This document shows positions 1 to 32,000 of a DNA stretch of 32,000 nucleotides, in pieces. The notes under the pieces were generated by a model. The model saw nothing but the letters and a program-made list of their open reading frames with translations. It did no database searches and was not told the origin of the DNA. How positions within the stretch are numbered: the stretch's first letter is position 1; the number at the start of each line of letters is the position of its first letter. Made by a program: the position numbers and the translations under genes. Source of the DNA: Halomicronema hongdechloris C2206. Lineage in GTDB: Bacteria; Cyanobacteriota; Cyanobacteriia; Phormidesmidales; Phormidesmidaceae. The stretch spans positions 390,001-422,000 of the forward strand of contig NZ_CP021983.2 of assembly GCF_002075285.3 (NCBI RefSeq), written 5' to 3'.

Positions 1-450
1 GTGGGAATGCCAGGGCATTTTCTGGTGCGCCCCACCCTGGATGACATGGCCATCTTCGTCGATCCCTTTAACCAAGGGGAGATTCTCTTTGCCGAAGACT
101 GTCAGGAGCGGCTGCAGCAGATTTATGGCAGCCGGGCTAAGTTGCAACCTCAGCATCTTAATGTGGTCACTGCCAAGATGCTACTGGCCCGCATGCTGGC
201 TAATCTCAAGGTGATTTACCTGCAGCAACGGGATATTCCCAAAGCCCTAGCCGCCATCGATCGGATTCTGTTAATGCTACCCAAGGCTGCGGTAGAACTG
301 CGCGATCGGGGCCTGATCTACTATCAACTGGGGCGGTTAGTAGAAGCTCAGCATAATCTGGAACTCTATCTATGCGAGCGCCCTGATGCCAATGACGCCT
401 ACGAAATTCGTCACATCATCCAGCAGATCGAACGGGTGCAGGGTGAGTGA
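1..450 (+). CDS. C-terminal part of a SirB1/UPF0162-like protein (transglutaminase-like plus TPR); the 5' end lies outside the window
   Basis: The frame is open from base 1 to the stop at 448-450. The helical TPR-like C-terminus (RDRGLIYYQLGRLVEAQHNLELYL) resembles my memory of SirB1-family proteins. Confidence 0.55.
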   Translation: MGMPGHFLVRPTLDDMAIFVDPFNQGEILFAEDCQERLQQIYGSRAKLQPQHLNVVTAKMLLARMLANLKVIYLQQRDIPKALAAIDRILLMLPKAAVELRDRGLIYYQLGRLVEAQHNLELYLCERPDANDAYEIRHIIQQIERVQGE

Positions 451-466
451 TATTATCCGGCCCCTT

Positions 467-1252
467 CTAGCTAGAGGCACTGGTATAAAACCGCAGGGCA
501 AAGCGCCAGAACCAGCGAGAGCACTGGAGCAACCCTGCAGCTAGGGCAGCAGAACCCAGTATCCAGCCCCAATGCCCCCGATCTAGCATGGTCTGGGCCG
601 GTACTGTTGTCAAAAAAGCTACGGGCACGATGAAGGTGAAGAAGACCCGATAAGCGGTAGGGTAGGCGACGATGGGAAATCGGCCCGCTTCCAACAGTCC
701 CCGTAGCACCTCGGTCACATTGTAGATTTTGACAAACCAGATGCTGGTGGCCCCCAACATAAACCACAGGCTATAGAGACTGACGGCTCCGAAAATGAGC
801 GGTGGGATGCCCCAAAGATAGTCAGACGGCTGTAACCCTAGGCGATATCCGCCGTAGAACATCATTGCCAAACCAAACCCCATATCTGGCAATCCCCAGG
901 GCGATAACACCCGAGTAGAAAGCCAGAATTGGGAACTGATGGGCTTCAGCAAAATAAAGTCCAGGGTGCCTTCCTGCACATGGGTAACAATTTTATTCAG
1001 ATTCGGCACTAAAAAGGTGGCAGATACCCCCTGCAGCCAGGTGAAGGTGCCCAAGACCATCAGGGCTTCTTCCCAGCGCCAGCCCTGAAACTGATAACCG
1101 GTGCGGTAGAAGAGAAACAGGCCAAACAGCCCCCCACTCAATCCCCCCAGGCTGCTGAGGGCCGCGATTAGAAAATTGAGGCGGTATTCCAACTCGGCGG
1201 CAACCGCCGTGCTCCAGAACAGCTGCAGCACCCTCAAATAGCGCGTCATCAT
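467..1252 (-). CDS. ABC-2 family transporter permease (COG3694/COG4587-type uncharacterised ABC system)
   Basis: Polytopic hydrophobic ORF. I prefer the ATG at 1252-1250 because it forms an ATGA overlap with the stop (1251-1249) of the upstream permease, which suggests translational coupling. Confidence 0.7.
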   Translation of the reverse strand: MMTRYLRVLQLFWSTAVAAELEYRLNFLIAALSSLGGLSGGLFGLFLFYRTGYQFQGWRWEEALMVLGTFTWLQGVSATFLVPNLNKIVTHVQEGTLDFILLKPISSQFWLSTRVLSPWGLPDMGFGLAMMFYGGYRLGLQPSDYLWGIPPLIFGAVSLYSLWFMLGATSIWFVKIYNVTEVLRGLLEAGRFPIVAYPTAYRVFFTFIVPVAFLTTVPAQTMLDRGHWGWILGSAALAAGLLQCSRWFWRFALRFYTSASS

Positions 1253-2079
1253 GCCCCCATGCCGGAATACTGCTTCAGTCCTTGCCGCCAGAGCCAACGG
1301 TTGAGGGCAAAGCAGAGGCCTAGCCAGATGACCATAGCCAGGAACCCTTGGCTCACCTGCGCGGCTTGATTGGTCAGCAGTCTAGCCGGAAAGTAGATCA
1401 AGTAGGGAAATGGGGTCCACAGCACGATCTCTCGCACGGCATCGGGGAACATCTCCAGGGGCGCCACCATGCCCGAGAGGAAGGTATAGATCAAAAACCA
1501 GAACTGCTCGATGGCGCTGGCGCGCTCGGTCCAGAAGGCCAAGAGGGCAAAGGTATATTGCATCAAGAACCGTAGACAAAACGATAAGCCAGCCGCAGCC
1601 AAGGTCAAGGCCAAATTAATCGGGGTAGGCCACCAGCTGGCCTCGGGGTAGAGCACCATAAACAGGCCAAGCAGCAGGAAGACAAAGGGCAGTCGGGCAA
1701 AGCGCTCAGAGACATGGCTGAACACATGACGCCAGACCGGGTCAACGGGCTGCAACAGATAGGGGGATAACTTCCCTTCCACCACTTCGCGCTCAAATTC
1801 CCAGACCACCCACACCACCGTGAGCTGGCGCACGATAAATACTGCCAGAAAATACTGGATAAAGTCCGTCGGCTGCAGCCCAAAGCGACCGCTGGTGGCG
1901 GCTTCGGCCCAAATCCCCATGAGAATTAAGGGGAAGGTGCCCGATAGCACCCATAGAATTAACTCGGCACGGTACTCCACCATGTAGGCGTAATAGACCG
2001 AGAGCATCGCTCGGGATACGGCTAATGCCCGGGATAGGGCTGGCAATATTCTCGGACGTTGTAGACGTGGATTCACCAT
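1249..2079 (-). CDS. ABC-2 family transporter permease, paired with the downstream permease
   Basis: 276-aa multi-TM ORF with a 4-nt overlap to the next permease. Internal antisense and alternate-frame ORFs are R/P-rich and look spurious. Confidence 0.7.
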   Translation of the reverse strand: MVNPRLQRPRILPALSRALAVSRAMLSVYYAYMVEYRAELILWVLSGTFPLILMGIWAEAATSGRFGLQPTDFIQYFLAVFIVRQLTVVWVVWEFEREVVEGKLSPYLLQPVDPVWRHVFSHVSERFARLPFVFLLLGLFMVLYPEASWWPTPINLALTLAAAGLSFCLRFLMQYTFALLAFWTERASAIEQFWFLIYTFLSGMVAPLEMFPDAVREIVLWTPFPYLIYFPARLLTNQAAQVSQGFLAMVIWLGLCFALNRWLWRQGLKQYSGMGA

Positions 2080-2209
2080 GTCGTCAGCTGTCTAGGGTGA
2101 GTGGGGCAGGCTGCTACAGACTCCATTCATCCTAGCCAACTACAGCAGTGGTCTATGCAGTATGGGCCTGAACGGCTTTCTACAATTGAGAAAATACCTA
2201 GAAGAGCCC

Positions 2210-3211
2210 ATGGCACTGATTACCCTACGTCCCGAAGGTCTCTACTGTGAAGCGGGTGACTTTTTTATCGATCCCTGGCGACCGGTGGAACAGGCCTTGA
2301 TCACCCATGCCCATGCTGACCATGCCCGCTCAGGATCCCAGCAGTACCTCGCCACTCAGATCTCTGAGGGGATATTGAGGAAGCGGTTGGGCCCAGCCAT
2401 TAGCTTGCGGGGGGTGGAGTATGGCGAGAGGGTTCGCCTAGGAGACACTTGGGTTTCGTTCCATTCCGCGGGTCATGTGCTGGGCTCGGCCCAGATTCGG
2501 GTCGAGCACAAGGGAGAGGTGTGGGTGGTCTCAGGGGACTATAAACGCTGCGCCGATCCCTCCTGTGCACCGTTTGAGGTGGTGCCCTGCGATGTATTTG
2601 TCACTGAGGCCACTTTCGGGCTGCCCGTCTACCATTGGCAGTCAGGGGAGGCAATTGCCCACCAGATTTATCAGTGGTGGCAGGGAGATAAGGAGCGGGC
2701 GTCCTTATTGTTTTGCTACGCCTTTGGCAAAGCCCAGCGTATTCTCAGCGAGTTAACTCGATTTACAGAGCGCCCGGTTTATGTGCACGGGGCGATTCAG
2801 GGGTTGACGGAGAGCTATCGTCAGGCCGGCGTGGCCATGGTGCCCACCATTCCCACGGCGGCGCCAGTAGACAATCTCACCTATGCCAGTTATGCCGGTG
2901 AATTAGTGCTAGCCCCCCCTGCGGCCCATCGCTCTAGCTGGATGAAACGCTTCCGCCATCCTCAGACCGCCTTTGCCTCCGGTTGGATGGCTGTGCGGGG
3001 GGCGCGCCGTCGTCGCGGCTATGAACGGGGGTTTGTCCTGTCGGATCATGCCGATTGGTCTGGGTTGATCGACACCATTCACCAAACCCAAGCTCGCCAA
3101 GTCTACGTTACCCATGGCCAGTCCGATGCATTAGCCCGCTACCTGCAGGCATTCCTGCAGGTAGCGGGCCAACCCCTGGAGACTCAATTCGATGGCGAAG
3201 ACGACCATTGA
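2210..3211 (+). CDS. Metallo-beta-lactamase / beta-CASP-type exonuclease (resembles the ligase-associated DNA damage response exonuclease)
   Basis: HAHADH metallo-beta-lactamase motif near the N-terminus. The N-terminus MALITLRPEGLYCEAGDFFIDPW matches my memory of this family, so I place the start at ATG 2210 rather than 2162. Confidence 0.6.
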   Translation: MALITLRPEGLYCEAGDFFIDPWRPVEQALITHAHADHARSGSQQYLATQISEGILRKRLGPAISLRGVEYGERVRLGDTWVSFHSAGHVLGSAQIRVEHKGEVWVVSGDYKRCADPSCAPFEVVPCDVFVTEATFGLPVYHWQSGEAIAHQIYQWWQGDKERASLLFCYAFGKAQRILSELTRFTERPVYVHGAIQGLTESYRQAGVAMVPTIPTAAPVDNLTYASYAGELVLAPPAAHRSSWMKRFRHPQTAFASGWMAVRGARRRRGYERGFVLSDHADWSGLIDTIHQTQARQVYVTHGQSDALARYLQAFLQVAGQPLETQFDGEDDH

Positions 3212-3249
3212 GCAACAATGCCAACCCGCTAAACAGCGTCATTGTTGCT
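3211..3249 (+). terminator. Perfect 10-bp inverted repeat directly after the exonuclease stop
   Basis: agcaacaatg (3211-3220) pairs with cattgttgct (3240-3249) around a 19-nt loop. No T-tract follows, so terminator function is uncertain. Confidence 0.3.
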
Positions 3250-3600
3250 AAACAGTCAAGCCCGTGCTTGATTCGCTCGGGTTGGGGACTTAGCCGACTT
3301 GATTGCTGCTCTATTCAGCCCCGTCCTAATACCATATAACCTCGCCAGTGCTCCAGTAGCCTGTTCTGCTGTTCCCCAAGCCTGACATAATAGGGGACTC
3401 CTACTGATTAGGGGGAAGGGTTGGCGGCAGATTGCCTTAGCTACGATGATTCTGAGAGTTAGCCGAGTACGCCATGGCAGAAGTTGGCTGACCCTTGGGC
3501 TCTGCAGCTCCCTAGCCCTCTGCCACAAATGATGGGAGTTAAACCGGCGCCGCGGTCTACTAGGGCGTGCTGTAATGGAATCGATCATGGGCGAGGGGAT

Positions 3601-3981
3601 ATGTCGCTAGATGTCGTCAGTACCGAAATTTCAACCCTGGTAGTCCTACTCAACGGTATCTTGACTAGCTTGTGCCAACTGCTGGCCCTCTTTGTCATCG
3701 CCATCGGGGTCACCAAAGCACTGTTTATTTTCCTCAAAGATGCCTTAATTCGCCCTCAGACCCCTGATGCCTTTCAGCGCAGTCGCCTGGCCATGGGCTA
3801 TTCTTTTTCGCTGGGGTTGAGCTTTCTCATCGGCGCCACCATTCTCAAGACCATGATCTCCAGTCGCTGGGATGACATTGCTCGATTAGCCGCCATTATT
3901 GCCGTTCGCACCTTGCTGAACTATCTGCTGCTGCAGGCAATCAACTCATCCAAGCCAGAAACCAACGCCGTCTCAACTTAG
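3601..3981 (+). CDS. DUF1622-like small membrane protein
   Basis: ATG 3601 is preceded by the purine-rich gggcgagggg. There are hydrophobic segments and a C-terminal AIIAVRTLLNYLL typical of DUF1622 as I remember it. The upstream part of the 3484 ORF is R/P/C-rich and unlikely to be coding. Confidence 0.55.
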   Translation: MSLDVVSTEISTLVVLLNGILTSLCQLLALFVIAIGVTKALFIFLKDALIRPQTPDAFQRSRLAMGYSFSLGLSFLIGATILKTMISSRWDDIARLAAIIAVRTLLNYLLLQAINSSKPETNAVST

Positions 3982-4129
3982 CTCCCTTCGCCAAATTCTG
4001 TTGGCAATCACTTACCAAATGCTTGCCCAGTGGTGGAAGCGGTGGATAGGTTCATGATTTCGGGCGTTGCTAAGCGCACTAATCTGAAGTTTATTTAGGG
4101 CGACCTACTTAATTAGGTGAGCGACCTAG

Positions 4130-4456
4130 CTAGATATAGGCCGAGATATCTTCGCCACATTCATCTGCCAGATAGCACAGAGCGCGAAAGCGCAGGGCGA
4201 CCAGCTCGTCATACAGAGGGTTGAATTTGCACAATGGCGGAATATGGGCGACCCGATGGCCCAGCAGCCGGATGTCTCGTTCGAAGGGACATTGGGCTGG
4301 GATCAGGCGCACCAGGCGATGGGCTAGACCTGGGGTAGTGACTGTCAGGTTATTCAATCGACGGCGTACAGGATGTAGACAGTCGACCTGCCGCCCATTA
4401 GCAACTGGAGCAACTCCCGATAAGGAGCTGAAAATCGATCCGAGCATCACGTTCAC
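4130..4456 (-). CDS. Small protein resembling the Mo-dependent nitrogenase C-terminal domain family (Mo-nitro_C)
   Basis: The motif CPFERDIRLLG...HIPPLCKFNPLYDELVALRFRALCYLADECGEDI matches my memory of the cyanobacterial Mo-nitro_C family. Confidence 0.45.
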   Translation of the reverse strand: MNVMLGSIFSSLSGVAPVANGRQVDCLHPVRRRLNNLTVTTPGLAHRLVRLIPAQCPFERDIRLLGHRVAHIPPLCKFNPLYDELVALRFRALCYLADECGEDISAYI

Positions 4457-5059
4457 TCATTCTTCTCGAGGTTGGACCATACCGCCCCGACACCCTAAGC
4501 ACGTTGGAGAGGTGTTGGGTGGAGTTTTTTATAAACGGAGCTTGTAAATGAGGTATTTATTATGCTGGCTCTACCATAAAATCTGGCCCTTAACATCGGG
4601 TAAAGCCCTGAAAAAAAAGCCAGCTAGCTGACTAAAGCTCTGGTAAAGCCATAATTTGCACTAGCTTCTTGATCAAAGGGGCGCCTCTATTCTGGGATGG
4701 GTGTTGGCGGACTGGCCTGGGAGGCAACCACTTTTTCAAGTGTCCTGCATTGACGGGTGATCATTTGGTTGAGGGTCATGGTTAGGGCTATTGAGGCAGT
4801 ATTTTCCCCAAAGCGCCCCCTAGATTACTGGGTTACTTCCTGGATATCGGTAACATAGGCTACTGTTTTGGGGTGGTGGTAAGCCGGTGAGCTTCCCTAA
4901 ACGCAGGAGATCGAACAGCTATAGTCACCGCCACAATGCTTTGTGCGGTGGCGAGCCAGTCAGCCTCCCTAGGCTAGGCCATTGGACGATCAACCATGTC
5001 CTAAGCTGACTGGCCAACGCTATATGTCCTTGGCTGACTAGCCAGGGGGCTATGAATAA

Positions 5060-5080
5060 CCCTGGAGCTAAGCTCCAGGG
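5060..5080 (-). terminator. Hairpin downstream of ftsH
   Basis: ccctggagc (5060-5068) pairs with gctccaggg (5072-5080) around a 3-nt loop. It lies 36 nt 3' of the ftsH stop on the minus strand and is followed there by a T-containing ttatt. Confidence 0.4.
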
Positions 5081-5116
5081 TCAGGTCTCTTGCTCTGCAC
5101 GTTCTCTGGGCCGTCT

Positions 5117-7105
5117 CTAGGACGATTGAGCGCCTGCTAGTTGGTCTTGGAGATAGACATCATCTTCTAGGTTGCCGGTGTCTAGCCATTGCGCCATGGC
5201 TTCTGGGGACGAAACCTGGCTCAGGTGCTGGCGCAGGGCATCTTTCTCTAGAACTTCATCCTCTAGCAGATGTTGGGCCATCTCTTCTAGCACCTGGCGA
5301 TTGTGCATCAAGATCTTCAGGGCCATATGATGGGCGCCATCTACGATGGTCTTGACTTCTTGGTCGATGGTTTCCATGACGGCGGGGCTAACGGAACGGC
5401 GGGGATTACCGAAGCCTTCCATGAATTGCTGTTGCTGCTTCTCGAAGGCGATGGGGCCTAGCTTCTGACTCATGCCATAGACGGTGATGCAGCGCTCGGC
5501 CATGTCGGTGGCTTTCTGGATGTCATCCCCGGCACCGGTGGAGACAGCGCCAAAGACCACTTCTTCGGCGGAGCGACCGGCCAGGAGGATGGCGATGCGA
5601 CCGCGCAGTTCGTCTTCTCTGACCAGGAAGCGATCTTCCTCGGGCAGTTGCAGGGTATAGCCCAGGGCGCCAACCCCGCGGGGGACGATGGATATTTTCT
5701 CCACTTTGCCGGCTCCGGGCATGAGGGAGCCGACGATGGCATGGCCGGTTTCGTGGTAAGCCACGGTGGTGCGCTCTTCGTCGGTTAAGACTCGGCTCTT
5801 CTTCTCTAGTCCGGCAATCACCCGTTCGATGGCCTCGCTGAAGTCGGCCATGGTGACCTCGTCACCGTTGCGACGGGCTGCCAGCAGAGCTGCCTCGTTG
5901 ACCAAATTAGCCAGATCGGCGCCGGCAAAGCCTGGGGTGCGGGCCGCCAGTGTCTCTAGGTCGACATCATCGGCCAGTTTCACGACGGGAGTATGAACTG
6001 CCAAGATGTCCTTACGACCGATTTTGTCGGGGCGATCGACGACGACTTGGCGGTCGAAGCGGCCGGGCCGTTGTAGGGCGGGATCGAGGACTTCGGGGCG
6101 ATTGGTGGCGGCCAGTAGGATCACCCCGTTGTTGGGGTCAAACCCGTCCATTTCGTTCAGCAGCTGGTTTAGGGTTTGCTCTTGCTCGCTCATGCCACCG
6201 CCAGCAAAGGGGCTCTGCCCTCCCCGGGATTTGCCGAGGGCATCCAACTCGTCGATAAAGACGATGCAGGGAGCTTGCTTTTTGGCCTGGTTGAACAGGT
6301 CTCGCACCCGGGAGGCGCCGACCCCGACGAACAGCTCGATGAATTCCGAGCCGGAAATGCTTAGGAAGGGGACGCCGGCTTCTCCGGCCACGGCCTTGGC
6401 CAGTAGGGTCTTACCGGTGCCGGGTGGGCCGACCAGCAATACCCCTTTGGGAATCTTGGCTCCCAGGCGGGTGTATTTGTCGGAGTTACGCAGGAAGTCA
6501 ACCACTTCCTGCAGCTCGGCCTTGGCTTCATCCACGCCAGCGACGTCTTCGAAGGTGGTGCGGGTATCGCCTTCACTGTAGAGGCGGGCTTTGCTTTTGC
6601 CTACACCCAGAGCGGCGGCACCACCAGGGCCGCCACCGCGGTTGCGCAATAGGAAGGACCACAGGCCCAAAAATAGCAGGGGTATTAGGAACCAGCCAAA
6701 GCCACCCCAGCCGCCGTCGTTGGAGGGCACGGCGGAAAATTCGACGTCGTGCGATCGCAACATCGCGGTTAAATCTGGATCATTCGGGGGAGGCACCGTC
6801 TGAAACAGCGTTTGCTGCTGTTCTTCACCATTCATCTCAGTGGTGATCGGCGACTCCAGTTCGTAGCGAATCAGGTCATCTCTAATAGTTGCTTCTTTGA
6901 CTTGGTTAGACTCTACCTGCTCTAAAAACTTGCTATAGGCAATTGAGGAATATTGAGCACTCTGCCGCGCCGTGGTGAAGACGTTGAGCAGCAAGAACCC
7001 TGCCAGCAGGATGAGTAAACCACCCCCCACCCAGCGAAACCGAGAGCCATTGCTCCCAGGGGAATTCGGGGAATTACGTGGGTCTTGTTGATCTTTAAAT
7101 GCCAT
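5117..7105 (-). CDS. ftsH: ATP-dependent zinc metalloprotease FtsH
   Basis: Walker A GPPGTGKT, Walker [12 protein letters not shown] second region of homology, Zn motif HETGHA and an N-terminal TM segment. I prefer the start at ATG 7105 (MAFKDQQ...). The 54 aa upstream in the 7267 ORF are W/C-rich and unlike an FtsH N-terminus. Confidence 0.95.
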
Positions 7106-7364
7106 AACGAAATGCCATAACGTGAGTCTGAACCAGAGAAAAGCTAGTGCGTGCATGCATCCGCAGCCAACACCCCATTGGATGCTGCTAACATTTCTAT
7201 CCTGACTGGAGTTGATCAGCTTGACAGCTACCCATCGATAGATCTTGCCAAACTCGTAGGCGAGCATTGCTGCTCTAGCCGATGACGAGTAGCCCTCCTC
7301 TCACCGCAGTCTCCCAGTGAGTGCGGCCCGGCGGCAGCTGCTCCCGTCCTCATCTGCCCTACAC

Positions 7365-7501
7365 GGGACCCATAGATTTCTCTCTGGGACGCGGTCATTT
7401 TTACCCGGTCCTTGTCCATAGCTGGGCGGGACCCATAGATTTCTCTCTGGGACGCAGTCATTTTTGCCCGGTCCTTGTCTATATCTGGGCGGGACCCATA
7501 G
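7365..7501. repeat. 63-bp tandem repeat, about 2.2 copies
   Basis: Units start at 7365, 7428 and 7491 (the third is a partial gggacccatag). Copies 1 and 2 differ at 4 positions. Three overlapping frames across the two strands are open over it, which argues against coding. Confidence 0.9.
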
Positions 7502-7648
7502 CGCCCGATGGCAGTGTTTGCCCGCGACGGTACTGCTGGCCAACTATCTGGCAACAAAGTCAGGCCAGTATAGTATGCCTTTTGACCGATCTCGCTCGGG
7601 TCACCATTTGGTTCACTGGTAGAGAGGCGTTGCTATCTGGACATCCCG

Positions 7649-7882
7649 ATGCCGACCCATGATCCTGCTAATCCCAATCCTCAGTCTGCGGATACGAATC
7701 CGGAAGACAATGTCGTCGATCCGCGAGATTTGGTCTACAAGGGGGGCTACGATAAGGAGCCTGACAAAATTGTCAACAACCCAGCGGTGACGCCACCGAT
7801 GCCGGAAGATACCCAGACCTCGACGGCCAGCTTTATCTCTGATACCGCCGAGGACGATGAAGCGGAGTGGCTGCTGGATTAA
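7649..7882 (+). CDS. Hypothetical small acidic protein
   Basis: 77-aa ORF with a D/E/P-rich composition and no recognised motif. It is convergent with the pilin-like gene. Confidence 0.35.
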   Translation: MPTHDPANPNPQSADTNPEDNVVDPRDLVYKGGYDKEPDKIVNNPAVTPPMPEDTQTSTASFISDTAEDDEAEWLLD

Positions 7883-7894
7883 CCGGGCCGTGGC

Positions 7895-8443
7895 TTAATC
7901 TTCCTCGCCGCCCTCGCCACCGCCGGAAGAACCGCCCCCGGAAGAACCGCCGCCGGAAGAGCCTCCAGACGATCCCCCAGCCGGAGCTTCATCGCAGGCA
8001 TAGCGTTCCACGGCCAGCACCAGGTCATCGTCGATGGTTTCTAAGGCCGGGGGAGGCACAACCTCTACATTTGTTGTGTAATCCCGAATCTGGTTTTCTC
8101 CATAGAAGGCAACCTGGACATAGCACTCCCCAGCAGCGATGGCCCAGTGATCATAGTCGTAGCTGGAATCGAAGGGCACCCGCGACGGCCAGTTGATTAC
8201 GCCTTCGGGTCGTTCGCCGGAGGCAACTTCGGCCGGGTAGCGGTTGTGCTCGGCCCGATAAATTTTGAGTTCTTTTGCGATCGCATTCATGGCGATCTTG
8301 GCTTCGGCATAGCGAGCCCGCCGCGTCATGTTCAAATAAGACGGATAGGCCAGGGCAGCCAAAATACCAAGAACGATAATGACAATCAGCAATTCAATCA
8401 ACGTAAAGCCTGACTCAGGCCGTCTTGGTTTAAACGCCAACAT
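7895..8443 (-). CDS. Type IV pilin-like / pseudopilin protein with a prepilin-type N-terminal cleavage/methylation domain
   Basis: The leader ends in G followed by FTLIELLIVIIVLGILAALA, the canonical prepilin peptidase site and hydrophobic helix. The start may be 8443 or 8458. The C-terminus is a Gly/Ser repeat ending in an acidic GGEGGEED. Confidence 0.85.
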   Translation of the reverse strand: MLAFKPRRPESGFTLIELLIVIIVLGILAALAYPSYLNMTRRARYAEAKIAMNAIAKELKIYRAEHNRYPAEVASGERPEGVINWPSRVPFDSSYDYDHWAIAAGECYVQVAFYGENQIRDYTTNVEVVPPPALETIDDDLVLAVERYACDEAPAGGSSGGSSGGGSSGGGSSGGGEGGEED

Positions 8444-8796
8444 TTCAGGGAACCACATAACCTAAACTTTTCAGAACAATTTCCCTGGAGACTCGCAGAT
8501 CGGCTATCTTTGCGAACGGCCTTTGCAGGTGATGCCCGTGATCCTACTGATAATTCCGTGCAATCCGAATGGTTCTAGACCCCGTAGGTGCCAAACCCAG
8601 CAATAGCTTCAACCTGAGCCTAGACTGCTCTGGACTAAAGACGGGAAGACTCACACTAAGAACTAAACCCAAACAGGGATATACGAATTATACCGCCGTA
8701 ACATCATTGCATTTACGGAGACCCCAGCATAAAAACTGGTAACTTCAAATACGTAAATCGAAAATGATCAATAACTTTACGGAGAATCGTCGGATT

Positions 8797-8864
8797 GAAT
8801 TAAGATTCTTCCGGATTATCTGGCCGCTCTTAGAAGAATTAAGATTCAGGAAACGAATTAAGCC
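8797..8864. repeat. Three direct copies of GAATTAAG in the long AT-rich intergenic region
   Basis: gaattaagattc occurs at 8797-8808 and 8836-8847, and gaattaagcc at 8855-8864. This may be a regulator binding array between the pilin-like gene and the ABC ATPase gene. Confidence 0.3.
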
Positions 8865-9137
8865 GGAGGCACTCGACGTCTAGGAGCAGCGTTTCAAGGC
8901 TAGTGACTGATCAGACATAGACTCCCCGTGAAATTTCGGGTGTCTTCGATTACACCGCAGGGTTACTCCCATGGCTAGTCAACACCAGTCGCTACGGCCA
9001 TAGGATTACGATGGGGGATAGGCTACTCTAAAGGGCTGGGAATAGCTTTGATTCAGGAGGTTACGACGGGATGGACTGGTTTAGACTAGAAGGCCTGCCA
9101 CCACTGGTGTGGTGGTCGTGGTTGGTATGAGTAACCC

Positions 9138-10121
9138 ATGACCAAAATTACGGTAGACAACCTCAGCAAAGCCTATCCTGTGGCTGTCAAAGCAGCCGGG
9201 ATGGCAGGAACATTGCGGCACTTCTTCCAGCGCACCTACCGCCTGGTGGAGGCCGTTAAGCAGATCTCGTTTCAGGTGTACCCCGGTGAAGTGGTGGGGT
9301 TTTTAGGCCCCAATGGTGCTGGCAAGACGACGACCCTAAAAATGTTGACAGGGCTGATCCATCCCTCTAGCGGCCAGGTAAACGTGGCGGGCCATGTGCC
9401 TTTTCAGCGAGACGCGGCGTTTCTGCGCCAGATTACTCTGGTGATGGGGCAAAAACAGCAACTGTTGTGGGATTTACCCGCCCTCGATTCCTTGCGGATT
9501 AATGCTGCCATCTACGGCCTCAGTGCTAAAGAGTTTCACTACCGGGTGCATGAATTGGCGGAGATGCTCTCCCTGCGCGAGCAGCTGAACCAGCCGGTGC
9601 GCAAGCTTTCCCTGGGGGAGCGAATGAAAGCAGAGATGCTAGCCGCCCTGCTGCATCGGCCCCAAGTGTTGTTTTTGGATGAGCCTACCCTGGGTCTCGA
9701 TGTCAATGCCCAGGTAGCGGTACGCAACTTCTTGCTGGAGTACAATCGCCGCTACCAGGCCACGGTGCTGCTCACCAGTCACTACATGGCCGACATCACC
9801 GCCTTGTGTCGGCGGGTGTTGCTGATTCATCGGGGACAGCTGATTTATGACGGCAGCCTAGAGGGGTTACTGAGTCGGTTTGCCCCCTACCGGGAAGTCA
9901 AGCTGGATCTCGAGAGCCCGGTTGAGGCGGAGCATTTGCGAGCCTATGGCGAGGTGGAATCCCTCCAGGGGTGCACGGCTAGTTTGATCGTGCGGCGAGA
10001 GGCGTTGACCCAAACCGTGTCGCGGCTATTGGCCGATCTGGCGGTGCAGGATCTCAGGGTGACAGATCCGCCCATTGAAGAAGTGATTGGCCGGGTATTT
10101 CAGGCCGGGACGGTGGCCTAG
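9138..10121 (+). CDS. ABC transporter ATP-binding protein (COG4586-like)
   Basis: Walker A GPNGAGKTT, ABC signature LSLGERMK and Walker B LFLDEPTLGLD. Confidence 0.9.
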   Translation: MTKITVDNLSKAYPVAVKAAGMAGTLRHFFQRTYRLVEAVKQISFQVYPGEVVGFLGPNGAGKTTTLKMLTGLIHPSSGQVNVAGHVPFQRDAAFLRQITLVMGQKQQLLWDLPALDSLRINAAIYGLSAKEFHYRVHELAEMLSLREQLNQPVRKLSLGERMKAEMLAALLHRPQVLFLDEPTLGLDVNAQVAVRNFLLEYNRRYQATVLLTSHYMADITALCRRVLLIHRGQLIYDGSLEGLLSRFAPYREVKLDLESPVEAEHLRAYGEVESLQGCTASLIVRREALTQTVSRLLADLAVQDLRVTDPPIEEVIGRVFQAGTVA

Positions 10122-10179
10122 TGCACCAAGGCAGGGGCGATTAATGGTGACGTTGTGCGCGGGAGGTTGGCTGGATCTT

Positions 10180-11931
10180 CTACATGGAGTCACCTCGCTG
10201 CAAGCGAGCCGCTATCTCATAGGTCTGGGTTTGCGATCGCATGGTTGGGGCATGGGCGGCCAGATACCGGGCCGTCGCCACTAAGACATGAATGCCCGCT
10301 TCATGCCCCTGCCAGTGCTGGTACTGCTGTAGCGCCGCTTCCAGGTTTTGGATGGTGTGAAAATCCCGGTCTTCCCGCAGCAGCAAGTTGCCGAGCATTG
10401 CCAACAGTTGCGCCGGGTCGCCGCCGCTGTGGAGATAGGTGCCCACCAGCGTGCTGGCTGCCTGCACCTGTTGCTGACGATTGAGCAAGTCGGGCAGATC
10501 GGCGAGTAAGGCCGCAGGCTCTTCAACCCGGTTGTCTAGATCGGGCAGTCGAGCCGGGGGCATATTCAAGAAGCGATTCAGATAGACCGCCATGGCGGCA
10601 TCGAACACACCCCGCAGCAGCTCCAGGGACGACACCCGCGTCAGCCCCTGATGGACGGCATTGGCAAAGGTAAAGGCATGATGGGCCGTATCCCAATCGC
10701 GGAAGTCATTATTGGTTTGGAACTGGGCAATGCGCCGGGCAGCGGCATAGGCCACCATCCCGGCTAGATCCGCCGGGGAGCAGCCCTGGCCGAGGGTCGC
10801 GAGTAAGGTCGTTGCGATCGCCTGGGGGTCATCCCCCAGCAAGACCGAAACGAGGGAGTCAACGGCATCGTGGATACTAAACTGCTGGGCTTGCCCGGTT
10901 GCGATCGCCTCCGGTAGGGCCTCAAACGTCTGCTCCAGAATGTCTACTAGATCAATCGGGTAGCGCCAGGCATTCGACTCTTCCATGCGCTCGGCACCGG
11001 CATATTCTGAAACCAGGCTGGTCAGCACCTGCTCGGCGTTCTGCCAGTGGACACTATCTAGGGCCTCCAAGGCTTTGTTGGTAAAGTCCAGGGCATGGCC
11101 ACCGTCGATAAAGCGGTGATCGGTGGCGGCCGCAAATAGCATGTCTGCCAGCTGGGGAGGCTCGGCCCCCACCTGCACAGCCGAGGCCAGACAGCGCTCC
11201 GCCCCCTGGGCATCCCGCACCTCAATAAACTGACGGAACCACTGTTTCAGGGTCTGGAAACTGGCCGGCGTATTAGGCAGCGGCTGAATCGTAAATCGAG
11301 GAGGCTTGCCAGCACAGTCCCGCGCCACGGCGGAGAGGCCATGGTACAGCGCCCTGGGCCGATCGCTTGCCTGTAGATGGGGTAGCAACTGCATCATACA
11401 GGTGTGCATGGTCAGCCCTGCCCCCCACCCCTGGCGGCGATAGCGCACGCCAAAGTCCAGCCCGGTCTGAAACGGTTCGGTCGGGTCTACCCCTGCCGCT
11501 AGCTGAGCAATAACCGACTTGGCGATCACCAGGGAAAGGCTCTGCTCTAGCCCATCTACCAGGCGCTGCCGGTGGTAGGCATGGGCATCTGCCGGGGGCG
11601 TGACATCCACCCAGACCACGCCATCTCGCACTTCGACAGGAAAGGCCTGCCCATCGTCGGCCCAGATATCGAAGGTGCCGCCACTAGTGAGGTCGAACCG
11701 GGCATGGTGCCAGTGACAGGTCAAAATGCAGTCTTTAACGCTGCCTTTGTGCAGGGGAAAGCCCATGTGGGGGCAGCGATTGTCGATGGCGTAAATCTGG
11801 CCGTTGTGGTGAAACAGGGCAATGGCATGGCCTTCGGCATGGACGACTTTAACGCCTGCCGCCTCGATTTCTGCAACTTGCGCCACCTGAACCAGGTGTT
11901 TTTGTTGGGTGGGAGTTTGACTGATAACCAT
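10180..11931 (-). CDS. Rieske (2Fe-2S) domain protein with a large uncharacterised C-terminal domain
   Basis: CPHMGFPL...CHWHHARF gives the CxH...CxxH Rieske ligands within the first ~100 aa. GGAGG lies 5 nt upstream of ATG 11931. The remaining ~480 aa are helical-looking with no motif I recognise. Confidence 0.8.
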   Translation of the reverse strand: MVISQTPTQQKHLVQVAQVAEIEAAGVKVVHAEGHAIALFHHNGQIYAIDNRCPHMGFPLHKGSVKDCILTCHWHHARFDLTSGGTFDIWADDGQAFPVEVRDGVVWVDVTPPADAHAYHRQRLVDGLEQSLSLVIAKSVIAQLAAGVDPTEPFQTGLDFGVRYRRQGWGAGLTMHTCMMQLLPHLQASDRPRALYHGLSAVARDCAGKPPRFTIQPLPNTPASFQTLKQWFRQFIEVRDAQGAERCLASAVQVGAEPPQLADMLFAAATDHRFIDGGHALDFTNKALEALDSVHWQNAEQVLTSLVSEYAGAERMEESNAWRYPIDLVDILEQTFEALPEAIATGQAQQFSIHDAVDSLVSVLLGDDPQAIATTLLATLGQGCSPADLAGMVAYAAARRIAQFQTNNDFRDWDTAHHAFTFANAVHQGLTRVSSLELLRGVFDAAMAVYLNRFLNMPPARLPDLDNRVEEPAALLADLPDLLNRQQQVQAASTLVGTYLHSGGDPAQLLAMLGNLLLREDRDFHTIQNLEAALQQYQHWQGHEAGIHVLVATARYLAAHAPTMRSQTQTYEIAARLQRGDSM

Positions 11932-12032
11932 GTTGGCCTCCAGTTAGGGACAGCATGAGGTACGGCATTGGGCTGCTCGCCTGCTGTCGTAATAGGCTTA
12001 GTACTCCGCGGCAGAAATAACGCCTCCATTGA

Positions 12033-12134
12033 CTAGAGCGGCAAGGCTGCTACGACCGCCCCACGGCTCCCTTTAGTCAGACCGTACTCCTGGATGTCAT
12101 GGGTTGGGATAACGACGTCGAGCTCTTTAATCAT
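12033..12134 (-). pseudogene. Possible truncated DUF4926-like ORF (33 aa)
   Basis: MIKELDVVIPTHDIQEYGLTKGSRGAVV resembles the N-terminus of DUF4926 proteins (normally ~70 aa) as I remember them. It stops prematurely at 12035-12033. Confidence 0.3.
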
Positions 12135-12154
12135 AGGTTAGTGATCCTTGGCCT

Positions 12155-12570
12155 TTAACTGCCTGTATAAGGACGGGCGGTAATGATACGGGGTTCTATC
12201 TTGGCTCCTGCCCGAAGATCGATTAAAAGTCCGGCCAATAAGCCCCCAAGCGTGGTGCGAAGACCACCTGCAGGCACGTTGCTGCCAAGAATTTTGGTTG
12301 GCCCCATGATTAGACCCAATGGGATAACACCAATTTCAGTATAGAGAATGTCAGGATCGGCTCTTCCCCATCTATCCAGGGACGGATTCGCGTTTTCGTT
12401 ACCGTTGTTAACATGCCTTCGGAACAGGGGGCATGGCCATCGCTGCGATGCGTTGGCAGTTTTACGCTGAGCAGATCACCTGAGGCTAGATCAATGACTG
12501 GATTGGTCATGGCTTCAACTACTTGGCCCGGGCAATGGTTCGGGGGCTGCTCAGCCTTTGTTGTCATCAA
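12155..12570 (-). pseudogene. Two overlapping open frames of unknown family, possibly one frameshifted or decayed gene
   Basis: The 86-aa ORF (12310-12570) overlaps a -1 frame that stays open from about 12475 to 12155. That frame reads protein-like (DPDILYTEIGVIPLGLIMGPTKILGSNVPAGGLRTTLGGLLAGLLIDL) but has no upstream ATG. Confidence 0.3.
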
Positions 12571-12593
12571 TCCTTAGGAGGCTCATAAGTTTA

Positions 12594-13709
12594 ATGTGGC
12601 AAGAGGTTTGGAATTATGGCCTATGGGGCAATCAAGTCAGTGACTATGCCCTTGCGATCGCAATTTTGCTCATCGGCGTCATCGCCATCAATATCGTGCG
12701 GATCGTGGTGATCAATCGGCTCAAGAATTGGGCCCAGCGCACCGCCACCCCCCTGGACGATCGTCTCTTACACCTACTAGAGCGCCCTGCCGTGCGGTTA
12801 GGGTACCTGGGTACGTTTTACGTCGCCATCAGCAATCTAGAGCTGCACCGGATTCTGCAACAGAGTATTCGCGTGGTGTGCGTGATTGTCGCCACCATAC
12901 TCGTCATCTGCTTGCTGGGCTCCCTGGTGGAATATGCCGTGCGTCTCTATCTAGTTGCCCGGCGCTCCGATGCCACCCTGGAGCAGACTGTCAATGCCAT
13001 TGTCCCGGCCATCAAGATAGTGCTGTGGGCCGTAGGCTTGGTCTTCCTGTTAGATAACCTAGGCTTCGATATCTCCGCGGTTGTGGCTGGCCTAGGCATT
13101 GGGGGTATCGCCGTGGCTCTGGCAGCCCAGGGACTGCTGCAAGACTTATTCAGCTACTTCTCCATCCTCATCGACCGCCCCTTCGAAATCGGCGACTTCG
13201 TCGTCATTGGTAATCTGGTGGGCACCGTCGAGCACATTGGCATCAAAACCACTCGCCTGCGCAGCCTCAGTGGCGAGCAACTGGTGGCAGCCAACACCGA
13301 CCTGACCTCGTCTCGAATTCAGAATTACAAGCGCATGGAGCGTCGCCGCATCGCCTTTGCCCTCGGCGTCACCTATGAAACGCCTACCGCGAAACTAGAG
13401 GCCCTGCCTGAGATGATTCAGCAGGTGATCGACAACACGGCCAACGTCAGCTTCGATCGGGCCCACTTCCTCTCCTACGGTGACTTCAGCCTCAACTATG
13501 AAGTCGTCTACTACGTCGAGACCAGTGACTACGCCATCTACATGGATGCCCAGCAGGCGATCAACCTGGAATTAAAGCGCCGCTTCGAAGCCCAGGGCAT
13601 TGACTTTGCCTTCCCGACTCAAGTGCTCTACACCTGGCACCAAAACCCGGCGGTGTCCACCAACGGCAAGACGGCTGCCGCGGGGGAGTTGGCTGACGTC
13701 AATCCCTAG
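12594..13709 (+). CDS. Mechanosensitive ion channel family protein (MscS-like)
   Basis: N-terminal TM helices and the MscS core LLQDLFSYFSILIDRPFEIGDFVVIGNLVGTVEHIGIKTTRLRS. AGGAGG at 12576-12581 precedes ATG 12594, which I prefer over the TTG at 12558. Confidence 0.9.
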   Translation: MWQEVWNYGLWGNQVSDYALAIAILLIGVIAINIVRIVVINRLKNWAQRTATPLDDRLLHLLERPAVRLGYLGTFYVAISNLELHRILQQSIRVVCVIVATILVICLLGSLVEYAVRLYLVARRSDATLEQTVNAIVPAIKIVLWAVGLVFLLDNLGFDISAVVAGLGIGGIAVALAAQGLLQDLFSYFSILIDRPFEIGDFVVIGNLVGTVEHIGIKTTRLRSLSGEQLVAANTDLTSSRIQNYKRMERRRIAFALGVTYETPTAKLEALPEMIQQVIDNTANVSFDRAHFLSYGDFSLNYEVVYYVETSDYAIYMDAQQAINLELKRRFEAQGIDFAFPTQVLYTWHQNPAVSTNGKTAAAGELADVNP

Positions 13710-13856
13710 TCAGGAGTCTCAAGGCACAGCCCGTTTGCTGTAAAGACGACCCACAGTCAGCCTGGCCCAGTCGAGGTCAGGCTGTATGGGTCGATGAGCT
13801 TTTCTGCAGCCGGGTCACGGCGTAGACTGGCAAGAAACTGTCCCATACAAATCGCC

Positions 13857-15643
13857 ATGGCACCTTGGAATCGACTGCGCTGGAGTCTGCCGCTGGGGGC
13901 AACCGGAGCCCTGGTAATGACGATGCCTGGCTATGCCAACGCGCCCCTCTCGCTGGTGTATCCTCCTGACCAGCACCAAACCGTGGCCCGACCGCATCTT
14001 TTTCATTGGCACTGCCGCCCCCGATCAGCCGGTACGCCTGAATGGGCAGGTGATCGAAGACCGCAGCGCTGCCGGCCACTTTGCCCCAGCCTGCCCCTAG
14101 AGCTGGGAGAGAACAGGTTCACCCTCAGCCAAGGCGATGACACCCTCACCCTGACGGTGACCCGCCTACCCCAGGGGGCGACTCCACCCGAGGGCATCGC
14201 CTTCGTAGAGGGCTCGCTGCAACCGACGGTGGATACGGCCTACCAACCCGGGGAAACGGTGTGCCTGGGTGCCCTGGCCCCTGCCGAGGCTGAAGTCTCG
14301 GTTGAGTTGGGCCAGCGACGCTTCCCCCTGGCTCCCCAGACTCCCATCGAACTGCCCCCCAACTATGCCGCCCTCACTGACGAGGGGGAGCCCTATGTGG
14401 CGGCACCGGTGTCTTACCAGGGCTGCTTCATCGCCGACCAACCGGGGAACTTGGGGGCTCCCACCTATCGCCTCAGTCTCCGGGGCACCACCCTGACCCA
14501 GACGGCCCCAGGCGCCCTCTCCATCTTGGCCCCAGACCAGTTTGACGTTGCCGAGGTCACCGCTGACTCGGGCACGGCCCGCACCGGCCCCAGCACCAGT
14601 CACTCTCGCCTCACCCCCCTGCCCCAGGGCACCCGCGCCCAGGTGACGGGGCGCCAGGGCGACTGGCTGCGGCTAGACTACGGCGGCTGGATCCATGGCT
14701 CCCCAGACCCAGGTGACTAGAAATACGGTGCCGCCCCACTCCATCATTCGCAGCATCACCGCCCGTCAGGGTGCCGGGCTGGACCGAGGTGCGCTTTCCC
14801 CTGCAGGTGCCGGTGCCCATCCAGGGTAGAGCAAAAACCGCCGAGCGCCTGACCCTGACCCTGCACAACACCGTGGCCCAAACCGATACCATTTTCTTCT
14901 CAGAGGATCCAGTGGTGCAGCGGCTAGACTGGCGGCCCCTCCTGCCTGATCAGGCCCAATATACCTTTCACATGACGTCCCATCAGCAGTGGGGCTATCG
15001 CCTCCGCTACCAGGGCACGACCCTGGTGCTGTCCCTGCGCCATCCGCCGGTGCTGGGAAATGGGGCGCCTCTGCAGGGAGCCACGATTCTATTGGACCCC
15101 GGTCACGGTGGCGAGGAACTGGGGGCACGGGGACCCACTGGCTATCCCGAGAAGGCGGTGAATCTAGCCGTCTCTCAGCGGCTGCAAGGGGAACTGGAGG
15201 CCCGTGGCGCCCGGGTAATGCTCACCCGGCAGGAGGATAGGGCTGTCTCCCTGCGCGATCGCATGGATCAGATTGTCGCCGCCGCCCCCACTCTGGCCCT
15301 CAGCATCCACTACAACGCCCTGCCCGACAGCGGCGACGCCCTCAACACCGCCGGGGTGGGGGCCTTCTGGTACCATGCCCAAGCCCACGATTTGGCAATG
15401 TTTCTGCACAACTACCTCACCACTGAGCTAGACCGACCAGCCTACGGTGTCTTTTGGAACAATCTAGCCCTGACTCGCCCCACCGTGGCCCCGACCGTCT
15501 TGCTAGAGCTAGGGTTCATGATCAATCCCGATGAGTTCGAATGGATCACCGATCCTGCGGCCCAGCGAACCCTGGCTGCCACCCTGGCCGATGGCATCGC
15601 TGTCTGGTTGAGACAACGCACCGCCCCAGGCCGCACGGAGTAA
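13857..15643 (+). pseudogene. N-acetylmuramoyl-L-alanine amidase (Amidase_3, AmiC-like) interrupted by apparent frameshifts
   Basis: The C-terminal ORF carries an Amidase_3 core (ILLDPGHGGEELGARG...ALSIHYNAL). The N-terminal ORF has a signal-peptide-like start (MAPWNRLRWSLPLGATGALVMTMPGYANA). Four single-base frame changes at C/G runs (~13986-13989, ~14084-14087, ~14701-14704, ~14769-14771) are needed to read one continuous protein. Confidence 0.7.
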
Positions 15644-15647
15644 TTCC

Positions 15648-16319
15648 ATGCCCTCTCTCCCCCGCTTTCAAAACCCGGCCCTCTGGCAACAGGCCATGAC
15701 CCATTCCTCCTATGCCAACGAATCTCCCGACAGTGGAGCCAATAACGAACGGCTAGAGTTCCTGGGGGATGCGATTTTGACCTTTCTCAGTGGGGAATTC
15801 TTGTTCCAGCGTTACCCCAACTGGAGCGAGGGGGAACTGACGCCGCTGCGGGCAGCACTAGTGGATCAGCAACAGTTGGGGCAGTTTGCCCAGCAATTAA
15901 ACCTGGGTCAACAGCTGCGCCTCAGTCGGGGAGTCGAGGGTAGCGGTGGACGCACCAATCCCCGCTTACTCAGTAGTGCCTTCGAGGCGTTGATTGGCGC
16001 CTACTTTCTCGATAGCGGTGCTGATATGGCCCAGGTGCGTCAATATGTGGTGCCTTTCTTCGAGTCGGTGATCGCCGAGCGGGTGGCCTCGGTGCAGCAG
16101 CTGAACCCCAAGAGTCGACTGCAGGAATGGGCCCTGAGTCATCTAGGTGAAATCCCCCGATACACCATTGTGGCAGCCTCCGGGCCTGATCATGCCAAAC
16201 AGTTCGTGGCAGAAGTGAGACTGCAAGGCACTCCCTATGGGCGGGGCAGTGGCCATCGCAAACAAGAGGCCGAAAAGGAAGCGGCTCGTCAGGCCTTAAA
16301 GCGGCTGCAACATCCTTGA
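15648..16319 (+). CDS. rnc: Ribonuclease III
   Basis: RNase III signature ERLEFLGDAIL and a C-terminal dsRBD-like segment (KSRLQEWA...GSGHRKQEAEKEAARQAL). Confidence 0.9.
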   Translation: MPSLPRFQNPALWQQAMTHSSYANESPDSGANNERLEFLGDAILTFLSGEFLFQRYPNWSEGELTPLRAALVDQQQLGQFAQQLNLGQQLRLSRGVEGSGGRTNPRLLSSAFEALIGAYFLDSGADMAQVRQYVVPFFESVIAERVASVQQLNPKSRLQEWALSHLGEIPRYTIVAASGPDHAKQFVAEVRLQGTPYGRGSGHRKQEAEKEAARQALKRLQHP

Positions 16320-16385
16320 CGGAGTCTACTCATCCCCAGGCCAGCGACGATAAGGGAACATGTCACCTTAGCCTCAAGGGGGCCC

Positions 16386-16673
16386 TCATCTTGGGTTTGT
16401 ATAAACTCGAGCCCCAGGTTTATAAATGCTGCAATTGGTTAGCCCCACAACCCGCAGGCTGTGCAGCATCCCATAGAGACTAATCACCTGAGATATGAGC
16501 GTATTTTGTCGTGCATGTCCTGCCCCTAACGGAGCCATCTCGATCCTCATGTAGCCGTTGTCAAAATAACCGCGCCCCTTCTCGTACTGAGGATCGTCCA
16601 TGGCCGCAGCAAACTCGCCCCAGGTGGCTTTTATCCAGGTATCAGTTTGAATCTGAGAGGTTGATAGGGGCAT
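16386..16673 (-). pseudogene. N-terminal fragment of a Uma2 (DUF820) family endonuclease
   Basis: It is collinear with the first ~85 aa of the intact paralogue at 17763 (TDTWIKATWGEF...GYMRIEMAPLG vs TDTWIPATWEAF...GWMRLEMAALG). It diverges and stops before the PD-(D/E)xK core. Confidence 0.7.
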
Positions 16674-16832
16674 AGCTTGATGCTTGCGATCGCAGCCTTG
16701 GAACCTGCTTCTAGTTTAGTGCTCGGCCTGAGAGGACATTTGGAAACTCGGCTGAAAGGCTTGTAAAAGACGGAACACTGGCGAAGAAGCAGGGGTGATT
16801 GGCGACCTAGCAATGGCACACTGAACTACTAG

Positions 16833-17000
16833 TCGGATATCACCTTGGTTCATTGGGAAAAATTTGAGGACTCTTGGCGAGCCTATGATGGGCTACGGGA
16901 GATCGAGCCGGAAATGCGCATCAATCTGCTGCGGGTAGATCAGAACTGGCTCACTGCCGATCAGCTTTGGCAGATTGAGCATCATCTGGTGGCCGTGTGA
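16833..17000 (+). pseudogene. 3' remnant of a paralogue of the 465-aa gene at 18424-19821
   Basis: ITLVHWEKFEDSWRAYDGLREIEPEMRINLLRVDQNWLTADQLWQIEHHLVAV* aligns with the last 53 aa of the 465-aa protein (ITLVYWEKLENSWQAYEVLRDIDPDRHIVDLRQVDERWLTADQLWQIDRYLVEL*). An in-frame TAG sits just upstream. Confidence 0.75.
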
Positions 17001-17068
17001 GGATTCATCAACGCCAAATGAGAATTACAAGAAGCTATAATCTGAGGCAACAGCATTGAATTAACCCC

Positions 17069-17431
17069 ATGGCTACAGTAGCAATTTTGCCCATCTCTGA
17101 TTCCAGTGGTGAAAGAGCCTATCGAGCTATTTCAGGAGATAAGCATTCCACTGGTAAAACGGTTGGGCAAGCCCTTGATGCCCTGACGGCTCAGTTGGGT
17201 GAGGTTGAATTTAGGGCTTTGCTTTTGATTCAGAGCTGTCGACCCGATCCATTTTTCAGTGCGGAGCAACAAGGTCGTTTATCTGAACTGATGGATGTAT
17301 GGCGTGCAGCCAGAGATCAGGGGCAGGAATTACCAATAGAACAGCAAGACGAACTAAATGCCCTGGTGGAAGCGGAACTACGAGCCGCTACAGCTCGTAC
17401 TGCTGCCTTGATACAACAAGGGAATCTATGA
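17069..17431 (+). CDS. Hypothetical protein translationally coupled to the HNH gene
   Basis: 120-aa ORF whose stop overlaps the next start as ATGA at 17428-17431. No catalytic motif recognised. Confidence 0.6.
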   Translation: MATVAILPISDSSGERAYRAISGDKHSTGKTVGQALDALTAQLGEVEFRALLLIQSCRPDPFFSAEQQGRLSELMDVWRAARDQGQELPIEQQDELNALVEAELRAATARTAALIQQGNL

Positions 17432-17709
17432 ATCCCTTGTACGCGGCTGTTGCAGAGCGAGCAAACCACCGTTGTGAGTATTGTCAGGCCCCAGAGGTTG
17501 TTTTTAGCTTTCCCTTTGAGGTTGAGCACAGTGTTCCACTGGCTCGACAAGGACCACATGACAAAACCAATTTGGCTCTGGCTTACCGCTCCTGCAATCT
17601 CCGCAAAGGCTTGCGGATCAGTGGCACGACCTCTGGTGGCAGGGTACTTTCCAAATATCCTCCCCACTACCCCACTACCCTACCCTCCGGGAAGCCGCTC
17701 CGCGTCTAG
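17428..17709 (+). CDS. Small HNH endonuclease-like protein, probably degenerate and C-terminally replaced
   Basis: CEYC...EVEH...NLALAYRSCNLRKG is an HNH/Zn-finger pattern, but the position that is usually Cys (LALAC) is Tyr. The last ~20 codons and the stop lie inside dispersed repeat copy A. Confidence 0.6.
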   Translation: MNPLYAAVAERANHRCEYCQAPEVVFSFPFEVEHSVPLARQGPHDKTNLALAYRSCNLRKGLRISGTTSGGRVLSKYPPHYPTTLPSGKPLRV

Positions 17710-17733
17710 CACCCTACCCTCCTAAAAGCCGCT
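17659..17733 (+). repeat. Dispersed repeat, copy A
   Basis: Core gggaagccgctccgcgtctagcacc at 17689-17713, flanked by ccac/ccct-rich arms (accctaccctcc occurs twice). Confidence 0.85.
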
Positions 17734-17762
17734 AGCATAGTGACAACGATGGGGGTGACAGC

Positions 17763-18413
17763 ATGGTTGATACTGCATCACGTCCACAAGGTATTGAAAC
17801 CGACACCTGGATACCCGCGACCTGGGAAGCATTTGTGACGCTGTCCAATCGGCCCGGTTTTGATAAAGCTCGGGGCTACTACGACAAGGGGTGGATGCGG
17901 CTTGAGATGGCAGCACTAGGGCCTTGGCATGGGCGGGATAATGCCGTGGTGTTGAAGGTTATTGGTTTGTTTGCTGGGCTGACCAATATCCGAGCCGTCG
18001 AACTCATCAATACTAGTTTTCACAAATCCGGAGAGCGGGAAGCTCAGCCCGATATTGCCTTCTATTTGGGGGAAAGCTTTCAACTGCTACCGAGAACCAA
18101 TCAACCAGTCGATGTTGAAGTCTATGGTGCTCCTCAGCTTGCGGTAGAAATTGCCTCGACCACCTTAGGGGATGATTTAGGCCGAAAACGGTTGCTGTAT
18201 GAGCGGCTGGGAGTGCAGGAGTATTGGGTCGTCAATGTAGCGATGTCGGAGGTTGTCACCTTCGCTGTCGAAAATGGTGGCAGTCGAGAGATTCGAGAGT
18301 CTCAGGTGTTGCCAGGGCTAGCATTGTCGACTGTGGAGGAGGCCATGCAGCGCAGTCAGACTGAGGATGATGGGGCGCTGACTCGGTGGTTAATCCAAAC
18401 GTTTCAAGGGTAG
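17763..18413 (+). CDS. Uma2 (DUF820) family endonuclease
   Basis: 216 aa. The pattern PDIAFYLG...LAVEIASTT...KRLLYERLGVQEYWVVN matches the PD-(D/E)xK Uma2 layout. Confidence 0.8.
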   Translation: MVDTASRPQGIETDTWIPATWEAFVTLSNRPGFDKARGYYDKGWMRLEMAALGPWHGRDNAVVLKVIGLFAGLTNIRAVELINTSFHKSGEREAQPDIAFYLGESFQLLPRTNQPVDVEVYGAPQLAVEIASTTLGDDLGRKRLLYERLGVQEYWVVNVAMSEVVTFAVENGGSREIRESQVLPGLALSTVEEAMQRSQTEDDGALTRWLIQTFQG

Positions 18414-18423
18414 CGATCGCCCT

Positions 18424-19821
18424 ATGTATCCCACCCCCACAGAGCGATTTGACGAGTTTATCAATCACCATCCAGAGAATAAGCTGGAGCTGATAAACGG
18501 TCAGCTGATTGTGGGCAACGCTCTGACAGGCAGTCGATTGCTACTGAGGCAAATTCTGCATGGATGGGGAGCTGAGGCCGCGATCGCCCTTGCTCCGACA
18601 GAAACTTGGCTCTCAGCGCTGGCTGCAAGCTACAATTTGACGCTTCCCAAGGCGACTTCTATCGAGGCACAACTCAACGCCTTGGAAGCACAGACGAAGG
18701 ACTTTGAGTTCACTCCAGAAGACTTATCGGCTGGGGGGACAGAGGCCACCTGGCCGCACCATCGAACGCGCCAAGCCTTGACGATGGCTTTGTTCCGGCT
18801 GGCTGGAAACGTCGGCGGACAGTCCCTAGGGCGGGACTTCGTCATGCGCCTGGGGGACAACGGGTTTACACCAGACTTGGTGTTTTTCAAAAATTCCGGA
18901 TTGAACCGGCTGTATGACGCTTTCATCAGTGGGCCAACAGAACTCGTCGTTGAAGTGCTGATGCCAGGGCACGAAGAGGCCGATTGCACTACTAAGTACG
19001 AGTCCTACCAAGCCGCCGGAGTACCTGAGTATTGGCTAATCGATCCGAGTGCGGAACAGGTGACGTTTTATCGACTCATAGAGGGTCGCTATCAGTTACA
19101 GTCGCCAGAGGCAGACGGCGCTTACCGCCCTAGCAGCATTCCAGGGTTAGCGTTTCGAGCGGCAGAGCTGTGGCAGGAAGAGGAGCCGCATCCGCTGGAG
19201 TCTTCGCTGTTTGTTGTGGAGCAGCGGGTCGAGGGATTTGAGCGGCAATCAGAGGACGAGGGACCCCATTGGGGATCGCTATTGTTTATTCCGAATATTC
19301 AGATCGATCCGGTGCCGATTAGCTTCGAGGAATTCATCAGTTGGGCTCCCAGAGCCAAATTTGAGTTTATCCAGGGAAAGCCGCTGATTGAATCGACCCC
19401 TGGTACGCGCAATGTGCTGGCGATGTTGTTAATGACCTTTGGTCTGGCCAGTGTGGTGAAGCTATTGCCACCCCAAGCTTGGATTCAGGGATTGCGGCAG
19501 CGTCTGGATTGGGAACGCCAGGATGCTGATCGCAAAGCCGAGTGGTGGGCGATCGCCCGTAAAGCAGCAGAGAAACTCCGCACTGATTTTTCGGTGGGGC
19601 GCTTGGGAGTCATTGGTGACTTGACGATGCCACAACCGTTGAATTATTGGTCGGGCATCACTCTAGTCTATTGGGAGAAACTGGAGAATTCCTGGCAAGC
19701 CTATGAGGTGCTCCGCGACATCGACCCGGATCGCCACATTGTTGATTTACGCCAAGTAGACGAGCGTTGGCTCACAGCGGATCAACTCTGGCAAATTGAC
19801 CGTTATCTAGTGGAGTTGTGA
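18424..19821 (+). CDS. Multi-domain Uma2-related protein (465 aa)
   Basis: Uma2 core TPDLVFF...ELVVEVLMPGHEEADCTTKYESYQAAGVPEYWLIDP. The N-terminal module FDEFINHHPENKLELINGQLIVG recurs at aa ~300 as FEEFISWAPRAKFEFIQGKPLIE. The gap to the preceding Uma2 gene is only 10 nt. Confidence 0.7.
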   Translation: MYPTPTERFDEFINHHPENKLELINGQLIVGNALTGSRLLLRQILHGWGAEAAIALAPTETWLSALAASYNLTLPKATSIEAQLNALEAQTKDFEFTPEDLSAGGTEATWPHHRTRQALTMALFRLAGNVGGQSLGRDFVMRLGDNGFTPDLVFFKNSGLNRLYDAFISGPTELVVEVLMPGHEEADCTTKYESYQAAGVPEYWLIDPSAEQVTFYRLIEGRYQLQSPEADGAYRPSSIPGLAFRAAELWQEEEPHPLESSLFVVEQRVEGFERQSEDEGPHWGSLLFIPNIQIDPVPISFEEFISWAPRAKFEFIQGKPLIESTPGTRNVLAMLLMTFGLASVVKLLPPQAWIQGLRQRLDWERQDADRKAEWWAIARKAAEKLRTDFSVGRLGVIGDLTMPQPLNYWSGITLVYWEKLENSWQAYEVLRDIDPDRHIVDLRQVDERWLTADQLWQIDRYLVEL

Positions 19822-19954
19822 TGGCGATGTTGCTGGCGCTGGTTATGGGCATTGCGTTCATCAGGTTTTCCACAGATTGACCTTCCACGAAACTAGTGAA
19901 CAGTAGTACGATCTAAGCGCTACCGAACTTGCTGAAGCTGGTGGTTAGTTTCTT

Positions 19955-20320
19955 CTAGGTCAAAGGCTTCAGCATCTTGGGATCGCCTGCCAGGTAGCCA
20001 ATGCCGCGATGAAGATGTAAGCGAAGTTGAGTGGCTAGGGTGTCGGGATCGGTGCCCAGGTGGTTGTCGTTGTGGCAGCGCTGTTTGAGGGCGATCAGGA
20101 GTTGATCGGCAATGGGACCGCCGAAGACTTGCCAGGTCATTTCCAGGTTGCTCTCGGCAGGGATGGGCACGGGGGAGGGGAGGGAGGGCTTGGCCAGAGA
20201 ACGGTAGAGGGCCCAGCGGCAGAGCACATTCCAAGTGGCAATCTTGGTGATCCGCTTTAGTTTGATGAGTTGGTCTTTGGCGGCTTGGGAGAGTTTGATG
20301 CGATCGACTGGGGGGTGCAT
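19955..20320 (-). CDS. dndE: DndE-like protein (DUF1832, DNA sulfur modification protein DndE family), solitary
   Basis: IKLSQAAKDQLIKLKRITKIATWNVLCRWALYRSLAKPSLP...QLRLHLHRGIGYL matches my memory of DndE. The overlapping 193-aa ORF (19920-20501) is P/S/H/R-rich and rejected. Confidence 0.6.
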   Translation of the reverse strand: MHPPVDRIKLSQAAKDQLIKLKRITKIATWNVLCRWALYRSLAKPSLPSPVPIPAESNLEMTWQVFGGPIADQLLIALKQRCHNDNHLGTDPDTLATQLRLHLHRGIGYLAGDPKMLKPLT

Positions 20321-20407
20321 GGTAAATGAGGGAGTAGATGGATTGATGGATGAATGGGGTCAGACGATTAGAATTGGTGTAGAGGATTGTCGAGCAAGGT
20401 TGCTGGC

Positions 20408-20989
20408 ATGATGTCTGGTCTGCCGATGGTTTTAAGTCTGGATCAGGTTGAATTGACGGATGAGCAATTCTACCGATTATGCCTGGCGAATCCGAATACA
20501 CCCCTGGAACGATCAGCTTCGGGAGCGTTGGTCATTATGTCACCCGTAGGGGGAGAAAGCGGGGAACGAGAAGCTGATTTGATCACAGACTTAGCGCTTT
20601 GGAATCGACAGATTAAATTAGGCAAGGTTTTTAGCTCATCGACGTTGTTCAAACTACCGGGAGGCGGGGATCGATCTCCTGATGCTGCTTGGATAGAAAA
20701 AACGCGTTGGAATGCATTATCTCCCGAAGAGAAAGCCGGGTTTCCACCGATATGCCCTGATTTCGTCATTGAGCTTCGTTCTAAAACGGATGCTTTGCCT
20801 CCTTTACGGGACAAGATGGAGGAGTATCTAGCCAGTGGTTTACGGTTGGGCTGGTTGATTAATCCCCAGGGACAAGAAGTCGAGGTTTATCGACCGGGGG
20901 CAATCGTCAAAAAAGTGCCCTTTCCAGCCCGTTTATCCGGGGAAGACGTCTTGCCGGGGTTTAAGCTGACTTGGCCTTTGCCGGATTAG
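20408..20989 (+). CDS. Uma2 (DUF820) family endonuclease
   Basis: GGESGEREADL...SPDAAWI...PDFVIELRSKTD...KMEEYLASGLRLGWLINP gives the Uma2 PD-(D/E)xK pattern. I take the first ATG, at 20408. Confidence 0.8.
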   Translation: MMSGLPMVLSLDQVELTDEQFYRLCLANPNTPLERSASGALVIMSPVGGESGEREADLITDLALWNRQIKLGKVFSSSTLFKLPGGGDRSPDAAWIEKTRWNALSPEEKAGFPPICPDFVIELRSKTDALPPLRDKMEEYLASGLRLGWLINPQGQEVEVYRPGAIVKKVPFPARLSGEDVLPGFKLTWPLPD

Positions 20990-21127
20990 AACTATTCGCT
21001 AAATTACCAGAAGTAGCCCTCTTTGACTTCGGTTTGTCTTGCTTTGGAAGCATATTCCAGTAGATACTCACGTGCGATCGCACTCTGTCATCATGGCTGT
21101 TTCAATGCTCCATCAATTGTAGCCACC

Positions 21128-21200
21128 CACCATCCCACTACCCCACCAGGGAAGCCGCTCCGCGTCTAGCACCTACCCTCCTAAAAGCTGCTCCGCATCT
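21128..21200 (+). repeat. Dispersed repeat, copy B
   Basis: Identical 25-nt core gggaagccgctccgcgtctagcacc at 21149-21173, followed by a diverged second half-unit taaaagctgctccgcatctac. Confidence 0.85.
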
Positions 21201-21246
21201 ACATCCAACTCTCCAGTAAGATGGTAGTAGCGTTGCTAAAGGCATA

Positions 21247-21474
21247 ATGCCTATGCCGTTGAACTCTGCGATGATTAGCGTTTCGCCCGATGTCATGGGT
21301 GGTACTCCGGTTTTTGTGGGAACTCGGGTTCCTGTCGAAACTCTCTTCGACTATCTCAAGGCTGGAGAGTCCGTTGACGATTTTTTAGAGGGGTTTCCTA
21401 CGGTGGCTAGGGAGCAAGTTATTGGACTCCTTGAAGAAGTAGGCAACCAATTGATTGGCTCTAAGGTTGCTTAG
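21247..21474 (+). CDS. DUF433 domain protein (putative antitoxin-like partner)
   Basis: SPDVMGGTPVFVGTRVPVETLFDYLKAGESVDDFLEGFP is typical of DUF433. Its stop lies 1 nt before the next start. Confidence 0.75.
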   Translation: MPMPLNSAMISVSPDVMGGTPVFVGTRVPVETLFDYLKAGESVDDFLEGFPTVAREQVIGLLEEVGNQLIGSKVA

Positions 21475-21475
21475 A

Positions 21476-21796
21476 ATGAGGCTCATTCTAGATGAGTGTC
21501 TTGACCGAAGGCTCGCCAGAGACCTTGCTGGCCATGAAGTCAAGACCGTTCCCCAGATGGGATGGGCCGGAATTAAGAATGGCCAACTGCTGCCCCTAGT
21601 CGAAGAACATTTTGATGTGTTTATCACGGTTGACCGAAACCTGGCATTTCAGCAGAATTTGCTGCAATTTAGTATTGCTGTCATTGTTTTGCAAGCTCGG
21701 TCGAACCGATTAGCGGACTTGCAACCTTTGGTACCCAACATCCTTGCTGTTCTACCCACAGCGCCAAAAGGAGAAGCCACGCTAGTTAGTGCATAA
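21476..21796 (+). CDS. DUF5615 / Mut7-C PIN-like protein
   Basis: The MRLILDECLDRRLARDL N-terminus and ...DVFITVDRNL match the DUF5615 PIN-like family that commonly follows DUF433. Confidence 0.7.
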   Translation: MRLILDECLDRRLARDLAGHEVKTVPQMGWAGIKNGQLLPLVEEHFDVFITVDRNLAFQQNLLQFSIAVIVLQARSNRLADLQPLVPNILAVLPTAPKGEATLVSA

Positions 21797-21825
21797 CCAT
21801 CACATTTCTACAATCTCACCGCCTC

Positions 21826-21876
21826 ACCATCCCACCACCCTACCCTCCGGGAAGCCGCTCCACGTCTAGCACCCTT
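21826..21876 (+). repeat. Dispersed repeat, copy C
   Basis: ccatcccaccaccctaccctccgggaagccgctccacgtctagcaccct has one mismatch in the 25-nt core (21849-21873). It starts 30 nt after the DUF5615 stop. Confidence 0.85.
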
Positions 21877-21929
21877 CACCCAACAGACTTGTTGTTTACT
21901 CGGTGGGTTTCCTCTGACACCATGTGGGC

Positions 21930-22157
21930 ATGGGAAAAGCGGGGAAAGTGCTCAGGCAGGTTTTGGAGGAGTACGACATCAGTCAGTACAGCCTACCGGT
22001 GACAATGGATATAGAATGGAATAACGTTTACCGCTGGGTGAATGAGAAGCGCGATCCAACTGCTGAAACGGTGGTCGAGATCGTTCGAGCGCTGAAAAAG
22101 CTTAATCCTGAAGCATCAAAGGCTTTTGTGCAGCAATATATGGGTGATGAGCAGTAG
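21930..22157 (+). CDS. Small helix-turn-helix (XRE-like) protein
   Basis: About 75 aa with ISQYSLPVTMDIEWNNVYRWVNEKRDPTAETV, which resembles an HTH_3-type DNA-binding domain. Confidence 0.5.
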   Translation: MGKAGKVLRQVLEEYDISQYSLPVTMDIEWNNVYRWVNEKRDPTAETVVEIVRALKKLNPEASKAFVQQYMGDEQ

Positions 22158-22203
22158 CCGCCTTGCTCGAAACTCAGCTTTAATCAGTGATCTGAAAAGC
22201 AAA

Positions 22204-22233
22204 GAGCGATCGCATGTCTCGATGCGATCGCTC
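22204..22233. terminator. 12-bp perfect hairpin built from two HIP1 copies
   Basis: gagcgatcgcat (22204-22215) pairs with atgcgatcgctc (22222-22233) around a 6-nt loop, 47 nt after the HTH gene stop. Confidence 0.4.
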
Positions 22234-22476
22234 CTCAAATCGATTTAGGGTTGCTCGAGAACCTAAGCAGCTGCTTGTCGCTCCCCAGAGGATTGGCTGG
22301 GCCGCCGCCGCTCAGACCGTCGAGTGCCGCCTGCCATCTCATATTCCGAACTCTTGCGGCCATAGACAAAGCGACTTGGGTTTACTGTTGAGTTGTTTCG
22401 GCGCGATCGCTTTCAGCTCTCCTACAGGTTTTGCTCAGAGGATTTGAAGCGATCGCTGGCAAAGAAAGACCCGGTG

Positions 22477-22803
22477 ATGGGGATGAAGCATGGCCGGGTG
22501 AGCCCGAATCTGGACCAGCACATGGCCGATGAGATGAATTGCAAAGGGAATTACTACTGCTCGCGGTTGAGGGCGGCGTGTGATTTTAGGATTGTGGATT
22601 TGCCGAGTGACGAGTTGGTGGCGTGGATTGTGGCGCAGGGATTGCCGTTCGACTCGCTGTATTTTTACGGGGCAGAGCGGCCCATTTATATCAGCTACGG
22701 GCCGCAGCATAAGCACGATATTTGGACTTTTACGGAAAAGGGAACGCCGACACGCAAGGGGCTGAAGGCGTGGCGCGATCGCCCCACATCAAGCAAGGGC
22801 TAA
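22477..22803 (+). CDS. Hypothetical protein
   Basis: The ORF reads protein-like from ATG 22477 (MGMKHGRVSPNLDQHMADEMNCKGNYYCSR...). I recognise no family. It overlaps the xisI stop by 4 nt, convergently. Confidence 0.4.
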   Translation: MGMKHGRVSPNLDQHMADEMNCKGNYYCSRLRAACDFRIVDLPSDELVAWIVAQGLPFDSLYFYGAERPIYISYGPQHKHDIWTFTEKGTPTRKGLKAWRDRPTSSKG

Positions 22804-23135
22804 CTAACGGCAAATTCGGTGAACTGACGCTTGAAGGGGGAGTGGAAACCCAGCACGATGTCGTGCTTAGGCACGCCTCGTTCCACAAGTTCGAGAGCAA
22901 TGCCGCCTTCGGTGCCGTCGTGCTGAATCCAGATTTTGCCGTCTTTGATGTCGAGGTGCAGCACGCAGCCGTAGACTCGGCGTTTATTGGACCAACCGAC
23001 GTGGACGACCTGGTAGCGATCGCGCTGGGTATCGAAAATTAGCTCAGTTTCTAGATCGGGGTTATTGAAGTCAACTTTGCTGTAGTCTTCCAGAAGGTCT
23101 TGGACGAGTTGACGGTAGCTGTCTACGCTTGCCAT
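22800..23135 (-). CDS. xisI: XisI protein
   Basis: YRQLVQDLLEDY...DRYQVVHVGW...YGCVLHLDIKDGKIWIQHDGTE...GVPKHDIVLGFH is the XisI family signature as I remember it. Confidence 0.85.
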   Translation of the reverse strand: MASVDSYRQLVQDLLEDYSKVDFNNPDLETELIFDTQRDRYQVVHVGWSNKRRVYGCVLHLDIKDGKIWIQHDGTEGGIALELVERGVPKHDIVLGFHSPFKRQFTEFAVS

Positions 23136-23539
23136 TTCACGATCACCTCCTCCTCTAGATCATAAATCAGTAATCTGACTTGATAGCGCTCAATCAACCT
23201 CCGAGGCAGCTCCAGCCGGAAGAACTCCCTTTCAGCATCAACTGGAATGGCTAGAAAAAGAGTGCGATCAGGCTCTTCTTCTTCTAGTGCAAGTTGATAT
23301 TTCAGAAATTGTCCTAAAGCGGCGTTGAATTCCGTCGTGGCTGAAGGGCCAATGAAACTTTTGATTTCGACGGCAATTTTCTCATCACCCCGATCAGCCG
23401 CAAGAATGCGCTCGGCCCCCAGGTCAACATACATATCGACCCCACCAAAACTGAGGAACAGCGGATCATGGGTGATGGTCCAACCGTCTTTTTCGAGGGC
23501 GCGCTTGGCAGCATTGTGGAAAATGTCTTTAGCGGCCAT
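23123..23539 (-). CDS. xisH: XisH protein
   Basis: AKDIFHNAAKRALEKDGWTITHDPL...YVDLGAERILAA...IAVEIKSF is typical of XisH. It overlaps xisI by 13 nt in the usual xisH-xisI order. Confidence 0.85.
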   Translation of the reverse strand: MAAKDIFHNAAKRALEKDGWTITHDPLFLSFGGVDMYVDLGAERILAADRGDEKIAVEIKSFIGPSATTEFNAALGQFLKYQLALEEEEPDRTLFLAIPVDAEREFFRLELPRRLIERYQVRLLIYDLEEEVIVKWQA

Positions 23540-23561
23540 TGTTTAGTCTCAGAACAAATGA

Positions 23562-23780
23562 CTAGCGTTTCCGCATCAGCGTGGTGGGATAGCAGTCAAT
23601 CACGAAGCTGCGCATGTAGCTCCCTTTTGAATCCGATTCCAGGAGTCCTTCATAGGTTTCTTTGGGAACTTCGGAGTATTGGTAGGTTTTTCCGGAGTTA
23701 AAGATAACCAGTAGGGTTTCGTTGTCTTCATCGTAGCCAAAGGCTTGAATCATGCTGGATTCCACAAACTGTAACTCCAT
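23562..23780 (-). CDS. KTSC domain-containing protein
   Basis: SSMIQAFGYDEDNETLLVIFNSGKTYQYSEVPKETYEGLLESDSKGSYMRSFV matches the KTSC domain pattern. Confidence 0.75.
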   Translation of the reverse strand: MELQFVESSMIQAFGYDEDNETLLVIFNSGKTYQYSEVPKETYEGLLESDSKGSYMRSFVIDCYPTTLMRKR

Positions 23781-23855
23781 CAGGCACAGACTCCCTTACG
23801 AAAATGCTAAGGGAATCTTGCGCTGGGGTGCGATCGCGAGTCAAGTGAGGCTTGC

Positions 23856-24044
23856 TCAATGGATTTGAAGCGGCGGCTGGTTGAGCACCAGCAATTCTGG
23901 AACCATGCCCCGGAGTTTCTGCTGTAGCTTGTCAAAGGACTCAGCTTCTGTGACGAGGCCAGGTACGTCTTCGCTAGTTGCGACCCAGACCGCTGCGTCA
24001 GCATCCCAAAAGGCATTGACCTGGAAAACGGTTGCTGATGTCAT
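23856..24044 (-). CDS. DUF1902 domain protein (HicB-like antitoxin fold family)
   Basis: FWDADAAVWVATSEDVPGLVTEAESFDKLQQKLRGMVPELLVLN matches DUF1902 as I remember it. Confidence 0.65.
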   Translation of the reverse strand: MTSATVFQVNAFWDADAAVWVATSEDVPGLVTEAESFDKLQQKLRGMVPELLVLNQPPLQIH

Positions 24045-24164
24045 CCAAATTCACCTGTTGTGAGGTTGGGTATATTTCTCAGTGTAGTCGGCGTTTACAA
24101 GCGATCGCGACCAGCTCAGCCAAGGACTAGCCAAAGATCAATTTGGTGAACTCGTTCAGGAGAT

Positions 24165-24314
24165 CTAACGTTTCCGCATGAGGGCGCAGGGATAACAGTC
24201 AATCATAAGGCTCCGCATGTAGCTGCCTTTAGAATCTGCTGCCAACAGTTCCTCATAGGTTTCTTGGGGAACCTCCGAATACTGGTAGGTTTTGCCGGAA
24301 TTGAAGATAACCAT
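24165..24314 (-). pseudogene. 5'-truncated second copy of the KTSC gene
   Basis: It translates to MVIFNSGKTYQYSEVPQETYEELLAADSKGSYMRSLMIDCYPCALMRKR*, collinear with the C-terminal 50 aa of the 23562-23780 protein. Nucleotide similarity ends abruptly near 24315. Confidence 0.8.
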
Positions 24315-24316
24315 GA

Positions 24317-24745
24317 GTCATGGGTAGGATGGGCAAAGCGCAGCGTGCCCATCAGACTCTCTGCCCAGTCAACAATTTGCCATCTCTATGGACTACCGAC
24401 GCGATTACGCAAGGGTTTTACCAAGCCGACTGGGGAACCCATGTGGAGGCTATTGCGGCTTTTGATGATATGGAATTGGAATAGCAAGGCGGAGCATGGT
24501 ATTCGAAGGGTTTGATGGGCACGGGCAGAGCCCTTTGCCCATCAAACTACTGGGACTGGCTCAACTACGACTATTATCAGCGTGAGCAGATTTGCTCGAT
24601 TGGTTCAGGCGCAGTTGAATCAGGCATTAAACAGATTGGTCGCCGCATCAAAATCTCGGGGGCTCAGTGGAGCGAAGACAACGTTCCACAAGTCTTAGCT
24701 CATCGCTGCACTTACCTAAATGGCATGATTGGGAAGCCAAGGTGA
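24317..24745 (+). pseudogene. Transposase remnant (C-terminal motif resembles ISKra4-type transposases) with an in-frame stop
   Basis: YYQREQICSIGSGAVESGIKQIGRRIKISGAQWSEDNVPQVLAHRCTYLNG (24512-24745) is a transposase C-terminal pattern. The same frame is open back to 24317 but is interrupted by TAG at 24482-24484. No N-terminal catalytic region is present. Confidence 0.5.
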
Positions 24746-25131
24746 CATGCTCCCGATACTTTGTGCGGTTTCTTGTATCGAAACCAACAATTTGCTAGTC
24801 GTCTGACAGTATAGGGACCAATCACACACCCTAAACAGTCCTAGAGAAAGGGCTTTCAGAGATCTCTTGACATATCTTTAGAAAAATAATTCTGATCCGG
24901 AATAGCAAGGTTCGGCTGTGTAGAGGAAAACAGCGATCAAAAATCTGCTGTTACAGATATTTCTAATCCTAACAGCCCGGACAATTTTCTAAGCAAGCCC
25001 TGAAACCCTGGATTTCTCGTTCGCTCGACTGCACTAGAGAGGGTTGAAAGCCGCATTCTGGTGTTAGCAGTCAAGAACTATCCGGAGCATTGTAATCCAA
25101 GTCAGAAGTCTATAGCCTACAGGTAATTGTC

Positions 25132-26622
25132 ATGAGTTTCTGCATCAACCCCCAGTGCTCGAAACCTCAAAATTCCCGACAGCCCCTTTTTTGCGAATCA
25201 TGTGGCTCAGATCTACTGCTTGATGGTCGCTATCGAGTCATTGAGCGTCTCGGCAGAGGTGGCTTTGCTGACACGTATGAGGTTTTTGAATTTGGTACAC
25301 CCAAGATTCTGAAAGTTCTACATCATAAAGAACCCAAGGCACTTGAACTGTTCAAACGGGAGTTCGATGTACTAAGTCGTCTCAATCATCCCGGCATTCC
25401 CAAAGTAGACCCTGACGCATATTTTACGTTTATGCCAAAAGGCTCTTTAGAAGTTCTTCATTGCTTTGTAATGGAGAAAATTGAGGGAATGGACCTTGAG
25501 AAATATATGGAAAAACGTGGCAATCAACCTATTTCAGAAAAGACGGGGTTGGCTTGGCTAGAGCAAATCGTTGAAATTTTGCAGGTTATTCACGAGCAAG
25601 ACTTTCTGCATCGCGATATCAAGCCAAGTAACATCATCTTAAAACCTGATGGCCAATTGGCTCTGATCGACTTTGGTGCCGTCCGGGAAATGAGTCAAAC
25701 CTACATGCAAAAGTCTAAAATCACGGCCATCTCATCGGCAGGCTATACACCTCCCGAGCAAGTCAATGGCAAGGCCATTATACAATCTGATTTTTTCGCT
25801 TTAGGTAGAACCTTTGTCTTCCTCTTTACTGGAAAAGAACCTGGAGCTTTTAATTTAGATCCCCGAACAGCAGAACTTGTCTGGCAGGATGATGCCAAGC
25901 AAATTTCAGAGAGAGTCATCGGCATCATTGATCTAATGATGGCTTATATTCCAGACAACAGACCTGCTCTAGCATCAGACGTTCTTCAGGAAATCGAATC
26001 ACCAAAAATATCTCAGAAAATCGAAACGCCCCATTCAAAAAACATACAAAAGCAAGCTTTTTGGCGGAGGTTTCCAGCCGCAGTAATCGATTATGCTGCT
26101 ATAGCGATACTCGGAGTAATTCCTTACAGTATACTCTATGAAGTTTTAGATCGAATTAATCCATATCCTTCATTCCCATATGGCCTGTTCTCTGATGAAG
26201 TAGATCCTATTGAAGAGCAGCTGCATAACCAGCAAGTTGATTTGCACTGGCAGCTAGACAATATTTTTCAATGGATAAGTTTGGTTTCTACATATCTAAT
26301 TGTCGGGGCCGTATACCACGCCTTGACGGAAAGTTCCACGCGGCAAGCAAGCCCAGGGAAAAGACTTTTTAAAGTACATTTGAGAAATGAAATTGGGAAT
26401 CATTTAGGTTTTATGAAAGCTTTAGCAAGAGCTATTCTTAAACAAATATTCTGGTTGCTTTTTGTCCTTTATCCTATTGCATCAGCCACCTATGTTTATG
26501 GCAGCCTTTACTGGTTTAGCCTTGCTGCTTTTCTGTTTGTGGTTATTTCTTTGCTGATCACTCTTCGAAACAAGAACTTTTTGTACGATTTGGCATCCAG
26601 AACGAAAGTTCTGATCAAATAA
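25132..26622 (+). CDS. Ser/Thr protein kinase with an N-terminal 4-Cys zinc ribbon and a C-terminal RDD-family membrane domain
   Basis: The ribbon is CINPQC...CESCG. The kinase motifs are GRGGFADTY (G-loop), ILKVL (Lys), HRDIKPSNIIL, DFGAVR and GYTPPEQ. The C-terminus has RDD hallmarks (RRFPAAVIDY ... SPGKRLFKVHL ... LYDLASRTKVL) with hydrophobic helices. Confidence 0.9.
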   Translation: MSFCINPQCSKPQNSRQPLFCESCGSDLLLDGRYRVIERLGRGGFADTYEVFEFGTPKILKVLHHKEPKALELFKREFDVLSRLNHPGIPKVDPDAYFTFMPKGSLEVLHCFVMEKIEGMDLEKYMEKRGNQPISEKTGLAWLEQIVEILQVIHEQDFLHRDIKPSNIILKPDGQLALIDFGAVREMSQTYMQKSKITAISSAGYTPPEQVNGKAIIQSDFFALGRTFVFLFTGKEPGAFNLDPRTAELVWQDDAKQISERVIGIIDLMMAYIPDNRPALASDVLQEIESPKISQKIETPHSKNIQKQAFWRRFPAAVIDYAAIAILGVIPYSILYEVLDRINPYPSFPYGLFSDEVDPIEEQLHNQQVDLHWQLDNIFQWISLVSTYLIVGAVYHALTESSTRQASPGKRLFKVHLRNEIGNHLGFMKALARAILKQIFWLLFVLYPIASATYVYGSLYWFSLAAFLFVVISLLITLRNKNFLYDLASRTKVLIK

Positions 26623-26884
26623 AAACGTTTAGAATCGAGGATATATATCCAAATGATATTATCTCTGAACTGTCGTGCTTGGAACCCATTTTAACTTTTA
26701 GATTTCACCTAAAACGCAAAAGCTTACAGGAAAAGGTTATGAGCCTCTGCATCAACCCCCAATGCACACATCCTGAAAATTCTCGGCAGCCCCTTTTTTG
26801 TGAATCCTGCGGATCAGAATTGTTGCTCGATGGTCGCTATCGAGTGCTTCAGTATTTGGGCGGAGGCGGTTTCGCTGATGTCTA

Positions 26885-28031
26885 TAGCAATCCCAGTTGA
26901 TTTATGAACAAGGTGAATATTCTTCTATTTTAGAAAAATCGAACTTTTGATGATCTATAAAGAACTCAAACAGATACTTTACAGCGGGGAAAGAACGACA
27001 CAACCTCCAAAATCTTCTCAATGAATTTTTGGCTTGTAACCAAACATCTTCCACTGGATTTTGTTCTGGTGAATTGGGTGCAAATAGAATACATTTGAAT
27101 TGCCATTCTGTCTCTTCTTTCCCATGATTGACTGTAGCTAAAAAATCTTTGATCTCTTGTGACTTATGATAACTAGCGCCATCCCAAATTAATGCGATTT
27201 GCTTCCCAGGATTTTGTTCCTGCAAGTACTTCATAAAAGCAACTGTATTCTCTCCATTCCCTTTCTCGTAAGGATGCAAAATAAATTCTTTTGTTTGATA
27301 GTTTAATGCGCCATAATATGTTTGCCTGATTCTCTCGTTTGTAATAGGGATTTCGATTCGCATATCTGTCTTGCCCCAGACATATCCACAAACATCACCC
27401 CAAAGGAGATGACACTCATCCAAAAAAAGTACAATCAATTCCCCAGACTCAATTTTGAACTGGTTTTGACGGATAAATCCTTGGATTTCTTCTCTTTTTT
27501 TTTGACTAGAGCTGGATCAGATTTTGGGTTGGTTTTTTGAGATTTCTTCCAACTAATACCTGCTTCCGAAAAAAGTGTATAGTAGCTTTGCTTAGACTTG
27601 TAAATCACATCATAATGTTCATCTAAATATGAAACTAATTCATCAAAGTTCCAGTAGTTTCTGGTTCTCAGCCACGAGATAATTTCTGTACGATCATCTG
27701 GGGTTAGGTAACTTTTTGATCCTTGGTAGCCGAGTTTAATACCTTCAATGCCTTGTGCTTCGAATCTGTTCTTCCAATATGTAATAAAAGACTTGTTTAT
27801 TACCAGAAATTTGGTAATCTTAAAATATGGCTCACCCTCCAATGCCATTTTTACAGCCAATGCTCGCTTAAGCTCTCTTGAATCAGGATTACTACTTATA
27901 AAGTCTGATAGAATAGCACGATTATCTACTTTTTGTTGGTGTTCTAATTGAAAACTATTCATGAGTACAACTGTATTGACAGCTTGATGATATTTATATA
28001 CTACCCATTCTAAACTCATTTAGGGTTGCTA
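26885..28031 (-). mobile_element. IS630-family insertion sequence (1147 bp) with a TA target-site duplication
   Basis: Imperfect terminal inverted repeats: tagcaatcccagttga... on the left, and tagcaaccctaaatga... as the reverse complement of the right end. TA is at 26883-26884 and 28032-28033. The transposase ORFs fill the element. Boundaries are good to about 2 nt. Confidence 0.85.
26902..28019 (-). CDS. IS630-family transposase in two frames (orfA 27435-28019, orfB 26902-27438)
   Basis: orfA is an HTH-like N-terminal part and orfB a DDE-type part (LFLDECHLLWGD...IWDGASYHKS...FAPNSPEQNPVEDVW). The orfB frame stays open upstream to an A9 run (27495-27503), where a -1 shift gives ...VKKKREEIQGFIRQNQFKIESGELIVLFLDE. 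Confidence 0.8.
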
Positions 28032-29489
28032 TATGAGGTTGTAGAGTTTGGCGAAGCAAAGGTTCTTAAAGTTCTAAGTTACAAAGCTGAAAATAAGGAA
28101 GAAGCACTTCCAAAATTATTAGAACTCTTTAAGAGAGAATATGAGGTACTAAGCCGTTTGAATAATGATGGCATTCCAAAAGTAGATCCAGGTGATTATT
28201 TCATATTTACTCTAAGGGGATCTTCAGACGTCTTCCATTGCTTTGCGATGGAGAAAATTGAAGGCATGGACCTTGAAAAATATATGAGAAATCGCGGTAA
28301 TAAACCTATTTCAGAAAAGACAAGTTTGGCTTGGCTTGAACAGATTATTGGAATTCTGAAGGTTATCCACGATCAGAACTTCCTTCACAGAGATATCAAA
28401 CCTAGCAACATCATCTTAAAACCTGAGGGGGAGTTAGTTTTGATTGACTTCGGTGCTGTTCGAGAAATGAGCCAAACATATGCAATAAAATCTACAGGTA
28501 CATTCGTTTGCTCGCTTGGTTATACATCACCAGAGCAACAAACAAGTAAGGCGATACCTCAGTCTGATTTTTTCGCATTAGGCAGAACCTTCGTATTCCT
28601 TCTTACTGGAAAGGAAATAAAAGATCTTGAACTTGATGAAACAGCAAAGGAGCTAATCTGGCAAGAGCATGCTATGCAGATCTCAGAAAGGCTTATCAGA
28701 ATTATTGACTCAATGGTGGCATATGCTCCAGCTAAAAGGCCAAGTAGTGCAGAAGATATCATTCATGCCTTAGAGAGTATTTCCAAAAAGCCTTCTCCAA
28801 AAGGACAATCTAATTCGAAGCCCTATAAGACTAATCTGAAGCCCTATAAGACAATAAGAAAAGATATTTATAAAAGAGTTGTAGCATTTGTGCTCGACTA
28901 CTTCATGATAGGGAGTTTATTTGTCGGTATTGCATATTTTTTCTTCCACGAAGCACTATTGAACGAATTTCATGACCCTTTGTGGCTTATATATCTAGGT
29001 TTCCCTGTAATTCTTGGGGTTAGCTTCGTGGGGAATGTTTTCGACGATGGTGGCTATTTATTTGTCTGGCCATTTCCATTCTTTTTTATGCTTTTTGTTT
29101 TCGCCTATCCAATATTTTCAGAAAACTCGAAAGCGATGGGAACTCTAGGGAAAAGTATAGTTGGATTGAAAGTATTAAGAGTTGATCTTAAGAAAGCATC
29201 TAAATTGCAGATATGGTTTAGGACGACACTTAAATTTTTATACTCTATTTATATCGGCGGCTCTTTTTTGTTTTTCATCCCCGCAGTTATTCAAGACTTT
29301 GGAGAGAAATTAAGAGAACCTTCACCCAGAAGTTCAGCGGCGATGCTATTGGGCTGTGTGTGGTTAATTTCGACCCTTGTATCACTCAAACCATTAGTTT
29401 CCGGTGGAAGACTTATTCATGATATTGTTTCCGGAACACTGGTTGTGTCAAGAAAGAAGTAAGCTGAAAGACCACTTTCAGAACAAAAT

Positions 29490-30068
29490 ATGGCTATTAC
29501 TCTGAATTTGATTCATAAGAGTTTAAATGCTCAAGCTGCCACATCTTGGGATTTTGATACTAAGAGAAACAACTCCTCGATAATTATTGGTCGAGATTCG
29601 AGTTCTTGTCATGTTCATCTCAAAGACCTTTCTGTAGCCAAAATACACGCCTCAATATTTTTCAAGGCTGACTTTAATGGATACTACATTCATAACTTGC
29701 AGCCATTAAATCCAATCTCTATCGATGGAGCAGTTTTAATTCAAGGCGAAGCTCGACTTTGGCAAGGGAGTACTATTCAACTCGGTAACTCCACATTATT
29801 AGTTGAAAAACTCAAACTCTCATCGAATAAAGCGATCTCTAGCCAAACACCCAATCGTAATTCCCTCTCTACAAATTCTCCAGCGCGGTTGATTACCCCT
29901 TCTCAATTGTCCTCATCACCACCCACGCCTCAGCCTACCCAAGAACACGGCCTTCAGTGCCCTAAATGCCAAACGATCCATCCCTTAACTAGTCAGAATG
30001 TATCTTGTCATATTTGCGGCCATTTCTTGGCAGATGCTGATAGCGTCTTGATATCTCCCAAGCACTGA
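29490..30068 (+). CDS. FHA domain protein with a C-terminal 4-Cys zinc ribbon
   Basis: The FHA pattern is IIIGRDSSSCHVHLKDLSVAKIHASIFF...IHNLQPLNPISIDG...GSTIQLGNSTLLV. A S/P/T/Q-rich linker follows, then CPKC-x13-CHIC. It starts 27 nt after the kinase 2 stop. Confidence 0.8.
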   Translation: MAITLNLIHKSLNAQAATSWDFDTKRNNSSIIIGRDSSSCHVHLKDLSVAKIHASIFFKADFNGYYIHNLQPLNPISIDGAVLIQGEARLWQGSTIQLGNSTLLVEKLKLSSNKAISSQTPNRNSLSTNSPARLITPSQLSSSPPTPQPTQEHGLQCPKCQTIHPLTSQNVSCHICGHFLADADSVLISPKH

Positions 30069-30083
30069 GAAGGTGAGTAAATC

Positions 30084-32000
30084 ATGCCTCCCTTTCCCCT
30101 TAAAATTCGACTTACTTGGAAGGATAGCGTTACCCAAGATACTCGAAATCCGCTTCTCAGCTTACCCATTGCACTGGGAAGCGAATTCTCAGCCATGCCA
30201 GCAAATTTAGGGCAGTTGGCAGTTTCACGCATGACATTTCGAGATCCGATCGCCTCCAAATTTCATGCCTTTATTTATTTAGAGAACAATCAACCTGTCA
30301 TCATTGATCAAAATACGCCTGCTGGAACCTGGATCAACAACGTTAGAGTTCAAAAACATATTCTCCGAGATCACGACGTTATTTGCCTGGGGAATCAAGA
30401 GATTCGCGTCCGCTTGGTTTCTCAGGCTTCCTCGCCAACATCTGCCAGTTATCAATGCGCAAACGTTCCTCTCAATCCGCCAACGTCTCAACCTCAGACC
30501 AAACCTAAATTTCCACCTGCGGCCTTCAAACAAGCTGAGTATGTTTCGCTTGACTACCTGGAGGAGACGGGGCGATTCAACCCCAGAAAAGATCAGTTCG
30601 ACTACGCTGCCATTGGCGCAGGGCTGGGCAGTTACATTTGGGTAGACTTTCTTCGTATCTTTGGGGTGAAAGCAGAACGCATTGTGGCGTTGGGTACTCA
30701 GGATAAGCCCTATGCCCGATATCAACAGTTGTGCCTGAATTCTCAAATTCCCCCTCACGAAAGACTACGCTCTAACTCTGACTCTTGCCCAGACAACATT
30801 TGGGGGTGGCCCAGCTATGCCCTGAGAGAGTCCTGGCAGGATTTCTGGAAAGGACGTGTAAACCATACTCTCGAATCTCTCTGGCAAGTTTTTTCTGAAC
30901 CCGTTCTTGCCGAAACTTATACGCCAAAATCCGGGAATGTTTTCAAGTCCATTGACCGAGAAGCGAACCGGATTGGATGGTCAGACATTTTTCGGCATGG
31001 CAGTGTCCGCGCCATTCGCAAAATGAGTGATGGCAGATATGCCATTGCCTATTCCCAAGGAAAAGGCCGATATGGTTTTGTAGTGGCGAAACACATTCAT
31101 CTATCAACAGGGTATCCCGGCATCCGACTGTTGAAACACTTGAAAGAATATCGAGATAAAACAAAGGATCTCAAATCTGTGGTTAATGCTTACGAGTCTC
31201 ACGAACATATCTATGACTCTCTAGTTGAGCAAGGCGGTACTGTGCTGATTCAGGGCCGAGGCATTGTTGCCTCCAGAATTCTTCAACGGATTTATGAGAC
31301 TTGCCAGAAAAGTTCTCACCGTATAGAAGTGATCCACATGATGCGGCGACCTATTGGCAGGAATGAGGGAAATAAATTTGGTCTAGCGCAGCGCTCAGTC
31401 AGCAATCACTTTGAATTACAACCATTCAACTGGCCGAAAGCTTGTTGGGGAGGAGACCTCCGGGACGTGTTGGAGAAGGCTAGTGACTCGGAAAGAACTC
31501 AACTCCTCAAAGCTTGGGGTGGCACAACTACTGCTGATCGCCGTGATTGGCAAAGGATCATTGCTTCTGGACTCCGAGATCAATGGTATCGGCCTAAATT
31601 TGGTTCCGTGAAAGAAGTTGAGCCTGCTGGTAGGCAGCTTAAAGTTACATATTCCGAAGTTGAAGGTGGCAAAGTTCAGGGAGTTGCCACTCGGGAAGTA
31701 GACTTCATCATTGACGCTACTGGTTTAGAAGCTGATTTGGAAGTGAGTCCTCTCTTAAAGGATTTAATTGATTGCTACAGCTTGCAACTCCTTGATAACG
31801 GACGATTCAAAATCTCGAACGAATTTGAAATTGCTGAGATGTGTTCCAAGCAGACGGGCCAGCAACCAGGGCATATGTATGCCTCTGGTGTAATCACACT
31901 AGGAGGACCGTACGCGGCTGTAGACAGTTTCTTAGGGTTGCAATATGGAGCTCTTCGCTCTATAGATAGCCTGGTAAAAAAACGGGCACCTGGTCTGCGT
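30084..32000 (+). CDS. FHA domain fused to a flavoprotein-like (FAD/NAD(P)-binding) oxidoreductase domain; the 3' end lies outside the window
   Basis: I translated 639 codons by hand with no stop, from ATG 30084 (in-frame TAA two codons upstream, aaggtgag RBS-like) to base 32000. This ORF is not in the supplied track. The FHA region is aa 1-110 (SKFHAFIYL...DQNTPAGTWINN...ICLGNQEIRV), followed by a P/S/T/Q linker. Then come DYAAIGAGLGSY, VLIQGRGIVASRILQRI (GxGxxA) and VDFIIDATGLEAD (ATG motif). Confidence 0.8.
   Translation, partial: MPPFPLKIRLTWKDSVTQDTRNPLLSLPIALGSEFSAMPANLGQLAVSRMTFRDPIASKFHAFIYLENNQPVIIDQNTPAGTWINNVRVQKHILRDHDVICLGNQEIRVRLVSQASSPTSASYQCANVPLNPPTSQPQTKPKFPPAAFKQAEYVSLDYLEETGRFNPRKDQFDYAAIGAGLGSYIWVDFLRIFGVKAERIVALGTQDKPYARYQQLCLNSQIPPHERLRSNSDSCPDNIWGWPSYALRESWQDFWKGRVNHTLESLWQVFSEPVLAETYTPKSGNVFKSIDREANRIGWSDIFRHGSVRAIRKMSDGRYAIAYSQGKGRYGFVVAKHIHLSTGYPGIRLLKHLKEYRDKTKDLKSVVNAYESHEHIYDSLVEQGGTVLIQGRGIVASRILQRIYETCQKSSHRIEVIHMMRRPIGRNEGNKFGLAQRSVSNHFELQPFNWPKACWGGDLRDVLEKASDSERTQLLKAWGGTTTADRRDWQRIIASGLRDQWYRPKFGSVKEVEPAGRQLKVTYSEVEGGKVQGVATREVDFIIDATGLEADLEVSPLLKDLIDCYSLQLLDNGRFKISNEFEIAEMCSKQTGQQPGHMYASGVITLGGPYAAVDSFLGLQYGALRSIDSLVKKRAPGLR

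Follow-up and report, generated by a model that had tools for sequence, protein, structure and literature searches.

Membrane-bound Hanks-type kinases encoded directly upstream of an FHA-bearing effector are known from the PknF-Rv1747 operon of Mycobacterium tuberculosis, in which phosphorylation is reported to regulate the effector positively (PMC3138270). Small stand-alone FHA proteins, which act as phosphothreonine-dependent switches on metabolic enzymes, are represented by GarA and OdhI of the actinobacteria. RDD was listed in 2007 as an accessory domain of cyanobacterial kinases (PMC2176072), and RDD Ser/Thr kinases with the NCBIfam "4-Cys prefix", e.g. Tery_2609, are found in cyanobacteria. 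A single-gene anti-phage kinase is represented in PADLOC by the PD-T4-6 family. The union of a flavoprotein and an FHA domain in one polypeptide is known from the plant and algal zeaxanthin epoxidase (ZEP), an FAD-dependent class A (p-hydroxybenzoate-hydroxylase-like) monooxygenase with a C-terminal FHA domain.

The window analysed here, 32,000 nucleotides from Halomicronema hongdechloris C2206, ends in a low-GC block which contains four co-directional genes, 15-116 nt apart: two for kinases (K1 and K2) and two for FHA proteins (FHA1 and FHA2). In the explanation that we favour and regard as reasonably likely, a tandem kinase pair, of which K2 is broken by an insertion sequence (IS), lies beside a conserved FHA1-FHA2 operon within a compositionally foreign, IS-marked block.

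The kinase pair

K1 (25132..26622, plus strand) is an intact ORF coding for a membrane-anchored Hanks-type Ser/Thr kinase of 496 aa, and the protein is found in GenBank under H. hongdechloris C2206 with 100% identity. It consists of an N-terminal 4-Cys zinc-ribbon prefix (NCBIfam 4Cys_prefix_kin, 34.3 bits, cutoff 24), a kinase domain at residues 34-284 (Pfam Pkinase, 107 bits), a short linker and a C-terminal RDD membrane domain (Pfam, 52.5 bits) with at least three hydrophobic segments, placed by hydropathy at 314-340, 434-452 and 454-481. HRDIKPSN, DFG and the lysine of ILKVL are present, and K1 looks catalytically competent.

K2 spans 26739-29462 on the plus strand and is split by an IS630-family element. 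The 5' fragment (26739..26884, plus strand), seen in the ORF list and the sequence, covers the 4-Cys prefix and the glycine loop and breaks off after ...GGFADV; the 3' fragment (28034..29462, plus strand) holds what remains of the kinase domain, followed by the linker and the RDD membrane domain. The element itself (26885..28031, minus strand, 1,147 bp) has imperfect terminal inverted repeats (TAGCAATCCC / TAGCAACCCT) and a TA target-site duplication at 26883-26884 and 28032-28033. It carries two overlapping minus-strand transposase ORFs, orfA (27435-28019, HTH, Pfam HTH_33) and orfB (26902-27438, Pfam DDE_3). In blastn it matches, at 65-70% identity, transposase genes on plasmids of Nostoc and Planktothrix that are annotated as IS630-family. 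Its precise excision in silico gives an uninterrupted Pkinase+RDD ORF of 524 aa. Part of the 3' fragment is annotated in GenBank (P0408, 398 aa, 100% identical over 76% of the restored K2). K2 is a pseudogene, inactivated by the precise insertion of the IS630-family element. Thus, of the two membrane-anchored Hanks-type kinases reported in a first-pass annotation of this DNA, both were found at the coordinates given there and both have the Pkinase and RDD domains of Pfam, but only K1 is intact. The linker of K2 contains a tandem KPYKT duplication, with a 21-bp tandem repeat at 28810-28852.

K1 and K2 are mutual closest relatives, 62% identical over the first 340-360 residues or so (prefix, kinase domain and linker). 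Other homologues show 36-59% identity, at most about 49% where most of the length is spanned, and the listed cyanobacterial homologues are mostly of the 4-Cys/Pkinase/RDD type with 41-49% full-length identity. By sequence comparison, the two kinases belong to this common cyanobacterial type and go back to a tandem duplication specific to the lineage. K1 and the restored K2 are built exactly like the cyanobacterial RDD kinases, with no architectural difference, and differ from them merely in being a diverged tandem pair with one member disrupted.

The FHA1-FHA2 operon

FHA1 (29490..30068, plus strand, 192 aa) begins 27 nt after K2 and consists of an N-terminal FHA domain (Pfam, 44.8 bits), a Pro/Ser-rich linker and a C-terminal CxxC...CxxC zinc ribbon, three cysteines of which are present in 74/74 aligned sequences and the fourth in 73/74. 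FHA2 (30084..32000, plus strand) follows FHA1 after 15 nt and is cut by the window end, about 63 nt short of its stop, so that the first 639 residues of a total of 659 are included; the protein matches XM38_003990 (659 aa) at 100%. FHA2 has an N-terminal FHA domain, a disordered linker at approximately 114-140 and a two-Rossmann flavoprotein-like domain of about 500 aa. The spacing of both genes, the FHA/zinc-ribbon assignment of the former and the continuation of the latter beyond the window had been described correctly. Of the families proposed for a profile search at that time, Pfam returned Pkinase and RDD in both kinases and FHA in both readers; it also returned DDE_3 and HTH in the ORFs of the IS.

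The neighbourhood comparison covered 84 related loci, with an 80-locus set which does not include the source genome. Relatives of FHA2 are encoded in at least 579 GTDB species genomes. An FHA1 orthologue lies directly upstream of FHA2 on the same strand, at a median distance of 120 bp, in 73/80 loci. Seven loci lack it, but in five of them or more the contig edge is too near for an upstream gene to be seen, and the two genes form a nearly invariant pair in cyanobacteria. Endonuclease V (nfi) is found upstream of the pair in 53/80 loci, and a small, four-helix membrane protein of about 140 aa downstream of FHA2 in at least 45/80. An ancient and uncharacterised operon, widely conserved in cyanobacteria, thus begins with FHA1 and FHA2; in H. 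hongdechloris the predicted gene of the membrane partner is expected immediately beyond the window end. No experiments or publications on the family were found in a literature search, and the FHA-flavoprotein belongs to no described family in Pfam or the literature, in agreement with the earlier remark that a described system of this composition was not known. The conserved FHA-flavoprotein-membrane operon is the part of the locus that is worth pursuing.

FHA-less homologues of about 500 aa (P0290, P0305 and the Nonomuraea protein L089) have, in every case, a small membrane protein homologous to the partner encoded next downstream; the shared motifs are GRxQTR, RWDxDWP and WRxxGG. The evolutionary unit is the flavoprotein with its membrane partner, FHA-less in Actinomycetota and other bacteria, and the FHA fusion and FHA1 are cyanobacterial additions to it.

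In H. hongdechloris only, each of the two FHA domains lacks one of the canonical residues that contact phosphothreonine; the roles of the residues were taken from PMC4037201. Position 50 of FHA1, the Ser of the FHA SxxH motif, is Ser in 73/73 orthologues; the window alone has Ala (GCC) there, and a Ser was gained two positions upstream. In FHA2 the canonical Arg after Gly32 is Ser, this residue (R33) being Arg in 118/118 other homologues having a residue there; the Ser+1 Arg was also lost, and the invariant R49 was kept. The new Ser of FHA1 and the retained R49 of FHA2 could compensate for these losses.

Relation of the kinases to the FHA pair

According to the first-pass annotation the four genes form a tightly packed module, which could be read as a dedicated mobile phospho-signalling or anti-phage system, with the kinases as sensors, the FHA proteins as readers and the flavoenzyme as effector. 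The spacing and the common direction hold, no plus-strand terminator-like site was found between K1 and FHA2, and the foreign composition spans all four genes. A kinase adjoins the FHA pair in four lineages, namely the window and the loci L001, L006 and L085. L001 is the MAG whose FHA2 homologue scores highest. Directly upstream of its FHA1 stands the remnant of a 4-Cys/RDD kinase with an internal deletion, 63% identical to residues 1-73 of K1, thus a kinase of the same type in the same position; this points to a partial ancestral linkage of kinase and FHA pair in the sub-clade. Against a single module speaks the occurrence of a Hanks kinase within about 10 kb in only 7/84 loci and within 3 kb in 6/84. 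The density of kinase ORFs around the FHA loci, 0.74 per 100 kb, equals the genomic background and is comparable with that derived for Anabaena PCC 7120 with its genome of approx. 7 Mb. About 50 kinases were listed for the latter in the 2007 survey (PMC2176072). Moreover, the kinases adjoining the pair elsewhere are mixed in type (ANF-receptor, GUN4, FGE-sulfatase), and some are encoded on the other strand. In H. hongdechloris as in L001, the kinase next to the FHA genes has been inactivated, and the synteny of the pair is housekeeping-like, with nfi upstream and the membrane partner downstream. By the standard set in the first-pass annotation itself, co-localisation of homologues in other genomes, the kinases do not belong with the FHA pair, and the tightly packed genes are not a conserved unit.

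The anti-phage side of the same reading draws on the sole match to a defence database, that of K1 to the PADLOC PD-T4-6 profiles, which extends over the full length (best E 3.8e-135, profile PDLC04051). FHA1 and FHA2 gave no match in the PADLOC search, the PD-T4-6 profile set covers generic Hanks kinases, and K1 stands without a defence-gene context of its own. A kinase gene shared by all Streptococcus thermophilus genomes that were analysed bears the same label, and it gave only a very mild phenotype (PMC11514479). The FHA pair was absent from cyanobacterial plasmids and IMG/VR viral contigs, both of which were searched; nearly all filamentous cyanobacteria have it as an operon on the chromosome, in conserved synteny. 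The defence role, put forward earlier as speculation, has no supporting evidence, and a dedicated four-gene module is very improbable. The four genes are not one system, they are two ordinary kinases beside a conserved FHA operon. Since kinases adjoin the pair in four lineages, and 7 of the 11 kinase ORFs at the surveyed loci lie within 3 kb of it, a loose functional link is conceivable.

In the mechanism that we propose, the phosphothreonine produced by Hanks kinases would serve as the docking site of the FHA domains, and docking would gate the activity or the recruitment of the flavoenzyme, which would act at the membrane together with the small membrane partner. K1, and formerly K2 too, would be plausible local inputs, though not obligatory ones. 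By analogy, the mechanism of PknF-Rv1747 may apply to K1 and K2 acting on FHA2: a membrane Hanks kinase lies directly upstream of an FHA-bearing effector in both cases. However, that operon has an ABC transporter as its effector, and both FHA domains are part of the one polypeptide, whereas here the FHA domains are divided between two proteins, the effector is flavoenzyme-like and the kinase adjacency is sporadic. FHA1 is small like GarA and OdhI, which are also the top PDB sequence matches of the FHA2-family FHA domain, but it differs from them by the C-terminal Cys4 zinc ribbon, no N-terminal phospho-acceptor motif was identified in it, and the Ser is Ala in the window. With the adjacent kinase broken, the Ser of FHA1 lost, and the Arg and Ser+1 Arg of FHA2 lost, the phospho-link looks weakened in H. 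hongdechloris.

The flavoprotein-like domain of FHA2

By Pfam only the FHA domain of FHA2 was recognised; the C-terminal domain has no Pfam family, and K_oxygenase, FMO and Pyr_redox gave no match even at E 5. The AlphaFold2 model is of moderate confidence (mean pLDDT 71.5, pTM 0.60), and its top Foldseek matches are the class B N-hydroxylating flavin monooxygenases PvdA, SidA, KtzI and DfoA (E 1e-15 to 1e-13, probability 1.00; target-normalised TM 0.54-0.61). Since the model is moderate, the rmsd is about 11 Å and the identity 12-16%, the term monooxygenase is to be understood at the level of fold, not of function. In the family alignment the motifs GAGLGS, ATGY, GRGIVASR and DATGL are invariant and follow the order of the N-hydroxylating enzymes, i.e. 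FAD-type glycine motif, ATG, NADPH-type GxGxxA and second ATG. Thus the earlier term flavoprotein holds for fold and motifs but not for sequence families. As modelled, the C-terminus folds like the N-hydroxylating flavin monooxygenases and keeps dinucleotide-binding motifs, and it would presumably use FAD/NAD(P)H-type cofactors. Unlike these enzymes, FHA2 is fused to an FHA domain at its N-terminus, contains large invariant insertions peculiar to the family and has a small membrane protein as an obligate neighbour; it lacks a siderophore or other biosynthetic gene context. The FHA domain of ZEP is C-terminal, and FHA2 has a class-B-like two-Rossmann fold; no homology is implied by the common union of a monooxygenase-type flavoprotein with an FHA domain.

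The domain could instead be a dead Rossmann scaffold, tethering FHA-bound phosphoproteins to the small membrane protein. The family has no sequence-level match to oxidoreductase families in Pfam or PDB apart from weak FAD_oxidored in 4/24 members, the first glycine motif is GxGxGS where the textbook form is GxGxxG, and the large invariant insertions RLRSNSDSCPDNIWGWP, QPFNWPKACWGG and WGGTTTADR were modelled at low confidence and matched no known NMO motif. We hold this to be unlikely, because all four motif blocks typical of two-dinucleotide-binding-domain flavoproteins are invariant and in the expected order in 24 diverse sequences, and most of them are found in the FHA-less Nonomuraea homologue too (AVGY for ATGY, DCTGL for DATGL). 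Conservation of this kind is unusual in a dead enzyme.

Composition and origin of the block

The left edge of the block is marked by a transposase remnant (24264..24745, plus strand) made up of two short ORFs in different frames. No match was obtained for it in Pfam; the second ORF (24512-24745) is a C-terminal remnant, the last 57 residues or so, of an ISKra4-family transposase (NCBIfam NF033572 transpos_ISKra4, E 2.2e-22, profile positions 364-420 of 422). Past 24.5 kb the GC content of 1-kb windows is 35.7-48%, as against 50-66% upstream; per-gene GC in the block is 38-47% (55.6% for 1-24108) and GC3 34-43% over about 5.5 kb of intact ORFs (about 55% in the backbone). In tetranucleotide usage the block lies at an L1 distance of 0.48-0.63 from the backbone, and backbone windows at 0.17-0.27, with z-score correlations of 0.11-0.26 and 0.41-0.62, respectively. 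The HIP1 octamer GCGATCGC, for which about 0.5 copies are expected by chance in the whole window, occurs exactly 20 times, always at or before 24108. Since positions 1-6750, which are backbone at 55% GC, are also free of HIP1, its absence alone is weak evidence.

The AT richness, the octamer count of about 20 with none in the block, and the transposase remnant and IS reported at first pass were all confirmed, the mobile elements by NCBIfam, Pfam and the junction sequence, and the suggested windowed GC and tetranucleotide profiles both set the block apart. The block is thus truly AT-rich, and it is probably of foreign origin. Horizontal acquisition, as suggested there, is plausible because the block is compositionally foreign and is flanked or invaded by IS material.

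A native block, i.e. the FHA operon locus with locally duplicated kinases, altered by relaxed selection, AT-biased drift and decay, would agree with the IS in K2, with the lost canonical FHA residues and with FHA1 being among the most divergent orthologues. The HIP1-free 6.7 kb of normal-GC backbone, the lack of a tRNA or integrase at the visible border and the lack of a close foreign donor in the databases (best full-length identity of FHA2 58%) point the same way. Nevertheless, drift would be hard-pressed to bring GC3 to such values over intact ORFs without creating stop codons, the entire tetranucleotide signature deviates beyond GC, and FHA2, which in each of the other 80 genomes exceeds its flanks in GC (by 0.4-8.5 points), lies 8.3 points below them in H. 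hongdechloris. FHA2 also retains nearly all family-invariant residues, with 12 deviations in 224 conserved columns, which indicates purifying selection. A native origin is consequently unlikely, and acquisition is preferred. In the family alignment FHA2 shares clade-specific indels with the Phormidesmis/Leptolyngbya-type homologues P0002, P0009 and P0020, lineages which we take to be the host's own taxonomic neighbourhood, therefore any donor would be a relative.

Gene content of the low-GC block

The low-GC block, i.e. the stretch after about 24.5 kb, carries four genes on the plus strand. Two of them, K1 (25132-26622) and K2 (26739-29462), code for Hanks kinases; they are followed after a gap of 27 nt by FHA1 (29490-30068), the gene of an FHA and zinc-ribbon protein, and after a further 15 nt by FHA2 (from 30084), the gene of an FHA/flavoprotein-like fusion, the last 20 codons of which lie past the window end. 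The ORF map agreed with the coordinates and spacings reported for all four genes in the first-pass annotation, and Pfam returned Pkinase together with RDD twice and FHA twice, in line with its kinase and FHA calls. According to NCBIfam, the transposase remnant said to bound the block (24512-24745, plus strand) is what is left of the C-terminus of a transposase of the ISKra4 family. What had been observed in the sequence was largely correct. The FHA2 product was 100% identical to XM38_003990 (659 aa) of H. hongdechloris C2206, and a protein identical to the K1 product is encoded in the same genome. No RNA genes were detected in the window by the Rfam and tRNA scans. Since the promoter and terminator scan gave fewer sites than were found in shuffled controls, it was uninformative on the operon structure.

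Both kinases scored well above the gathering cutoffs of Pkinase (PF00069; 107.1 bits for K1 and 112.2 bits for the restored K2, cutoff 31.7) and of RDD (PF06271; 52.5 and 36.9 bits, respectively, cutoff 24.1), and the 4Cys_prefix_kin model (NF045510) matched K1 with 34.3 bits against a cutoff of 24. Hydropathy analysis of the RDD membrane domain gave at least three hydrophobic segments. The catalytic motifs read from the translation were all retained in K1 (GRGGFA, ILKVL, HRDIKPSN, DFG and TPPE), and they are also found in K2 (GGGGFA, VLKVL, HRDIKPSN, DFG and SPE), although this gene is disrupted. The interruption occurs after codon 49 and is caused by a 1,147-bp element on the minus strand (26885-28031), which is the insertion sequence noticed earlier in the block. 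The terminal inverted repeats of the element are imperfect and a duplicated TA flanks it on either side, as is characteristic of the IS630 family. It contains two overlapping transposase ORFs, one with an HTH and the other with a DDE_3 domain, and shows 65-70% DNA identity to annotated IS630-family transposases. When the element and one TA were removed in silico, the sequence ...GGFADVYEVVEFG... and an unbroken kinase and RDD protein of 524 aa were obtained; this clean restoration indicates that the insertion brought no further lesion. In GenBank a part of the 3' piece is annotated as a 398-aa protein. K2 is a pseudogene: the span and the domains assigned to it in the first-pass annotation were right, but the gene is not intact.

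K1 and the restored K2 are 62% identical across the prefix, the kinase domain and the linker, while their membrane domains have diverged. They are mutually closest, and since other homologues spanning most of the length reach about 49% identity at most, the two genes are lineage-specific tandem duplicates. The 4-Cys prefix-kinase-RDD architecture itself is common to most of the cyanobacterial homologues listed, which are annotated as 'RDD family protein' or 'protein kinase', and it was already catalogued in 2007 (PMC2176072). In the juxtamembrane linker of K2 a 21-bp tandem duplication (28810-28852) gives the peptide KPYKTN-LKPYKT with one Thr per copy, and it may be speculated that this KPYKT repeat is a candidate phospho-acceptor or FHA-docking motif. 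The closest full-length RDD-kinase homologue (P0124, L081 364-3682) has as neighbours an McrBC restriction system and another kinase, this one with a GUN4 domain; here, in a single case, a defence gene lies close to an RDD kinase. No FHA genes were present near it on this short contig, the one RDD-kinase neighbourhood examined.

Genes accompanying FHA2 in other genomes

Relatives of FHA2 were collected by a pattern scan in which each GTDB species was represented by a single genome, and at least 579 loci were obtained. The best 80 of these were all cyanobacterial or from unclassified MAGs; they span Nostocales, Oscillatoriales, Leptolyngbya-like lineages, Acaryochloris and some unicellular forms, are rich in Nostocales, and do not include H. 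hongdechloris. Their gene neighbours were grouped by all-against-all clustering of the ORFs. In 73 of the 80 loci FHA2 is preceded on its own strand by an orthologue of FHA1 (FHA and Cys4 zinc ribbon, about 190 aa), at a median distance of 120 bp, and at least five of the seven loci without it were cut at a contig edge. Downstream of FHA2, again on the same strand, a hydrophobic protein of about 140 aa (the small membrane protein) was encoded in at least 45 of the 80 loci, and the order FHA1-FHA2-small protein was repeated in four more neighbourhoods of the closest homologues. Endonuclease V (nfi, PF04493) is encoded upstream of the FHA1-FHA2 pair on the same strand in 53/80 loci; in the window it is absent from this position. 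Given the many Nostocales in the sample, this order may stem either from inherited synteny or from a functional link.

The first-pass annotation had regarded the two kinases and the two FHA genes as one module. The kinases were surveyed in 84 loci by tblastn with K1 and by searching with an HMM of 40 kinase domains. A Hanks kinase was found anywhere in the locus in seven cases and within 3 kb in six, as against the 73 of 80 loci in which FHA1 and FHA2 stand together. The kinase density at the surveyed loci, 0.74 per 100 kb, is about what chance gives for a genome with approx. 50 kinases, when converted with a genome size that we assumed. The reference value of about 50 kinases in a genome was taken from the 2007 survey (PMC2176072). 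The kinases adjoining the pair elsewhere have other sensor domains (ANF receptor, GUN4, FGE-sulfatase) and are sometimes on the opposite strand, and no surveyed locus combined two RDD kinases with the FHA1-FHA2 pair. These results show that the four-gene arrangement in the window is a local accident. An older association within a narrow group is suggested by a Leptolyngbyaceae MAG (L001), the source of the top-scoring FHA2 homologue, where an ORF of 110 aa (4881-5213) lies directly upstream of FHA1. Its first part, the N-terminal approx. 70 residues of a kinase resembling K1 with the 4-Cys prefix, the glycine loop and the region of the catalytic Lys, is 63% identical to residues 1-73 of K1 and is joined to an RDD-type C-terminal tail; judged from its sequence, it is an internally deleted kinase of the K1/K2 type in the position of K2. 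With this remnant upstream of FHA1, the kinase-FHA1-FHA2 order may be ancestral to a small sub-clade or to the donor, the kinase having decayed in both descendants.

Composition and origin of the block

The AT-rich character ascribed to the block was confirmed. In 1-kb windows its GC content was 36-48%, and that of the backbone, the rest of the window, 50-66%; for the individual genes the values were 41.7% (K1), 37.9% (3' part of K2), 41.6% (FHA1) and 47.3% (FHA2), compared with 55.6% for the backbone at 1-24108, and GC3 was 34-43% against 55%. The tetranucleotide profiles departed from the backbone as well, the L1 distance being 0.48-0.63 for the block and 0.17-0.27 for the backbone windows, and the z-score correlation 0.11-0.26 and 0.41-0.62, respectively. 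The octamer HIP1 (GCGATCGC) occurs exactly 20 times in the window, always at or before position 24108, which matches the earlier count of about 20 with none in the block. It is also missing from 1-6750, though the GC content there is about 55% and the genes are housekeeping-like (ABC-2 permeases, FtsH), and it is crowded at 22.2-24.1 kb (8 sites in 1.9 kb). Since this part of the backbone with normal GC is equally free of HIP1, the statistic is weak alone, and the absence of HIP1 was dropped as a stand-alone test of horizontal transfer. The density of the octamer is very uneven in the H. hongdechloris genome.

The strongest argument for a foreign origin comes from the comparison of FHA2 with its flanks: in 80 other cyanobacterial loci the gene exceeds the flanking GC content by 0.4 to 8.5 points (median 4.4), while in the window it lies 8.3 points under the backbone. 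The block is compositionally foreign and probably horizontally acquired, and the composition thus supports the acquisition proposed before. No donor could be identified, the best full-length identity to FHA2 being 58% and the top partial alignments reaching 63-64%; FHA2 shares indels with Phormidesmis/Leptolyngbya-type sequences. As for border features, the ISKra4 remnant stands alone at the left edge and the window contains no tRNA; the right border falls past the window end.

The flavoprotein-like domain of FHA2

Beyond its FHA domain FHA2 gave no match in Pfam, NCBIfam, PADLOC or the PDB profile search; for the identification of its C-terminal part, structure prediction followed by Foldseek was the sole informative approach. 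No oxidoreductase family of Pfam was found at E<=0.01 and the PDB profile search returned FHA chains only; with the limit set at E<=5, a weak FAD_oxidored match (E 0.015) appeared in 4/24 family members. The family is extremely conserved, with 59% mean column identity across 24 diverse members, and its invariant motifs GAGLGS (178-183), ATGY (341-344), GRGIVASR (391-398) and DATGL (544-548) follow an order which we take to be that of flavoproteins with two dinucleotide-binding domains. Long invariant loops specific to the family, such as RLRSNSDSCPDNIWGWP, are also present. An AlphaFold2 model made from the family alignment was of moderate confidence (mean pLDDT 71.5, pTM 0.60), the linker 114-140 being disordered. 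In the Foldseek search of the PDB the top 30 hits were PvdA and SidA (E about 1e-15), and the nearest folds were the ornithine, lysine and diamine N-hydroxylases PvdA, SidA, KtzI and DfoA (E 1e-15 to 1e-13), with a target-normalised TM of 0.54-0.61 but only 12-16% identity and a large rmsd. Of the features of N-hydroxylating/class B flavoprotein monooxygenases, the two-Rossmann fold, the glycine motifs of FAD and NADPH type and the ATG linker motifs were found in FHA2, while membership by sequence profile was not. Thus the designation as a flavoprotein, made in the first-pass annotation, is supported at the level of fold and motif order and not as membership of a sequence family.

An exhaustive HMMER search with the family (1.84 billion representatives, E<=1e-3) gave 383 clusters only, including versions of about 500 aa which lack the FHA domain and have no Pfam match. 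Such a version is followed by a homologue of the small membrane protein in the actinobacterium Nonomuraea gerenzanensis and in two contexts from metagenomes or MAGs, and these homologues have GRxQTR, RWDxDWP and WRxxGG in common. Since the FHA-less versions are paired with the same membrane partner, the deep unit is the flavoprotein with this partner; the N-terminal FHA domain and FHA1 are cyanobacterial additions. In N. gerenzanensis (NZ_LT559118.1) the FHA-less homologue occupies 5899-7416, with 35.6% identity, and the small membrane-protein homologue approx. 7420-7832. This replicon of 11.85 Mb is called 'plasmid I' in PLSDB with 10 annotated features and looks like a mislabelled chromosome. 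In the literature searched on FHA-flavoprotein fusions and on FHA proteins in cyanobacteria, nothing was found on the FHA2 family.

Residues lost from the FHA domains

Both FHA domains exceeded the PF00498 cutoff of 20.7 bits (FHA1 44.8 bits, FHA2 41.2 bits). The match of the window FHA2 has an E value of 2.5e-10 (41 bits), that of the best family member 8e-30. Phosphopeptides are contacted in FHA domains by Arg, Ser and Asn (PMC4037201). The set of five canonical residues (Gly, Arg, Ser, His, Asn) is complete in the orthologues and incomplete in both window proteins. In FHA1 these positions are G34, R35, A50, H53 and N74; position 50 is Ser in 73/73 orthologues and Ala (GCC) in the window alone. 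In case of FHA2 they are G32, S33, S58, H61 and N85, and residue 33 is Arg in 118/118 other homologues with a residue there and Ser (AGC) in the window alone. Since β3 spans residues 29-32 in the FHA2 model, G32 and residue 33 correspond to the Gly-Arg pair. The Arg following the canonical Ser of FHA2 is also changed (R59K) in the window alone. Some compensation is possible, as a new Ser has arisen in FHA1 two residues upstream of the lost one and the invariant R49 is still present in FHA2.

General degeneration of the two proteins was considered as an explanation. Their deviations in conserved columns are high, yet they are like those of other Leptolyngbya-type sequences, and the specific losses of canonical residues are the only features which set the window FHA1 and FHA2 apart. 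Together with the insertion in K2, these substitutions suggest that the phospho-input to the window copy of the operon is weakened or being lost. With its replacements of Arg by Ser and of Ser by Ala, the window copy is a natural source of 'reader-dead' variants that can be compared with the orthologues.

Relation to defence

A defence or signalling module had been envisaged for the block. PADLOC profiles of the anti-phage kinase PD-T4-6 do match K1, the best being PDLC04051 over residues 1-467 with an E value of 3.8e-135. However, the PD-T4-6 profile set covers generic Hanks kinases, and it also flags a kinase gene in all analysed Streptococcus thermophilus genomes, where the phenotype was only very mild (PMC11514479); the match was judged non-specific, because the profiles strike conserved chromosomal kinases. 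PADLOC gave no match to FHA1 or FHA2, and neither viral contigs nor cyanobacterial plasmids contained relatives of FHA2. The defence proposal was rejected, and the view of the four genes as an undescribed module for signalling or defence is not supported.

Directly left of the block there is a run of minus-strand genes, XisI (22800-23135), XisH (23123-23539), a KTSC-domain protein (23562-23780) and DUF1902 (23856-24044), which had been described as a region rich in nucleases and toxin-antitoxin genes. Upstream of XisH/XisI, three ORFs of the Uma2 family ('putative restriction endonuclease', PF05685; 17763-18413, 18424-19821 and 20387-20989) lie within 3.3 kb. A Uma2 gene is near the FHA2 homologues in two other loci (L085, L087) too, probably owing to the abundance of this family in cyanobacteria. 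The Uma2, XisH/XisI and DUF1902 neighbours are common small cyanobacterial genes and not recognised defence systems.

Proposed function of the conserved operon

Hanks kinases are encoded by the dozen in cyanobacteria and FHA proteins are numerous as well, but to our knowledge very few kinase-reader-effector chains have been described there. In the mechanism we propose, the FHA domains would dock on phosphothreonine made by Hanks kinases, by analogy with PknF-Rv1747 and GarA/OdhI, and the docking would determine whether an FAD/NAD(P)H-dependent enzyme, working with the small membrane partner, is active or is brought to the membrane. Plausible local kinase inputs in the H. hongdechloris lineage would be K1 and, before its disruption, K2. 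We tentatively suggest, with rather more reserve than conviction, that FHA1-FHA2 and the membrane protein may constitute a flavin-dependent oxidoreductase or monooxygenase system, so far undescribed and gated by phosphothreonine, which is present in at least 579 cyanobacterial species and built on a cross-phylum, Pfam-less core of flavoprotein and membrane partner, and that the window copy may be a transferred xenologue losing its phospho-input, with the kinase broken and both readers mutated at phosphate-contacting residues.

The unit to study is the operon, near-universal in cyanobacteria, that joins an FHA domain in one chain with an unclassified flavoenzyme-like domain and has a small membrane protein as its regular companion. 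Its FHA1-FHA2 orthologues are present in Nostoc and related strains, which are genetically tractable. Treating the four-gene arrangement as a local accident should spare effort on a supposed defence system; the real interest is the conserved, unclassified FHA-flavoprotein-membrane operon and the natural loss of reader residues in the window copy.

Other features of the window

A protein of 583 aa encoded on the minus strand (10180-11931) begins with a Rieske [2Fe-2S] domain (residues 14-108), and for the about 470 residues after it Pfam gave no match. An intergenic 63-bp tandem repeat (7364-7501; 2.2 copies, 94% match) adjoins ftsH, a minus-strand gene, at its 5' end.

Follow-up and report, generated by a model that had tools for sequence, protein, structure and literature searches.

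Class B flavoprotein monooxygenases hold two copies of CATH 3.50.50.60, the FAD domain being split by the insertion of the NADPH domain (PMC4981433). This fold of split FAD and inserted NADPH domains is common to the N-hydroxylating flavin monooxygenases (NMOs: PvdA, SidA, KtzI, DesB, DfoA and putrescine N-hydroxylase) and the predicted structure of the cyanobacterial protein analysed here, and the order of motifs is likewise shared: GxGxx(S/N/G), then ~213 residues to GxGxxA and ~150 more to an ATG-type motif; in both, the NADPH unit has a conserved Arg following its strand 2. The protein described here differs from NMOs in being ~70–100 residues larger, with invariant loops specific to its family, in bearing an extra N-terminal FHA (or, in a relative, kinase) module, and in its partners, which are a membrane protein and an FHA/zinc-ribbon adaptor rather than siderophore synthetases.

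Three other systems bear on its FHA domain. Zeaxanthin epoxidase is a class A enzyme with a single Rossmann domain of the FAD_binding_3 type and an FHA domain at the C-terminus. It unites FAD and FHA domains in one protein in plants and algae (PMC11429058) and is an analogous precedent for what we propose below, that is, a flavin-dependent, NADPH-using monooxygenase tethered to FHA. The protein analysed here is unlike it in being class-B-like, with two dinucleotide domains, and in having its FHA domain at the N-terminus, and no sequence relationship between the two was detected. In GarA and OdhI, actinobacterial regulators of 2-oxoglutarate metabolism, FHA binds a phosphorylated Thr in the protein's own flexible segment, thereby switching enzyme regulation. 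These are the best sequence matches of our FHA domain (profile E ~2e-9); they stand alone and bind separate enzymes, whereas the FHA domain here is covalently fused to an enzyme-like domain. Finally, the GR, SxxH and NG motifs of FHA domains are needed for phosphothreonine (pThr) binding and pocket stability, and MxiG-N, a non-canonical FHA domain, does not bind pThr (PMC3162421). Our FHA domain resembles MxiG-N, whose non-canonical group also includes Cpn0172 FHA-2, in keeping only four of these six residues, but in the family described here the canonical residues are the rule and their loss is specific to a single copy.

That copy is encoded at 30084–32000 (+) of the window, the 32,000-nucleotide stretch of Halomicronema hongdechloris C2206 DNA that we analysed. 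An earlier sequence-only reading had claimed a 639-codon frame without an end here, and translation of frame 3 bears this out, with no stop from ATG 30084 to the last base, an event whose chance we estimate at ~1e-15 from base composition (window GC ~0.47). The product matches residues 1–639 of the 659-aa protein P0001 (XM38_003990 / WP_080812792.1 of H. hongdechloris C2206) with 100% identity over the part searched, and 20 further codons complete the gene past the window end. The annotated start of XM38_003990 is ATG 30084 too, 15 nt past the stop of an upstream FHA gene and preceded by the RBS-like GAAGGTGAG. This is a real gene, already annotated in GenBank, if only as "FHA domain-containing protein", and hence not a missed one. 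The ORF track shows only short overlapping ORFs in this interval (30279–30758 −, 30304–30645 +, 30943–31164 −, 31411–31611 +) because its listing rule leaves out frames running off an end, the artefact at which that reading had guessed. Its further remark, that it knew of no characterisation of the architecture, holds for the family, on which our full-text literature searches found no paper, but not for the pairing of FHA with a flavin monooxygenase, given the precedent of zeaxanthin epoxidase.

The FHA domain (aa 7–112; 30102–30419, +) is recognised by Pfam PF00498 over aa 43–103 (41.2 bits against a cut-off of 20.7, E 2.3e-10) and by the PDB sequence profiles of GarA, OdhI and Rv0020c, and aa 7–112 of its AlphaFold2 (AF2) model form an eleven-strand β-sandwich (pLDDT 88–98). 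SxxH is kept, as S58-K-F-H61, but the domain has GS33 for GR, SK59 for SR and AG80–81 for NG, so that GR is without its Arg and NG without its Asn. Ours is the only one of 120 orthologues without both: the Arg is present in 117 of 118 and the Asn in 118 of 120, and overall the canonical residues are kept in 117–119 of 120, with Calothrix sp. 336/3 and Cylindrospermum sp. NIES-4074 as examples of species whose orthologue has a canonical FHA domain. The pThr pocket of the Halomicronema copy is therefore probably impaired, and with two of the six canonical residues gone the label "phosphothreonine reader" is doubtful for this copy. The domain is followed by a disordered S/P/T-rich linker (aa 113–142; 30420–30509, +; pLDDT <50 at 115–125 and 133–138), where NPPTSQP is a degenerate form of PxTxLP(D/E), a motif found in at least 92 of 120 orthologues. 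Its Thr is a candidate phospho-acceptor, and with such a putative phosphorylation the conserved cyanobacterial linker would parallel the self-binding of GarA and OdhI.

The remainder (aa 143–639 of 143–659; 30510–32000, +) is a two-dinucleotide-binding, NMO-like domain. A first AF2 model, based on an alignment of 30 close relatives, left the invariant loops at low confidence, and a deeper alignment spanning two phyla remedied this (pLDDT 89.3, pTM 0.78). In Foldseek searches of the PDB with this model, all 50 top matches were NMOs, PvdA, SidA, KtzI, DesB and DfoA among them (E about 5e-17 to 8e-14, TM(target) 0.66–0.75, RMSD 5–6 Å), and the top matches were unchanged with the first, lower-confidence model. 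The alignment to class B NMOs is full-length, with TM(target) at most 0.75, and the model contains the two Rossmann-type β-α-β units of class B enzymes exactly at its two glycine motifs (171–204 and 385–420).

The first of these motifs, GAGLGS (aa 178–183; 30615–30632, +), is a putative FAD-binding GxGxxS in the first β-α-β unit (strand 171–177, helix 181–192, strand 200–204); the second, GRGIVA (aa 391–396; 31254–31271, +), is a putative NADPH-binding GxGxxA in the second (strand 385–390, helix 394–409, strand 414–420), after which H418 and R421 are conserved at the end of strand 2. Two ATG motifs accompany them, TGY at 342–344 and DATG at 544–547 (31713–31724, +), the latter following strand 541–544 where the chain re-enters the FAD domain; the segment around the former (31101–31118, +) holds an invariant G343 and, with at least 90% conservation among 69 diverse members, H339. 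Scored over 69–81 diverse members from Cyanobacteria and Chloroflexota with 26–54% overall identity, G178, G180, G391 and G393 never vary, and conservation is complete or at least 90% at S183, A396, D544, T546 and G547. The glycine and ATG motifs of two-dinucleotide-binding flavoproteins are thus present, the FAD motif in the variant GxGxxS and not the classical GxGxxG, and GxGxxS, GxGxxA and DATG sit where an NMO-type fold predicts. D(x)3(L/F)ATGY(x)4(H/P), which we take to be the NMO substrate-region motif, corresponds in position to D540-FII-D-ATG-L548, with the leading Asp and the ATG core kept, D in place of L/F, L in place of Y, and no H/P at +5. V367-x-A-x3-H373-x3-Y377, 18 residues before GRGIVA, resembles what is presumably the FMO motif FxGxxxHxxxY/F, and we regard it as a lead only. 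The family also has invariant loops of its own, ERLRSNSDSCPDNIWGWP, QPFNWPKACWGG and WGGTTTADR, which to our knowledge are not NMO motifs, and a C-terminal helix with near-invariant W650 and W653. Every family invariant is retained in the Halomicronema enzyme domain.

Sequence profiles revealed none of this. Residues ~143–659 had no match in Pfam, NCBIfam, PADLOC or PDB sequence profiles when the single protein was searched, and PDB profile searches with the full-length alignment and with one of FHA-less members only returned the FHA part or non-significant flavoprotein fragments, and no NMO for this family. Matches of the C-terminal domain to flavoprotein families in Pfam, NCBIfam and PDB profiles were absent or had E > 0.009, and pooling the weak Pfam matches over 69 members gave sub-threshold flavoprotein hints only. 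Since no significant sequence match to flavoprotein families was found, it is the fold and the motifs that point to cofactor binding and catalysis. A large, well-conserved domain can, it follows, have no entry in Pfam or NCBIfam and come to light only when its structure is predicted. Taken with the Pfam and PDB profile hits to FHA and the disordered linker, these data agree with the sequence-only reading in its layout of FHA domain, low-complexity linker and two-motif domain, in the presence and order of its three motifs, and in its naming of N-hydroxylating monooxygenases, which are indeed the nearest solved structures. It had also asked whether profile and structure searches show Rossmann-type dinucleotide-binding folds in the C-terminal region; the predicted structure has two such units, and the profile searches gave no significant match.

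Members of the family were found in at least 598 species genomes of Cyanobacteria and Chloroflexota; clustering at 50% among 1.84e9 proteins leaves only 383 representatives, and identity across cyanobacterial orders is 55–65%. Its N-terminal module is variable and may be none, one FHA domain, two FHA domains or a Ser/Thr kinase: among 69 representatives whose architectures were checked, the fusion of FHA to the enzyme-like domain is found in 30, some of them with two FHA domains, and one has Pkinase.

Its neighbours recur across loci: an FHA adaptor, a membrane protein, endonuclease V and a GDSL lipase. In 78 of 81 loci the gene immediately upstream, in the same orientation, is an orthologue of the small FHA plus zinc-ribbon gene, and in 37 of the 85 loci with downstream sequence a same-strand gene downstream of the enzyme encodes a ~140-aa membrane protein with three to four predicted hydrophobic spans. 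The latter is also found near FHA-less and kinase-fused variants of the enzyme, overlapping the enzyme stop codon in the Chloroflexota loci without FHA and in the one locus with a kinase fusion, and stand-alone FHA-less versions are accompanied by the membrane partner only. Endonuclease V, upstream in 60 loci, was considered as a functional partner and rejected, as it is a housekeeping gene that neither the window nor the Chloroflexota loci contain; its adjacency is most likely inherited synteny.

In the window, the small partner gene (29490–30068, +) encodes an FHA domain (aa 31–99; Pfam FHA E 1.8e-11), an S/P-rich linker and a C-terminal four-Cys zinc ribbon whose C157, C160, C173 and C176 are conserved. 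The Ser of its SxxH is replaced by Ala (S50A), a change unique among 75 orthologues. Further upstream, Ser/Thr kinase 1 (25132–26622, +) combines an N-terminal zinc ribbon, a kinase domain (Pkinase E 1e-30) and an RDD membrane domain (E 8e-14), with hydrophobic spans at 314–339 and 434–477. Its paralogue, kinase 2 (26739–29462, +), is split by an IS630-type transposase (26902–28019, −; DDE_3 and HTH ORFs by Pfam DDE_3 and HTH_33/32) whose inverted repeat arms lie at 26620–26647 and 27995–28022. Codons 1–49 of kinase 2 are at 26739–26885 and the rest at 28026–29462, the N-terminal fragment being 80% identical to kinase 1 aa 1–49 and the remainder 59% identical from aa 49 onward. The 25–30 kb stretch has a GC content of 0.36–0.44, against ~0.5–0.6 elsewhere. 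Uma2/XisH genes are found near the kinase stretch.

Ser/Thr kinases adjoin the module in the window and in loci L003, L008, L009 and L019. A single dedicated kinase lineage was rejected, as the adjacent kinases belong to at least three unrelated groups. A kinase lies within 10 kb in 11 of 87 loci, which by our own estimate is near chance for kinase-rich cyanobacterial genomes. That fusion to a phosphothreonine reader would place catalysis under kinase control, as the sequence-only reading had it, has independent support at the level of the family from the adjacent kinases, two of them in the window, and from a homologue with a kinase domain in place of FHA, but pThr reading is doubtful for the window copy, whose FHA domain lacks two canonical residues.

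We consider it reasonably probable that the protein is an FHA-fused, class-B-type two-dinucleotide-binding flavoprotein that works under phospho-coupling in a conserved module with the FHA adaptor and the membrane protein. The nearly complete gene in the window would encode a two-domain cytoplasmic protein, with C-terminal ~515 residues that form an FAD domain split by an inserted NADPH domain, in a predicted fold closest to that of NMOs. FAD would be held at GAGLGS and NADPH at GRGIVA and R421, and reduced flavin and O2 would then oxygenate some small substrate, to which the neighbouring genes give no pathway clue. The invariant core of the module would be the enzyme and the ~140-aa membrane protein encoded downstream, to which the cyanobacterial version adds the small FHA plus zinc-ribbon adaptor encoded immediately upstream. 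It is through the variable N-terminal module that the enzyme would be coupled to Hanks-type Ser/Thr phosphorylation. That module would probably dock, in a pThr-dependent manner, onto a kinase, the adaptor or the conserved Thr in the enzyme's own linker, the last as a switch like that of GarA and OdhI. This regulatory layer seems to have degenerated or been rewired in Halomicronema, where both FHA domains have lost canonical phosphate-contact residues and an IS disrupts one of the two adjacent kinases.

Several other readings were weighed against this one. The Rossmann-type domain could be a pseudoenzyme, a non-catalytic nucleotide or redox sensor or scaffold that informs the Ser/Thr kinase network of NADP(H) or flavin status, or anchors a signalling complex at the membrane partner. 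Its N-terminal modules are always signalling domains, it is tightly linked to an adaptor-like FHA and zinc-ribbon gene, no metabolic pathway genes co-occur with it and no sequence relationship to active flavoenzyme families is detectable, all as such a sensor would have it. We nevertheless hold this unlikely, since the dinucleotide and ATG motifs and many polar loop residues around them are invariant over two phyla, which is more typical of an active site, and since stand-alone versions exist that have no FHA domain and only the membrane partner.

The exclusively NMO character of the best structural matches could instead mean a bona fide siderophore-type NMO, that is, a SidA/PvdA/IucD family member that hydroxylates ornithine, lysine or a diamine and carries an extra FHA domain. 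The corresponding profile, PF13434 (Lys_Orn_oxgnase), has sub-threshold matches in three of 69 members (E ~0.05), but the other 66 have no match, and for the window protein none appears even when E is allowed up to 1. The NMO structures share only 11–16% identity with it, no NRPS or IucA/IucC-type siderophore genes adjoin in 88 loci, the invariant loops are the family's own, and the identity across cyanobacterial orders suggests a housekeeping-type role rather than accessory siderophore chemistry. We judge this reading improbable.

A similarly low probability attaches to a membrane-associated NAD(P)H:quinone or sulfide-type oxidoreductase (NDH-2, SQR or disulfide reductase-like) passing electrons to or through the membrane partner. 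NDH-2 and SQR have amphipathic membrane anchors, of which the helix with near-invariant W650 and W653 is reminiscent, and the conserved membrane partner would suit such a role, for which a weak NDH-2-like PDB profile match (E 1.3) also speaks. Dihydrolipoamide dehydrogenases were among the matches to the first AF2 model, but with TM(target) of only ~0.4, and the high-confidence model has no disulfide reductase or NDH-2 in its top 50. A redox-active disulfide between C235 and C454 was considered and rejected, as neither cysteine is conserved outside cyanobacteria, let alone family-wide, which argues against a disulfide reductase.

Least probable by far is an anti-phage defence island of PD-T4-6-like kinases and FHA-tagged effectors, for which speak the strong PADLOC PD-T4-6 matches of both window kinases (E 4e-135 and 9e-88), the low GC of their stretch and the IS element and Uma2/XisH genes nearby, but those models are in our judgement generic Hanks-kinase models, the kinases alone match PADLOC while the enzyme and the small FHA partner do not, the enzyme/FHA pair is syntenic and widespread, unlike the patchy distribution of defence islands, local synteny is conserved, housekeeping endonuclease V included, in the 87 loci examined, and most loci are without kinases.

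We return, then, to the FHA-coupled flavoprotein of a conserved membrane module, which can be extended, more tentatively and as a possibility short of even chances, to a novel flavoprotein family of the NMO fold that with its membrane partner carries out membrane-proximal oxygenation or redox chemistry in cyanobacteria and Chloroflexota, gated by Hanks-type phosphorylation through interchangeable N-terminal modules and the FHA/zinc-ribbon adaptor, with the phospho-reader layer decayed in Halomicronema. Few enzymes are known as direct outputs of Ser/Thr kinase signalling in bacteria, and cyanobacterial genomes contain many such kinases that lack known targets. Here an enzyme-like domain is physically fused to phospho-signalling modules in a family of wide distribution, and has two equally conserved partners that are unannotated. 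The family offers entry points to a new class-B-like flavoenzyme branch and to a link from kinases to metabolism, and the degenerate Halomicronema variant a means of dissecting what FHA contributes. If the extended proposal is true, this would be a new chemistry-plus-signalling module in cyanobacteria and Chloroflexota, and Halomicronema a natural experiment in phospho-reader decay.

Translation of the plus strand from ATG 30084 to the end of the window (30084-32000) gave 639 sense codons and no stop, which upholds the open frame proposed in the sequence-only reading and also its explanation for the gap in the ORF track, where the ORFs listed for this interval, from the two strands, are all short and overlapping: the lister omits ORFs that run off an end. 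P0001 of Halomicronema hongdechloris C2206 (XM38_003990 / ASC69472.1 / WP_080812792.1) is 659 aa long, carries the annotation 'hypothetical protein' or 'FHA domain-containing protein', and matches the C-terminal 490 residues of the window product at 100% identity; the target is therefore a real gene that had already been annotated, with its last 20 codons outside the window. Its annotated start is ATG 30084, which lies 15 nt past the upstream gene's stop codon with GAAGGTGAG in front of it, and this fits an operon arrangement with that gene, a small FHA and zinc-ribbon partner at 29490-30068.

An FHA domain (aa 43-103, E 2.3e-10) was the sole Pfam domain found in the target, with only weak FHA-type matches in NCBIfam. 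The remaining ~515 residues had no match in Pfam, NCBIfam or PADLOC, nor among PDB sequences with a single-protein query or a 30-sequence full-length profile; a profile of 40 FHA-less relatives retrieved only non-significant flavoprotein fragments from the PDB (cholesterol oxidase, E 0.035; BphA4 ferredoxin reductase, E 0.35; NDH-2-like, E 1.3). AlphaFold2 models were built from 30 cyanobacterial orthologues (model 1, pLDDT 76.7) and from 81 sequences of Cyanobacteria and Chloroflexota (model 2, pLDDT 89.3, pTM 0.78). Model 2 has the predicted N-terminal FHA as an 11-strand sandwich (aa 7-112), followed by the expected linker, modelled as disordered (aa 115-138), and a large domain with Rossmann-type beta-alpha-beta units at both glycine motifs, GAGLGS (aa 171-204) and GRGIVA (aa 385-420). 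N-hydroxylating flavin monooxygenases (NMOs) ranked first in Foldseek searches of the PDB with both models, and with model 2 they made up all 50 top matches at 11-16% identity, led by PvdA (3s5w; E 5e-17, TM(target) 0.73-0.75, RMSD ~5 Å) and then SidA, KtzI, DesB, DfoA and putrescine N-hydroxylase. Class B flavoprotein monooxygenases comprise two CATH 3.50.50.60 domains, the NADPH copy being inserted into the split FAD copy (PMC4981433), and model 2 agrees with this description. The earlier structural inference of an FAD/NAD(P)H-dependent, NMO-like domain was therefore correct, but the kinship is detectable at the fold level only.

An exhaustive HMMER search of 1.84 billion cluster representatives yielded only 383 relatives, and by sequence the enzyme family is thus compact and distinct. 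In a genome scan, at least 598 species-level genomes proved to contain a relative; the named members belong to many orders of Cyanobacteria and to Chloroflexota/Anaerolineae. Among 69 diverse members (26-54% identity), residues of the AIGAGLGS, GRGIVA and DATG motifs singled out earlier (G178, G180, S183, G391, G393, A396, D544, T546 and G547), together with G343, were invariant or at least 90% conserved. Family-specific loops hold conserved polar residues (R227, R229, S230, S232, D237, N238, W240, E249, E272, E293, R296, H339, Y370, H373, Q446, R486, D560, D614); in the C-terminal helix, W650 and W653 are conserved too. Conservation is strictest at P0001 aa 223-238, 446-461 and 476-484 (window ~30750-31535), that is ERLRSNSDSCPDNIWGWP, QPFNWPKACWGG and WGGTTTADR, which were modelled with the lowest confidence from the shallow alignment and confidently only from the two-phylum one. 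We know of no counterpart motif in NMOs, and these segments probably form a family-specific active site or partner interface.

NMOs are the closest relatives of the enzyme domain by fold; membership of that family is unsupported, since its profile is unmatched, motif agreement is partial and the siderophore gene context is absent, no siderophore genes being found in the neighbourhoods of 88 loci. A pooled Pfam scan of the 69 members gave sub-threshold matches only, to Trp_halogenase (4 members), Lys_Orn_oxgnase (3) and Pyr_redox_2 (2). A disulfide-reductase mechanism is argued against by C235 and C454, neither of which was conserved family-wide in the 69 members.

The N-terminal part varies: about 30 of the 69 members carry a single FHA domain and several a pair (P0121, P0124, P0128, P0131), many from Chloroflexota lack one altogether, and in the homologue P0167 a complete protein kinase domain takes its place. 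In the 88 loci of enzyme homologues, a same-strand protein of 166-225 aa, in which an S/P-rich linker joins an FHA domain to a 4-Cys zinc ribbon, is encoded immediately upstream in 78 of the 81 with enough upstream sequence; the three others are a MAG and the two FHA-less Chloroflexota loci. In 60 loci the small FHA gene has an endonuclease V gene upstream, which appears to be inherited synteny. Downstream, 37 of the 85 loci with downstream sequence encode a same-strand hydrophobic protein of ~140 aa; it has 3-4 predicted spans, and its conserved motifs are MTPTLLGRWQTR, RWDxDWP, HYxxVW and FPRWRFxGGxW. It has no family in Pfam or NCBIfam and 788 homologues, every one 'hypothetical', including P0457 of H. 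hongdechloris. Its gene often overlaps the enzyme stop codon, also in both FHA-less Chloroflexota loci and the kinase-fusion locus; the module thus has an invariant core of enzyme and membrane protein, to which the phospho-signalling parts are additions. In Nostocales (L001, L004, L017, L021 and other loci) a gene is inserted between the two core genes, encoding a GDSL/SGNH lipase in 25 loci and an Rce1-like CPBP intramembrane protease in 8. In one Chloroflexota genome (L007, 9629-11716) the membrane-partner domain is the N-terminus of a 695-aa protein; the long remainder of that protein gives no more than a weak Ig-like (Big_7) match, which hints at an extracytoplasmic extension.

A Ser/Thr kinase occurs within 10 kb of the enzyme in only 11 of 87 loci, from at least three lineages; in the window, L003, L008, L009 and L019 it is directly adjacent. 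The kinase-fusion locus L088 holds three further kinases and an FHA protein; its operon-like order (GCA_041744375.1, 2843-14406) is kinase, 298-aa protein, kinase::enzyme fusion, membrane partner, TauE-family permease, kinase, zinc-ribbon FHA protein and kinase, and the TauE neighbour (sulfite/organosulfonate exporter family) might hint at sulfur chemistry. The window has two tandem paralogous kinases upstream of the target (25132-26622 and 28026-29462), each combining a CxxC...CxxC zinc ribbon at the N-terminus with a Hanks kinase domain and an RDD membrane domain. An IS630-type element (26620-28022), with 28-nt imperfect inverted repeats and minus-strand transposase ORFs (DDE_3, HTH; 26902-27438 and 27435-28019), interrupts the second gene after codon 49, leaving 26739-26885 and 28026-29462 as its two parts. 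The two kinases gave nearly full-length matches to PADLOC PD-T4-6 models (E 4e-135 and 9e-88), reflecting either a defence role or over-broad kinase models. GC is 0.36-0.44 over 25000-30000, spanning the kinases, the IS element and the small FHA gene, against ~0.5-0.66 across most of the window and ~0.47 in the target gene, and could reflect foreign origin or fast evolution of regulatory genes. Upstream of the kinases lie two genes for Uma2-family putative endonucleases and a XisH gene (18424-19821, 20387-20989 and 23123-23539), both families being typical of cyanobacteria.

FHA domains bind pThr through GR, SxxH and NG motifs (PMC3162421). The Halomicronema enzyme is unique among 120 orthologues in what replaces the GR arginine (Ser; 117 R : 1 S), the SR arginine (Lys; 119 R : 1 K) and the NG asparagine (Ala; 118 N : 1 A : 1 S), and its FHA/enzyme-domain identity ratio, 0.62, is the lowest of 30 orthologues (median 0.79). 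At least 92 of the 120 have a Thr motif, PxTxLP(D/E), in the linker; in Halomicronema it is degenerate (NPPTSQP), and the enzyme domain there keeps every family invariant. The small partner, whose family has NPP throughout in place of NG, is likewise unique among 75 orthologues in its SxxH serine (S50A) and at near-invariant positions (E55S, R32I, R68H), changes that parallel FHA degeneration in the large protein. From the altered FHAs, the degenerate linker and the retained enzyme invariants, we read phospho-regulation in Halomicronema as relaxed or rewired and the enzyme itself as intact.

By analogy with class B enzymes (PMC7347517, PMC4981433), the first Rossmann unit would take up FAD and the second NADPH, and the reaction of O2 with reduced flavin would oxygenate a nucleophilic substrate. 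The conserved H418 and R421 past strand 2 would, in our view, suit the NADPH 2'-phosphate. The presence of a membrane partner and of a Trp-rich helix at the C-terminus suggests a membrane as the site of the reaction. Regulation would most likely operate through pThr-dependent docking; candidate ligands of the enzyme FHA are an autophosphorylated kinase, the adaptor and the linker of the enzyme itself in phosphorylated form. The last case would resemble GarA and OdhI, whose FHAs bind their own phosphorylated segments. Zeaxanthin epoxidase carries FAD and FHA domains (PMC11429058). It is the closest architectural analogue of the target. It differs in belonging to another flavoenzyme class and in its reversed domain order. 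Full-text literature searches brought up no description of the family, in keeping with the sequence-only reading, which knew of no characterised case of this architecture, and we classify it as a class-B-like flavoprotein family that combines phospho-signalling modules with a dedicated membrane partner. Such a family is unsurprising in principle, yet it is a widespread, uncharacterised module of moderate interest that is directly testable.
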